From NCBI GenBank assembly GCA_965197925.1, contig CBDAOC010000001.1, forward strand, positions 1 to 64,000: a DNA stretch of 64,000 nucleotides. Direction: 5' to 3'. A program made the translations under genes and the position numbers. This document shows positions 1 through 64,000 of this stretch, one piece after another (the first letter of the stretch is position 1; each line of letters opens with the position of its first letter). Source of the DNA: Nitrososphaerales archaeon. GTDB taxonomy: Archaea; Thermoproteota; Nitrososphaeria; Nitrososphaerales; UBA213. The notes beneath the pieces were generated by a model. The model saw nothing but the letters and a program-made list of their open reading frames with translations, was not told the DNA's origin and did no database searches.

Positions 1-305
1 AATGATGAATCCATCATAACAAGGATTGAAACCTGGTAGGTGCAAAAGTTTGAGAATCAGTAAATGTATCATAATGATGAATCCATCATAACAAGGATTG
101 AAACCAACATGGGCATCGAAATAAATTAGTATTTGATATCATAATGATGAATCCATCATAACAAGGATTGAAACCTGGTAGGTGCAAAAGTTTGAGAATC
201 AGTAAATGTATCATAATGATGAATCCATCATAACAAGGATTGAAACAGATAGCAACAGGAATAGGAATATCATAATGATGAATCCATCATAACAAGGATT
301 GAAAC
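1..305 (+). CRISPR. CRISPR array 1, 37-bp repeat ATCATAATGATGAATCCATCATAACAAGGATTGAAAC; 5 repeats visible (first cut by the window edge), 4 complete spacers
   Basis: Identical repeats at 1-32 (partial), 68-104, 138-174, 210-246, 269-305. Spacers are 35, 33, 35 and 22 bp. Internal hairpin ATGATG-AATC-CATCAT and 3' ATTGAAAC handle. Confidence 0.95.
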
Positions 306-632
306 CTACCAGATGCAATGGGATCATTCATTTTCGTCATTTCGTTAATGCAAAGGATAATCACTGATGCTAGCAGGCTTGACAGTAAGGAAAAAGCGGA
401 AGAAGCAGTTACACAATATTTGACTTTACAAACCGTTTATTGATAAATGTGTAGAAGCTTGTCACAATGCTGACAAATATGTTATTGCAGACCGGTCACC
501 AGATACCCACAAGCAGACCATATTGAAGTATCTTAATTCCTTGACAAGGGACGGAATCCAGTGTATGAAGCATACAAAAGGTCGATTGGTTAGAGGCAAA
601 ATTAAACCAATAGAGTATTTTCCTGCATAGAA

Positions 633-1130
633 TTAACCTAACTTTTGTTCCTCATTATCCTTCTGACCACTAACTTTTTGTTTCCAGTCCCGAACAGTCT
701 GCAGCTTGACTTCCTCCCATTTTTTACCTTTAGGAAGATGATACTCATTTCCATGAAGATCGTAATGCACTATTCGGATAAGTAAGGAGTTGGTGTCAGG
801 CTTTAAGTATTTTGCCAGTTCGGGGGCATCATTACTGGGAAAGTAAAACGATCCCCCTGAAGGAATTCCATAGAAAGTGTATTGCTCGTTTGGTTCAACA
901 ATCGGTTCCTCTTTCTCCTTATGACATAGATAGATAATTCCCTTCACTGCCGGTCCGATTCCGACGTTATGAACTCTTATACCTGGAATTTTCGTATGTC
1001 GACCATTGAGTTTTTTTACCATGTGCAAGATTAGTCCTATGACGTAGATCAGAAGAATATACCATGAGATGAGGCATGATAACAGTCCACGTATGTTCCT
1101 TGGAAGCCCTCTATGATAGGAACGCTGCAA
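633..1130 (-). CDS. hypothetical protein, probably of mobile-element origin; start uncertain
   Basis: 165-aa ORF with no recognisable family. Confidence 0.4.
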   Translation of the reverse strand: MQRSYHRGLPRNIRGLLSCLISWYILLIYVIGLILHMVKKLNGRHTKIPGIRVHNVGIGPAVKGIIYLCHKEKEEPIVEPNEQYTFYGIPSGGSFYFPSNDAPELAKYLKPDTNSLLIRIVHYDLHGNEYHLPKGKKWEEVKLQTVRDWKQKVSGQKDNEEQKLG

Positions 1131-1404
1131 TAGCAGCTGAGCCTGCTGCTATAATAAGAAGTACTGATGTAAATTCAATCATCCTATACTCATCCTATCA
1201 TTATTGCTAATTCTTGCCACATCCTTGCTTTTTAATTTTAGGCTAGCTTCCATATCATTACTGCTACCAGTTCCTTTATGGGAATTTTATCCCATTGGAT
1301 ACATTTGTTGCTTGCTGAAAAAAGACGGGAGTCCGTTGATCAGCTTGAATTCTGTCACTTCTACACACGAAGCCATAAATGTTATGTTATAACATAACAT
1401 TGTA

Positions 1405-1659
1405 ATGATAAGTGCGGACAAGTATGAGCGCTTGAACCAGGCGGTGAAGGTATTGGATACCTTGCAGCAAGAAAAATACACGCGCCAGTTGCTAGAGGAC
1501 CTCAACGACTTTGGAATGCATGAAGTACTGCGGTTGTGTGTCAGGAGGGGCTTTGTTAGCCGTGTCAAGAGGAAGCATAGAATCTACAATATGTTGACCG
1601 CAAGAGGCACAAGTATCCTACGCAAGCATAAGGATCTATTAGCTCAATTGAAAAGCTAG
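1405..1659 (+). CDS. small winged-helix DNA-binding protein
   Basis: 84 aa; C-terminal RRGFV...YNMLTARG pattern typical of archaeal wHTH proteins. Confidence 0.55.
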   Translation: MISADKYERLNQAVKVLDTLQQEKYTRQLLEDLNDFGMHEVLRLCVRRGFVSRVKRKHRIYNMLTARGTSILRKHKDLLAQLKS

Positions 1660-2025
1660 GGTGCAGGTTGCATGACGAAAACTTCCAGATGCCGTCAATT
1701 CCAGGATGAAGATACCCTAGGAAGATCTTCCGATGGCCGGTGATGGATGATGCCATGTTATATTGAAGCTCACCTTTTGCAATGGAGCTAAGGGCATTGG
1801 ATTCTTCATGTTATCCCAAACAAGGACTTCGTCAGTATTTGAAGATCTATGGAGTAAGGGAACGCCAATAGATCTAACAGAATGAAGTTTGAGTAGCGAC
1901 TAAATTTGTAGAGAGAAAGGAATTAAGATGGTTATCTAATCAATGTGAATTTTCCATACCAGCACAAGTTGTCTAATGACTGAGCCACATCATTTTTTAA
2001 TAACTTCCTATGTTTTTGGTAATAA

Positions 2026-3165
2026 TTGAGTACAAAAAGTAAACGTGATGAAGCGTTAGAGTTGGCAAAAACTGTCAGGGGAGAGGTGTACGAAGGGCAG
2101 AAATCACCAAGTTCACTTTTACGGCAATGTAAAACTATTTGTAAATACTTGGGCATTGTAGATCAAAATGAGTGGATAGATTTAGAATTAAATGGATATT
2201 ATGATAAAAATGAAACGGTTGGCGAACTTCTTGAAGAAATACCAAATTATAGGATAGTACAATTGACATTCTATACAGCAGAGGGTCGTCCGTGTCCTAT
2301 ACCGTATCAAATCTTACAAGAATGTGCAAAGCGACCAATAGGAGAACCTGTGTCAGAGTTGGAGGAAAGTGAAGTATTAAACTTGGTACATGATCCAATT
2401 ATCGATATCTTAAACAAGTATATTTATAATAAAATTGTCCAAAAAGATAATTTCGAATTTCAACGTGTTAGAGTAGTAAGAGGGGAAATTTCTGGCAATC
2501 TTATAAAAAGAGTGATTGAAGGAGTAAAGAATAGAATAACGGATTTTCTAGATAATATAATTTTGGATTTAGAACATGATAGTCTTAAGGAAGAGTTAGA
2601 ATCTCTACAGAAGGCCAAAACTAAACAGAAGATTCCAAACTATATCCTTATTGTTGAAGGTAAGGATGATGTCTTTGTATGGCGTGGGTTACTGTGGAAG
2701 AAAGGAATAGAACCCGGTCCAAGTAACATTAGAATAATCTCAGGTTCACAAGGTGGTGGGTTTACAGAAGCCATATCTGCTATTCAAGCAGTAAAGAAGC
2801 TCCAATTGCAATGTAAGATAAAATTAGTAGTAGATTCAGATAACAAAAAAGAGGCAAGGGAGAAAAAGCTCAGAGATGACAATATAGGTAGTTCTGAATA
2901 CTGGATTTTGCAAGAAAAAGAGATCGAATCTTATCTTTTCGATGCTCAGGCCATAGCGTCTGTCACAAGTGAAAAGAAGGATGTTGTAGAGGCTAAGATG
3001 CAGGCCTGTAAGAGAAGAGGAAAGGAACAACTTGAGGAGCTTTTCAAAATTCTAGGTTTGAGTAAGCCAGATGAACAGACCAAGCAATTTATTGCAAGAG
3101 CACTTCCAGAAATACCAGTTGAGATTGATACGATCATCAATGAAATCGAAAAGGAAGTTAGCTAA
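2026..3165 (+). CDS. AbiTii-like N-terminal domain fused to an OLD/DUF4435-type TOPRIM domain; putative anti-viral protein
   Basis: N-terminal SSLLRQCKTICKYLG...EWIDLELNGY (AbiTii pattern). C-terminal LIVEGKDD...VVDSD...EIESYL (TOPRIM Glu plus DxD). Confidence 0.7.
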   Translation: MSTKSKRDEALELAKTVRGEVYEGQKSPSSLLRQCKTICKYLGIVDQNEWIDLELNGYYDKNETVGELLEEIPNYRIVQLTFYTAEGRPCPIPYQILQECAKRPIGEPVSELEESEVLNLVHDPIIDILNKYIYNKIVQKDNFEFQRVRVVRGEISGNLIKRVIEGVKNRITDFLDNIILDLEHDSLKEELESLQKAKTKQKIPNYILIVEGKDDVFVWRGLLWKKGIEPGPSNIRIISGSQGGGFTEAISAIQAVKKLQLQCKIKLVVDSDNKKEAREKKLRDDNIGSSEYWILQEKEIESYLFDAQAIASVTSEKKDVVEAKMQACKRRGKEQLEELFKILGLSKPDEQTKQFIARALPEIPVEIDTIINEIEKEVS

Positions 3166-3403
3166 TAACAATTTGACGCTACCGTAAGCAGGAGAGGCAG
3201 ACGACTAAGCATAGCGAATTTTCCACACTAACCATAGTTACGAGAGATGGGAGCAGGATGAAATTTTGATGGAAAGATCATCATGTTTGGGTGATACAGG
3301 TGTTTTACAATTTTTGGATAAATAAGTGTTTATATTTAGACTATTTGGAATAAAAATACATATTTTAGCATAAATTTATAAAGGTTTCACCGAATAGAGG
3401 GGC

Positions 3404-3547
3404 ATGGATAATCATACTACGATCAAAATAAGGAAAGAAACGCTTGGTATGCTCAAGGAAGTTACCAATAGATCACAAAGCTACGATGACGTTTTAGCTG
3501 TTTTGATAACTTCCAGAAAAGGTGTAGAGGTGAAGGCTAATGGTTAA
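3404..3547 (+). CDS. small ribbon-helix-helix / antitoxin-like protein (47 aa, below the ORF-track cutoff)
   Basis: Hand translation MDNHTTIKIRKETLGMLKEVTNRSQSYDDVLAVLI...; TTTATAAA box about 25 bp upstream. Confidence 0.65.
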   Translation: MDNHTTIKIRKETLGMLKEVTNRSQSYDDVLAVLITSRKGVEVKANG

Positions 3548-3731
3548 TTTCATTATAGAACCACCGCAGATGGAAGCACCAAAAGCTTTAGAAAGAATAG
3601 TAAAATTCTTTGATTACTTAGGCATTCTAAGTAAAACATGGAGTCAGTTATATTTTGCAGATCTTCGCATCTCTCTCTATAATGTCATAAAGTTGGAGTA
3701 TGAAATTTTACATCATACGTTTAAAATGGAA
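3540..3731 (+). pseudogene. hypothetical gene truncated by IS insertion
   Basis: Start overlaps the end of the RHH gene; the ORF runs into the IS TIR at 3732. Confidence 0.4.
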
Positions 3732-4702
3732 GGCTCTGTAGAAACCATACCATAAATACAGTCAGTCCATGCATGTTGCAGGCTATCACTCCGAACATCA
3801 GTTCCCTGTTCTACATCTTCACCATTCTTGATGCTATACGGTCACCAGACATTTTCTTTATCACTGATAGTATGGTTTCATTCTTGTTTCTTTGGTGGTA
3901 AAGTTGGTTATAGAATCTCTTCTTCACCTGCTTCCCGTATCTTCCATATGTTCTCCATACCGGGACATCTTCATATCTGGCAGGCATGATACTGGCAGCA
4001 TCAGGTTCTTTTCGTACAAATTCATGATTTGCTTCACCATCTTCACTATCATAACCCTTGTCTGCTACAACGATGGATAGTGGCATCATGCTTGACGCTC
4101 TCTCCATGATTGGTCTGAGATCCATGGTATCGTGCTTGGGAGCCCTTCTTGTCTTCAATGAATATGCTACCTGTTCCTTCAATTCAGCACCCATCGATAG
4201 CCTGATGTACTTCTTCCTTTTTCCTGCTTTATCTGTGTAGTATGACGATGCATTGCCCGACCTGAATCCAGAAGCATCCATACCTACGAACAATTTCCTG
4301 ATCTTGGTAGGAAGCATGAATGAGGATACTATTCTGTACATCAAAGTGCCATTGATTCTTGAAGCAAACTTCTGAAGCGTTGTATAATGTGGCACCTTGT
4401 CTAACTGCATAAACATTCTGAGATAGTATGCTTCATGCAACCATTCCACAAACCTCCTGTAGCCCTTCCCCTCATACTGCCTGAATGCTGGCAGGATGAT
4501 ATGCTACCATACCGTATGGATATGATTGCTCTTCCTGTGCATGTATGGAGGAATTCTGGCCTTCATTACCACATTCAACATAGTTTTTGCAAGTTTGACG
4601 TATCTGGACTCTTTCATGCATAGCATGTATGGCACGTAACACATTGATCCAATGGTGCAATTCGATATACAATGGACTAAAATCCATGGTTTCTACAGAG
4701 CC
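3732..4702 (-). mobile_element. IS5-family (ISH1-like) element, type A; degenerate transposase
   Basis: TIR GGCTCTGTAGAAACCAT / ATGGTTTCTACAGAGCC; transposase fragment 3811-4449 with DASGF and ADKGYD motifs. Confidence 0.9.
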
Positions 4703-4834
4703 AGCTTATCCTAAAATTAACATCATAGCCTAATTGTTTATACCGAAACAGATCTAGATCTGTTCTCTCTAGCTAAATTTGTGAGAAAATCAAAGAAAAA
4801 GAGCATGCCAACCATATGACGTATACCAGACAAT

Positions 4835-6594
4835 CAACTCATCTCAAAACTAACCATTTAGACAATTTTTAGCGACCATTTAGATCCATGAATAGCGACA
4901 TCTAAAATTATTTTATGAAATTCCAAGAATTATCAGACAAACAGTGGAGTATGATGGAATCACACATACCACCACATGCAAAAACTGGCAGGCCTAGAGA
5001 TGATGATAGAAAAATCATTAACGGAATAATCCATGTTCTAACTACTGGATGCCGATGGGACGATATGCCAAAAAGATATGGTGATGATTCTACTGCAAAC
5101 AGAAGGTTAAACAAATGGCAACAAAAAGGAATCTGGAAAAAGATTCTATCACGTACTATTCACTCAGCACATAAATCTGGCAAAATTAATCTGCAAAAAA
5201 TATCAGTTGACTCTTCATCCATTCCTGATAAAAAAGGGGCAATGTAACTGGATATAATGGATTCAAGAGAATAACTAATTTATCCCAAAACTCTCCAATA
5301 CATCATGATTGATGCGATGTTAACCAACCCAAAATAATTCTCCGCTCTTCTTTCATACCTGATTGCCATTCTATGGAATCCACACTTGAGCCACGCAAAG
5401 AATCTCTCAACAACGTAACGTGTCTTGCTGTAATCGTTTTGGTTTGTTGTCTTGTTGTTCTTTGTCTTGAAATTTCTGTGTGAAATACAATCTAGAATAT
5501 TTCTGCTTTTCAAATATTCTCTAATTGCCTTAGAATCATAACCCTTGTCTGCATAAACTGATGTAATTTGTTTTATTGAATCATCATCTAGATAGTCAGA
5601 AATGTTTTCCATCACATCAATTAATCTAGTAGAGTCATGTTCATTTGCAGAACCAATAATTATTGATACTGGCAGGGAATTACAATCAACTGCAACATGT
5701 ATCTTTGTGCCTGTAATCCTCTTGAATCCATCATGTCCAATCACATTGCCTCTTTTTTGGCAGGAACAGTTGAGGAATCAACTGATATCCTCTGCAGTTG
5801 TAGATTGCCAGATTTGTATGCAGATTTTATTGCACCTGACAGAATATTTTTCCATACTTTCCTTTGCTGCCAGTTCTGTAACCTGCGATGTGCAGTTGAT
5901 TTTGAGCCATACTTTTCTGGCATCTCACGCCACCTGCATCCAGTAACTAGAACAAACATGATTCCATTTATCGTGACACGGTCATTACTCCTTGGTCTGC
6001 CTGTTCTTGCAGGTTTTGGAATGTATTTTTGCATCATCCTCCATTGCTTGTCTGTTAATTCTTGAAATTGCATGAGATGGTTCAATGACTAATTGCAAAT
6101 AGATCTAATGATCGTCATTAATTCACTAAATGATCAGTTTTGGGACAAGTTGAACAGGTACAAAAATACATGCCGCAGTAGAGAGTAACGGATTTCCAAT
6201 ATCCATACTGTTGAGTCCAGCAAATGAACATGACAGTACAAAATGCATAGATGTTACAGGATCAATTTCAGACTATCTTGATGATGATTCAATACAACAG
6301 ATAGAACCAGTTTATGCAGACAAAATGATGCAAAATACATCAGAATGTATTTGTGGTTGTGGAATAGAAATATTGCATGTTGCATCCCATACAAAATAAA
6401 TTCCAAGTTCATCTTGCAAAATAATGATTACAAACATTACAGCAAGACAAGATTTGTAGTTGAGAGATTCCTTGCATGGCTCAAGAATAGATTTCACAGA
6501 ACAAGAATCAGGTATGAAAGAACGGCAGAAAACTATCTGGCATTTGTTAATCCTGCATCATTTTTGATGTGTTGTAGGGTTTTGAGATGAGTTG
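4835..6594 (+). mobile_element. IS5-family (IS427-like, two-ORF) element, type C, nested in type B and interrupted by type D
   Basis: TIR CAACTCATCTCAAAAC / GTTTTGAGATGAGTTG; AAT target duplication; orfA 4915-5247 ends at an AAAAAAG slippery site. Confidence 0.92.
5276..6152 (-). mobile_element. IS5-family (IS427-like) element, type D, with apparently intact orfA/orfB
   Basis: AAC target duplication (5273-5275, 6153-6155); imperfect TIR; orfA 5741-6085 and orfB 5280-5744 with DKGYD and VVERFFAWL. Confidence 0.92.
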
Positions 6595-7598
6595 AATCTA
6601 TGGGTAGAGTTCAAACTAGTACTGCCGCCAGGGAAACCAGCAAGAATAGTTGGAAGGCCAGCTGTGCCATTTAGAAAAGTGTTGAATGGAATACTGTATG
6701 TATTAAGAACTGGATGTCAGTGGAAGAAGGTGCCGAAAGAATTTGGTTCTGGCTCAACTTGCCATGCAAGATTTCAGGAATGGATTGGGATAGGAGTATT
6801 CAAGAAGGTATGGAAGAGGCTGCTGGAAATATATGATGAATTGAAGAGCATGGGATGGGACTGGCAATCCATGGATAGCGTACCGAAGGCCCCATTAGGG
6901 GGAAAACGACCGGAGCAAACCCAACGGATAGAGGCAAGCTAGGTACCAAACGTCACATGCTTGTTGATAGAAGAGGAGTACCTCTCATCTGTAATTACTG
7001 GAGCAAACAAGCACGATATGAAATCAGCCTTTCCTACAATAGATAGCATTGTTGTTGATAGGCCCAAAGTTAAACAGAACATATGCATGAATAGGATATG
7101 ATTTCCCTGAGATAGAGTATGGAGTTAGGAAGGGGATATGTGGATCACATTCGTCATAAGGGTGAAGTGTTGAAAAAGAATTTATACAAAGCAAAGAGAT
7201 GGGTTGTAGAAAGAACCGCATCTTGGCATAACAGGTTCAGAAAGTTATTGGTAAGGTTCGAGAAGAGAGAGGAAAATTATCAGGCGCTAGTAGAATTTGC
7301 TAACTGCCTAATAGTGTATAGAGCGATATATTGGTAGTGTCATAAACACGTTAATGCAACTGTTTCTACTATCTACTATCTACAATACTAATAAAATCAA
7401 TAGTAAGAAAACTAAACCTGACAGTATGAACTAATATTCTTACATTCTAAATGTTATCATTTCTACCAATCATTAACTATCAGCTAGAATTTTAGGATAG
7501 GCTCTTACTCTCTAACAGTATCTTGGCAATTTGTCAGTATAAAACATTCGAAGGATAACCGCATATTTTTTATATGTACTTGCTAGAGTAACGGCAGT

Positions 7599-7689
7599 GC
7601 CGCCGTAGCTCAGCCTGGGAGAGCACTCGACCTTTTTAGGGGTGATGCTGAAGACCGAGCTGTCGTGTGTTCAAGTCACACCGGCGGCA
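7599..7689 (+). tRNA. tRNA-Phe(GAA) with a 17-nt intron at noncanonical position 30/31 (intron 7630-7646)
   Basis: Acceptor stem GCCGCCG/CGGCGGC-A, D arm GCTC/GAGC, T arm with GTTCAA. Removing the intron restores CTCGG-CTGAAGA-CCGAG. A BHB motif can be drawn. TATA-like TTTATAT upstream. Confidence 0.92.
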
Positions 7690-7758
7690 CATACTACTAA
7701 TTAAGCACCGCTTCCTATACTATACATTCAAAGTAGAGAAGAAATAGAAGATAATCCG

Positions 7759-8555
7759 ATGGAGTTATTTCTTATGGGTATAAGGGCCAAAGAGACAAGA
7801 GAACGTTACGCACAAAGGTTCAATTACTTTTGCAAGAATGTCTTGATGACTCCCCAACAAATAGCTGAATTGGGAAAGATAGATCCGATGGACTAAAACA
7901 GGTCATTATAAAATACATTAAATTCCTTCGTGGCAGGTTCGATAACGGTGAGATAAGGGCAAGCACAATAGCCGAGAACCTCAAGCCCATCAAGCTCTTC
8001 TGTGAGATGAATGATATTGCTATTACTTGGAAGAAACTTAACCGTTTAGTTCCTGAAGACCAAATTAGAAGAAAGGATAGAGCTTATAGAATAGAGGAGA
8101 TAGTCAGACTGCTTGATAGTGCTGACCTTAGGGGGAAAGCAATAATCTTATTGTTGGCAAGCTCCGGAATAAGAGTCGGGGCAATTCCTCAGTTAAGAAT
8201 TAAGGATATAGAACCTGTTCATATTGATGGTAAGTTGGTAGCTGGTAGAGTTAGGGTTTATGCCGATACCAAGGATGAATACCAGTCTTTCATAACAAAG
8301 GAATGCTACAACACAATTCAAGAATACTTGGAATATCGTATCAGACATAAGGAGAGAATAATTAATGGAAAACTGGATCCTGAAGCTCCAATGATAAGAG
8401 ACTCGATGAATACCTTCAGAATGGAATTACAAAATCCCATCGCAATAGTTGCCAGAAGCATTGAAGATCATTTAAGGAGATTGTGTTACAAGAGTGGACT
8501 AAATGTAAAGACAGGAAAGCGAGGTGAGTTTGCTTCTGCTCATGGCTTCAGGTAG
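7759..8555 (+). pseudogene. tyrosine recombinase/integrase, frameshifted and 3'-truncated
   Basis: LLASSGIRVGAI (catalytic Arg box) and AHGFR (HxxR) followed immediately by a stop, so no catalytic Tyr. Frameshift near 7893. Lies 70 bp downstream of tRNA-Phe. Confidence 0.85.
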
Positions 8556-8941
8556 AGGGTAATGATGTAATCTGTGGACTAGACGGCAATGACATAATTT
8601 GTGGTGGAAATGGAGATGATCATATTTTTGGAGGAAATGGAAATGATAGGGCAGTCGGTGGAGCTGGAAATGATGTTATGAGCTTAGGTCAGGGAAAAGA
8701 TCAGGCGTTTGGCGGTCCAGGAAATGACCGTATATTTGGTGGGGATGGTAATGATGAGCTGAACGGAAGACAGGGTGATGATGGATTGAATGGACAGGAA
8801 GGAGATGATAATTTGTTTGGCGGACCAGGTTTTGACAGACTTAACGGTGGATCTCCTACCATTGAGGATCCTGATATTTTCGTTAGAGGAGACTTTTGCC
8901 AAGATGGCGAGATACTCATAGAATGTGAATTTCACAATTAA
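8555..8941 (+). pseudogene. C-terminal fragment of an RTX/hemolysin-type Ca-binding repeat protein
   Basis: GGxGxDxLxG nonapeptides; the frame stays open upstream of 8678 (EGNDVICGLDGNDIICGGNGDDHIFGGNGND) back to the integrase junction. Confidence 0.8.
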
Positions 8942-9059
8942 GTGAAACATAAAACATTTTTTTCCTTTCTTTATTTTTCTTCCTAATTTAGACATGGTCA
9001 TCCAAAATAATTCTACATTTTACATCTAGCCTTATAAACAACTTCGACAATTATTTGCA

Positions 9060-9327
9060 AATGAAATTCCTATAGAAGGTATTCCACAAGATGTAACTGA
9101 AGCTGTAGGATCTGGATCTTATAATCAAAAATTTCAGGAGTCAAATCTTCCAAAATTGTTATTCTACGGCGAACCAGAAGCTCTTGTCCCAAAACGATTG
9201 GTGGATTGGTGTGAGACCAACCTAAAGAATCTCAAGATTGTAAATATTGGAGCTGGCGTTCATTATGTGTAGGAAGACAATCCACATCTTATTGGTTCAG
9301 AAATCTCAAAATGGTATAACATTTTAA
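9060..9327 (+). pseudogene. haloalkane dehalogenase-like alpha/beta hydrolase, C-terminal fragment
   Basis: Hand translation NEIPIEG...PKLLFYGEP...NLKIVNIGAGVHYV*EDNPHLIGSEISKWY with an in-frame stop. Confidence 0.65.
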
Positions 9328-9375
9328 CTCATAATGATCTTAACAAAAACAAATCAAAGGGGGTGAAATGAAAAT

Positions 9376-9693
9376 ATGGCATTATATGGAGCTTACGGTC
9401 GACATGAAATTGCAACATGTCCCATCAACAATCTTGAGAATGCAAAAAGTGTTATTCAATTAGTAAACACTGACTTGTCTAAAATGTTACCAAAGTACAA
9501 AATAAACAAGATAATCGGTATGTACCAATCAGGACTGGAACACACATCCCTTTGGATTTTTGATGCAGAAGATGCACATCTAGTAGATGAATTTTTACTT
9601 GATTTAGGTGCTACAAAGTACATTGAGTTCAGAATAGTTCCTCTCAAAACATTAGGAGTTGCAGAACGAGCTAAGAAAGTACACGGACTCTAG
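9376..9693 (+). CDS. hypothetical protein (possibly small ferredoxin-like fold)
   Basis: 105-aa ORF with GGGGTGA RBS-like sequence upstream. Confidence 0.6.
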   Translation: MALYGAYGRHEIATCPINNLENAKSVIQLVNTDLSKMLPKYKINKIIGMYQSGLEHTSLWIFDAEDAHLVDEFLLDLGATKYIEFRIVPLKTLGVAERAKKVHGL

Positions 9694-9731
9694 ACTAGAA
9701 AGAACACCTTAGCTGTGCCAGAAAAGTGACG

Positions 9732-10920
9732 ATGAAAGACAAAATCAAGTCAGCGAAAAAGTCTTTCGTCACACCAATCCTTTAGCTTGTAGCAGGTGCG
9801 ATGACTGTGATATCGTCTACTGCCATTTCACCGTCTCTACCTGAAATGAGTGTAGTTTTTCAGGCTGAACAAGATGCAGAGTTTCTGGTTAGGCTGGTTC
9901 TCACTCTTCCAACGTTGTCTATTGCTATTTTTGCACCGTTAGCTGGAATTATTATTGATAAATGTGGACGAAAGAAGCTATTCGTTTTTTCTATAATATT
10001 ATACGGCGTTACAGGTGCTTCTGGATTCTTTTTAGATTCTTTATTCGAAATTTTAGTTAGTCGAGCTCTTTTTGGTATTGCAGTTGGTGGAATCATGACA
10101 ACATCCATCGCATTGATTACTGACTATTTCGAGGGACCTAAACGAGATAGAATTACGGATTGCAGGGGACATTTGCCACGTTTGGAGGTGTCATGTTTCT
10201 TGTAGCAGGAGGATTATTAGCAGACCTAAGATGGGATGCGCCGTTTTTGATCTATATTTTGGCGTTTGTGGTTTTGCCATTTGTGATGTATTTCATTTAT
10301 GAACCCAAAATATCCAGAGTCAAAGAAACTCTCAAAGGAAAATTTGTTAGGGTGAAAATAACTACCTGCTTTATCCTATAGCATTTTTGAGTATGGTAAC
10401 AATTTTCCTGATACCAGTACAGATACCGTTTCACTTGAAACAATTAACTGATACAGGCAACACAGAAGTCGGCATAGCTATAGCAATATCGTACTTGTTT
10501 GCAGGAGTTACATCACTATTCTATAAGAAAATTAAATCAAATCAAAGTTTTTGGAATATTTTCATTGTGACCTTCCTGTTGATGGGCTCAGGTTTTATGA
10601 TTATTTCCTTTGCAGAAAATTATCTGCAAGTGGTTTCGGGGTTGGTAGTAAGTGGAGTAGGACTTGGCTTACTTATCCCAACCTTGAATCTCTGTCTCAT
10701 GGCAGAAACGCCTCCAATGTACAGAGGGAGAGTGTTAGGGGGATTGCTTACTTCTCTTTACTTAGGACAGTTCTTCTCAGCTGTAGTTAGCCAGTCGCTT
10801 ATTTCAGAATTGGGAAACAGTAGTACTTTCGGATTGATTGGTTTTGTACTAATAATGTTGTCCTCTGTCTTTATTGCTATGAAAGTGAAAGAGAAATCAG
10901 AAGCAAAAGAGGTATCATGA
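9732..10920 (+). pseudogene. MFS transporter split into three ORFs
   Basis: Motif A-like GIIIDKCGRKK; fragments 9801-10205, 10160-10381 and 10387-10920 separated by a frameshift and a stop. Confidence 0.85.
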
Positions 10921-11089
10921 TTCATCTAAAACCCACTTCGGATCTCGATTTAAACTTTTATCTAGTCATGTTATGCCATCAGATGAAGTATCATGATAAT
11001 GACACTGCTTCCATCAGCATGATCAAGAACTTTTTTTATCTGTCATGAAACGTAAGGATTGCACCAACAGGGTATTTAATTCAAAGTTG

Positions 11090-11644
11090 TTAACCATACT
11101 CTACGCTTATCTGTTCCCCATCCCTTAATGCATGGTCCCTAAACTCGGTGCTTGGCTGTCCGTCAACAAACATCTTTACAGTTTTTATACCATTATTGCA
11201 TTTATCCATTATACAGCTATCAGTGAATGTGACACCCCATACATCGAAGAACTCGTCAAGAGTGAAAGTCCTTACCTCTGTTGATTCAACATGAATCACT
11301 CCTAATGAATCATGTGTATGCAATGGTGACATCCTTGGGTTCTTCATTCCATAAGCATCGAGATCATGGCTCTTGTATAACGCAGCGTTTATGCCAATAT
11401 TTTGTGGTGTGGTTACACTCTTTCCTTCGATTATGATCTTAATCGTTGGATGAATATGCATTATTATCTCTTCATTCTGTGGTGCACTTAGGGCAGTGGG
11501 AGGACTAACTGATGAAAATGCCCCACTCACAACTCCATAGCCTACTCCAATTGCGATAGCACCAATGATACCTGCTAATATTATCACATTTTTACTACGC
11601 CTCTCCTTGATACTTGGATTGTAAACCAATGTGTATACTTCCAA
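11090..11644 (-). CDS. membrane-anchored His-rich hypothetical protein
   Basis: N-terminal TM helix; HIHP and LHTHDSLGVIHVES motifs. Confidence 0.75.
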   Translation of the reverse strand: MEVYTLVYNPSIKERRSKNVIILAGIIGAIAIGVGYGVVSGAFSSVSPPTALSAPQNEEIIMHIHPTIKIIIEGKSVTTPQNIGINAALYKSHDLDAYGMKNPRMSPLHTHDSLGVIHVESTEVRTFTLDEFFDVWGVTFTDSCIMDKCNNGIKTVKMFVDGQPSTEFRDHALRDGEQISVEYG

Positions 11645-11761
11645 AGCGGGATTAATTAATTTAGCACTTTACGTTTGTATAGAATCACTCGAAAAATGTT
11701 ATTATACGTAAATTACAAAGTTCAAGTATATGAGCCTATAATACATATCTGGTGATACATA

Positions 11762-11858
11762 CTGATCACAGATCCCATATGCAAGATGGATGTGGATGAG
11801 CATAAAGCAAAGTTCAGATCCATGTACAATGGTAAAGTTTACCGTTTCTATTGGTTAA
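11762..11858 (+). pseudogene. YHS/TRASH domain fragment
   Basis: Hand translation TDPICKMDVDEHKAKFRSMYNGKVYRF; the terminal FC..C motif is missing. Confidence 0.6.
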
Positions 11859-11867
11859 CCACTTACA

Positions 11868-12233
11868 ATGATGGAGTATTATGAAGATCAAACCAACATA
11901 AACGGAAGGTTTCAGAAGCATCGTTATGCTTTTGGTAAAAAGGAGCAGAAGTCCTTCCCCAGTATGAGCGTCGAGTGTCATAAAGACGATCATAGAATAT
12001 TAAGACAAGCTATCAGATACAAAGTTGAAGTACCTGAGAGTAAAGACAAGGCGATATCGTATACAGAGCTTCTTAATAACGTGAAAACTAAAGCAGAAAC
12101 AGGAGCGAAAGATAGACAGACGGATGTGAAAATCACTGCAATTGCTCCATTTTGTGTTACAGCTTCCTCAGAACATGCAAAATGTCGAGTTGTTTGGTGC
12201 GAATGTGATTGCCATCAGAACAATGATTCCTAG
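11868..12233 (+). CDS. hypothetical protein with Cys/His-rich C-terminus
   Basis: 121 aa ending HAKCRVVWCECDCH. Confidence 0.45.
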   Translation: MMEYYEDQTNINGRFQKHRYAFGKKEQKSFPSMSVECHKDDHRILRQAIRYKVEVPESKDKAISYTELLNNVKTKAETGAKDRQTDVKITAIAPFCVTASSEHAKCRVVWCECDCHQNNDS

Positions 12234-12636
12234 AATACTTTTGATATAATGAACAATATTATCATGGTGTTATCAATAATGCAAAAGCATAGAGTGAACT
12301 ATCAAACATGTTTAGTTACTGATAGTATATATATCTAAATTTGACCTGATCATCAAAATATTAATAAACATCTTAATATGGAGATTTGTAGAAACATAAT
12401 TCTGTTATGTGTAAAAAAAGAATGACTTGTCTTGCAATTATTAAAAATCATAATCCGGCCCACACCTCTTTTTGTCAGAATTTGGCAGGAGTAATACATC
12501 CAGGGTAGATCATGTAGTTTTATTGGAGGAAGGCATTATTTGGGAGCGATGGAACGGGATTTTGAAGCATATATCAGAGCAAACCCTTTATTGACAATCT
12601 CCTAGCAATTACAAAATAACTGACGAAATATACTTA

Positions 12637-13685
12637 GAGCTTATCCTAAAATTAACATCATAGCCTAATTGTTTATACCGAAACAGATCTAGATCTGTCC
12701 TCTCTAGCTAAATTTGTGAGAAAATCAAAGAAAAAGAGCATGCCGACCATATGGCATATACCAGACGATCTATGGGAAGAGTTCAAACTAGTGTTGCCAC
12801 CAGAGAAACCAGCAAGAACAGTTGGAAGGCCAGCTGTGCCATTTAGAAAAGTATTGAATGGAATACTGTATGTATTAAGAACTGGATGCCAGTGGAAGAA
12901 GGTATTGAAAGAATTTGGTTCTGGTTCAACTTGCCACGCAAGATTTCAGGAATGGATTGGGATAGGAGTATTCAAGAAGGTATGGAAGAGGCTGCTGGAA
13001 ATATATGATGAATTGAAGGGTATAGGATGGGACTGGCAATCCATGGATAGCGTACCGAAGGCCCCATTAGGGGGAAAACGGCCGGAGCAAACCCAACGGA
13101 TAGAGGCAAGCTAGGTACCAAACGTCACATGCTGGTTGATAGAAGAGGAGTACCTCTCTCATCTGTAATTACTGGAGCAAATAAACACGATATGAAATCA
13201 GCCTTTCCTACAATAGATAGCATTGTTGTTGATAGGCCCAAAGTTAAACAGAACATATGCATGAATAGGATATGATACGATTTCCCTGAGATAGAGTATG
13301 GAGTTAGGAGAAGGGGATATGTGGATCACATTCGTCATAAGGGTGAAGTATTGAAAAAGAATTTGTACAAAGCAAAGAGATGGGTTGTAGAAAGAACCGC
13401 ATCTTGGCATAACAGGTTCAGAAAGTTATTGGTAAGGTTCGAAAAGAGAGAGGAAAATTATCAGGCGCTAGTAGAATTTGCTAACTGCCTAATAATATAC
13501 AGAGCGATATATTGGCAGTGTCATAAACACGTTAATGCAACTGTTTCTAGTATCTACTATCTACAATACTAATAAAATCAATAGTAAGAAAACTAAACCT
13601 GACAGTATGAACTAATATTCTTGCATTCTAAATGTTATCATTTCTACCAATCATTAACTATCAACTAGAATTTTAGGATAGGCTC
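12637..13685 (+). mobile_element. IS5-family (IS1031-like) element, type B, full length with frameshifted transposase
   Basis: TIR GAGCTTATCCTAAAATT / AATTTTAGGATAGGCTC; TTA duplication on both sides; ORFs 12716-13114 and 13321-13572. Confidence 0.93.
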
Positions 13686-13688
13686 TTA

Positions 13689-13966
13689 GTACTGCCTAAG
13701 TTCACACTAGAAATCCTATCATCAGAAACTAAAGAATTACCTACGGGATCACCCCGACCAATAACTACATTGAATATATCTTCAGGTATACCTACTTCTT
13801 CCATTATCTTAGCGAAAAGCTTCAATGATAATGGATCTGCACTGGGTGGCTTCGAATCTACAGTGCTGCCAGTAAATATTTCAGATGAATTGTGTGACGT
13901 AGGGATAAAAGGAATGGTATATCCATACGAAATTCCAACAGAAACGGGACAAAAATTAAATCCCAA
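13689..13966 (-). pseudogene. aldehyde dehydrogenase fragment truncated by IS
   Basis: KPPSADPLS...GIPEDIFNVVIGRGDPVGNSLV...GST matches the ALDH NAD-binding region. Confidence 0.65.
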
Positions 13967-14051
13967 CCCATTTTTCGGAAATAATATGAGAATAATAATT
14001 ACTCATAATAAGGCAAGTCTAAACTTGGTTAAAATTTATCCATCTAATTGA

Positions 14052-14984
14052 TCATATAATCTTTGCACCACTGCTTGGATTGCATGTAATAGCCTTACCA
14101 TTTACATAAGAGTCTTTGAATCCTTCTTCCATTGCTCTGCAGATGCTTTGAACATCCTGTCCGACTTTTGCAAACGCTATCATTGCGGGTCCGGCACCAC
14201 TGATTGTGACAGCAAGTGCTCCAGCATCCAAAGCATTTTTCTTCACATGTTCATAACCGGGAATCAAATGCAGCCTTGCGGGTTCAACTATAATGTCGTT
14301 AACAGCTTGGGAGATAAGTTCAACATCTCCAAGCATGAATCCAGCTACTACTGTACATGCATTGGCAACATTGCTAGTCAACTGTTTGAGAGAAACCTGC
14401 TCCGGTAAAACACTTCGAGCAACTTCAGTCTTCTTTTGTGGTACCTCTACATCCGGAATCACAATACAAAGCGCAAGATCTTTTGGAGAATCTATTTTTA
14501 CAATATTCAATGGCTCCGTTCTCACTATCACAAAACCACCAAGTAGTGATGCTGATACATTGTCATAATGCATTGTACCCGCAGTAGCAACCTCACCCAT
14601 CGCAGCATACTTAACCAAGGAATTCTTATCTAGATTTAGATCGAACATAGCATTAAATGCGAACGCAGCTGCAGCTGCAGATGCCGCAGAACTACCGAGT
14701 CCAAAACCGGGAGGAACACCCTTGTCCACCATGACATTCAAACCGTTATCTATATTGTATTCCTCGATCATTTTTTTGATTACCAATCCAGCTGCATTGG
14801 CTCCTACCTCCAACGGAATTGAATTTCCGTATTCTCCACTGACCTCTAATTGCAAGGCACCCATTTTTATGACTTCGAGTGTCACTGTATCGTGAAACGC
14901 ATCAAGAGCAAGACCAAAAACATCGAAACCCGGACCTATGTTCGCCGTTGATGATGGAGCGTGTGCAATTACTCTATCCTTCAC
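14052..14984 (-). CDS. thrB: homoserine kinase
   Basis: APSSTANIGPGFDVFG, PPGFGLGSSAAS, HYDNV and ISGAGP motifs. Confidence 0.95.
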   Translation of the reverse strand: MKDRVIAHAPSSTANIGPGFDVFGLALDAFHDTVTLEVIKMGALQLEVSGEYGNSIPLEVGANAAGLVIKKMIEEYNIDNGLNVMVDKGVPPGFGLGSSAASAAAAAFAFNAMFDLNLDKNSLVKYAAMGEVATAGTMHYDNVSASLLGGFVIVRTEPLNIVKIDSPKDLALCIVIPDVEVPQKKTEVARSVLPEQVSLKQLTSNVANACTVVAGFMLGDVELISQAVNDIIVEPARLHLIPGYEHVKKNALDAGALAVTISGAGPAMIAFAKVGQDVQSICRAMEEGFKDSYVNGKAITCNPSSGAKII

Positions 14985-15739
14985 TAGCCTTCAACATCCT
15001 CTCCCATTTTAAAAATTCTGGCAAGTGTAGCGTCAAGATTTATCATTCCTTCAGCGGTTGCACAAGAAATTGCAATTAACCCCATTAAAAACCCTCCCTC
15101 CTTAAGACTCTTTACCGATTCCATGCCCAGTAAATAATGTTCACTATCTTTTTCTCGTGAAATCGCATTTTGTAATAATGTAGTACTAGTTGACCAATTA
15201 AGTACTTCGTTCCTACTCTCCATAATATCAATTTTTGATAATATATTCACTTGTGGTATATGGAGTCGCAAACGTATTGACGTTGCAAGCAGAGCAATTG
15301 AAACAAAATTTGTAGGTGTGGACATCAACATTCCATCGAACAGAAATATTGAAGCTTTGTTTTCACATGAAAAATTAGAAACAAAATACGGTCCACTTTC
15401 CCTGTGTGCGAATAATTCTAGCTGTCCGGGAGTATCAATAATAACATAATCAGGATTTACTTCATCAACTCTATTTTGTATTTCACTTATTTTGGTAGCG
15501 ATCAAATCACTCGCCAATACAAGCGCTCCATTTGGCCCCAAGCCATACGTTTGCATTATCGTGTTAATATCAATATAATCTCTAATATCTACAGCTGGAT
15601 CATACGGTAAATTAACAGTTCCTGGATCTAGATTGAGTGCAATAGCATATGCATTATTGCTAGAGTACCATTCGATCAAGCGCGAAGTAAGTAATGACTT
15701 ACCAGATCCAGCCGTTCCGGTTACAAATATTGCGTACAC
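14984..15739 (-). CDS. GPN-loop GTPase
   Basis: GTAGSGKS, NLDP, LGPNG and DTPGQLE motifs. Confidence 0.95.
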   Translation of the reverse strand: MYAIFVTGTAGSGKSLLTSRLIEWYSSNNAYAIALNLDPGTVNLPYDPAVDIRDYIDINTIMQTYGLGPNGALVLASDLIATKISEIQNRVDEVNPDYVIIDTPGQLELFAHRESGPYFVSNFSCENKASIFLFDGMLMSTPTNFVSIALLATSIRLRLHIPQVNILSKIDIMESRNEVLNWSTSTTLLQNAISREKDSEHYLLGMESVKSLKEGGFLMGLIAISCATAEGMINLDATLARIFKMGEDVEG

Positions 15740-16182
15740 TTTGCTTCTAATGTTATAGAATTATTTATTCTTATAATCAATATATGTAAATACCCTTTTT
15801 TTGCGTTGATAATTATCATTATAATGAGTGTGTGAATTGACTCTCCAACTTGAATTGCTTCATTCACGATTATCGAGAGTATCAAGACGCTTTCACACCG
15901 TAGGTATATATGATATATAACGATATCAGGATTTTCATTCAATTTTTGAGTATATATTTCATTATTTATTCTACAAGGAGATGATAATCTAGCCAATCTA
16001 TTAATCATGGTGAAATCACCAATTTCAAAGATATTTATTAATTGATTATTTCTACCATCCTTTTAAGAATTCATAAAACTTATTGTAATTTCTCAACTGT
16101 AGACGTAATAGCTCGTTATTATATAATTAAAATCAAAAACTTGTTTGGAACAGATCACAATTTTTGTGTACTTGTAAAGATA

Positions 16183-16476
16183 AAGATATTACTAAACACG
16201 AAATTACTAAATGCACAAGATATTACTAAACACGAAATTACTAAATGCACAAGATATTACTAAACACGAAATTACTAAATGCACAAGATATTACTAAACA
16301 CGAAATTACTAAATGCACAAGATATTACTAAACACGAAATTACTAAATGCACAAGATATTACTAAACACGAAATTACTAAATGCACAAGATATTACTAAA
16401 CACGAAATTACTAAATGCACAAGATATTACTAAACACGAAATTACTAAATGCACAAGATATTACTAAACACGAAAT
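16183..16476. repeat. perfect tandem array of the 34-bp unit AAGATATTACTAAACACGAAATTACTAAATGCAC, 8 full copies plus 22 bp
   Basis: Units start at 16183, 16217, 16251, 16285, 16319, 16353, 16387, 16421 and 16455 (partial); 17 copies of ATTACTAAA. Confidence 0.97.
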
Positions 16477-16689
16477 GGAATATTACATTTACTTTATTTT
16501 TACACAGCATGGTGGAATTAAATAGTAATATAGGAAAGTCAATATGGGATTATATCTAATTATTCATATAACATCTTTCTATTAATTGGAACATGAACAA
16601 GAATATGGACCATAACTAACATTCAATTTATTTGTTATGACATATGCAAATGAACAATACAAATTAATAAAAATGTTAGGGGGATTCTT

Positions 16690-17253
16690 TCATAGTATTC
16701 CCAACACTGTTTCTTTTGTTTGCTTGTCCATTTCTATTCTAAAAATTAACATTGATGAGGAGATATCAAAATCAACTTTGCCATTGATAAGATCCTTTAA
16801 TACTGTTTTTATTAGTGTCTTACAATACACAGACCATTTCCATCCAAGCTCGTGCTGTATAATGCAAATTAATATTTCATTCTGATAAAATTCTTTCTCA
16901 CTGAATCCAGATGCTCTAGAACGACTCCGGAGCCAATGCAGAAATGATTGAATATCATATCGCTTTTCCATGTAAATGATCTGTGCTTTTATAATGTCTT
17001 TTGTTTGTTCCACAATTTTTTCAATATCTTCATCAGCAACTTTTAGTAGAATAGATGAAAGCATATCCTTAGTAACCGGTATGAACCCAGCTTTTTTTGC
17101 GTCTCTTTCCCAGTCGACATAATTCTGCAGGACATTATTAGCTAAAACATTAAGGCTCATTCGGTCTACTCTAGCTTGTTCCTTGAGAGTTCGTACTACC
17201 TCGTGACCGATTCTCAACGAGATCACATTTTTTTTATTATTACCGTTGGTCAT
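16690..17253 (-). CDS. N-terminal ribbon-helix-helix protein with an uncharacterised C-terminal domain (paralogue 2)
   Basis: VISLRIGHEVVRTLKEQARVDRMSLNVLANNVLQNYV is an RHH pattern; colinear with 17459-17995. Confidence 0.8.
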   Translation of the reverse strand: MTNGNNKKNVISLRIGHEVVRTLKEQARVDRMSLNVLANNVLQNYVDWERDAKKAGFIPVTKDMLSSILLKVADEDIEKIVEQTKDIIKAQIIYMEKRYDIQSFLHWLRSRSRASGFSEKEFYQNEILICIIQHELGWKWSVYCKTLIKTVLKDLINGKVDFDISSSMLIFRIEMDKQTKETVLGIL

Positions 17254-17458
17254 TATTCGATAACCTCTGTTAATCCTAACTATTGATCATTTTGTTTTGA
17301 ACTATATAAAGTTGGACTCTACTAACTAGTGATGGGAAATATTTTAAAAAATTGCGGAATGAAAAATGTGCGCAACAGCTAACGCTAAATTGTAAGTGTC
17401 AAATTGTAATACGAAATAATGATGAAGTGAGATAAAAAAGTTTGGGGTTGATTATTAA

Positions 17459-17995
17459 TCAACCGATGTCAGCTGTGAATACAACACTTTGTTCTGTTAT
17501 GTTTGGCTCTATTCGTTTCTGCAAATTATCGAAAAGAATTTTCAGGATAGTTTGTAGATATATAGAATATTTCATCCCTAGATCGTGCTGGACTATGTAG
17601 GTGTACAATGTGTCCACCATCACTCGTTTTTTTGCAAATCCAGATGCTCTACACATTTCATCTAGCCATCTTAGGAATGTTTGTAGATCAAACTTTTTTT
17701 GCATGTAGATTATTACATCGATGATATTCTTTGCAGATCTCGTAGCGACTTGCTCCAGCTGGTTCTGCTCTAACTTTCCCAATAGTGTTGCGAACAGGTC
17801 TTTAGTGATCGGCACAAAGCCAATTCTACTTGCGTCCCTCTCCCATGCTGTGTACCTCTTGAATATGTGGTTGACAAGTACGTTTAAGGAGATATTCGCA
17901 GAATCTGCTTCGCTTCTTAATTCCTCTACCACCATTTGTTCTATGCGTACAGACATTACTTCTGTCTGTCTATGCTTCCTTTCTTGGATTGTCAT
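17459..17995 (-). CDS. N-terminal ribbon-helix-helix protein with an uncharacterised C-terminal domain (paralogue 1)
   Basis: VMSVRIEQMVVEELRSEADSANISLNVLVNHIFKRY; starts 18 bp after the ftsZ stop. Confidence 0.8.
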   Translation of the reverse strand: MTIQERKHRQTEVMSVRIEQMVVEELRSEADSANISLNVLVNHIFKRYTAWERDASRIGFVPITKDLFATLLGKLEQNQLEQVATRSAKNIIDVIIYMQKKFDLQTFLRWLDEMCRASGFAKKRVMVDTLYTYIVQHDLGMKYSIYLQTILKILFDNLQKRIEPNITEQSVVFTADIG

Positions 17996-18013
17996 AGTCC
18001 CATCTCGGAAAAA

Positions 18014-19120
18014 TTAGTGAAGGAACGAGAAAAGTCCCTTCTTCTTTGGTTGATCGTGAGTCGACACAGTAACTGTCTCTTGTTTCAGCTGTTGTGCTAG
18101 CGTACTTTCGATGCCTGTTAAAACTACCATAACTCTTGCCTGCCCATTCATATTTTTGTCAACCTTCGCTCCCCACACTACTTTCACATTGTTTGGCAGT
18201 GATCGTGTAACTAACTCTCCAGCTCTTGTGACCTCATCAAGCGTTATGTCATCTCCACCAGACACGTGTACAAGTGCACCGTTTGCACGTGACATGTCCT
18301 TGATGTCAAGCAACTGTGTATCCAATGCCATACGAACAGCCATTTCTATTCTATCAACTCCATCTTTGTATCCTACTCCAATTGCTGCCAGTCCTTTATT
18401 TTCCATTATCGCAGTCAAGTCAGCTAGATCTATATTGATCAGACTCGCCGCAGTTATTGTTTCTGTAATACCTCTTATGAATTCACCAACTAATTCATTT
18501 GCTACACCTAATGCCTCTTGTATAGGTAGATTACCCGCTACCTTCGTAAGCCTGTTGTTGTCTATTGCTACTACAGTATCACAGCATCCTTGCAGCTTTT
18601 CCAACGCTTCATTCGCTAGATCAAATCTGTAACGCTCAACAGCGAAAGGCAGAGTAACCACACCTATTACAAGTCCGCCCGTGAGTTTCTTCAGCTCTTC
18701 AGCTAGTATTTGTATAGCCCCAGTTCCAGTTCCACCACCAAGACCTGCACAAAGGAAAATGATATCTGATCCTTCAATCTCTCTTTCGATCTCGTGCAGG
18801 TTTTCATATGTTGCCTGCTTTCCTTTATCAGGATAACCTCCACAACCCCTTCCTAAGCAGAGTTTCGCTCCTATCAGAATTCTTCGATCCGCTCTAGTGA
18901 TACTCAAGTGTGCTGCATCTGTGTTAACGGCAATTAATTTTCCACCAGATATTCCACGATCCTTTATCCATGACAATATGTTACTCCCAGCACCTCCAGC
19001 TCCAATTACCGTAATACTTGGTCTAGCCATTTCCACAGCAGTTCTTAATGTCTCCTGTTCCATCAGTGATGCCGGTGCCATTTGTTGTCTATTCAATTCC
19101 AATTTTCCACCTCCATACAT
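18014..19120 (-). CDS. ftsZ: FtsZ/tubulin-family GTPase
   Basis: GAGGAGSN, AVNTD, GLGGGTGTG signature, TLPFAVE, IDNNRL and T7 loop INIDLADL. Confidence 0.93.
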   Translation of the reverse strand: MYGGGKLELNRQQMAPASLMEQETLRTAVEMARPSITVIGAGGAGSNILSWIKDRGISGGKLIAVNTDAAHLSITRADRRILIGAKLCLGRGCGGYPDKGKQATYENLHEIEREIEGSDIIFLCAGLGGGTGTGAIQILAEELKKLTGGLVIGVVTLPFAVERYRFDLANEALEKLQGCCDTVVAIDNNRLTKVAGNLPIQEALGVANELVGEFIRGITETITAASLINIDLADLTAIMENKGLAAIGVGYKDGVDRIEMAVRMALDTQLLDIKDMSRANGALVHVSGGDDITLDEVTRAGELVTRSLPNNVKVVWGAKVDKNMNGQARVMVVLTGIESTLAQQLKQETVTVSTHDQPKKKGLFSFLH

Positions 19121-19547
19121 ATGATAATGATATTTCCAGTTAAGTTCTCCGTTTACAAATCAATTGGAAGTAGACAAGTAGCTAGCAATACAACTACTTT
19201 AGATCAGAATCAGATCTTATGTGATCTGAAAGATGAATATTGTAACACAATGAATACAATCATGAAAATATATTACAATAATAATTTCTGTATAATTGAC
19301 ATGCAAATTAGTGTATCGATAACATACAATGATTAGTTAGAATGATTAAACTTCCCAAATGTGTATAGGAATTTCCGACAAAGTATCAATGATAATCCAA
19401 ACTATGGAATTGTAGAAATTTCATGCATTATATACACAAAAAGCTAGGTCTCTAACAGATTAATATTGTTTGTCTAAAGTTTCTTGCGACCCTAATGAAT
19501 GATTTGATTCAAATCCTTTAAGCTTATTACCATGGAATAATGTTGTA

Positions 19548-20555
19548 ATGCCAATGAAGTGGAGGATCATTGCCATTGCTGCAAGCTTGGTACCATTGGT
19601 AATTATAGCTCTATTGCTAGATGTTGGTCCTTCTGATATTATCGCTGTCGGTATAATTCCATTTGTGCTTGCTAGTATAGCAGCATTAGCAAAAATGGTT
19701 GTGCAAGGATTACGCTTTCATTACTTTGTAAAAAGTTTTGTTGGTTCTGTTACAAGTATGAGAAGCACCATTCTAGCTAGAATAGGAAGCGAGTTCATAA
19801 CTCTAACGACGCCTGCATATACCGGCGGTGAATTTTTGAGAGTAGCTTGGTTGCATAAGAAGCGAGTTCATGCAGGTAAAGGCATGTGGGTAATTATTAT
19901 AGAAATCATAAGTGATGTAATGGTAGGGTCAACTCTATCTTACATAGCTGCCATATGGGCCTTTCTAGCCGGGAACTATGTTATTGCAACTGGGATAGTC
20001 GTGATCGTATCCCCAATCTTTACAACTTATCTAGTACTGCTAATAATGTCGTCTAAAAGGGTTTTACAGTTGCCTAAATTTACAGCCCCCCTTCTAAGGA
20101 GATTCATTGGTGACAATAGAGCAGTGAAGATGACTGATAGTGGTAACGATACTCTGAAAGTCTTGTGTGAAATGTCTAAAGAGAATTTAAATTCATCATC
20201 ATTAAGGATATTTGTAACAGGTCTTGCATTAACCTTTGTTGCTGCATGTATACATGGCTTAACCTTCATGTTTCTTGCAAACACTGAAGCAACTGTAGGA
20301 TTCATAGAATCACTTATGGCTGTATCGGCTTCAGTGGCGATTGGAACTCTGCCTATAAGTCCAGGAGGTTCTGGTCTAAGTGAGTTCGGTATTGGTGCAT
20401 ATCTATCCACTTTCGGAATTGATGCCTTGGCTTTTGGTAGCATAATTATAGCTTGGAGGATAGCTTCCTATCATGTCCAGTTGGTGATAGCCTGGATTGC
20501 TCTTATGAAGATGACTGTAAGTAAGTTGGACAGCACCACAACACCAACTCCTTAG
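19548..20555 (+). CDS. lysylphosphatidylglycerol synthase TM / flippase-like membrane protein
   Basis: TPAYTGGE, PISPGGSGLSE and WRIASY motifs; multiple TM helices. Confidence 0.85.
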   Translation: MPMKWRIIAIAASLVPLVIIALLLDVGPSDIIAVGIIPFVLASIAALAKMVVQGLRFHYFVKSFVGSVTSMRSTILARIGSEFITLTTPAYTGGEFLRVAWLHKKRVHAGKGMWVIIIEIISDVMVGSTLSYIAAIWAFLAGNYVIATGIVVIVSPIFTTYLVLLIMSSKRVLQLPKFTAPLLRRFIGDNRAVKMTDSGNDTLKVLCEMSKENLNSSSLRIFVTGLALTFVAACIHGLTFMFLANTEATVGFIESLMAVSASVAIGTLPISPGGSGLSEFGIGAYLSTFGIDALAFGSIIIAWRIASYHVQLVIAWIALMKMTVSKLDSTTTPTP

Positions 20556-20589
20556 AAACCACTTTAAATACCCTTTACGAAAATTCGAT

Positions 20590-21402
20590 ATGCAGTTCAA
20601 GGATAAAGTAGTTGTTATAACTGGAGCTTCTAGTGGAATAGGCAAACAAGCATCTCTAGATTTCGCGAAGGGGGGCGCAAATATTGTACTTGTAGCGAGA
20701 TCTAAACTAAAGATGGAGGCGATTGCGGACGAAATAAGACAGAATTATCGGATCAATACCTTGGTAGTTCCATGTGATGTATCGAAGAAGGAACAAGTGT
20801 TAGCTATGAACAAAACAATATTTGATCGATTTGATCAAGTTGATATTCTTGTTAACAATGCTGGCTTTGCAATTTTTGGCAGAGTAAGCGACCTATCAAT
20901 TGAGGAAATGGAGGAACAGATAGTAACGAACCTGCTCGGTGTGATTTATTGTACAAAACAATTCTTGCCTTCGATGCTTGCTAGAAAAATGGGTCACATC
21001 GTAAATGTTGCATCGGTAGCAAGTAGTATAGGAATTCCTGGTTTTGCATCATACTGCGCATCAAAGTTTGGAATATTGGGATTCTCACAAAGCCTTTATC
21101 ATGAATTGAAGGGAACTGGTGTTGGTGTCACTGTAGTAAGTCCCATTACAGTAAAAACAAACTTTTTCAACCATCCATCCTTCAAGAAGATAAGACTATC
21201 TGCTGTAAGCTTGAATGCTTCTAATGTATCTAAGGCGATATTACACGCTACTAATTCAAAACGTCTTGAGATAATAGTGCCATTTTATGTAAGAGGTGCT
21301 GTATGGCTCACGCAGACTTTACCGTATTTGATAAATCCTATATTAGGCTCTACATTTAGGAGATATATGAAGAAGATCGAAGAAGCAGATCTTCAGGTTT
21401 AG
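20590..21402 (+). CDS. SDR family oxidoreductase
   Basis: TGASSGIG, NNAG and YCASK motifs. Confidence 0.93.
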   Translation: MQFKDKVVVITGASSGIGKQASLDFAKGGANIVLVARSKLKMEAIADEIRQNYRINTLVVPCDVSKKEQVLAMNKTIFDRFDQVDILVNNAGFAIFGRVSDLSIEEMEEQIVTNLLGVIYCTKQFLPSMLARKMGHIVNVASVASSIGIPGFASYCASKFGILGFSQSLYHELKGTGVGVTVVSPITVKTNFFNHPSFKKIRLSAVSLNASNVSKAILHATNSKRLEIIVPFYVRGAVWLTQTLPYLINPILGSTFRRYMKKIEEADLQV

Positions 21403-21757
21403 TTGTCAGTTTAAGGAAAGCAGTCAATTCGATGTGGTTAATATGACAAAGACAGTGAGAAGTACAAAAACACTCTACGGACATAACGACATTCAATAAT
21501 ATTCATTCAAGCATTATTTTATGCATTTTGATTATGATGACGGTCGATAAATATACTCTTACCACGATTTCATATTTTCGATATAACACTGAGCAATTTC
21601 TTGAGATAATGTTGTTCAGAACAATGATTATGATAATTACAAAATCTGGTCGTTGAATTCATCTTACTTCGTATCCTGCATCTCTTTCCTTCTTAGATCA
21701 ACAAAAGGGGCAAACCAAACTAATAATACACTAATATGATGTATTTTTTTACTACGA

Positions 21758-22165
21758 TTAGTTGTCAGAATCTTCTATGTCTGAAGAGGAGGAAACTCCT
21801 GCATCAACATCTAGTATTTCAAGTGATTCTATTTCATATTGATAAATACCTTCCATATGCATATTCAAATTTTCTTTCAAATATTTACTCAGTTTGTTGC
21901 TTAACGATGCTTTTAGAATTTTCACCTTGTAAGCATAAACAAACCCTTTTAGCAAATCATCCATCTTTATTTCATTAGGAATATCAGCCTTGATGATGTG
22001 TTGTCCCGGGGGCACTTTTTCGTAGAGTTGAATGTCAGCTCGTCTTTCTTTATCATATATGTCAAGAAAGTAGCCCGTTCCTTCCCATTTAGGGACAGGT
22101 TTGAATGAGGAGTCCTTTATGGAATTAATTTCATCCTCAGCCCATTTCGGTAATTCAATGCTCAT
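21758..22165 (-). CDS. hypothetical protein
   Basis: 135-aa ORF with protein-like composition and an acidic tail. Confidence 0.7.
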   Translation of the reverse strand: MSIELPKWAEDEINSIKDSSFKPVPKWEGTGYFLDIYDKERRADIQLYEKVPPGQHIIKADIPNEIKMDDLLKGFVYAYKVKILKASLSNKLSKYLKENLNMHMEGIYQYEIESLEILDVDAGVSSSSDIEDSDN

Positions 22166-22296
22166 GTATTGAATATAGTGTGATTATTAGTTAATATGTT
22201 TTCAATCACAGAAACTAGTCCATATATAATAATATGGCCAAGAATCCATTTACATCATGACATAGGTGTCTATATACAACAAACAAAAAGTGAGAA

Positions 22297-22533
22297 TTAT
22301 TTTTTCTTGCTTAACCACCAGTCAAGATACTCATCTTGTCTGCTTTTCTTCTGTTCTGGTCTATCTTTGTCTTTTATATCGTAAATCTGCTCTCGAGTCA
22401 CATAAAGCCCACATTTCTTGCAAACGAAGTGCCTGGTATTAGGTTCATAATCCAATTCACCACTGCACTCTGGACAAGAGTTTGTTGTCAAACCGTGATG
22501 ACAATCTCTCTTACCATATAAAATCGTTCGCAC
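22297..22533 (-). CDS. small zinc-ribbon protein; true start possibly TTG at 22491
   Basis: CPEC...CKKC; C-terminal DEYLDWWLSKKK. Confidence 0.75.
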   Translation of the reverse strand: MRTILYGKRDCHHGLTTNSCPECSGELDYEPNTRHFVCKKCGLYVTREQIYDIKDKDRPEQKKSRQDEYLDWWLSKKK

Positions 22534-22590
22534 AAGATTATTGGACCAACTTGCGTTGACTGAATTTGTATTCTAAATTTATCACTACAA

Positions 22591-23551
22591 GGCTCTGTAG
22601 AAACCATACCAAAAATACAGTTAATCTATGCATGTTGTAGGCAATTACTCTGAAGAACAGCTCCCTGTTCTGCATTCTAACAGATCTTGATAGTATATGC
22701 TCACCAAACATTCTCTTTACCACAGACAGTATGGTTTCGTTCTTGTTACTCTGACAGTAAAGTTCCTTGTAGAATCTCCTCTCCATCTGCTTCCTGTATC
22801 TTCCATGCGTTCTCCATACTGGTACATCTCCATATCTAGCAGGGACTGCTCACAGCACCTAGATACTCTCTAACAAATTCGTGATTTGCTTCGCTATCAT
22901 AGCCTTTATCAGCTGCAACTATAGACAATAGCATTATACTTGATGCCCTTTGCAGCAATGGTGTGAAATCTATAGTATCGTGTCTTGGCCCTCTTCTTAT
23001 CTTCAAAGAACATGCCAGCTGCTCTCTCACTTCAGCACCTATAGACAGCTTGATGTAACGCTTCCTTATTCCTGCTACATCAGTATAATATGATGAAGCG
23101 TTACTGGATTTGAATCCAGACGCATCTATTCCCACAAACATCTTCCTTACCTTCGTAAGAAGGATGAATGAACTGATTATCCTGTACAGAAGCATGTCAT
23201 TCATCCTTGAAGCAAACTTCTGCAGTGTTGTATAATGGGGTACTATATCTAGATGTAGAAAGATCCTCAGGTAGTATGCTTCATGCAGCCATTCCACAAA
23301 CCTCCTGTAGCTCTTCCCTTCATACTGCCTTAATGCCAGAAGGATTGTATGCTGCCATACAGTGTAGATATGATTGCTCTTCTTGTGTATGTACAGGGGT
23401 ATCCTGGCCTTTATCAAAACATTGAGCATGGTTCTAGCAAGTTTGACATACCTTGACTCTTTCATGCATAGGCAGGAGTTATATGTGATACATTGATCTC
23501 ATGGTGCAATTCCGTGCACAACAGGCTAAAATCTATGGTTTCTACACAGCC
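22591..23551 (-). mobile_element. IS5-family (ISH1-like) element, type A, full length and frameshifted
   Basis: TIR GGCTCTGTAGAAACCAT; 8-bp TSD CACTACAA at 22583-22590 and 23552-23559; ORFs 22836-23465 and 22538-22786. Confidence 0.93.
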
Positions 23552-23603
23552 CACTACAATAAAACTGAAAATGCTTACATATTTGTATTTAGATCTTGTT
23601 ATC

Positions 23604-23774
23604 ATGCCTTTTATGTGTTTGACATGTGAGGAGAGACCCATGTTTGTTGATAGTGAAAATGCAGTCGACCATATGACTAAGAATCCATTTCATCAGATGG
23701 TATATTATGATGACAAATCAATTGATATTGCATTGGAAAATGTAAAGAATACCATCAATGAAGATGTATTGTGA
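23604..23774 (+). CDS. small C2H2-type zinc-finger protein
   Basis: MPFMCLTC...DHMTKNPFH; the longer ORF-track call starts inside the IS. Confidence 0.6.
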   Translation: MPFMCLTCEERPMFVDSENAVDHMTKNPFHQMVYYDDKSIDIALENVKNTINEDVL

Positions 23775-23781
23775 CTAAACA

Positions 23782-24168
23782 CTATCTTGCCTTTTCGCCC
23801 GAAACTCTCCACTTAGTACCTGGTAACCTTGACTTTGTTAATTCTAAATAGCCCACAAGGCTACCATTGTAGTGCACTTTATAATCTCTATTTTCGACGG
23901 AAAAGGAAAAAAAAGAACTTGGTTTATAACCACCTTCGAGTGTCTTGATCTTATACCTTTTACTTGCTCTAATTATGAGATCTCTTGCAACAGAAATATC
24001 ACCATTCCAAAGAAGCATTTCAAATTTTCCGAATCGTGATGTATTAATAATATGTCCATAAAGTTCTGCTTTGACATCTTTCTTAAGCTTAATAACTTCC
24101 TCATTCAAACATTTCGCAACCGTGACACCAAATCCTTGTTGTGCACCAAAGCTGTCCGAGCTTGTCAT
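23782..24168 (-). CDS. hypothetical protein
   Basis: 128-aa ORF. Confidence 0.65.
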   Translation of the reverse strand: MTSSDSFGAQQGFGVTVAKCLNEEVIKLKKDVKAELYGHIINTSRFGKFEMLLWNGDISVARDLIIRASKRYKIKTLEGGYKPSSFFSFSVENRDYKVHYNGSLVGYLELTKSRLPGTKWRVSGEKAR

Positions 24169-24260
24169 TGCAAAATATCTAAAATATTCTATAATGAAAG
24201 TTTTGCGGTATAGTTATGCGATCACTAACATTGATTGCAAATATGTAATTCACTAGTACT

Positions 24261-24331
24261 GCTGGTGCACGGACTTTTGTCGTCATCGCACTGTGGCTCA
24301 GTTCGCCCATCAAAATGCCGCGCACCAGAGC
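24261..24331 (-). ncRNA. candidate small structured RNA (long stem with box C/D-like motifs)
   Basis: GC-rich island in AT-rich intergenic DNA. On the minus strand CTGGTGCGCGGCATTTTG pairs with CAAAAGTCCGTGCACCAG around TTGATGG..CTGA..GCGATGA. BRE/TATA-like AAAAAAC-TTTTAATT about 25 nt upstream. Confidence 0.5.
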
Positions 24332-24978
24332 AAGCTAACTCAATAAAAAAGAAATTAAAAGTTTTTTGGTAGAAATTAAGGAAGATAATATACAAATATG
24401 TTGAGGATAATAAAAGATCTTAGACTTATCAATATTTTGAGTAACGGAAATGGTATTTAAATTTTAGAGGTATTGAACAAGCAATAAATTAGTAGAAAAT
24501 TATCATCTAAAGAATCTAAATCTTCGATTGGAATCCCTGTATGTAGATATGAAACACCTTTAGATAGACATTTTAGAAATATTATTGCTATTCCTGGTTA
24601 GCATTAATTTTGTTATACCCAAGAGTGAAGCCAAAGGAAGTATTGCGTTGGCCAGATATAAATGGGTAAATTACATATGACAAAGTATTGACATTAAATA
24701 AAGACATTAAATAAAATTCAAGTTGATTTGGGTTGAAAATTATGTTTTACAATGTTATGCTTGAATTGGAAATGGTAAGGAATAATTTGAAAAGGAATTT
24801 TGGATTATAATTGCTATAGCTACAAAATCTATGAGTTAATATTGTAAGTTTTGATACCTAATTTTCACGTTTCGGATAAAATTCCTTCGAGTCACGATTC
24901 GCACAGTTACAAAAACCAATAGAAGAATATTACCAACGAAATAATATCAATTTGTCAATACAAACTAAAAGGAATGGA

Positions 24979-25368
24979 CTAACAAATTTCGATCAGATTT
25001 TCATCCAACACTATTCTTAACTTGTCACCCGATTTTATTTTGAAAATATCTACATCTGGTCTGTCCGCTAATGGTATATTAGCAATTGCACATCCCGAAG
25101 CTGTGGTAATGTCAGCTTTATTACATATCATAGCCCTTGGAGCAACATTATTCATCTTTAAAGCAAATACAGAGTATGCACCAACGCTACTGCCAATAGC
25201 ATTGGGAAACACAAATACTTTGTTAGTAACATTCTTCTTATGAAGTTCGTGCTTTACGTCTTTTATTATTCCGCTCTTGAGATCAATCATCGTAAGAAAA
25301 TTAATTGTCTGTTTGCTTACCAACGCTTCACCTTCTTCAGAACCACCAACAATCTTTCGGCAACTCAT
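24979..25368 (-). CDS. aconitase X swivel subunit (phosphomevalonate dehydratase small subunit)
   Basis: GEALVS...FPNAIGSSVGAY (DUF126 pattern); start placed at the ATG overlapping the large-subunit stop. Confidence 0.88.
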   Translation of the reverse strand: MSCRKIVGGSEEGEALVSKQTINFLTMIDLKSGIIKDVKHELHKKNVTNKVFVFPNAIGSSVGAYSVFALKMNNVAPRAMICNKADITTASGCAIANIPLADRPDVDIFKIKSGDKLRIVLDENLIEIC

Positions 25369-26525
25369 ACGCACTCTTGTCTCACTATCTCCTTCAAAGG
25401 CTTTAAACATACGTCAACCTTGTTGAAATTGTTCAAATAATATGCGCCCTTGATGCTGTTAGTAATTACGCTATCAACTTCTTTCTGATCAACAAGTGGA
25501 GTTAAACATGTACAGCAGTCACATAGCAACTGGCCTCCAGCATTCTCAATCTTTTGTGTGTATCCAAGATCTCTTGCACTTTCGTAAGCTGCCCTTGCGC
25601 AAAATATCAAGCATCTCTTCTTGAATTTCTTTTCTTCAACCAAATTGGCCAGTAGAGATAGGTCTTCTACACCTAACTGGGGGCTGCCCAGAGTGATAAT
25701 ATCTCCACTCTCTTTGGTACTTAGCTCATCCTGCACATTCTTGGATTCTTCCTTTCCAAACTCTATTTTCTCACCATCAGTATTTCCTATAGAGAACATC
25801 CCACAGGATCCAGAAGTTCCTATTGCAGCTGAAAGTGATTTTGCATTTTGCTTCTCCAATTGTTTGATGCTATCAAAGGCGACTACATTGTTCGCTACCT
25901 TACCAGCAAAATATCCCAGTAAACCATAATCCAATTCGTTGTCAAGCTGACTTTTGATTTTTATACACTTGTCAGGTTTTCTCATCTCTTCAATTCGTAA
26001 TTCTGAATAAGGTGCTTTACCAGTAAGTGCACTTGCAAGTGCGCTCAATGAACTCTCCTTGTTTGTTCGTAAATGTAGGATAGAGTTTGCGTAAATTACC
26101 GCATTACTTTCAGCAAAACTTACATTTGTTGCTTCAGGAGGGATTTGAAAAACTTCGTATGGGATACAAGTGTATGAATTCATTCCACCCATGAGCCTAT
26201 ACGCATCTACAATTTTGTTCTGTTCTGTAATGAACTTAGTGTTCACTTTCAATGAACTTATTTTAAGTGGATCGAAGCCCATAGGGTTTATTGTTGTCTT
26301 CACAGTAAATTTACAATCTCTACTTAGGTTTTCAAGAAACTGCACACCAGAATCTCCAATCGTGTTATAATTCACACCAGAGACATGAGCCCAATTTACT
26401 GGGACGAGTTTTTCAGCATCAGTAGATTCACCTATTGCCAATAGTATTCTGTAAGCAGTGGCTAGTGCATCACCTTTTTCGCCATTAAGCGCTTTTTCTT
26501 CCTCTCTTGTTAACTGGATGAACAC
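25365..26525 (-). CDS. aconitase X catalytic subunit (phosphomevalonate dehydratase large subunit)
   Basis: HVSGVNYNTIGD, YTCIPY, ESNAVIYANS and TNSIKGAYY (DUF521 pattern). Confidence 0.9.
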   Translation of the reverse strand: MFIQLTREEEKALNGEKGDALATAYRILLAIGESTDAEKLVPVNWAHVSGVNYNTIGDSGVQFLENLSRDCKFTVKTTINPMGFDPLKISSLKVNTKFITEQNKIVDAYRLMGGMNSYTCIPYEVFQIPPEATNVSFAESNAVIYANSILHLRTNKESSLSALASALTGKAPYSELRIEEMRKPDKCIKIKSQLDNELDYGLLGYFAGKVANNVVAFDSIKQLEKQNAKSLSAAIGTSGSCGMFSIGNTDGEKIEFGKEESKNVQDELSTKESGDIITLGSPQLGVEDLSLLANLVEEKKFKKRCLIFCARAAYESARDLGYTQKIENAGGQLLCDCCTCLTPLVDQKEVDSVITNSIKGAYYLNNFNKVDVCLKPLKEIVRQECV

Positions 26526-26594
26526 ACTAACTGCATTCGCAATAATAAACTATTTCATACAAAGAATAATAATGATAATAACACCTTCCTCAGC

Positions 26595-27257
26595 ATGGAT
26601 ATACAAAAGGTTCTTGATTCGATGCTTGAATCAATACGCAGATTAAAACCCCCAAGAATGACAGCTCTTAAAGAATTGCAGGAGACTGAAAATGGAGATC
26701 CGCTGCGGATACTAATGGGTACAATACTATCTGCAAGAACTAGAGACGAAAATTCAACAATAGCCGTGAAGAATTTGTTTGCAAAATACAAAACAGTGGA
26801 AGAGATTGCTAATGCATCTACTAAAAAAATTGAACATCTGATCAAACCCTCTGGTTTCTATCATGTCAAGGCTAGAAGGATAAAGGAAGTGGCAAAGATC
26901 CTAATAGAACAGTATGATGGAAATGTGCCTAATAATGTCTCTGAATTGCTAAAATTACCAGGAGTAGGAAGAAAGACTGCAAACTGTGTTCTGGTTTATG
27001 CATTTAACCAACCAGCCATACCGGTTGATACCCATGTGCATAGAATTGCCAATAGACTAGGATTGGTGCAAACCAAAACACCAGAAGAGACAGAAATAGA
27101 ACTCACAAGTAAATTGGACAAAAAATACTGGATAAGAATCAATGACACGTTTGTTATGTTTGGACAGAATGTTTGCAAGCCGATAGGTCCGTTATGCGGG
27201 TCATGCCTTCTAAAAAATCAATGTAGGTATTACATGGAATTTATGTCCTCTTCTTGA
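26595..27257 (+). CDS. nth: endonuclease III
   Basis: HhH LPGVGRKTA, PVDTHV and the C-x6-C-x2-C-x5-C cluster motif. Confidence 0.95.
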   Translation: MDIQKVLDSMLESIRRLKPPRMTALKELQETENGDPLRILMGTILSARTRDENSTIAVKNLFAKYKTVEEIANASTKKIEHLIKPSGFYHVKARRIKEVAKILIEQYDGNVPNNVSELLKLPGVGRKTANCVLVYAFNQPAIPVDTHVHRIANRLGLVQTKTPEETEIELTSKLDKKYWIRINDTFVMFGQNVCKPIGPLCGSCLLKNQCRYYMEFMSSS

Positions 27258-27915
27258 TAATCAGTAAAGTTAGGATTATGCCGGCAGTTACGACAGCCAC
27301 TATAGGAGGAATCATCAGTATTGGGTTATCTAGGGGATTGCCTGACAAAACAGATAAAACTAATTCGCCCCCAAATGCGCTTACATCAGCATCAGAATCT
27401 TCTCTTCCATATAGCTCAACTGTATCAAGAGTGAATGGACCTATTCGCAATCGATCCAAAACAATTCTCTGACCATTGTTTACGCTTAGCCTTTCATTCT
27501 GTACAAATGATGCAGATATTGATTTGTCAGCGAACCACGCATGTGTATTTTCATACAGGCGCATGTAACCAACCTCTTCATTTGCAACAGCAATCCAGAG
27601 CCCATTAGAGGGGGGTGTGAGCATCGCTATTTCTACAAAATTTGTATCTTCTGGATTTTCTTTTAGTCGTAGAACAATTTTCGCTTCTGGATTTTTTTCG
27701 TTATACTCCAAATTGTTTTGTATATTCAGTATCCAGTTAGCTAAGTGGTTGGTGGGAAATTCATAACGTTCAGGAGACAAAAACACCGCATTTGCTGCAG
27801 TGTATGGTATGGTAATAGTTTCATATTTTCTCTTTTCTTGTTCTTGCGCATAAACCATATTTGTGATCATGGGTGACAATAAGATAATTATGATTACAAG
27901 AGCTAAGTTCTTCAT
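27241..27915 (-). CDS. exported/membrane-anchored hypothetical protein
   Basis: N-terminal signal peptide; C-terminal TM helix followed by KKR. Confidence 0.75.
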   Translation of the reverse strand: MKNLALVIIIILLSPMITNMVYAQEQEKRKYETITIPYTAANAVFLSPERYEFPTNHLANWILNIQNNLEYNEKNPEAKIVLRLKENPEDTNFVEIAMLTPPSNGLWIAVANEEVGYMRLYENTHAWFADKSISASFVQNERLSVNNGQRIVLDRLRIGPFTLDTVELYGREDSDADVSAFGGELVLSVLSGNPLDNPILMIPPIVAVVTAGIILTLLIIKKRT

Positions 27916-27946
27916 TTAATTAGCACCCAATATCATCAATAAAAAC

Positions 27947-29860
27947 CTAAGTTACAAATGGATTTTTCCAGTTCAATATCAATTCAGTAATCTCAGGTCG
28001 CATCAAGAGTTCAGATGGTCCTTCTCTACTGGTGACTATCTCTTTCAACTTCGTTCCACTCACCTCCAATCTATGCTGCGGATCATGTGGACAAGTATTT
28101 TCGCTAACAGTGCTCATACATATCTTGCAATAAAAGAATGCTGGGAAGAAAACAGGTTTTATTTCAAGCTCTGGATAGTCCTTGAAAATCTCATGTGCTG
28201 CAAATGGATGGTAGTAGTTTCCAACACCAGCATGGTCTCTACCTACAATGAAGTGAGAGCAACCATAGTTCTTGCAAACTATCGCTTGCAGAATGGCTTC
28301 CTTTGGGCCAGCATATCGTATTTCTGAGTGTAGTGTCGCAAACATCAAGCTTTCCTGTGGATAATAATTGCCTATCAGTGTTTCATATGCCTTTATTATC
28401 ACTTCATCTTTGAAATCTCCGTCATTCTTTCTTCCTATCAGTGGATTGATAAATAAACCATCGAATAGGTTTAGTGCAGCCTTCTGCAACATTTCATGTG
28501 CAAGGTGTGGTATGTTTCTTGTTTGAAAACCAACAACTGTTCTCCATCCACGTTTTCTAAATTCATCCCTTGTGTGTACTGGTGAAAATCTGTGGTTCCT
28601 AAGTTCACTGTTGATTGGCCTATCTATTAAATCGATTTTGCCTCCGATTAACGTATCCTGCATTTTCATTATCCTATTGACGCCTGGATGTCCGATGTCA
28701 TCTGTCTGACAAATTGCTTTGACCATCTCCAGCTTGTTAAAATTGAAGAGTTCTTCAACATGCAATATTGCAAATATTCTGTCGAGTTCATCTCTTATAG
28801 CAACATCACCAGATTCCTTCATTTGTTTAGCAGTTTGCTCATCAGTGTCAAATACAATTGGAATAGTCCATGCTAGTCCATTTTCAAGCCTCCCTCGCTT
28901 TAGAACATTTGTAAAATCGTGAGCCAGCATGAATCCTTCTAACGGGCTAAAAATCCCATCCGCTATATTCTCTATATCGCTAACTCTATCCTCACCTACT
29001 CTTATGCTCATCAACTCATTTGCATCATTGTATGCCTTTTCTCGAGAGTTTCCAGATAGAACTCTATTTACCAGCAGACCTCCATGAGGGGAAGGAATAC
29101 CACTGCTCTCACTCAAAACAAACAACTTTTTCTTAGCATGGGTGAAGTGCATTCCACATTCCTTATCGGCGTGTTGCTCCCACCACCATCTTCCTGCTCG
29201 CAGATCCTCTCCAGGTTTTACAGCCCTTGTACAACATTCACATCCTATACTCGGATATCCTTTGTCATTCAACTTATTATAAGGTACATTATTTTCCCTT
29301 AAGTAGTCCCACACCATATCCCAGGTCCAATCAGCAATTGGATTTACTTTTATGATGTTGCCTTGGCCTGAATCTATCTCAACTTTCTGGATGTCAGCTC
29401 TGGTTGATACTTGTTCTCTCATTAAACCAGTTAACCATGCATCCAGCTTGCTTAGGGCTCTGTTCAATGGATGGACTTTCCTAATTTCACAACACAATTT
29501 TCTGTTCTCAATGCTACGATAAAAGAGGTTTAGACCACGTGTCCTAACCATATTTTCAACCTCTTCTTGATCTGGAAAATAGATATTGATTGTGATACCG
29601 TATTTGTCACGTAGGGAATCCATCAAATCGTATGTCTCTTGATTTAGTCGCCCAGTGTCTAAAGTAAAGATACCCGCATCTTTTCTTAACTTGGCTAGCA
29701 TATCTATAATTACGAGATCACCTGGATTGAAACTGGAAGCCAATGCAATTCTTGGATGAAAGGTATCCAAAGCCCACTTTAGAACCTCTTGTGCGCTCTT
29801 GTTTTCCATACCATTAGAAATTTCCTGTACTTCTTCGGTGCTCATCTTAAGCATGCTCAT
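27947..29860 (-). CDS. cysH-sat: fused APS/PAPS reductase (CysH) and sulfate adenylyltransferase (Sat)
   Basis: N-terminal LDTGRL, CCEIRKVHPL, GYPSIGC, RAGRW, ECGMH. C-terminal PHGG, FSPLEGF, FQTRNIPH, YAGPKEA, VGRDHAG. One continuous frame. Confidence 0.92.
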   Translation of the reverse strand: MSMLKMSTEEVQEISNGMENKSAQEVLKWALDTFHPRIALASSFNPGDLVIIDMLAKLRKDAGIFTLDTGRLNQETYDLMDSLRDKYGITINIYFPDQEEVENMVRTRGLNLFYRSIENRKLCCEIRKVHPLNRALSKLDAWLTGLMREQVSTRADIQKVEIDSGQGNIIKVNPIADWTWDMVWDYLRENNVPYNKLNDKGYPSIGCECCTRAVKPGEDLRAGRWWWEQHADKECGMHFTHAKKKLFVLSESSGIPSPHGGLLVNRVLSGNSREKAYNDANELMSIRVGEDRVSDIENIADGIFSPLEGFMLAHDFTNVLKRGRLENGLAWTIPIVFDTDEQTAKQMKESGDVAIRDELDRIFAILHVEELFNFNKLEMVKAICQTDDIGHPGVNRIMKMQDTLIGGKIDLIDRPINSELRNHRFSPVHTRDEFRKRGWRTVVGFQTRNIPHLAHEMLQKAALNLFDGLFINPLIGRKNDGDFKDEVIIKAYETLIGNYYPQESLMFATLHSEIRYAGPKEAILQAIVCKNYGCSHFIVGRDHAGVGNYYHPFAAHEIFKDYPELEIKPVFFPAFFYCKICMSTVSENTCPHDPQHRLEVSGTKLKEIVTSREGPSELLMRPEITELILNWKNPFVT

Positions 29861-30239
29861 TTCACATCCAGCCGGTCATCAACAATTTTGATAGAACTCT
29901 TCTTTCTGGCAGGTCAAACACTGCCATTGGATCCACGATAGTATTACTATAATAATCTCTACTGACCTTGTGGTCATATTGAAATACAACACTGTTGTAG
30001 TTATTTAAATCTTGCAGCCTTATAGTTTTTTAATATTGTTTTTTATCCAATCTTTGTTAACCGAAGGGGATTGATTTATCTTAATCTATAAAACAATTAT
30101 ACTAATTTGAAGAGCCATAGGCAACTACATTAGTAGATGTGATGTATGATCAGACTGATATGAAAAGTTTGATCATTATTGTTGAATGCAGTGCATGGAT
30201 GTTGTAAGGTTTAAATAAGCTCCGCTATCCCAATCTGCG

Positions 30240-30569
30240 ATGGATATTGCAACCACGGTGAGAAATGTTCATGAAATAATCAAGGAAGATATTAGTGGAA
30301 CATTTGATTCTTCTCTAGTCTTTAGAAAAGCTAAAGAAAGAGGGAATACGGAATTGACAGAATCGTTAACTCTACAATCTCTAGAATTTCTCCGGAAGAT
30401 GCGTATAATCGAAGGAACCTCTGATTCAGGAAAAGAGTTTAAAATTACTGACGTGGGACTTAATGTTCCATTAGAGCTCGTAGAAAAAAAATCTAAAGCT
30501 CTATATGGAAAGAAATATGTGCCAGGACAGCAGAGTTATACGCTCATAAGTTGCGGGTATTTCTTCTAA
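30240..30569 (+). CDS. hypothetical protein, possibly winged-helix
   Basis: LEFLRKMRII...FKITDVG; TTTAAATA box upstream. Confidence 0.55.
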   Translation: MDIATTVRNVHEIIKEDISGTFDSSLVFRKAKERGNTELTESLTLQSLEFLRKMRIIEGTSDSGKEFKITDVGLNVPLELVEKKSKALYGKKYVPGQQSYTLISCGYFF

Positions 30570-30574
30570 ATAGA

Positions 30575-31661
30575 TGAAGCATGGGCATTATTCCATATAA
30601 CAAAAATAACTTGATGCCTCTGATTGATTAACTTCCCAACATGTGCTTCAATGCCCTTAATGGTCTTCCTGTCAAGTAGTTGTAGTATACCATCAGCTGG
30701 TATAGCAATATAGAAATCAGAACGATGCTCCTAGCTTTATCAAATCCTCTAACTGGCAATGGATCTATGGTAAATACATCCTTCATATGCTCTATCAATG
30801 GCTCAACGCTTATGCTCCTCCGAGAATATACATGCTGTCCAAATTCAGATTGATAGAACTGCAGCAATGCCAGTCTATTATCTGTAGTATGCCTATACCT
30901 TTCCAATGGGAATACTGGATGCCCTCTATACCTGCTGAAATCACATAACTTGTGATCATCATATCCTTCATCTCCTACAACATACCTCACCATTCCTAAA
31001 GGCAATGAAGATGTTATGCTTTCATACATCTTGTTATCAGTAATGTTAGCTGTTGTGAAATCAGCTGATAATGGAACTATCAATGAACCTGTACTAGATG
31101 CTAGATGCAGTTTGTATCCGAATACCCGTCCCTTAGTTCTGCTGTAGCCCCATCGAGCATCTGTATCTATACCTGAACGTGGTACTTCATTCTTCATGTT
31201 TGATCTATGCCATACATGTCCCTTTGCTTTCAACAATGAACTGTCAACGGATACTATGGATGAGTCTACCAACCCATCTTTTATGAAGAGCACACCCATA
31301 ACATCTATCCTTGATCTTATGTCAATTGATACGGCCTTGACCTTCTGTCGAATGTTCTTCTGTCTGGCAACCTATCAAGACCACATGCCTTCATTACCTT
31401 CCTGTTGTATGGCATGTCTATCAAAAAGTTTCATGCAAAGCATTGTTGCTTGGTATTCTTATCCATACTCTAACGATGAAGCATCTCACCATAACTGTAG
31501 GAGAATAGTAGAATGGTCTACTTTTCCTATTAGGTTTTGTCCGAATCACGTCAATCAAAAATAATATACGAAGAAGTATCGAGTCTGAGCTAAACACATT
31601 ACCAATGAAAAATGGAACCTGATCTTATCGTTTCGACCGGCTTAATTATGCCCAAGCCTCA
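30575..31661 (-). mobile_element. IS element, type F (DDE transposase; family uncertain), degenerate
   Basis: TIR TGAGGCTTGGGCATAATT with a degenerate left copy; VDSS, GDEGYD and SVEP motifs; near-identical to 58343-59435. Confidence 0.88.
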
Positions 31662-31722
31662 GGTAATTACTAATTATGATTCGTTGGATAATGCTTATGA
31701 TCAATACGGGCGTTATTACGTT

Positions 31723-32808
31723 GTGACTCTGAAAGGGAAGAGGAACCATTACAACATCAAATTACTGAAAGGTTATGGAGTAAGCATAAGATTGAAAGAA
31801 CATAGAGTAGTTTTGAATGATGGTAAAAATCCTTTCACAGAAGAACAGGAAAGAGAAGAATGGTTCGTTACAAAGCTTCCATACGAGAAGATAGTAATCT
31901 CAGGTAAGGGTTATGTTTCTACTGAGGCTATTAAATTATTAGCTAAGAAAAACATCAACGTTATTTTGACGGATACTTATGGAAATTTAATCTCAAATAT
32001 GAATAATGTGATGTCAAGTAATACTGCGACTAACTATAGGATAGGCCAGTATGATACATTTAGAGATCCTGATAAAAGATTGTATTTGCAAAAGCAACTT
32101 CTCTCTGCAAAGTTGCATAGTCAGATCGGATTTTTTAAATCGTTAGACAAAGAAGAACTTGAAAAAGCTATAGAACAATTAATAGATTATAAAGAATCAA
32201 TTAATAGCTACAAAGATAGACGAAAGTTTCTTAGTATAGAATCAAGGTTTGGACACCTCTATTTTCGTAATTACTCCAAGTTGTTTCATTCCAAGTATGG
32301 ATTCGATTCAAGGCACGGTGGGGGGTTGGTTATGTCTAATAGGTATGCATCAGATGTGATTAACGCACTTCTCAATTATGGGTACTCAGTATTAGCTGGA
32401 GAAATTGCCAAGTTTGTGAATGGTTTAGGATTAGACCCTTACTTTGGGTTTTATCATAAGATGCATACTTCCTTTCAAGCGTTGGTTTATGATTTGATTG
32501 AACCTTACCGTTGGATGGTGGAATATTCTGTTTACAAGATGGCTGCTCCTACAAATCATGAACATCGCATAAAGAAAAGGGAATATGCATGGACTAGGGA
32601 AGGTAAGATAATTCTTGATACGAATTTGATTAGAGGATTTTTGGAGTTGTTATCTCGGAAGTTAGATTCAGAGAGACCCTATTTATCAAAACATGGATTG
32701 AGGAGAGACGATGGTCTAGCAATGTGTCAAGAGATTACTATTGCCAAGATTAACATACAGAATTTGGCTGAGTATTGTGTGGGGAAAAGAAATTACATTA
32801 ATTTCTGA
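31723..32808 (+). CDS. cas1: stand-alone Cas1 (casposase-like, thaumarchaeal casposon type)
   Basis: LKGYGVSI, STEAIKLL, SIESRFG (E), DVINALLNYGYS, GLDPYFGFYH (H), LVYDLIEPYR (D/E). Start placed at GTG 31723 because the upstream extension lies in the IS end. Confidence 0.88.
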   Translation: MTLKGKRNHYNIKLLKGYGVSIRLKEHRVVLNDGKNPFTEEQEREEWFVTKLPYEKIVISGKGYVSTEAIKLLAKKNINVILTDTYGNLISNMNNVMSSNTATNYRIGQYDTFRDPDKRLYLQKQLLSAKLHSQIGFFKSLDKEELEKAIEQLIDYKESINSYKDRRKFLSIESRFGHLYFRNYSKLFHSKYGFDSRHGGGLVMSNRYASDVINALLNYGYSVLAGEIAKFVNGLGLDPYFGFYHKMHTSFQALVYDLIEPYRWMVEYSVYKMAAPTNHEHRIKKREYAWTREGKIILDTNLIRGFLELLSRKLDSERPYLSKHGLRRDDGLAMCQEITIAKINIQNLAEYCVGKRNYINF

Positions 32809-33235
32809 TAAGCATTAAGTGTCTTCTCTCATGCAATTGCAATATTTTATCTAACAACATACATCGCTAGGATTAATTAGGCATAGAATGTGACTGGTTC
32901 AAAGATGAGGGCAGAATACATTCAGAGTCTCTGGAATTTTTCCTAGATTCCTAGATTAGATTGAATAATTGAATCTAGTATGTTATAATAAATTGTTGTT
33001 CTATAATCAAGTCTTGAGGCATATATGTGGATAGATCGTACACCTTTTGCAATTGCAACGGCAGTATAAATAGAATTGACATTTCGCACCCAAGATGTCC
33101 GTGTCGGAAATACAAGTAAATTCCGTGAGTGAACTATGAAATTCATCCTTACTCTACTCTTAGATACAATATTCCTTAACCAAGTCATTATAATATTATC
33201 GGTTAGCTAAGAATTGAAGGTTCTTTTTCTACTAT

Positions 33236-34116
33236 GAAGTCATCCCAATACTCTCCAATACATCATAATCGACGAAATGATAACAAATGCCAGATAGTTT
33301 TGTGCATTCTTCTCATATCTGATCCTGGTTCTGTGGAACCCATTCTTCAACCAGGCAAAGAATCTCTCCACAACATAGCGCGTCTTGCCGTATAGGTATT
33401 GTTCTGTATCATCATTTTGTTGTTGTGTCTTACTGTTTTTTCTGTAAGGTATGCAGTCAGAGATTTTTCTTTTGGTGAGGTATTTCCTGATGAATTCTGC
33501 ATCATAGCCCTTGTCTGCTTGGCACCGCGCAATTTTTCTGATAGATCTCTCATCCAGATATTGTGAGATGCCATCCATCACGTCTACAAATCTTGCAGAG
33601 TCATGCTGATTTGCAGGACATTACTACTGAGACTGGCAGTCCGTTTTGTTCCACCGCAACGTGTATTTTTGTGCCTGAAATCCTGTTGAATCCGTTGTAT
33701 CCTATGACGCTTCCCCTTTTTTGGCCGGAACTGATGACGAATCGACTGATATTTTTTGCAGCTGCATCTTGCCTGATCTGTGGGCTGATTTGACTGCAGC
33801 GGAGAGGATATTCTTCCATATTCCACGTCGCTGCCAGTTCTGCAGTCTGCGGTGCGCAGTTGATTTGGAGCCGTACCTTTGTGACATCCCAGTCCACCTG
33901 CATCCTGTTATCCCGACAAACAGGATTCCGTTGACTGTCTTTCTGTCGTCTGCCCTTGGCCTTCCGGTTCTGGCTGGCTTGGGGAGATGCGGTGATATCA
34001 TCTTCCATTGTTCATCTGTTATCTCCTGAAATTTCATGATCTGCTACGGGCAGCATTGCAAATAGATCCAAATGATCGTCAATTATTCACTAAATGATCA
34101 GTTTTGGGATCAGTTG
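33236..34116 (-). mobile_element. IS5-family (IS427-like) element, type E, related to types C and D; orfB frameshifted
   Basis: Right end GTTTTGGGATCAGTTG, degenerate left end; orfA 33702-34037 with an AAAAAAGGGG slippery site; orfB fragments to 33240. Confidence 0.9.
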
Positions 34117-34346
34117 AATCTAAAAAAGGTATATTTTAGAGGTTTCTCTTCCCCGTAGTTGAGCCTATACTCCATCATTTTTGTTTATCTAGTTTATTCC
34201 ATTTCTTATTTTTTCAGTTCATCTTCACTATTTTTAGGGGAAACTTAAACAGCATAAACGGAACAACCTAGTAAGTTTTTGCATCATCTTCAAATTCAAT
34301 ATTCAAACTCAAGGAACAAAGGATAATAATATCAATTGCGCATCTA

Positions 34347-34970
34347 GTGGTATTGAGATTCGGTAATAAACCCCAATGGATAATGATTCTTATTTCAGCT
34401 GCTTTCATGGGAGTGGGTTTGACTATAATCTTATTTTCTAGCCAGAATCTTTCTAGTGGTCCATTAACGAGTCCCGTACCCTCTCCGGGATATGAGAGGA
34501 ATCTATCATATACAGAAGTAGGATTTCTTGGTAGGTTAATGTTCGCCATGGGGGTTTTACTGGCATTCATAAGTATAGGAATAAGAAAATGGTCTAGATA
34601 CCAAGTTAGAGAAAAAAATATAGACGGTGTAAAGGCCGTTGGTATATCCGTTGCAACTACGAACTACGATAAGGACAGAGGTGTAATACATAAAGTGATG
34701 CAAAGCGCAGAACTTGTAGCAAACGCGAAAAACGAATTCGCTATGGATGAGCCAGAGTACAGGATGGGTTGGTATTTCTTCGTTTTACACGTAACTCCAA
34801 ACATTATGGGAAGAGTTATTGAACAAATAAGCACAAGACAAACAATGCAGAATATAAAGTTAGAAGATAGGTTTATCAAATGGCTTTCAAGTCAATTAGA
34901 AGAAAAAAAATGCGATGTATATCTTGATCTGGAATCACGGAAGGGTTCATCAAAGTATGGTCTCTTTTAG
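34347..34970 (+). CDS. membrane protein with two TM helices and a cytoplasmic domain
   Basis: 207-aa ORF with two hydrophobic segments. Confidence 0.65.
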   Translation: MVLRFGNKPQWIMILISAAFMGVGLTIILFSSQNLSSGPLTSPVPSPGYERNLSYTEVGFLGRLMFAMGVLLAFISIGIRKWSRYQVREKNIDGVKAVGISVATTNYDKDRGVIHKVMQSAELVANAKNEFAMDEPEYRMGWYFFVLHVTPNIMGRVIEQISTRQTMQNIKLEDRFIKWLSSQLEEKKCDVYLDLESRKGSSKYGLF

Positions 34971-35019
34971 AGCACTTAACAATACCAAAATTTACTAAAA
35001 TGTTTAGATGAATTATACG

Positions 35020-35670
35020 ATGCGATTTTTTGAGTGTTTACTTTTCCTGCCTTATGCTTAGTGAGTTTTTGAATCCTCCCCGAACTCAAGAAATAGAAAT
35101 GATAACATCACCTGTGTATGTATTCATATCGAAATTTGCTATCAAACCTAGATGTCTAATGGTACTTACCACAATCAAGTGGAATTCTGGTTAAATGTCA
35201 CAATTTCCTATCTTCCTTCTTCCAATGTTCACAGTATTATCATTTGTCTAGACTAAAATCTTACCATCACAGGCAGAAACAGAATTTTCAAAGTATTATA
35301 GGTCTATCCTTGATTTAAGAACTCTTCTAAGGTCTACCTTTTGATTTCTTAGAATATTCACAATAACCGCCATCCAAACTATACACATTTTAAGCCCTGA
35401 TTACTAAATTGTTCCGCAGTCTCTAAACTATAATTTCTGTGATAACAGTATATCAAAGGGCTCTTCAACATATGTTTTTTTTGGAATTCCTCCAATGATA
35501 TCTTGAGTTAAATGTATCGAATCAGGGATGTAAGAAGCCAGATACGATTTCTTATCCCGATATCAGCAATTGTAACCTTACCGCTCCCTAATTTTTTGCT
35601 TCCAAGACAGAGATATGTTTGAAGGTCGCTTTTTCACTTTTCACTATAATTCAGTCATCATGGATTCCAA
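35020..35670 (-). pseudogene. decayed rhodanese/sulfurtransferase-like gene; boundaries approximate
   Basis: Minus-strand fragments VTIADI..DKKSYLASYIPDSIHL and YSLDGGY among many stops. Confidence 0.4.
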
Positions 35671-35919
35671 ATTAAGTTTACGAGTGCATCTATATCAAAG
35701 AGTTGCAGGCATTATCTTTTGTTAAGATCAAGCTTATTCCAACGAATCATAATGTGAAATATAATCTAAAAAACGATACAAAAACACTCCTAGGAAGGCA
35801 GGATTCTCTTTTTACTGATAAAGAATAGTAACAAGTCTGACATGAATTATTAGGAAAATTATAACAAATATTGAAAGTAGAAAAACAATATATGTAATAC
35901 AATATTTATTTTAATTACG

Positions 35920-37110
35920 ATGAAACTAGAAATACCAAGGTTTACTGAAAGGTTTGGTGCGGTGAGTTTGAATTCTGTGCAGAAAGTTTATGAAATAGAT
36001 TCAGGAGCTAAGCAGGAAGTATATCAACCGCCACAAACGATCAGGAAAGTAGAGACAGACGAAGTAGAAAACATGGAGAGTAAAATGGCAATAGTGATAC
36101 CAATAAAAAATGAAAAACTCAAGATATTTGAAGGTGTGTTAAGCGGTATACCACACGATTGCTTTAATATTATAGTATCCAACAGTGATCGCGAATCTCT
36201 GGACAAGTACAAAATGGAGAGGAATTGTGTTGAACAGTTCAATAAATTTGTTGGACGTGATTCTATAATAATTCATCAAAAAGATCCTGAGCTAGGAGAG
36301 ATATTGAAGAAATTGGGATATACAGATATGCTAGACGATGGGGCCATTAGAGATGGGAAGGGAGAATCGATGATTCTTGGTATGTTGTTGGCTAAAATGG
36401 TAGGGAAGGAGTATGTAGGATTTGTGGATGCAGATAATTATGTTCCGGGGGCAGTTAATGAATATGTGAAAATTTTTGCATCAAGCTTCGTTATGGCAAG
36501 CACACCTTACGTGATGTCCAGAATTTCTTGGGTTTACAAGCCAAAAGTATCACAAGGAGGGTTTTCTTTTCCTATGAGGGGCAGAATATCAGAGTACACA
36601 AATAGTCACCTAAATTCTTTGATATCCCATCACACAGGGTTTGAAACCGATATCTGCAAGACAGGCAATTCTGGGGAACATGCAATGAGTATAAAGCTCG
36701 CAGAACTTCTCACATATACATCAGGATTTGCTATTGAGCCCTACGAAATAATGAATGTATTAGAGGAGTTTGGAGGATTGAATTCTGGCAGCAAGAATGA
36801 AGCACTTGATAAAGGCGTTGATGTCTTCCAAGTGCAAACTAGAAACCCACATTTTCATGAAGAAAAAGGAGAGGACCACCTGCAGGAAATGTTACTTTGT
36901 TCTTTGGCTTCAATCTATCATAGTAGGATATGTCCCAAACCATTAAGAGAAAAAATACTAGTAGAGCTTAGGAGTAATACTCAATTGAGCGAGGGTGATG
37001 AACCACCACTACTACATAAGATAAAACCGTTCAATTTTATCGATATTGATGTATTCGAAAAAATGTTAAGAGAAAAGTCCTCGACCTTGGAACAGTTTCG
37101 CTCATTATAG
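35920..37110 (+). CDS. mpgS: mannosyl-3-phosphoglycerate synthase
   Basis: RFTERFGAV, GVLSGIPH, IRDGKGE, GFVDADNYVPGAVNEY, GEHAM and TRNPHFHE motifs. Confidence 0.95.
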   Translation: MKLEIPRFTERFGAVSLNSVQKVYEIDSGAKQEVYQPPQTIRKVETDEVENMESKMAIVIPIKNEKLKIFEGVLSGIPHDCFNIIVSNSDRESLDKYKMERNCVEQFNKFVGRDSIIIHQKDPELGEILKKLGYTDMLDDGAIRDGKGESMILGMLLAKMVGKEYVGFVDADNYVPGAVNEYVKIFASSFVMASTPYVMSRISWVYKPKVSQGGFSFPMRGRISEYTNSHLNSLISHHTGFETDICKTGNSGEHAMSIKLAELLTYTSGFAIEPYEIMNVLEEFGGLNSGSKNEALDKGVDVFQVQTRNPHFHEEKGEDHLQEMLLCSLASIYHSRICPKPLREKILVELRSNTQLSEGDEPPLLHKIKPFNFIDIDVFEKMLREKSSTLEQFRSL

Positions 37111-37115
37111 TTATC

Positions 37116-37757
37116 TTGAAAAAAAAACTTGCAGCATTTGATATGGATGGTACGTTGATCAACGGTAGGTTAGTTTTTGCTTTGGGGGACAAGTATGACT
37201 TTTCAGACAGAATTAGGGAAATAATGGTCACGAATATAGAAGGACACAAAAAATCAAAAGAAATAGCAAAATTATGGAAGGGTGTAAAGGCTAGTGAGGT
37301 TACAGAAGCTGTAAGAGGCATACCCATCATGGATGGGGCTTCTGAAATAATTGGAGAACTCAGAGAACTTGGTTATGTGATTGGTGTAATAAGCGATAGT
37401 TACACACTTGCTACTGAACACATTGTAAAAAGATTCAATATGGATTTTAATGTCGCTAATGCATTAGAGGTGAAAGATGGTAAGCTTACAGGTGAAATAA
37501 ATATGCCTTTAGGATGGGAACAAATCAACTGCTGGTGCAAAATCTCTGTATGCAAGAGATTCCATCTTGAAAGACTGATTGGTTCCATGAATATCCCTTT
37601 GAAGGATACAATAGCTATTGGCGATACTAGAAATGATCTTTGCATGATCGAGAGAGCTGGTAAAGGAATTGCATTCAATCCCAAGGATGAGAAGATAATG
37701 CAGAACAAAATAGTAGTAAATGGTCAAGATCTCCGGAAAATAATGAAATTTGTCTAA
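37116..37757 (+). CDS. SerB-like HAD phosphatase
   Basis: FDMDGTL, VIS and GDTRND motifs; 5 bp after the mpgS stop. Confidence 0.88.
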   Translation: MKKKLAAFDMDGTLINGRLVFALGDKYDFSDRIREIMVTNIEGHKKSKEIAKLWKGVKASEVTEAVRGIPIMDGASEIIGELRELGYVIGVISDSYTLATEHIVKRFNMDFNVANALEVKDGKLTGEINMPLGWEQINCWCKISVCKRFHLERLIGSMNIPLKDTIAIGDTRNDLCMIERAGKGIAFNPKDEKIMQNKIVVNGQDLRKIMKFV

Positions 37758-37898
37758 TATTTTTTCCTACATTTTTTATCATTTTGATCAAAAAAACTTA
37801 TAAAAGTTAGGTTCGAAGAATATTATGATAGAAGTTGAAAGGTTCTGAACCGTTGAAAGGTTTCTCACCAATTAAATTCTACTGAAGTGAGAGCGATA

Positions 37899-39563
37899 AT
37901 GTGTGGTATATCAGGAGTACTGAGTAAGTCAGGGAAGAATGTTACACCGTATGTCATGGATATGCTATCATGCATGATTAACAGGGGTCCTGATGGTGCA
38001 GGAATAATAGTTAAGAATTCAATGGCGCATTCGTATAAATTGTCAGATCTTGGACTGAATCAGTTCAATAGTGAAATAGCTCTGGGCCATACTAGACTGG
38101 CCATAGTCGGTGGCAATTGTGGGCTGCAGCCTTTCAGAAGTTGCAATGGGAAGATATTACTTGAGCACAATGGTGAGATCTATAATTACAAAAAATTAAG
38201 AGCAGAGTTAGAGCAGTCGCATCATTTCATAACCAATACCGACAGTGAAGTGCTCGTGCATCTTATTGAAGAATATTACAAAGGAGATCTGCTCAAAGCA
38301 GTGAAGAGGGCAATGAGGAGGTTGGATGGTGTATACGCAATAGCAGTAAAGGATGAGGATAGCGTAGTGATATTTAGGGATAAGCTTGGAATAAGACAGC
38401 TTTACTATGGGGAAAATGATGAATGTATAGCATTTGCATCAGAAAAAAAGGCATTATGGATGATCGGTGTGAAGAATATTCGCAGGGTTATGCCTGGGTT
38501 CGCGGTACGATTCTCCTCTGGAAAGACGAAGATCGAGAAAGTTCTTGAACCACCAGTTAATCCAAGGGGAAGGAAAGTAAATGGAATGAAATCAGCAATT
38601 AAAATGTATAAAAAGGCTCTATATAGTTCAGTTAAGAAAAGGGTAGAGGATCTGGAGAAGGTTGGAATTATATTCTCAGGTGGAATAGACAGTGTTCTCA
38701 TAGCGAAGGTAGCAAAGGATCTTGGTGTCCCTGAGCTGTGCTGTTATACAGCTGGTCAAGTAGACTCGCATGATTTGAAGTATGCCAATGAAGTGGCAGA
38801 AAAATTAGGATTGAATATAAAATCAAAAACACTTACCGTGGATTACATTGAATCAGTACTTCCTAGAATAATTGATGTAATCGAGGATACAAATGCCGGG
38901 CAGGTTGAAGTTGCAATACCAGTTTATGCGGCAGTTGAGCTCGCCCATAAAGATGGATTCAAAGTCATGCTTAGTGGTCAAGGCGCTGATGAATTGTTTG
39001 GTGGATATCCTTGGTATAGTAAGATAGTTGGGTCAAAAGGATATGATGAATTTCATAAATGCATGTTGAAGGATCTTCTATACTTATACAAGGAATCATT
39101 TGAGCGTGAAGACAAGATTACAATGGCTCACAGCATAGAGTCAAGAATTCCATTTCTGGATCCACAAGTCATAAGGGTTGCAATGCGTATAGATCCAAAA
39201 CTCAAGATATTTGACGGAGATGATATTTTTGGCAAGCAGGTGCATAGACTACTTGCAGAAGAGATAGGAATACCAAGAAACATATCATTTAGACCCAAAG
39301 AAGCTGCACAACATGGTTCAGGAATACATGAAGTAATAAACAATATTGCAAAAACAAAGGGTTTCACTCAAGAACTAGTTAGAAAACTTGATTATCAATC
39401 CGTATTGAATAGGAAGGAAAAAATTGGGAGCTCTCAAAGATACGGTTATCTATTTGGTGATGAAGATTTATGGGTAGCAGAAGATCATGTGCAGATGTAT
39501 CTTGATAATTTGGCTCGCAAACACGGATTGGTAGAAAGCGAAAATGCACACAGATTGATTTAA
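37899..39563 (+). CDS. asnB: glutamine-hydrolysing asparagine synthetase-family amidotransferase
   Basis: MCGI N-terminal nucleophile, RGPD, HNGEIYNY, SGGIDS and SGQGADELFGGY. Confidence 0.92.
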   Translation: MCGISGVLSKSGKNVTPYVMDMLSCMINRGPDGAGIIVKNSMAHSYKLSDLGLNQFNSEIALGHTRLAIVGGNCGLQPFRSCNGKILLEHNGEIYNYKKLRAELEQSHHFITNTDSEVLVHLIEEYYKGDLLKAVKRAMRRLDGVYAIAVKDEDSVVIFRDKLGIRQLYYGENDECIAFASEKKALWMIGVKNIRRVMPGFAVRFSSGKTKIEKVLEPPVNPRGRKVNGMKSAIKMYKKALYSSVKKRVEDLEKVGIIFSGGIDSVLIAKVAKDLGVPELCCYTAGQVDSHDLKYANEVAEKLGLNIKSKTLTVDYIESVLPRIIDVIEDTNAGQVEVAIPVYAAVELAHKDGFKVMLSGQGADELFGGYPWYSKIVGSKGYDEFHKCMLKDLLYLYKESFEREDKITMAHSIESRIPFLDPQVIRVAMRIDPKLKIFDGDDIFGKQVHRLLAEEIGIPRNISFRPKEAAQHGSGIHEVINNIAKTKGFTQELVRKLDYQSVLNRKEKIGSSQRYGYLFGDEDLWVAEDHVQMYLDNLARKHGLVESENAHRLI

Positions 39564-39659
39564 TTTTTAACTATATCTTCTCTCATCATGTTGTAAAATC
39601 AATAAATTCAAAAAATAAATGGTGAAAGATTTAATTCCTTCAATGTAGATAATGAGTGT

Positions 39660-40097
39660 ATGTCTTTTAGTTCTGGAGAAGAAAATGGTAAGGACTACAT
39701 CCTTGCGAAAATAGGATACGTTGGATTTGCAGATCCGGAAGGAGTGGAAGGTCTAGTTGTACTAAAGACTGATGAAGGTAAGGAGTTTCCCATGAGGGCC
39801 TTTTCAGGAGAGGTTGCAAGGCACATTTCAAGGTTCCAACAAGGAGACAAGGAAAGTATACCAACTATATACAATCTTGTTCAGGAGATAGCTGAGCTGA
39901 AGGAAATGTTACTAGCAGAAGTACGGGTATATCAAAGCGGTTCGGTTCTACGTGCAAACCTTCACTTCAAAAATAGACAAGACCAACTGATTCTGAGAAA
40001 CTATAGGGCATCAGATTGTATTGCACTTGCCGCTTGTTATGATATGCCTGTCTTGGTAAGAAGGAACCTCTTCGAGCAGGCTGTTCAAGAGAAATAA
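39660..40097 (+). CDS. bifunctional nuclease (DUF151) family protein
   Basis: PTIYNL...RASDCIALA pattern. Confidence 0.8.
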   Translation: MSFSSGEENGKDYILAKIGYVGFADPEGVEGLVVLKTDEGKEFPMRAFSGEVARHISRFQQGDKESIPTIYNLVQEIAELKEMLLAEVRVYQSGSVLRANLHFKNRQDQLILRNYRASDCIALAACYDMPVLVRRNLFEQAVQEK

Positions 40098-41189
40098 CTA
40101 TGTTACTATATCTGCGAGCCTTTCTTCCATATATGCGTGCTTTATCTCCATAGCTATCCTTCTTCCCACACCGAGTGTTTGCCCATGGTAATACTTCGTA
40201 TACGGACTTGTTGTAGCCATTATTGGATTGCCAGGAACTCTTAACGACACATCATACACCACAATATCCATGTCAACTGTTACAATACTTTGAAGGGAAA
40301 TTGGTCCTATTATTCCCGGTGGATACAAAACCTTGGTAGCTTTGGCGAACCTGTCGCCCAAATCAAATATCTTTTCCAGCATGGATTCCCTTATGCTCGC
40401 TGGAGTATGACCTACCTCAATGTTCTGAAGTTGTACGTCAATCTCAAGTTGTTGCTTTGCTGGCATAGATACAAAATCATGCTGATTGGTTTGCAGTCTT
40501 CTCTCAATACCAAGAAATTCTACCTCTTCTTTTAGCGGAGAGTAGAAGAAGTTAAAGTTGAAATAAGTACCAATGACGAATTCCTCGATAACCGCGTTTG
40601 CGAGTTCATCTTTTTTTATTATCCCATTCTTTATTCTTTGCTGAATCTTTTGTTCGTAATCGTTATGAGATAAAGCCATAAAGAATGCCCTTTCAAGCTT
40701 CCTCTTTGCCTCCTGAATTTTAACTATAACAGGTCTGTCGATCTCTTGGGCATCTTGAAAGATCTTAGGGTACCTCACTCCAGCCTTTTCTAATAAATGG
40801 TATTGATTTTTTTTGACCGTTCTTTCCTCCGCACGCAACATGAATCTGTTTCCAAATATAGGTAACAGTAAATTATTTTCGATTTTATTGTATCCTAGAT
40901 ATGCAGTTAAGGCTCGATGAGGTACCAGAATTGTCTTTAGCCCCCTAAGTTTATCCTGTATGTCCCTGCGAAGCATATCAGAAAATTTGTTCAAGACTAT
41001 CATATTGTCTACCAATCTACCAAACCTTTTGTAGGGGGTTTCTCTTCCTTTCTGACATACTACAACCGTATTCAATTGTTCGTCCTTTGCTCCGTCCATA
41101 ACTTCTAGAGCTGAATGACTTCCTAGTACACCTATAGTAATCTTGTCATAACCTTTCACAAGTTTCGTAATCTGCTTTCTTGATATCAT
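40098..41189 (-). CDS. purP: formate--phosphoribosylaminoimidazolecarboxamide ligase family (ATP-grasp)
   Basis: LGSHSALEVMDGAKDE, FGNRFMLRAEER and GRRIAMEIK motifs. Confidence 0.9.
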   Translation of the reverse strand: MISRKQITKLVKGYDKITIGVLGSHSALEVMDGAKDEQLNTVVVCQKGRETPYKRFGRLVDNMIVLNKFSDMLRRDIQDKLRGLKTILVPHRALTAYLGYNKIENNLLLPIFGNRFMLRAEERTVKKNQYHLLEKAGVRYPKIFQDAQEIDRPVIVKIQEAKRKLERAFFMALSHNDYEQKIQQRIKNGIIKKDELANAVIEEFVIGTYFNFNFFYSPLKEEVEFLGIERRLQTNQHDFVSMPAKQQLEIDVQLQNIEVGHTPASIRESMLEKIFDLGDRFAKATKVLYPPGIIGPISLQSIVTVDMDIVVYDVSLRVPGNPIMATTSPYTKYYHGQTLGVGRRIAMEIKHAYMEERLADIVT

Positions 41190-41231
41190 ATCATAATCAA
41201 CCTCTCGACTGTTGGTAAAAAGTATTTGTGC

Positions 41232-42083
41232 TTAATACTCTGCTTTCCTATCTATCATCCCTTTATTTCTTGCCTTATACTCTGCAAACTTGAAGAACAA
41301 TAGTGCAGTTATGGCAAAGCCAATAGTGCCGAGAATCAAATATATCAGATCGTTTGTGAAGGGAACGTTTGAATTAGAAAGGGCAAGCCTGATGAGACTT
41401 AGGAAGTATGTTGATGGTAACAAATATCCTACATGTTGCATAATTGTATGCAGCATACTGACAGGGAATACAACACCTGATAGAAGAAACATAATACCAG
41501 TAGTGTACTCGCTCAAAGAATACTGCATCTTGAAGGAAAGAAGGTTAATTGCACATAGCATAAGTCCTAGGAAACTAAATGCTACTACACCAAGCAGGAT
41601 AACTCCTATCAGGAGTAGATAATTAACCTGCAATGCATTTATCCCTAGATCCAAACCAAATAATATTTCAAACGTTACCGTACCTATAACATAGGCAATT
41701 ATCACAGATATTGTTGCATTGATTGAAGCTGCAGTAGCTCTGCCAAAAATATATGGTTTGATAGATTCAGGAGCAATATAGATTTGCTTCAGCACTTCAT
41801 ACTTTGCTCGATCTTCATGCACCAAATAACCTAGGGATATGGCTATGTATGCAGGGTAAATGAAAAATATTGAACCTGTGAACGCATAAAAAAAGAATTC
41901 AGGATCCCTAAGACCAGCAGCTTCGCTTCCAATTAGAAATATCAGACCTATTAAGAACACACTTGCAATAGGTTTAGCGATCATGTAAGCGATGAACACA
42001 AAAGGATCTGTCCAGTTGGATTCAACCTTCCAACCTATCCATGCGGCCCAGATCAATACCTTAACTTTATTCGTTATTGCCAT
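41232..42083 (-). CDS. ABC-2 type transporter permease
   Basis: Multi-TM protein with LSGVVFPV; in an operon with the ATPase. Confidence 0.88.
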   Translation of the reverse strand: MAITNKVKVLIWAAWIGWKVESNWTDPFVFIAYMIAKPIASVFLIGLIFLIGSEAAGLRDPEFFFYAFTGSIFFIYPAYIAISLGYLVHEDRAKYEVLKQIYIAPESIKPYIFGRATAASINATISVIIAYVIGTVTFEILFGLDLGINALQVNYLLLIGVILLGVVAFSFLGLMLCAINLLSFKMQYSLSEYTTGIMFLLSGVVFPVSMLHTIMQHVGYLLPSTYFLSLIRLALSNSNVPFTNDLIYLILGTIGFAITALLFFKFAEYKARNKGMIDRKAEY

Positions 42084-42922
42084 CTTAGGGTCAACCTTCC
42101 TTCACGTTTGCTTATAGTCTCCATTTTTTGAAGTGCGAGATAAGAAAGGGGTAATATCAGACATGCAAGTATAACTAATCCTAACAAATGAAGAATCACA
42201 CTGTTGAAATCACCTCCCAGAATCAAGATCTGCCTCATGGCATCAATACCTATTGTGAGAGGGATTACTGATGCAAGTAACTTGATGGTGAATGGAAAGA
42301 AATCACCACTAAGAACTGGGTAGTACATTCCAGACAGTACGTATATCGGTTCTTGCATCATGTCAGCAATATGCGTGGCCTCTCTCCCATAAAGAAGAAA
42401 TAGAGATGCTAAGAGAATTCCCATTCCGTATAATGCGATGATGCTTAAGATGAAAATTATTATTATTGAATAAACGTCACCAATTATAAGGTTAATTGGA
42501 AATATCGTAACTCCAATGAACAATATCGATAATGCCCTGATGGTAGTGTTTATCATCCCCCCCATTGCCATTCCAATTAATATAGCCATCCTGGAGATTG
42601 GAGCTATCAAGTATAATGCCAATGTCCCCGTTTCCTTTTCATGATAAAATTGACTTGACATTCCCCATAATACATTACTCCAAAATGAAAGCATAGCTCC
42701 ACCAATTATCACGAAGCCGAGATATTCATTTGGTGCTTGAAGAGCTTGGTACATGTAAACATAAGCACTTATCGAAAGCATAGGAATAATGACTTCGGCA
42801 ATAGTCCAATGCGGTTCTCGAAGGAGTCCCTTCATCCTTACATAAGCTCGAGCGTTTATCACTCTTGCATGATTAATCAACTCACTTGAAATGCCCATCC
42901 ATACCAATCCCCTTTCCAACAA
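42074..42922 (-). CDS. ABC-2 type transporter permease
   Basis: EKETGTL...APISR and LSGMYYPV motifs. Confidence 0.88.
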   Translation of the reverse strand: MLERGLVWMGISSELINHARVINARAYVRMKGLLREPHWTIAEVIIPMLSISAYVYMYQALQAPNEYLGFVIIGGAMLSFWSNVLWGMSSQFYHEKETGTLALYLIAPISRMAILIGMAMGGMINTTIRALSILFIGVTIFPINLIIGDVYSIIIIFILSIIALYGMGILLASLFLLYGREATHIADMMQEPIYVLSGMYYPVLSGDFFPFTIKLLASVIPLTIGIDAMRQILILGGDFNSVILHLLGLVILACLILPLSYLALQKMETISKREGRLTLRWQ

Positions 42923-43859
42923 ATTTCATGTAAACATCCTCAAGTGAAGGTTGTGAAGTATTTATGGAGATGATCTTGCATCCTCCCTTCGCCAAAAATG
43001 AAACAAGGTCTGGTATCCTAGATTCGTTGTCTAGCACAGCTATGATCTTTTTTACACCACCGTTATTCTCTTGAATTGACGATCCTAAGATACCTTTGAG
43101 TTCACTAAAATTCAGTCTAGAAGACCAATCTGTCACTTCGATCTTTACGGTGGTATCCTTTACCAGTGATGCCTTTAAGAATTGAGGTGTTCCACATGTA
43201 ATTATGCTTCCATTATATATTATTGCGATTCTATCACACATATCTTCGGCCTCCACCATATAGTGTGTTGTAAGAAGAACCGCATGAGATTTTTCACTCT
43301 TTACCCACTGCTTAACATATTGGCGCATATGTTTAGCATTAATAACATCCAAACCTAGAGTCGGTTCATCCAAAAACAATACCTTTGGTTCGTTTATAAA
43401 ACCACGGGCAAGATTCAATCTTTGTCTAAATCCAGTTGAAAGTTTATGCATTCTTGTAGAGGTGTATTCCTCAAGTTCCATATCATGGATAAGTTTATTG
43501 ATACGTTCGTTTGCTTCAGTACTGGAAAGCCCATAGATTTGGGAAAAGAACCAAAGGTTTTCCTTGACAGAAAGTATTCCATAGCCTGGTGTTTCACCCC
43601 CACTGACTAGGTTAATGACTTTTCTAACCTGTTTTGGTTGCTTGAGGACATCGAAACCATAAACCTTTGCTTGTCCATCAGATGGAAGCAGTAGAGTTGC
43701 TAGGATTTTTATGAATGTAGTTTTTCCAGCACCATTTGCACCCAAAAGTCCCAAGACCTCACCACAGTTCATTTTTAAATCGATTTTGTTTAATGCGGTG
43801 ATTGTTCCCCCTTTAGTTTTGAATAATCTAGATAGTGATTGTGCTTCTACAGCATACAT
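42882..43859 (-). CDS. ABC transporter ATP-binding protein
   Basis: GANGAGKTT, LSTG, FLDEPT and TTHYM motifs. Confidence 0.93.
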   Translation of the reverse strand: MYAVEAQSLSRLFKTKGGTITALNKIDLKMNCGEVLGLLGANGAGKTTFIKILATLLLPSDGQAKVYGFDVLKQPKQVRKVINLVSGGETPGYGILSVKENLWFFSQIYGLSSTEANERINKLIHDMELEEYTSTRMHKLSTGFRQRLNLARGFINEPKVLFLDEPTLGLDVINAKHMRQYVKQWVKSEKSHAVLLTTHYMVEAEDMCDRIAIIYNGSIITCGTPQFLKASLVKDTTVKIEVTDWSSRLNFSELKGILGSSIQENNGGVKKIIAVLDNESRIPDLVSFLAKGGCKIISINTSQPSLEDVYMKFVGKGIGMDGHFK

Positions 43860-43877
43860 TTCTTTCCTCTAAAGATG

Positions 43878-44189
43878 CTAAGATTTTTCTTTCTTTAAAG
43901 CCTTATCTATCTCCATTCTCAATTCGTCGTCGTTTTTGTTTTCAGCATCAACACCTAGAGCCTTTGCAATTTCGTTAAGTTTTTCCCTTTCCACCCTCTG
44001 ACCTTTATAATCTTTAAGTTCCCTTTCAGCATCAATTCTCGCACGTTCATATTCAGAAGTCGCTTTTCCAATAGATTTTGCAATATCCGGGATCTTCTTG
44101 GCGCCAAAGAAGATCACTACCACAGCAATGAGAATAAATATCCATTCATTTCCTGCGATAAAAAACTGAAGGTTTTCTATGCCTTCCAT
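43878..44189 (-). CDS. tatA: twin-arginine translocase TatA/E
   Basis: EW...FFGAKKIPDIAKSIG. Confidence 0.9.
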   Translation of the reverse strand: MEGIENLQFFIAGNEWIFILIAVVVIFFGAKKIPDIAKSIGKATSEYERARIDAERELKDYKGQRVEREKLNEIAKALGVDAENKNDDELRMEIDKALKKEKS

Positions 44190-44228
44190 AACTAATAAGG
44201 GGTATGATCAGAATTTAAACTTAACCTA

Positions 44229-45035
44229 TCATGATGGTCGTACCTCTGGAACTTTCTTTATCTTAAATTCTACAAAAACCATTCCACCTAGATAAAGAAC
44301 CAACATCGGTATGGAAATAAACCACATTGTGACTCCACTACCATCAGGTGTTATTATCGCTCCAAAGACAACTAGTATTAAGACTGCGTATCGTAGGTTA
44401 TCTCTCCAGAATTTGGGTTCGACCAATCCTGCTTTAGTGATCGCCCACATAATCACAGGCAGTTGAAATGAAATACCAAATGCCACCATAAATTGCATTG
44501 TGAAAGCTATGAATTCAGTTATATTAAGAAATGTTATAACACCTATAGATTCTCCATACCGATAAAGAAAACCCAGTATAAATGGTATAACTACAAAGTA
44601 TGAAAATAAACAACCTCCTCCAAATAGAGCAATTATTGGTAAAGTGACTTTCCCGACCGTTTCCTTCTCGTTGGAATGCAATGCTGGACTAATGAACGCT
44701 CCAATTTCTCTTGCAATAAAAGGCATACCAAAAATAAATCCCAACAAAACAGCGATGTAGAATTGAGCGAAGAATGCTTGTCCCGGTGCGATCTGAATTA
44801 GATCCACTTGTGGAGGAACAAGTTCTTCCCTCATTACGGATGTTAGCTGAATGGCTACGTTGTTGAATGGATCTGGGTATAGCATCCAGATACTTGTACC
44901 ATTCAACGTGAATTCTTTTACACCAAGTGTTAAGGTGATTGCTGTTACTGTTATCAAAGCAATAGCTATTCTTGTCACTCTCTTCCTGAGTTCAGCTATA
45001 TGCTGTCTAAGTTCACTCTCGTCACTCATTGTCAA
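44229..45035 (-). CDS. tatC: twin-arginine translocase TatC
   Basis: HIAELRKR, FISPAL, FGISFQLP and AIITPD motifs. Confidence 0.93.
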   Translation of the reverse strand: MTMSDESELRQHIAELRKRVTRIAIALITVTAITLTLGVKEFTLNGTSIWMLYPDPFNNVAIQLTSVMREELVPPQVDLIQIAPGQAFFAQFYIAVLLGFIFGMPFIAREIGAFISPALHSNEKETVGKVTLPIIALFGGGCLFSYFVVIPFILGFLYRYGESIGVITFLNITEFIAFTMQFMVAFGISFQLPVIMWAITKAGLVEPKFWRDNLRYAVLILVVFGAIITPDGSGVTMWFISIPMLVLYLGGMVFVEFKIKKVPEVRPS

Positions 45036-45061
45036 CGAATTTTGTACATTTTCCTATATAT

Positions 45062-45508
45062 CTAGTTCGCTATAAGAAGGGATTTTGATGGGAAAAGAGT
45101 TTTAGCCTCTTCATCTGATAGACCTTCAAACTCAAGCCAAATTTCTCCACCTGCATCAAACTTTGTAATAATGTTTTTTGCAAGATCTGAGATAAATTTG
45201 TTATCAAGCTCTATTTTCGCACCAGAGAAAAAAGTTCGATAACTCTTTTTAACTATATTACCCCCAAAAGTATTTGATAAAAATTCCTCTAACCTAGAGG
45301 AAATTTCTTTAGTGCATTCTACAGTATACATTGCAACACCGTTAATCGACTCTTTGTCGTATGGCACACCAACCTTGAACCAGTAGATACTGAAGTATGA
45401 TTCCTCAGAAGAACCACACCTTATTTCCCAATGCTTTAATTTATCTACAGGGTATTGTGTCTCACTAACTTCCTTAGCTGTTAGGTGCCAGTAAAGCATC
45501 TTTACCAT
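45062..45508 (-). CDS. hypothetical protein
   Basis: 148-aa ORF upstream of tatC. Confidence 0.7.
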   Translation of the reverse strand: MVKMLYWHLTAKEVSETQYPVDKLKHWEIRCGSSEESYFSIYWFKVGVPYDKESINGVAMYTVECTKEISSRLEEFLSNTFGGNIVKKSYRTFFSGAKIELDNKFISDLAKNIITKFDAGGEIWLEFEGLSDEEAKTLFPSKSLLIAN

Positions 45509-45549
45509 ATTTGATAAAAGTAGTTATTGTTATATTAATCATTGTATGA

Positions 45550-47702
45550 TCACGTCACATTAACAGTCATGCTCTTGATGGGAGCGAGAGGAATAGGATC
45601 AACAATGTTATTCCATACAAATATTTCTATTTCGAATTCGCCTCTTGTATCAGGAGTCCAGAGTAATGATGCATCTATGCTTTCAGAGGCGGAAAGTTCT
45701 TCAAGCCATGTGAGGGATATAGTAGCACCATCATAGTCCTTAACCTGTACTATATAAGAAAAACTAATTGTTTCATCTATATTGATTAAAATTTGCGATC
45801 TTACATCAATAGAATTTCCAACTTCTAGTCCCGGACTTACTTCTCGTTGCATTTATAAGATGAGGCTCCAGGATGCTGACCGTTTTTATCCCAGTGGGTT
45901 CCAGCTTGTTAGATAAAGTATAGATGTATTCAGTAATTCTTCTGAAGTTAACACAGCTCTTAGAGCAAAATCTAACGCATCATCCATTGGGTCCATTATA
46001 CTTTTAGTTCCCATGAAGGTGTTATGATTGAAGTAGGTCATGTTTTCAAAATATTCTTTAGATTTTTCTATATCAATCTGTATGCTCGTCAACTTTATTG
46101 AAACAGATTGAGGAAGGTTATATTCATCTCCACTCCTTACAAATTGGAGTTTTGAATCATCGATATTCTTTTGTGCTTGGTTGAGAAGATTTAGTACCAT
46201 ATCACGATCCAGCGCATCATAGTTGAATTGCCCAAATTCGTTTATTACCAACCCACATCTCAGAGAAGGGCCACAACCTAGGCTTGAAGGTGAAGAATAA
46301 GTCATTGGGGTATATGACCAATCAAAAACCAATCAATAAATTCTTCCTCAATGGGACTGACCATCATGCGGGTGTCTCAATCCTAAAACAGACCCATCTC
46401 ATGGATCGTTACTCCAGACAAACCAGCACCTGTATTGAACAGCGTATGTTTGTCTTGGGCCACAATTGCACAGCATGGTATTGTATTATCATCTGGATCA
46501 GGTACCGCTTTACCGAGAGTAGGTTCGTCGTCTACATATGCGCTCTTGTCAAAGACGAATAGCACAACAGGAATGAAAATCGTCTTTTTAGATTCTTCTT
46601 CCATCATTTCAAGTTGCTCTATAGGTAGATTGCTAACGATCCACTTGTTTAGTTCTGTAATAAGATCAGAACTCTTCACTAGAATGATCCCTTCACTCCC
46701 TTCTACATCTTTGAACGTAAGTGACCGGAGTATTGATCTCTGTAGTTCGCGGGGCAATGAATCGAACATATACCCTTCAATTTCACTTGTCCAATCTACA
46801 TATGGGATGAGTTTTGCAAAGGCACTTTCAATAACACTGCTGTTGATGAATTCGTTCGAAATGTCTTGGAACACACGACCTGCAGTCATATCGATCAAGA
46901 AAATATCGATCTCGTGGTTTGACTGATAAACAGGATTATAGAGATAACTTGGTGTGAATAGCAAAAGAAGAGCATTATTGACATATTTCGTTATGAATTC
47001 ATGATATTCATCTTTTGTTTCTATATCATAAATATTCTGATGGAAGTACCAATACGGATAGATCCATGGACCCGCAGAAAGGTCTATGAAGTAAAATCTA
47101 TAGTTACCACCGAATCCCATCATGCCTTCCTGTATGAATTCGATTCCAGTATCAGGATCTGTACCGATGGTTCCATAGGTATGGAAATAATTTACTTTGT
47201 CTGTTGAGGGTTTGAGGAAGTATATGGTATAACCATCTTCTCTGTGCAGTTCAGCCAACCATTCTTCTATTGCAAATGCATCGATTATCTTGTACATCCG
47301 TCTTTCCGGTTTGCCGAATTCTGGGTGTATATCCCTCATCCATTCCGCGACGAATTCCGGCATTGGGCTTTGTCTCGCAACATTATCCATGAATCCAAAT
47401 AATTCATCAGATTGTTCAGGGGTCATATTGCTAAAAACGTAGCTATAATTGTATTTTACGCCTGCAATCCGATCTTCATAAAAAACGTTAGGCATATGAG
47501 TCTTTATCAGTTTTTTCCGAACTTCATTTTGGTCTTCTTCGGACCATGTATCACCTATCATCACTAGGTTAACTTGCATCGTGGTATTTACGATAATGTC
47601 TATGTTTGTGAGTTCTTGTTGCATAGTTCCATGAGAGGGATGATAAATTGTAAAGGGAAATAAAACAATAATTGCTAGAAAAATGGACAGGATAATCCTC
47701 AT
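45550..47702 (-). pseudogene. large secreted zincin-like protein split into three ORFs
   Basis: Signal peptide; ORF 46383-47702 breaks at IHEMG (HExxH), then 45886-46332 and an Ig-like C-terminal piece 45550-45852; IS starts 5 bp upstream of the ATG. Confidence 0.7.
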
Positions 47703-47707
47703 TTAAT

Positions 47708-48578
47708 CAACTCATCTCAAAACTAACCATTTAGACAATTTTTAGCGACCATTTAGATCCATGAATAGCGACATCTAAAATTATTTTATGAAATTCCAAG
47801 AATTATCAGACAAACAGTGGAGTATGATGGAATCACACATACCACCACATGCAAAAACTGGCAGGCCTAGGGATGATGATAGAAAAATCATTAACGGAAT
47901 AATCCATGTTCTAACTACTGGATGCCGATGGGACGATATGCCAAAAAGATATGGTGATGATTCTACTGCAAACAGAAGGTTAAACAAATGGCAACAAAAA
48001 GGAATCTGGAAAAAGATTCTATCGCGTACTATTCACTCAGCACATAAATCTGGCAAAATTAGTCTACAAAAATCAGTTGACTCTTCATCCATTCCTGATA
48101 AAAAAGGGGCAATGTAACTGGATATAATGGATTCAAGAGAATAACAGGTACAAAAATACATGCCGCAGTAGAGGGTAACGGATTTCCAATATCCATACTG
48201 TTGAGTCCAGCAAATGAACATGACAGTACAAAATGCATGGATGTTACAGGATCAATTTCAGACTATCTTGATGATGATTCAATACAACAGATAGAATCAG
48301 TTTATGCAGACAAAATGATGCAAAATACATCAGAATGTATTTGTGGGATAGAAATATTGCATGTTGCATCCCATACAAAATAAATTCCAAGTTCATCTTG
48401 CAAAATAATGATTGCAAACATTGCAACAAGACAAGATTTGTAGTTGAGAGATTCCTTGCATGGCTCAAGAATGGATTTCACAGAACAAGAACCAGGTATG
48501 AAAGAACGGCAGAAAACTACCTGGCATTTGTTAATCTTGCATCATTTTTGATGTATTGTAGGGTTTTGAGATGAGTTG
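47708..48578 (+). mobile_element. IS5-family (IS427-like) element, type C, second copy
   Basis: Same TIRs and AAT flanks as 4835-6594, without the nested insert. Confidence 0.93.
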
Positions 48579-48581
48579 AAT

Positions 48582-49167
48582 AGGTCTGAAATCCACAGTA
48601 TCATGCTTAGGGGCAAGTAGATCTTAAATGAACATGCTATTTTCCCTCTTAATTCAACACCTGTAGATAGCTTGATGCACTTCTTCATTATCCCTGATCT
48701 ATCCGTACAGTATGATGACACATTACCGGATCTGAATCCAGATACATCTATTCCTACCAACAATTTCCTAGTCTTGGTGAAAAGCATGAATGAATATAAC
48801 TCTGTACAGCAAGATACCATTGATTCTTGAAGCAAACTCCTGAAGCGTTGTATAATGTGGTACCATTGTCTAACTGCATAAACATTCTGGGATAGTATGC
48901 TTCATGCAACCATTCCACAAACCTTCTATAGCTCTCCCCTCATACTGCCTAAATGCTAGCAGGATGATATGCTGCCAGACCGTATAAATATGGTTGCTCT
49001 TCCTGTGTATGGAGCGGTACTCTAGCCCTTATCAAGACATCAAGTATTGTTTTTGCAAGTTTGACGTAACGTGATTCTTTCATGCATAAGCATGCATGGC
49101 ACGTAACACATTGATCTAATGGTGCAGTTCGATATACAATGGGCTAAAATCTATGGTTTCTACAAGC
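48582..49167 (-). mobile_element. partial type A IS (5' half)
   Basis: Homologous to the 5' part of 22591-23551; ends ATGGTTTCTACAAGC. Confidence 0.85.
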
Positions 49168-49192
49168 TATGAGATATTTTCTTCTTTAAACC

Positions 49193-49344
49193 GTTTCAAT
49201 CCTATGTTAGTCAGTTTCTAAACTCGAGGATGAAAAACGGAAGGACCTGGACGTCGATGGTTTCAATCCTATGTTAGTCAGTTTCTAAACACCATGTTGT
49301 TTAGTGCGTCATGCTTCCATTTGTCTGGTTTTAATCCTATGTTA
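49193..49344 (-). CRISPR. CRISPR array 2 remnant; 31-bp repeat (minus strand GTTTAGAAACTGACTAACATAGGATTGAAAC); 2 full repeats, 1 partial repeat, 2 spacers
   Basis: Identical repeats at 49193-49223 and 49260-49290; partial repeat at 49328-49344 cut by IS; spacers of 36 and 37 bp. Confidence 0.85.
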
Positions 49345-50386
49345 GAGCCTATCCTAAAATTCTAGCTGATAGTTAATGATTGGTAGAAATGATAACATTT
49401 AGAATGCAAGAATATTAGTTCATAATATCAGGTTTAGTTTTCTTACTATTGATTTTATTAGTATTGTAGATAATAGATACTAGAAACAGTTGCATTAACG
49501 TGTTTATGACACTACCAATATATCGCTCTGTACACTATTAGGCAGTTAGCAAATTCTACTAGCGCCTGATAATTTTCCTCTCTCTTCTCGAACCTTACCA
49601 ATAACTTTCTGAACCTGTTATGCCAAGATGCGGTTCTTTCTACAACCCATCTCTTTGCTTTGTACAAATTCTTTTTCAACACTTCACCCTTATGACGAAT
49701 GTGATCCACATATCCCCTTCCTAACTCCATACTCTATCTCAGGGAAATCATATCCTATTCATGCATATGTTCTGTTTAACTTTGGGCCTATCAACAACAA
49801 TGCTATCTATTGTAGGAAAGGCTGATTTCATATCGTGCTTGTTTGCTCCAGTAATTACAGATGAGAGAGGTACTCCTCTTCTATCAACCAGCATGTGACG
49901 TTTGGTACCTAGCTTGCCTCTATCCGTTGGGTTTGCTCCGGTCATTTTCCCCCTAATGGGGCCTTCGGTACGCTATCCATGGATTGCCAGTCCCATCCCA
50001 TGCTCTTTAATTCATCATATATTTCCAGCAGCCTCTTCCATACCTTCTTGAATACTCCTATCCCAATCCATTCCTGAAATCTTGCATGGCAAGTTGAGCC
50101 AGAACCAAATTCTTTAGATACCTTCTTCCACTGGCATCCAGTTCTTAATACGTACAGTATTCCATTCAACACTTTTCTAAATGGTACAGCTGGCCTTCCA
50201 ACTGTTCTTGCTGGTTTCTCTGGTGGCAACACTAGTTTGAACTCTTCCCATAGATTGTCTGGTATATGCCATATGGTCGGCATGCTCTTTTTCTTTGATT
50301 TTCTCACAAATTTAGCTAGAGAGGACAGATCTAGATCTGTTTCGGTATAAACAATTAGGCTATGATGTTAATTTTCGGATAGGCTC
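49345..50386 (-). mobile_element. IS5-family (IS1031-like) element, type B, third copy
   Basis: TIRs GAGCCTATCCTAAAATT / AATTTTCGGATAGGCTC; TTA flanks; ORFs 49942-50307, 49748-49945 and 49512-49730. Confidence 0.93.
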
Positions 50387-50433
50387 TTAAGCACTAATTG
50401 AATTTAATAGTCTATGATATTATGAACAGGTAA

Positions 50434-51900
50434 TTAACCGATATTATTGAGAACAAGCTGCTCTCTAGCTTCACGTTCGTTCTTTCTCAAGATCAGTCCT
50501 ATAATTACTCCCATTAACACTAACACTGCGAGAAGTATCAAAGCTAATTGAAATACGAAAGTGTTTATAGTAATATGAATTTCCTTTTCATTAGTTGGAT
50601 CTATTATCGCTGAAAGTTCGGGGTCAACACACCTGAAGCATTTATTCAATGTAATTCCATAAGGACCGGGCTGAATTGCATTAAATCTGGTTTCACCCCA
50701 ATCGTTAGTCCTCAAGCGCATAACAACATATTCTTCCTTCGAGACATCCACAGATATTCCAGCTTGAGGTCTATTAAGAAAGTCCGTGACAATTATTTTT
50801 ACCTCCGTTGGTTCATAATAAGATATATCTTCTATTGGAGAAACTCTTATTGTATGGGCATCAATATTGTTTACTAATCTTACCATAAATTCATTTTCTG
50901 AAGAAACAAATAAAATGTTAGAATCAAACGTAGTATTTTTCACGTGCTCAGTATAATAACCGTTTATGCTCATTAATCGAACTGGTCCTAGACCACTCGA
51001 AATACTTTCATCAACATAAGTAATAGATATGCCCTCGAATTTTGGTTGTAATATTAAACTATGTCTCTGATCGATCACTCTTTCCTCTATCAAGTAATAA
51101 CGGCTACTATCTACCGGTACCTTTACAACACATATACCATCTTTACATTCTTCAAGAGGTGTTAGAGTTATCGTTCTATCATTCCAAGGGTTAACCTCAT
51201 GGATATTTGTAGTGTCAAACCAGCCCAGTTTTATTCTACTGAAGGCAGAAAAACCACCATGTGTTTTTGCGCCCATCAAATCCAGATCGTAATAGAAGAT
51301 ATCTGACATATATTGATTCCTTATGTCACCGATAGCCCTTGATCTATCATAAAGATCTGGTAACTTCCCAAAGAGGTGAGCAAGTTCATGAACTGTCACT
51401 GCCGGAAGTAAATTGGAATCCACTCTGGCGAAACCGAGTATCGTTTCTTGATCACGTATTATTAGTTGTCTATATATGGCACTACCTGTAGGATTCGAAC
51501 GCCCTGCATGGAAGACTAGAATCCACGAATTATCAAAATCAATATTATTATCAATCATATCTATAAGCTCCTGAAGAAAAGTATAGTTGTCAAAACTTGG
51601 GCGGTTATAGTACGACAATGGTTTTACCATTGTGTACTTCGCTGATACCACAGTAGATTTGACTGATAATTTGTTGAAAGACGCTTCTCTGAAGATGGAA
51701 TCTACTTGAGCCATATGGGATTCAATTTCTTTATTACTATGATTTAGTTTTGCGTCAGGAAATTCTACAAGTAAAACAATCACGTTTTGTTCTCTTTCTG
51801 TCTGTAGTGCATCTGCAGGTAGAATGAACTTTATGAACATCAACAAACACAACATTATGATCAACACTTTGATGTATTTCATATACGCACAGTAGATCAA
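50434..51900 (-). CDS. membrane-anchored M6 (immune inhibitor A-like) zinc metalloprotease
   Basis: Signal peptide, VLLVEFPD, VFHAG, VHELAHLFGKLPDLYD, DLMG, SAFSRIKLGW, YYLIE and a C-terminal TM helix. Confidence 0.88.
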   Translation of the reverse strand: MIYCAYMKYIKVLIIMLCLLMFIKFILPADALQTEREQNVIVLLVEFPDAKLNHSNKEIESHMAQVDSIFREASFNKLSVKSTVVSAKYTMVKPLSYYNRPSFDNYTFLQELIDMIDNNIDFDNSWILVFHAGRSNPTGSAIYRQLIIRDQETILGFARVDSNLLPAVTVHELAHLFGKLPDLYDRSRAIGDIRNQYMSDIFYYDLDLMGAKTHGGFSAFSRIKLGWFDTTNIHEVNPWNDRTITLTPLEECKDGICVVKVPVDSSRYYLIEERVIDQRHSLILQPKFEGISITYVDESISSGLGPVRLMSINGYYTEHVKNTTFDSNILFVSSENEFMVRLVNNIDAHTIRVSPIEDISYYEPTEVKIIVTDFLNRPQAGISVDVSKEEYVVMRLRTNDWGETRFNAIQPGPYGITLNKCFRCVDPELSAIIDPTNEKEIHITINTFVFQLALILLAVLVLMGVIIGLILRKNEREAREQLVLNNIG

Positions 51901-53247
51901 TAAATCAATTATCTAAATACCTAACCCCCTGAGAGATATTAATAGGTCCATTACCCTGCAGTTACTCTAACCAATTTGTTTGACAGCCATTATGTAATGG
52001 TCTAAACATAATTGGCAGATATTACCAACCACAAATTTGCATGAAAATTCTGAATATATACTTTCTAATCTGAATCAATTTTACCCATCCTGAATATTGG
52101 AATTTTAAGCGGGATCTCGGTGATTTTTACTTCAACCTAAGATTACTTTCACATTTAACGAATAAAGGGAGAGATGATCTCTAACTACGATAATGAGATT
52201 ATTAATTGACACACCAAAATAATTTCTCTGTTAACCTTTCGACAGTTCCGAGCATAATAAGCAAATTCCTTTATCTGATGTTCATGGCGAGGCAAGAATA
52301 GAAGGAGATTGAATATTGGGAAAAGGGTAGCATTCTGCAGGAACAAAATTGCCTAGACAAACTGGAGTAACAATCTAAGGCATATTGTATATTCTTGGAG
52401 GAATAGGCTTTATGATAGGATCCGCAGTATTTGCGGTCCTTGTGAACTACCTGGCGTAGGAGGTACCTGACGTGGGATATGTTGATTTTGCATCTGCCAT
52501 ACTGGTTTTCCTGTCGTATTATTCGTTATATTGGGAATTATTTGGTTCGTGATTGCTGGAGGACTGTTAAAAGGAAAAACAAGGGGAAGAAAACTCGTTA
52601 TCGGGCAGGTCATACTTGATTTGATGATCGAGGCAGTTACAATTATTGTAGAGAATTTATTTACACTTTCCTGTATCATTTTTGATCTAGTACTTTACTA
52701 TATGTGGCAACTGCATGTCGTTGAGTATTTCAATTCATGGTAATGATATATCCCGCGCATTTCAGTTTCCTGTATTGGAATTAACGGCGAGAAGATTTGA
52801 AATTATTTCCCATTAGCCTTTAAGTCTTTTTCCAGTACCGACTATCTGTGATTCCCATATATCCAGTAGGCATATCAATTCATTTATTGACCAAGTATGT
52901 TTTAGTCACTCCATTAAATGTCTAATAGCCATGTTGAATTATATTAGATGACCATAGATAATTATTTCCTTTTGTGATTAGTGCAGCCGGTATGACTTGT
53001 TTGTCGAGGCTAACCTATCTTCTAGTACATTGCTAGACGGTAATGGATATTCGGGTGTTTTAATTGCAAGGTGAATATAATCTGTCTGGGAAGCGCTGTG
53101 GTTTATGTAAGGATAATGATTCGAACTAGTGTTTCTGTACCATTTTCATTCTCCCATTTCCCAGCCATAAACTAAAGTTTCATTCAAGCTAAATTGTAGG
53201 AGTCTCAATATCAAGATAATATCTTTCAGAATATACTGTTAGTTGCT

Positions 53248-54210
53248 TTATCCAACAAATAATAGAATTACTAAAAACGTAAAGTATCCACCCAAAAGGG
53301 CGAAACCCTCATATCTGCTTATTACAAATCCAGTCCTCATCAAAGGAAGTAATACGAGGCTAAACAATATCATCACTATATAATCAGAAAATATTGAGGA
53401 TGCAACTTTTGTTGCTACTATTGCAGATGATATCCCAACTATAACAAGTATATTATAGATATTACTTCCAATTATGTTACCTATACTGATATCCGCATTT
53501 CCCCTTTTGACTGCCACTATAGCGGTAAACAATTCAGGTAAGTTCGTGCCGATAGCTATAATCGTAAGTCCTATTATTCTTTCAGAAACACCTAAAGTTT
53601 CTGCCAGTATTACCGCATTGTCCACAGTGACAATAGCTCCTACAGTGAGAAGAGTTATCCCTATTGCTATAAAGAAGATAGCCTTCACGCTGCTACCTTT
53701 GGTATTTTTACTTGATTCCTGCTGTTTAGGTTTATGACTGATTTCTTTTCTTGATTGCGCATAACTGAAAATGGTAAATGCTATTGATCCACCAACCAAG
53801 ATAATGCCTTCGATTTGAGATATCTCTCCGTCCATCGAAAGAGGGAATAATAAAAATGCTACCCCAATCATAATAGGTACTTGTTTCTTGACTATACTCC
53901 TTTGCACAATTAGAGGAAATATCACTGCAGAGAAGCCGATGATAAGCCCAATGTTAACTATATTGCTACCAATTACATTACCTAATAATATCCCTGACTT
54001 GCCTTCTAATGCTGATACAATACCTATGACCAGCTCGGGGGTGGATGTTCCAAAAGCAACTATTGTCAACCCAATAACAAGTTGACTCACTCTCAATTTT
54101 CTTGCTATATTAACTGAACCATTAACCATCAAATTAGACCCATAATAAAGCATGGCAAGACCTAGCATAATCAAAAGTGTATTGATTACAAGGTTCAACA
54201 CGGCTATCAA
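53248..54210 (-). CDS. calcium/sodium antiporter (YrbG/CaCA family)
   Basis: Alpha repeats GTSTPE and GTNLPE, each followed by GNxIGSN. Confidence 0.93.
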   Translation of the reverse strand: MIAVLNLVINTLLIMLGLAMLYYGSNLMVNGSVNIARKLRVSQLVIGLTIVAFGTSTPELVIGIVSALEGKSGILLGNVIGSNIVNIGLIIGFSAVIFPLIVQRSIVKKQVPIMIGVAFLLFPLSMDGEISQIEGIILVGGSIAFTIFSYAQSRKEISHKPKQQESSKNTKGSSVKAIFFIAIGITLLTVGAIVTVDNAVILAETLGVSERIIGLTIIAIGTNLPELFTAIVAVKRGNADISIGNIIGSNIYNILVIVGISSAIVATKVASSIFSDYIVMILFSLVLLPLMRTGFVISRYEGFALLGGYFTFLVILLFVG

Positions 54211-54817
54211 TAACAGATGAAGTTATTTTGATATTACTATCAAGCAAGAAAGAACTGACATTTGACAGGAGATATTATAACATCATGGACACGTCTTAAG
54301 GAATATCAGGATATACAAGAACAGTCATAATCCTTGGCTAGTACTATCTTATTCTGATTAGCTCACTTCACGATTCCTTCTATATTCAAAGAAAAAGATA
54401 TACATCCGATAAAGTATTTGTATAGCCTGCATACAAATGGCGAAAAGATAATGATAAATTTTACCATAAACAAGGCTAAGAATATTTTCCGTGCAAGTGG
54501 AGTGGTGTAGAGAAAGTTCATGGGTGATAGGATAACCGTAAATGTATACAATAACGGAAAGAAGAGAAAAAGCTATACACCAGATCATATAGCTGCTATG
54601 TCGAATAATTAGCAACAAGATCATGAATATTTGGTAGATTGAGATTTTGATCAGTTATTATCATTAAGATTCATGCCTGATAGTAATTCGAATTGGGTAC
54701 AATGAAGCACAGGTTAGAAGGGGAGAGTTACTTGATATGGATTTGATAGATTCATGGCCCGGCGAATTAGCAAGAATGAATGAAGAAATTATTCAATATA
54801 GTATTTTGCTATCTATC

Positions 54818-55154
54818 CTTGCAGCAAACTTCTGAAGAGTTGAATAATATGGGACTCTAATTGTAGATACATTCTAAGATAGAATGCCTCATGGAGCTAT
54901 TCTACGAACCTTCTGTAGCTCTTCCCTTCACTGTCTTAGCACTAGAAAGATAAAGTGCTACCATACAGTTAGATGTGATTGCTCTTCCTATGCATGTATA
55001 AAGGCACTCTAGCCTGCCTCAAAACATTGAGCACCGTTTTGGCAGGTTTGACATATCTTGATTCCTTCATATGTAGGTATAAGTCATCTAGCACATTGAT
55101 CTAATGATGCAATTCCATATACAATGGATTAATATCTATGGTTTCTACAAAGGC
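54818..55154 (-). mobile_element. old degenerate type A IS fragment
   Basis: Diverged match to the 5' end of type A with TIR remnant ATGGTTTCTACAAAGGC. Confidence 0.75.
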
Positions 55155-55323
55155 TTACTAATTTGTGTTATAATTATAAAAGTCTATTTTTATCAAAATA
55201 GACAATCGACTCTTGACACAAAATTTAACCTTTATAGTTTTTGTTCGCTACCTTCTAAAGAAAAGAGTCTATGAGCTATTAATGATCGGTAAACTTTAAT
55301 TTTCATCAATCGAGTTACTTCGC

Positions 55324-56184
55324 ATGCAGGAAATTAGAGTTTCTGTTACACAATTCAAGTTGAGACCATATAAGACTTTTGAAAGATTCTCAGAATCAGT
55401 ACTTAATGTAACCAAAAAAACAAAAAAGGCAGATTTTCTTGTATTTGGAGAATGGTTCATGCTTGGCTTGTTAGCCATAAATACAAATTTAGCAAATGCA
55501 AACTATTCTAATATAAGAAATATTTCAAAATACACAGATGATTATATTGAGTTGTTCAGCAAATTGGCAAAAGAAAGAGACCAATTCATAGTGGGGGGAA
55601 CTACTGTTGAACTTGATAATGACAAATATTATGACACATGCTTTATGTTTGATCCAGGTGGTAATATCCATAAGCATAGAAAGACCCACGTCTTTCCATT
55701 AGAGAGAGAAAAATGGGGTATATCAAAGTATGACAATCTGAAGGTAATAAAGACTGAAAAGGCGAAGGTAGGTATTTGTATTTGCTATGAATCGCAAATA
55801 CCGGAATGTGCAAGGATGCTTACAATCAAGGGTGCTGAAATAATTTTTTGTCCATCATTGACCCTTACCATAGCTGGGTACCATAGGATAAGACATTCAT
55901 GTGAAGCCAGGTCCATAGAGAATCAGTTAATCACGGTGATGAGCAGTGTAATAGGAAATCTCTCTCCAATGAATGTGAGTGGGAAAGGAAAATCTTCTAT
56001 TTTAGCACCCTGTGACAAGCCCTGGCCTAGCGACGGAATAATTGCAGAAGGCATGATGAATAAAGAGATGGTTATTGCAGCTAAATTCAATTTAGATGAT
56101 ATCTACGTCACAAGAGAAAAAGGGGCGGCCAGACCCCATAAGGATAGAATGAAGAGGTCATCTTTATACAGAAAATGGTATTAG
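55324..56184 (+). CDS. carbon-nitrogen hydrolase (nitrilase superfamily)
   Basis: Catalytic triad contexts FGE, RKTH and ICYE; ARSIENQ. Confidence 0.9.
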   Translation: MQEIRVSVTQFKLRPYKTFERFSESVLNVTKKTKKADFLVFGEWFMLGLLAINTNLANANYSNIRNISKYTDDYIELFSKLAKERDQFIVGGTTVELDNDKYYDTCFMFDPGGNIHKHRKTHVFPLEREKWGISKYDNLKVIKTEKAKVGICICYESQIPECARMLTIKGAEIIFCPSLTLTIAGYHRIRHSCEARSIENQLITVMSSVIGNLSPMNVSGKGKSSILAPCDKPWPSDGIIAEGMMNKEMVIAAKFNLDDIYVTREKGAARPHKDRMKRSSLYRKWY

Positions 56185-56367
56185 TTCATAACAACTCTAG
56201 GACTTGTATTTCATAACCTTAAAAAATCTAATATGCTGTTAAAAGGTCAAGCCCTCTTATATTGTTCTACATAACAATCAATTTCAATAGGTATGAATCA
56301 GGTGATTACGATATTTTTATTACGTTAAATATCAAGATTTTAATATCTGATTTTAGGTAGCGAATAT

Positions 56368-56922
56368 ATGGTAAAAACACCATCCAGTCATACATTACAA
56401 CCGGGACAAAAGGCCCCTGATTTTAGTCTGAAAGGAATTGATAGCAAATTATATTCATTAAAGGACTTTAGCTCTAAAGCATTACTCGTAGTTTTCATAT
56501 GCAATCATTGTCCTTACGTAATTGCCAGGATCGAGGATATAATTGCTTTACAGAAAAAATTCAAAGATAGTTTGAGGGTTGTGGGAATAAACAGTAACGA
56601 TCCAAATTACGAAGGAGAGGGTTTTCAAAACATGGTAAGATTTGCTGAAGAAAGAAACGTGAACTTTCCCTACCTGATTGACGAAACTCAAGACTTGGCA
56701 AGAAAATACGGAGCAACATGCACACCAGACCCATTTCTCTTTGACACTGACAAAAAATTGGTATTCCATGGGAGAATAAATGATGCTATGGAACCAGAGC
56801 AGAAACCTCTAACACTAATAATGGAAAATAATATAGAAAAATTACTCAATGGCGATACGATCGAGAAACCCTTTGACCCCTCAATAGGCTGCTCTATAAA
56901 ATGGAAGACTCCTGTAGATTAG
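56368..56922 (+). CDS. AhpC/TSA-type thioredoxin-family protein
   Basis: APDFSL, FICNHCPYV, GATCTPD and SIGCSIKW motifs. Confidence 0.92.
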   Translation: MVKTPSSHTLQPGQKAPDFSLKGIDSKLYSLKDFSSKALLVVFICNHCPYVIARIEDIIALQKKFKDSLRVVGINSNDPNYEGEGFQNMVRFAEERNVNFPYLIDETQDLARKYGATCTPDPFLFDTDKKLVFHGRINDAMEPEQKPLTLIMENNIEKLLNGDTIEKPFDPSIGCSIKWKTPVD

Positions 56923-56975
56923 CTCATCTTTATCAACTTTCGAGTTCATAATATCTAGTATCACTGAAATTTTTT

Positions 56976-57326
56976 ATGATATCATGGGACCATTGTGGTA
57001 ATATGTGCATAAATGATTTTACAGTTGCATGTGCAATAGATGGATCACCTCCTTACTTTGCATATGAAGGAGAAACGATGTTGATTATTGATTCTGAAGC
57101 ACATGAAAAAAGTGGAGTGAGTGGATTTCTTGAAATAGAAATACATATGGAAGCACTGATTTCTCATGAATCAATACATGTTGTGATCAAGAAACTTGAG
57201 AACCAGGAAGTATCTGACTCATTGGATGATTTAGAAATAATAGTGCGTCGGAAGGGATTGGATTTTCAAGTTACACTCAACAACATTGCTTTTGCCGCTG
57301 ATAAGTCGGGTATAGTTTTACCATAA
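56976..57326 (+). CDS. hypothetical protein with HExxH motif
   Basis: SHESIH; 116 aa. Confidence 0.65.
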   Translation: MISWDHCGNMCINDFTVACAIDGSPPYFAYEGETMLIIDSEAHEKSGVSGFLEIEIHMEALISHESIHVVIKKLENQEVSDSLDDLEIIVRRKGLDFQVTLNNIAFAADKSGIVLP

Positions 57327-57497
57327 GTAATTTTTGTCTTCTTCATTCACGAGTTTTTCCATATCAAGATGGTTGTTAGGGCTTTGGGTATATCACCAAT
57401 AGTTAACCACAAGAATTTGAATCGATGACCAAAGCTAAATTTCAAATTGTAGTTCCCCATAATTTTGATTTCATTGTGTTTGCTTAACGTAAGTAAT

Positions 57498-58163
57498 TTA
57501 GATTACAACTTTAGGATTTGCCTTCTTGACCTTCTCCCAATCATCAAGAAACGCTTTAAGCCCCTTATCTGTTAATGGATGTCTGATCATTTTTCCCAAT
57601 ACATCTGGGGGCATAGTAACAATATCAGCACCTATCTTCCCTGCTTCTATGACATGCAAAGGATGCCTAACACTTGCAACCAACACTTGTGTTTTAATAT
57701 TATAGTTTCTAAATATCTGCACTATCTCCCTTATCACATCCATTCCAATATGGCCAGCATCATCAAGCCTACCAATGAATGGACTCACAAACGAGGCTCC
57801 GGCTTTAGCTGCCAAAAGACCCTGATTGGCAGAAAATATCAATGTGCAATTGGTATTAATGCCTTCTTGTCTGAGAGTATTAATTGCCTTTAATCCTTCA
57901 GCTATCATGGGTATTTTTACAACTACATTTTGACCGAACTTCTTCAACATATGGGCTTCTTCCAACATCCCTTCAGTGTTGGTGCTTACTACTTCTAAGC
58001 TTACTGGACCCTTCACTATCTTCACAATCTCAGCCATTATGTTTGCAGGATCACCTTCCTCCTTAGACAGGAGAGTTGGGTTTGTAGTTATGCCGTCCAG
58101 TACACCCAAATCGTTGTACTTTCTAATTGAGTCTAGATTGGCCGTATCCAGAAAAATCTTCAT
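57498..58163 (-). CDS. fsa: transaldolase / fructose-6-phosphate aldolase
   Basis: MKIFLDTAN, GITTNPTL, VVKIP, SPFIGRLDD and HPLTDKG motifs; start moved to MKIF. Confidence 0.93.
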   Translation of the reverse strand: MKIFLDTANLDSIRKYNDLGVLDGITTNPTLLSKEEGDPANIMAEIVKIVKGPVSLEVVSTNTEGMLEEAHMLKKFGQNVVVKIPMIAEGLKAINTLRQEGINTNCTLIFSANQGLLAAKAGASFVSPFIGRLDDAGHIGMDVIREIVQIFRNYNIKTQVLVASVRHPLHVIEAGKIGADIVTMPPDVLGKMIRHPLTDKGLKAFLDDWEKVKKANPKVVI

Positions 58164-58342
58164 ATTCTTTAAATTCCCACCTGTGATACAACTCGTAGAC
58201 ACCAACCACCATAATTCTCTGCAATTCTAGAGCACATACTTCCATAAGGTTGGATTAATTCATTTAAAAACATAACTTCTAAATGAAGTCGTTATGGTAT
58301 ACTTATCTTAAAGGGGGAAACTATCTACTTTTAATAATTAAC

Positions 58343-59435
58343 TGAGACTTGGGCATAATTCAATTATAATATTATTTTGAAATTATTACTATTAGCTTCC
58401 CAACATATACTTCAATGCCCTAAGAGGCCTTCCTGTCAAGTAGTTGTAGTAAACCATTACCTGATACAACAATACTGATAACAACACTATACTCCTTACC
58501 TTATCAAATCCTCTAACTGGCAATGGATCTATGGTAAATACATCCTTCATATGCTCTATCAATGGCTCAACGCTTATGCTCCTCCGAGAATATACATGCT
58601 GCCCATATTCAGAGTTATAGAACTGCAGCAATGCCAGTCTATTATTATCTGTAGCATGCCTATACCTTTCCAATGGGAATACTGGATGCCCTCTATACCT
58701 GCTGAAATCACATAACTTGTGATCATCATATCCTTCATCTCCTACAACATACCTTACCATTCCTGTAGGCAATGAAGATGTTATGCTTTCATACATCTTG
58801 TTATCAGTAATGTTAGCTGTTGTGAAATCAGCTGATAATGGAACTATCAATGAACCTGTGCTACATGCTAGATGCATCTTGTATCCAAATACCCATCCCT
58901 TGGTTCTGCTGAATCCCCATCGAGCATCTGTATCTATACCCGAGCGTGGCACTTCATTCTTCATGTTTGATCTATGCCATACATGTCCCTTTGCTTTCAA
59001 CAATGAACTGTCAACGGATACTATGGATGAGTCTACCAACCCATCTTTTATGAAGAGCATACCCATAACATCTATCCTTGATCTTATGTCAATTGATATG
59101 GTCTTGACCTTCTGTCGAATGTTCTTTTATCTGGCAACCTATCAAGACCACATGATTCCATAACTCTCCTGTTGTATGGCATGTCTATCGAAAAATATTG
59201 ATGTAACACATTGTTGCTTGGTATTCTTACCCATACTCTAACGATGAAGCATCTCATCATTACTGTAGGAGAATAGTAGAATGGTCTACCTCTTTTCCTA
59301 TTAGGTTTTGTCCAAGGAATCACGTCAATCAAAAATAATATACGAAGAAGTATCGAGTCTGAGCTAAACATATCAACAATGAAAAATGGAACCTGATCTT
59401 ATCGTTTCGACCGGCTTAATTATGCCCAAGCCTCA
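58343..59435 (-). mobile_element. IS element, type F, full length and frameshifted
   Basis: TIR TGAGACTTGGGCATAATT / AATTATGCCCAAGCCTCA; ORFs 59084-59371 and 58392-59066. Confidence 0.92.
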
Positions 59436-59660
59436 AATACATAGGAAGCGGTTAATGGTATAATACCGATTAGTGGATTTACAGCTGAGAAGAGGCGACG
59501 TAAATCCAGTTCTGTTTATTGCACCGTGATGTTTATTCTGGTTACTTAGTTAAACTAAATTATTGAAGAGTCTCTAATGTTCAATTCAATTAGTTGATCA
59601 TCAATATTTGTTTCTTGTAATAGCCTAACTGGTATTTTGAGCCGATAGTTCACATGAGTT

Positions 59661-60116
59661 CTAATTACATTCGTGGATCGGAAATGCCGAGGAGTATTCG
59701 ACTCTGAATTTCCTTCCCCAACCTTTAGCTTGCTTAGCTACCTGTAGTAGGAACAAACCCTTCAAGTAGGTATACCAACCCTCAGCGATCAGTGAGCGCG
59801 CATATGATTCAAGGGCAAAACGCTGCTCCTCAAGTAATCTGAAGAACTTGTCGGCCGAACCAAAAGCTCTCACTACAAATTCGAATGCTTCTCTGCTAGT
59901 TGCGACAGGGCAAGCTATTTCTGACAACCGTTTGTATCCAGAATTCATTGATCGGTACGCGTTACCAAAATCCGTATCCTCCATATAAGAAGAAAAGCGA
60001 GCACATGGGGACGAAAAGGCATTTTTGGAAATTGAATTATTAACAAACGAAACGGATATACCCGTATTGGTTTTTCCGATTATCTGATTTAGATAATCCA
60101 GGAGCCTCATAGTCAT
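59661..60116 (-). CDS. hypothetical protein
   Basis: 151-aa ORF, TTTAAATA box upstream, higher GC than flanks. Confidence 0.5.
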   Translation of the reverse strand: MTMRLLDYLNQIIGKTNTGISVSFVNNSISKNAFSSPCARFSSYMEDTDFGNAYRSMNSGYKRLSEIACPVATSREAFEFVVRAFGSADKFFRLLEEQRFALESYARSLIAEGWYTYLKGLFLLQVAKQAKGWGRKFRVEYSSAFPIHECN

Positions 60117-60583
60117 GTCTGTACGCCTAGACTACAATATTATTTAAAGTTTGGACATTTTATCAAGTGAAGTTGAAAGCGACGGGAAAAAATATTTAGA
60201 TACTATCTAACTCACCAAATGGGTTCTATACCTTGAAACCTAAAAAAAGGACAAGCCGACCTTGAATAGACCCCTAATTAATCAGGATCATTTATTAGAA
60301 TTCCCTTTGGGCTTGTTTGTCAAGAAATTCTTACACAATTGGAATCGTAAACATTAATTGTCATTAACGGATGCGCCAATTTTCATTATCACCAACCTAA
60401 TTACTTTATTCTGACGTTGTCATTTGTTTTTCCGTAATCTGTGGAAGTTGTTTGAATGACATGATAAATCAACGGTTATACTGATCAGAATCGCATCATA
60501 TCAAATATTCACAATCTTCTGACTAATAATTCGGCACAGCATATATAGAAGCCGCTTGAAGAAATAACAGAAGTGAAATTATA

Positions 60584-61173
60584 ATGGATCCTGAAATTGA
60601 GCAGAGTAGAAAGGCTACTTATAGAATTAATTCCCTGATATTGAACAGATGGTCTCCAAGATCCATGACGGGAGAAGAGTTGAATCATGAAGAGCTGATG
60701 AGCCTGTTTGAAGCTGCAAGATGGGCTCCGTCTTCATACAATAACCAACCATGGAGATTCATTTATGCAAAGCTTAACACGCAACAGTGGGACAGATTCT
60801 ACAATCTAATGGTAGAGGGTAACAAGAGCTGGGCAAAGGAGGCTTCCGTACTTGTTGTAGTCATTTCCAGGAAGAATTTCGAGTTTAACGAGAAACCATC
60901 AATAACCCATGAATTGGACACTGGTGCTGCATGGGAAAAGTTGGCATTAGAGGCAACTTCAAAAGGTTTAGTTACACATGGTCTACAGGGGTTTGATTAC
61001 GAAAGAGCGAGGGAAGTTTTGGAAATTCCGGATAGCTATGATGTGTTAGCTATGGTTGCCATAGGCAAAAAGGCTCCAAAGGAGAATCTCCCCCACAACT
61101 TCAGGAAAGAGAATTCCCTAGTGAAAGAAAACCCTTGAAAGAAATTGTGATGGAAGGAAAATTTATACCCTGA
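60584..61173 (+). pseudogene. nitroreductase with a frameshift near the 3' end
   Basis: RWSPR and AARWAPSSYNNQPWRF. The expected tail PQLQEREFPSERKPLKEIV continues in another frame after the C-run near 61090. Confidence 0.8.
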
Positions 61174-61552
61174 ATTAGAAGAATCTCCAATCCCTAACAG
61201 AATCCAAATTTGCAAAAGATAATTAATTTTTTCTGTCATTACAACCAATTAACCCCAACGCTGGGTTTGATTTATTTTTCAATTTGTAAAATGAAGGTAT
61301 ATTATTGTTAATCGATACTTGTAGAATTAGAGTTTACAGTGGATGTGATTGCTTTGACCGTAAAACTTAGTTACGGACTTGACTTAAAACGTGGCTCCGT
61401 CAGATGTGACACATCGTGATTCCTTCATGTGTAGAAGTGGGCAATATACCATAAATTGATCACTTGACAATTACACATACAATTGGCTAGGATGTATGAA
61501 TTCTAGAGTATCATGATTTAAAAATTAAATAGTTCCTTATTCACTTTAGGTT

Positions 61553-62044
61553 ATGTCTACAGAAGAATATGTTAAACCAGAAGAAGGGGACATTTTACCA
61601 GAACTGACTCAACATACTGAAGATCTGAAATTGTTCTAACTAGAAACAGAAAGACCTGTTATGAAAGCAGCAACCAAACCTACATCTCATGGATGTATCG
61701 GTTTGGGAAAAAGGCTAGAAGTATGTTGTGATGTTTATGATGGAAAAGTAGATATCTATATGAACATTTTGGGACAGCGAGTAGCTGGTAGAAGCATTGA
61801 TTCCAATGGCACGACTCAAGACTATGCAGCAAATATAGGATTTGCTAAGGTTAGTGGAAGTTATCGTGTAGATTGGAACAAGAAAACGGTCTCAGTAAAA
61901 GGAAAGGCCTGTTACTGGAAAGTAGTAAAATGGGTTGCGTATCCTACAGCAAAACTATCTTATCTTGGTAGTTTTGCCATTTTTTCAATTAAAGTATCAA
62001 TATTCAAAATAGATACAAAATTTTTATCCAATATGGGAATGTAA
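61553..62044 (+). pseudogene. hypothetical gene, apparently interrupted
   Basis: Short ORF from ATG 61553 followed by the Cys/Trp-containing ORF 61661-62044. Confidence 0.35.
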
Positions 62045-62329
62045 AGTAAAAGAAAGATGATTCCAAAAATGCATAATCTTATCTAGGATTATGGCAAACT
62101 GATTCGATGTGTAAAAGAAGGGCCGGGTTGAAGGTGACAAGTGTAAAATATGGAGGGAGACAAAAATATCAATATAGATCCAAAGTTGATCTGGTGCAGA
62201 AAAATTTGGGAATTATGAAATTATTGATGGTAATAACATTCTCATAAGTAAACACGATATTGGTTACTTTATCGCAATGAATCAAGATGCAATAGAAATG
62301 TTATGTTCACTATTCACTACTTTTGTTTG

Positions 62330-62430
62330 TCGTTATGGTTTATGTTCCTCCCATGGTAACATTTTGTGAAGAATCCCCTGGTATAGAAAAAATCGAGATC
62401 ACCGGTACTACAGTTATACCAGAATTTCAT
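62330..62430 (+). pseudogene. PEFG-CTERM protein C-terminal remnant
   Basis: Hand translation GIEKIEITGTTVIPEF. Confidence 0.6.
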
Positions 62431-62878
62431 CTAGATCTCGTTGTCTTGTCTGCTACTTTCCTGGAATCCTGCTAGTGGTTTTATATCGAGTAAGCCCAAG
62501 ATCCAGGGTACTGTGCCCCAGAGTGATGAGTTAGGTATTCCGGTCTTTGCCCTGTAAGAATGCTTCTCTAAGGATTTCATGATGTTCAATTCATCACATT
62601 CCGGTATAGACTTTCTAGTCATTATTGGTTTATGATTTAATAGAACACTCCAATGGTTAGTTGACATTACCATCTTTAAGGTTGTACTAAGAAGATGGGT
62701 AAAGAAGAATTTGTCGAGGAAGCATTTTCATGATCTTTAGTCTGAATAAATAGTAGAAAAGATACCATTCTGAATACCTACTATAGACATACCATTCTGA
62801 ATACCTAGTTGATAAGACATCAAACATAATTAGGGAATGTCAAATCTCTCATTTAGGACCATGATATGAAATCGTAAG

Positions 62879-63665
62879 ATGACCAAGTTACTTAATCCGC
62901 TGCAGTCAAGAGCGACAGCAATAGTTTTGAGCTTACTTCTGCTAGGTTCAGGAGCCTTGTACGTGAAGCAAGCCGGCGCTGAAGAAGGAGAAACTTTTGA
63001 TGTTTCGGCAGACTCTACCTCAACAAAACTCCTCCCGATGTTAACAATGGAAATAAAATCTTCCTTCGTGTAGCTGGTACTGATATTCTGAGCACAAGGG
63101 CAGTTGTGAAGTTTGACCAAGACCAGATTGAAAACAGCTCTAGCGGCACGCTGATTTCGGCCACATTACAACTTGAGATTGATGTAACCAACAACAATTA
63201 GGGTAGTGGTAGAACCATCGACATCCATAGGTTGACTAGCCCTTGGAATGAAACAGATGTCACATGGAATTTTCCAGAGTACCACCGGAGGTGATTTCGT
63301 AGCAACAGCCACAGACACAGTCACCATCACCAATGGTCAGACTAACACCGTTGAGTTTGACATCCTAGAGGACATCGAAGCGTTCGTTTCTGGAACGCCA
63401 AATTATGGTTGGATTATCAAGAAGGTCGATGAGACATCTGGGTGTGGTATTGACTTTAAATCGAGGGAAGCAGGAACGCCAAAATTGGTGATTGCATTCT
63501 CGTCTCCATTAACCACAAGTGGTGGTAATGGTTGCCGCACATGGACCACGTTGAATGACGAAGCAATAGCAGAACTCCCTACAAATGTGGATCATAGGCG
63601 ATGCACAATAATCGACAACAAAGCACCCAAGATTGTAAGAGCATTCATGACACCAGGTAATTATC
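62879..63665 (+). pseudogene. secreted DNRLRE/disaggregatase-like domain protein, frameshifted and IS-truncated
   Basis: Signal peptide, VSADS, RAVVKFD, SATLQL, IHRLTSPWNETDVTW and NYGWIIKK spread over different frames. Confidence 0.7.
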
Positions 63666-64000
63666 TGAGGCTTGGGCGTAATTTAGTTCGAAACGATAAG
63701 ATCAGGTTCCATTTTTCATTGTTGATATGTTTAGCTCAGACTCGATACTTCTTCGTATATTATTTTTGATTGACGTGATTCCTTGGACAAAACCTAATAG
63801 GAAAAGAGGTAGACCATTCTACTATTCTCCTACAGTAATGATGAGATGCTTCATCGTTAGAGTATGGGTAAGAATACCAAGCAACAATGTGTTACATCAA
63901 TATTTTTCGATAGACATGCCATACAACAGGAAGGTAATGAAGGCATGTGGTCTTGATAGGTTGCCAGATAAAAGAACATTCGACAGAAGGTCAAGACCAT
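63666..64000 (+). mobile_element. IS element, type F, left part; runs off the window
   Basis: TGAGGCTTGGGCGTAATT TIR; sequence is the reverse complement of the right part of 58343-59435. Confidence 0.9.

Follow-up and report, generated by a model that had tools for sequence, protein, structure and literature searches.

TubZRC modules are carried on plasmids or phages in the order repeats-tubR-tubZ, and TubR is a winged-helix protein. Ribbon-helix-helix (RHH) proteins serve as centromere-binding proteins in other systems, namely ParR, ParG, omega and the archaeal SegB, which occur with short direct-repeat arrays, and NikR is a one-component archaeal regulator that joins an RHH to a ligand-binding domain. 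Division in the Thaumarchaeota (Nitrososphaeria) runs on the Cdv (Cdv/ESCRT-III) proteins. In haloarchaea, cdrL, encoding an RHH and a second domain, and cdrS, encoding an RHH domain, adjoin ftsZ2, with binding of CdrL to the promoter of the cdrS-ftsZ2 operon and activation of ftsZ2 by CdrS (PMC7439475). CdrS, at 55 aa, consists of the RHH alone, and a double zinc ribbon is present in CdrL (PMC7439475). A review cites action of the RHH protein aCcr1 on cell-cycle genes in Sulfolobales (PMC7617429). The FtsZ of N. maritimus has a degenerate GTP-binding motif, AGKAGSA replacing GGGTGTG, and failed to polymerise (PMC3684127).

We analysed a window of 64,000 nt from a Nitrososphaerales archaeon. 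The original prediction of an ftsZ gene, two paralogues downstream of it and a perfect 34-bp array of 8.6 copies was confirmed for all of these elements and their positions. That the accessory genes are broken was borne out only partly, by many IS4/5 transposase fragments, a split MFS gene and an aldehyde-dehydrogenase fragment.

The ftsZ gene (18014-19120, minus strand) encodes a protein of 368 aa matching Pfam Tubulin (PF00091, 1.8e-36) and FtsZ_C (PF12327, 2.7e-25), and scores 310.9 bits against TIGR00065, which has a cutoff of 295.2 bits. M. jannaschii FtsZ homolog 1 is the closest of the solved structures (272 bits), and all 49 PDB sequences matching at E <= 1e-20 are named FtsZ, none TubZ. 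With a score above the TIGR00065 cutoff and all PDB matches named FtsZ, the GTPase is by its sequence a canonical FtsZ and not a TubZ. The tubulin signature GGGTGTG is intact, whereas the N. maritimus protein has AGKAGSA, and the T7 loop reads NIDLAD. Among the nearest FtsZ homologues, 117 of 120 have GGGTGTG and all 120 the N.D.AD loop. The C-terminal tail, KKKGLFSFLH, is basic-hydrophobic.

Downstream of ftsZ lie P1 (17459-17995, minus strand, 178 aa) and its paralogue P2 (16690-17253, minus strand, 187 aa), which share a two-domain build and are 37% identical across 167 residues (E 2e-43). An RHH-type N-terminus (about residues 12-55 in P1) is followed by a C-terminal alpha/beta domain of roughly 115 residues (about 65-176 in P1). 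AF2 monomer models of P1 reached pLDDT values of 85.7 and 95.7, with an extended segment preceding helices 20-32 and 37-55. Taken alone, neither protein reached a Pfam or NCBIfam threshold, the best matches being RHH_4 (to P1, E 0.071) and BrnA (E 0.1). At the level of the family, where matches at E <= 0.1 were counted over 115 members, CopG_antitoxin was matched by 66 (best E 8e-06), HicB by 44, RHH_4 by 10, RHH_1 by 9 and Arc by 4. On these family profiles P1 and P2 are RHH proteins, predicted to bind DNA. Their C-terminal domain matched no Pfam or NCBIfam model, its top fold matches are de novo designs, and H-NOX, Bet3/TRAPP and BcsD follow at TM 0.43-0.47. Since these fold matches are weak, a sensor role is a guess; the domain probably senses a ligand or a partner.

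P1 and P2 are, by profile similarity, members of a large Nitrososphaeria family, for which a profile search recovered 2056 cluster representatives at E <= 1e-3 and of which relatives are encoded by 215 stretches in species genomes. Of the 80 related loci kept for comparison (1,157,001 bases), 77 hold a family gene alone, with no FtsZ-family ORF found in the fetched DNA by tblastn or profile HMM. The neighbours in these ftsZ-less loci include CBS-domain proteins (59 loci), Hsp20 (38), Usp (34), an HTH protein (28) and PII/Amt (22-25), and further family genes stand beside eIF2-gamma/PIN or a his operon with SnoaL. One member has a weak, below-cutoff receiver-domain match at its N-terminus (E 0.0024). 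The family thus appears scattered, multi-copy, diverse in context and regulator-like. Its characterisation describes a large regulator family of Nitrososphaeria that had no match among the Pfam and NCBIfam copies used. In a quick tree P1, P2 and a third clade of paralogues together form a clade of 12 rows (SH-aLRT 96) that originated within the lineage, with SH-aLRT 97 for the P1 clade and 99 for the P2 clade.

The order ftsZ-P1-P2 is kept in all three loci with orthologues of both proteins (L001, L002 and L003; P1 55-81% and P2 62-79% identical), a linkage that covers three related genomes, two of them near the window, and may reflect simple inheritance. In the nearest genome, on a 2.38-Mb contig, P1 is 93% and FtsZ 96% identical. 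The cassette is neighboured by genes for a GPN-loop GTPase (PF03029), a GHMP kinase, LPG_synthase_TM and an SDR protein, and the same flanks are found in L001 and L002. By this gene content it stands in a syntenic chromosomal housekeeping context and not in a mobile element. In L003 flanking synteny is lost on both sides, and the triple is kept all the same.

The spacer between ftsZ and P1 (17996-18013, minus strand) measures 18 nt in the window, L001 and L002 and 21 nt in L003. So short a spacer leaves no space for a promoter of P1's own, and the two genes are therefore probably co-transcribed. The 205-nt spacer between P1 and P2 (17254-17458, minus strand), aligned over the four cassettes, has a T-tract 3' of the P1 stop as well as a TATA-like CTTTATATA upstream of P2 and a TAGCGTT, all conserved in all four, and a TAGCGTTAGCT element conserved in the window, L001 and L002. 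These elements may act as terminator, promoter and operator. Comparing the regions upstream of ftsZ and of P2 across the four cassettes revealed no common motif, and hence no common operator is visible.

The explanation we favour, with a confidence that does not exceed an even chance, is that P1 and P2 are sensor-type RHH regulators, P1 being co-transcribed with ftsZ, that tune ftsZ, and that the array is a recent minisatellite. The two proteins would be lineage-specific paralogues in a Nitrososphaeria family of one-component-type transcription regulators, with an N-terminal RHH that binds DNA and a C-terminal domain probably responsive to a ligand or partner. The ftsZ and P1 genes would form a bicistronic unit, followed by P2 with its own TATA-like promoter, and dimers of P1 and/or P2 may bind operators in the cassette promoters, so that ftsZ expression is tuned by a signal. 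Both the control of ftsZ and the ligand sensing are suggested by analogy, the former with the action of CdrL and CdrS on the cdrS-ftsZ2 operon of haloarchaea. An RHH-regulated ftsZ had been the second option of the original prediction. It fits better than a TubZRC-like module, because all three genomes with the P1 and P2 subclades keep them beside ftsZ, the ftsZ-P1 spacer is short and cdrL-cdrS-ftsZ2 offers a precedent.

Alternatively, the three genes may adjoin through descent alone, with P1 and P2 regulating other (stress or metabolic) genes with no functional tie to ftsZ. The heterogeneous contexts of the family, the upstream regions of ftsZ and P2 with no common motif and the occurrence of the cassette in just three comparison genomes all speak for this. 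The spacer of 18-21 nt in four of four cassettes, with no space for a separate promoter, and the intact triple in L003 despite its changed flanks speak against it, and we consider it possible but rather unlikely. A scattered paralogue family with no conserved link to ftsZ had been named beforehand as grounds for giving up the module: this describes the family as a whole, but not the P1 and P2 subclades, which keep the link.

The array (16183-16476, no strand assigned) was delimited by Tandem Repeats Finder with period 34, 8.6 copies, 100% matches, no indels and a score of 588. It starts 213 nt past the P2 stop, in an ORF-poor stretch of 950 nt (15740-16689) with 25-30% G+C, where it separates the 3' end of P2 from the promoter that serves the GPN-loop GTPase gene. 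Two ATTACTAAA sub-sites occur per unit, at spacings of 15 and 19 bp, which gives 17 direct sub-sites in total. Rfam had no match over 13000-22500. Neither the window nor the 1,157,001 bases of the 80 related loci yielded another array of at least 5 copies, and its rarity is far beyond chance. The 34-bp unit is found in none of the 80 loci, and none of the three orthologous cassettes carries the unit or a comparable array, in a comparison that covered L001-L003 and left out the nearest genome. The original prediction had named orthologous cassettes without repeats as its own refutation, and such cassettes are what we found. Nothing corresponding to the array or to the spacer around it occurs in the spacers of L001 and L002, and this spacer matched nothing in the rest of the window. 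L003 has an unrelated perfect duplication (37-bp x 2) about 200 nt downstream of its own P2, an odd echo. With copies that are 100% identical the array is young, and we judge it from these comparisons to be a minisatellite specific to this genome rather than a conserved component of the cassette. It would have arisen by a recent slippage expansion in the AT-rich spacer of one genome, not as a conserved centromere, and is probably neutral.

A recently gained functional array, with sites for P2, P1 or another factor that serve in titration, in silencing of the GPN-GTPase promoter or in nascent positioning, would agree with its rarity and with its location between P2 and that promoter. But the ATTACTAAA sub-site has no copy in any cassette promoter, no array k-mer of at least 8 nt occurs within the regions upstream of ftsZ or P2, and its only two other copies in the window, at 35400 and 53267, agree with the 1.29 expected by chance. 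There is likewise no conservation that would argue for selection, and we find this reading improbable.

A bolder proposal is that P1 is a bifunctional adaptor, its C-terminal domain gripping FtsZ and its RHH gripping DNA, in a device for chromosome positioning or nucleoid occlusion. P1, made from the ftsZ mRNA, may hold FtsZ through its C-terminal domain, for instance at the conserved tail KKKGLFSFLH; the canonical FtsZ, not a relic, would drive a regulated cytoskeletal system of its own in a Nitrosomirales-like lineage of ammonia-oxidising archaea dividing by Cdv/ESCRT-III, and the array would have been added recently as no more than another landing pad. We think this quite improbable.

Highly unlikely, in our view, is the segregation or positioning module of the original prediction, in which FtsZ filaments are coupled through P1 and P2 as RHH adaptors to the array as a centromere-like site. 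The 17 regular direct sub-sites do adjoin two RHH genes and the gene of a polymer-forming GTPase, the GTPase motifs are intact and the ftsZ-P1-P2 linkage is conserved. Against this, the array or a related unit is missing from all three orthologous cassettes and all 80 loci and its identical copies mark it as young, the chromosomal GTPase is by all 49 PDB matches a canonical FtsZ, the cassette lies in syntenic housekeeping DNA, and in 77 of 80 loci the family of the adaptor candidates has no link to ftsZ. The idea of a TubZRC-like centromere module on the chromosome is thus not supported. A replication origin with initiator-binding repeats is barely conceivable, since the 950 nt of AT-rich, repeat-bearing non-coding DNA that would suit one lack conservation in L001 and L002, no initiator family, Orc1/Cdc6 included, was matched by any of the 71 window ORFs of at least 90 aa, the cumulative GC skew turns at about 19.1-19.3 kb, at a switch of gene orientation away from the array, and the repeats are tandem and direct with no inverted ORB-like pairs, such as flank an unwinding element in archaeal origins.

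Set beside the described systems, the locus resembles TubZRC in having a gene for a tubulin-superfamily GTPase, adjoining genes for DNA-binding proteins and a nearby direct-repeat array. It differs in its GTPase, which exceeds the TIGR00065 cutoff as a canonical FtsZ, in its putative DNA-binding proteins, which are RHH-type and not winged-helix like TubR, in its gene order, with the GTPase gene first and the repeats downstream, and in being chromosomal and syntenic with repeats that are not conserved. With ParR, ParG, omega and SegB it shares the RHH fold and short direct repeats as putative binding sites, and plasmid centromeres bound by RHH proteins resemble an array of 17 sites located 213 nt from an RHH gene. 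However, P1 and P2 are much larger and have an extra domain, the array is confined to one genome, and no gene for a ParM-, ParA- or SegA-type NTPase was found among the cassette neighbours. Regulators of the NikR type, with sensor folds of the H-NOX/Bet3/V4R-like kind, are alike in their N-terminal RHH and compact C-terminal alpha/beta domain, and the family of P1 and P2 is large, multi-copy and context-diverse, but the C-terminal domain of P1 and P2 matches no model and approaches H-NOX, Bet3 and BcsD at TM only 0.43-0.47.

The genome looks like that of an ammonia-oxidising archaeon, in which local gene control is more apparent than a DNA-segregation machine. A canonical FtsZ in Cdv-dividing Nitrososphaeria is tied, in operon-like fashion, to two RHH proteins of probable sensor type, and if these regulate ftsZ they would offer an experimental handle on when the lineage uses FtsZ. 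As in cdrL-cdrS-ftsZ2, two genes for RHH-domain proteins directly adjoin ftsZ, one of them within its transcription unit (here putatively, as judged from the spacer), a second C-terminal domain accompanies the RHH as in CdrL, and the proteins are proposed to control transcription of a tubulin homologue. The RHH genes stand downstream of ftsZ in the window, whereas the haloarchaeal ones stand upstream, and unlike CdrS and CdrL, P1 and P2 have about 180 aa each with an alpha/beta C-terminal domain and are paralogues of each other within a Nitrososphaeria family. If the regulation of ftsZ by P1 and P2 holds true, the theme of RHH regulators beside ftsZ would extend from the Euryarchaeota to the ammonia oxidisers, where the proteins are built differently.

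The GTPase encoded by ftsZ (18014-19120, reverse strand; 368 aa in the ORF list) is, judged by its sequence, a canonical FtsZ. It matches the Pfam Tubulin and FtsZ_C families and passes TIGR00065, the NCBI FtsZ equivalog model (310.9 bits vs a cutoff of 295.2). Among PDB sequences, it scores 272 bits against Methanocaldococcus jannaschii FtsZ homolog 1, and all 49 entries matching at E <= 1e-20 are named FtsZ. The GGGTGTG box and the NIDLAD T7 loop are both present. The 120 nearest homologues share 59-96% identity with it in the aligned parts and include several titled Nitrososphaera or Nitrososphaerales; 117 of them have the box and all have the N.D.AD loop. In contrast, the FtsZ of Nitrosopumilus maritimus is described as having AGKAGSA where the signature would be and as failing to polymerise in yeast (PMC3684127). 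With box and T7 loop kept here and in nearly all of these homologues, some Nitrososphaeria lineages, at least, probably carry an active FtsZ beside the Cdv system. The FtsZ C-terminal tails, encoded in the window by the last ~12 ftsZ codons (18014-18050, reverse strand), are short, basic then hydrophobic, and clade-specific (KKKGLFSFLH, K(R/K)FLG(V/M)F, KRKWWG and IKxG in the FtsZ alignment A6), and could be membrane-binding or partner-binding peptides.

ftsZ is followed on the same strand by the genes of two ribbon-helix-helix (RHH) proteins, P1 (17459-17995, 178 aa) and P2 (16690-17253, 187 aa), a paralogous pair sharing 37% identity across 167 residues (E 2e-43). A scan of species genomes with the P1 alignment (A1) gave 215 stretches encoding relatives, of which the best 80 were kept (L001-L080). 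Within these 80, proteins more than 50% identical to P1 are confined to L001, L002 and L003; all three have the order ftsZ-P1-P2, with FtsZ 78-83%, P1 55-81% and P2 62-79% identical to the window proteins. The same three are the only loci of the 80 with an FtsZ-family ORF, as searched by tblastn with the window FtsZ and by a profile HMM of 38 FtsZ sequences over stop-to-stop segments of at least 80 aa. Locus edges cannot explain most of this absence from the other 77, since the DNA reaches at least 1.5 kb beyond the family gene on its upstream side in 68 of them and at least 3 kb in both directions in 50. Each of these 77 loci has a single family gene. In the window the cassette lies between genes for an LPG_synthase_TM protein (19548-20555) and a short-chain dehydrogenase (20590-21402), both on the forward strand, and, on the other side, a GPN-loop GTPase (PF03029; 14984-15739) and a GHMP-family kinase (14052-14984), both on the reverse strand. 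These flanks are also found in L001 and L002. The neighbours in L003 (Candidatus Nitrosomirales) are different, comprising a class II aminoacyl-tRNA synthetase, a PAPS reductase and a glycosyltransferase, so the triple has been kept through rearrangement of both flanks.

The spacing within the cassette is also conserved. Between ftsZ and P1 there are 18 nt in the window and 18, 18 and 21 nt in the other three cassettes. The P1-P2 spacer is longer, 205 nt in the window (17254-17458; L001:6684-6881, L002:10535-10739 and L003:10538-10878), and has a conserved T-rich tract past the P1 stop, which reads AAACTTTTTTATCT in the three close genomes (the window, L001 and L002). All four cassettes carry an unchanged CTTTATATA ahead of P2. 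From these features we infer that ftsZ and P1 form a bicistronic unit and that P2 is promoted separately. About 75 nt upstream of the CTTTATATA box lies the 11-mer TAGCGTTAGCT, common to the three close genomes, with the 7-mer TAGCGTT common to all four. No operator shared between the ftsZ and P2 upstream regions is visible, as these regions have no k-mer of at least 7 nt common to all four cassettes. In a maximum-likelihood tree built by a quick search from 85 family rows, in which long branches were flagged, the P1 orthologues (SH-aLRT 97), the P2 orthologues (99) and a third paralogue (97) each form a group of four rows, and together make up one clade of 12 rows (96). The duplications are thus placed within the cassette lineage, before L003 split off.

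Searched alone, neither P1 nor P2 has a significant Pfam or NCBIfam family, and neither single-sequence nor profile searches against PDB sequences gave anything below E 0.6. The RHH part becomes visible at the level of the family. When 115 members (P1, P2 and 113 of the 150 representatives listed) were scanned against Pfam at E <= 0.1, matches were obtained to CopG_antitoxin (66), HicB (44), DUF6364 (30), BrnA (14), RHH_4 (10), RHH_1 (9) and Arc (4), and in none of the 115 did any Pfam family cover the C-terminal part. The AlphaFold2 model of P1 rose from pLDDT 85.7 with 31 sequences to pLDDT 95.7 and pTM 0.85 with 115. It places an extended segment at the N-terminus followed by the RHH helices (20-32 and 37-55), and a C-terminal domain with three helices (65-73, 77-99 and 104-118), a hairpin at 121-136, a helix at 141-157 and a strand at 170-176. 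In Foldseek searches of the PDB with two models, de novo designed proteins ranked first; the natural matches (H-NOX, Bet3/TRAPP subunits and BcsD) reached a TM of only 0.43-0.47, and no fold was assigned. A protein atlas returned only unnamed Nitrososphaerota clusters for residues 60-178 (0.88-0.89), and its HicB, AF_0136_C and RHH_1 clusters, at ~0.75, were set aside as under the reliable level. We read P1 and P2 as an RHH followed by a compact alpha/beta domain with no fold assigned, possibly sensor-like. One relative of 335 aa (P0076) matches the family at residues 146-321 behind an N-terminal extension with a sub-threshold receiver match (E 0.0024), which hints that the RHH-plus-domain module can act as a two-component output. 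We see no grounds for equating the family with NitrOD1-5, the thaumarchaeal response-regulator output domains, as they appear in the accessible part of PMC5847659.

The family is large and spread widely. A word-indexed search found 48 clusters. With a full profile search using A1 the count rose to 2056 representatives at E <= 1e-3, of which 1088 reach E <= 1e-10; almost all are 165-200 aa long. All but three of the best 80 of the 215 loci are titled Nitrososphaeria, the exceptions being titled Thermoproteota (L012), "archaeon" only (L032) and Chitinophagaceae bacterium (L068). In the tree, the L068 member is sister to one from Nitrosarchaeum (SH-aLRT 99), and L012 and L010 (Nitrososphaera sp.) cluster with Nitrosotenuis rows; mis-binning or loose labelling is the probable cause for these three contigs. 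When the genes lying within 6 kb were clustered across the 80 loci, the neighbours were CBS-domain proteins (59), Hsp20 (38), universal stress protein (34), a small HTH protein (28) and PII and an ammonium transporter (22-25). Outside the cassette lineage (L008-L080) a gene with four CBS domains often immediately precedes the family gene in the same orientation, for example at L013:9077-9928 and L077:9060-9917. The CBS, Hsp20, universal stress protein and PII-ammonium transporter surroundings may mark a conserved neighbourhood for the regulation of stress or nitrogen responses. The three cassette-bearing genomes have further paralogues elsewhere, adjoining either eIF2-gamma and a PIN protein (L004 and L007) or a SnoaL-like gene and his genes (L021 and L049). 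The family overall is scattered, multi-copy and context-diverse, the pattern expected for one-component transcription regulators.

In the best-supported model, P1 and P2 would act as RHH transcription regulators. P1 would be made together with FtsZ, the C-terminal domain would receive a signal, and P1 and/or P2 would act on the cassette promoters, with TAGCGTTAGCT in the P1-P2 spacer as a candidate operator, as yet unproven. The suggestion of an RHH-regulated ftsZ in the original prediction has indirect support, from the conserved linkage and from a precedent. A scattered RHH family with no conserved link to ftsZ had been named there among the findings that would refute the prediction: the family as a whole is scattered, with FtsZ in 3 of the 80 loci, while the P1 and P2 subclades are ftsZ-linked. 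That P1 is instead an adaptor gripping FtsZ has a low probability; the idea stays alive because the basic-hydrophobic FtsZ tails could be membrane- or partner-binding peptides. The elements originally described were all recovered (ORF list, Tandem Repeats Finder), but their reading as a TubZRC-like module with the repeat array as centromere is not supported, given the canonical FtsZ, the scattered regulator family and an array seen in none of the best 80 of the 215 loci. The GTPase is not a TubZ; in L001 and L002 it keeps the housekeeping synteny seen in the window.

The array itself (34 bp x 8.6, 16183-16476, 100% matches and no indels) begins 213 nt past the P2 stop, within a 950-nt stretch (15740-16689) of 25-30% G+C and no convincing ORF. 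A 95-aa ORF at 15721-16008 is without a Pfam match, and Rfam gave no match over 13000-22500. Each unit holds two ATTACTAAA sub-sites, at spacings alternating between 15 and 19 bp, and 17 of the 19 copies of ATTACTAAA in the window fall in the array (1.29 expected by chance). The regions upstream of ftsZ and P2 share no k-mer of at least 8 nt with the array. The unit is absent from all 80 loci. The counterpart spacers of L001 (729 nt) and L002 (523 nt) align poorly and lack anything homologous to it, the similarity being limited to the last 35 nt beside the GPN gene. Tandem Repeats Finder found no array of at least five copies in the 1,157,001 bases of the 80 loci, a comparison that leaves aside the nearest relative known (with FtsZ 96% and P1 93% identical, on a 2.38-Mb contig). 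Perfect two-copy duplications of at least 30 bp were present in four of the 80 (L003, L013, L052 and L070, the last 98% matched). The one in L003 (11660-11733, 37 bp x 2.0, perfect and of unrelated sequence) lies ~200 nt past the 3' end of the P2 orthologue, the same relative position as the window's array, which we regard as a notable, if weak, coincidence. Since all copies are identical and the relatives are without an array, we take it to have expanded very recently, with replication slippage in AT-rich DNA as the simplest route. The array ends cleanly and its spacer has only weak inverted repeats. A mobile element or MITE was rejected, there being no second copy in the window and homology in the loci being confined to the 35 nt by the GPN gene, and so was a replication origin, as no initiator gene was found and the skew turn lies elsewhere.

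This part of the genome shows much gene decay. IS fragments and broken genes are abundant, with IS4/5-family transposase ORFs at 3811-6942, 12716-13572, 30628-31299, 33240-33581, 47788-48117, 49942-50307 and 58392-59066, several of them broken into DUF4096 and DDE pieces. An MFS transporter is split (9801-10205 and 10387-10920) and an aldehyde dehydrogenase is reduced to a fragment (13673-13966). A stand-alone Cas1 gene (31612-32808, forward strand; PF01867, 8.8e-48), flanked by the transposase genes or fragments at 30628-31299 and 33240-33581 and with no other cas gene among the window ORFs of at least 90 aa, may be a casposon remnant. An AbiTii-domain ORF, of an abortive-infection-type defence protein family, is encoded at 2026-3165 (forward strand; PF18864, 3.5e-21). 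In a single 637-aa ORF at 27947-29860 (reverse strand) PAPS reductase is joined to a PUA-like domain and to ATP-sulfurylase domains, whereas L003 has a PAPS-reductase-only ORF (243 aa) near ftsZ.

The literature searched on ammonia oxidisers (titles, abstract openings and some passages) describes no ftsZ-RHH link, and FtsZ, Cdv and "cell division" never occur in the main text of the Nitrosomirales paper. An RHH protein of Sulfolobales, aCcr1, is cited in the available passages of a review (PMC7617429). In haloarchaea, according to the accessible parts of PMC7439475, cdrS, which encodes a 55-aa RHH protein, shares a transcript with ftsZ2, and CdrS acts as an activator of ftsZ2; CdrL, which combines an RHH and a double zinc ribbon, binds at the promoter of the operon. 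As far as these parts allow, cdrL-cdrS-ftsZ2 is the closest precedent for the cassette. The cassette would be a variant, in another lineage, of a known theme. The likeness lies in the placement of RHH regulators beside ftsZ; the two loci differ in the order of the genes, in the size and architecture of the proteins, and in lineage.
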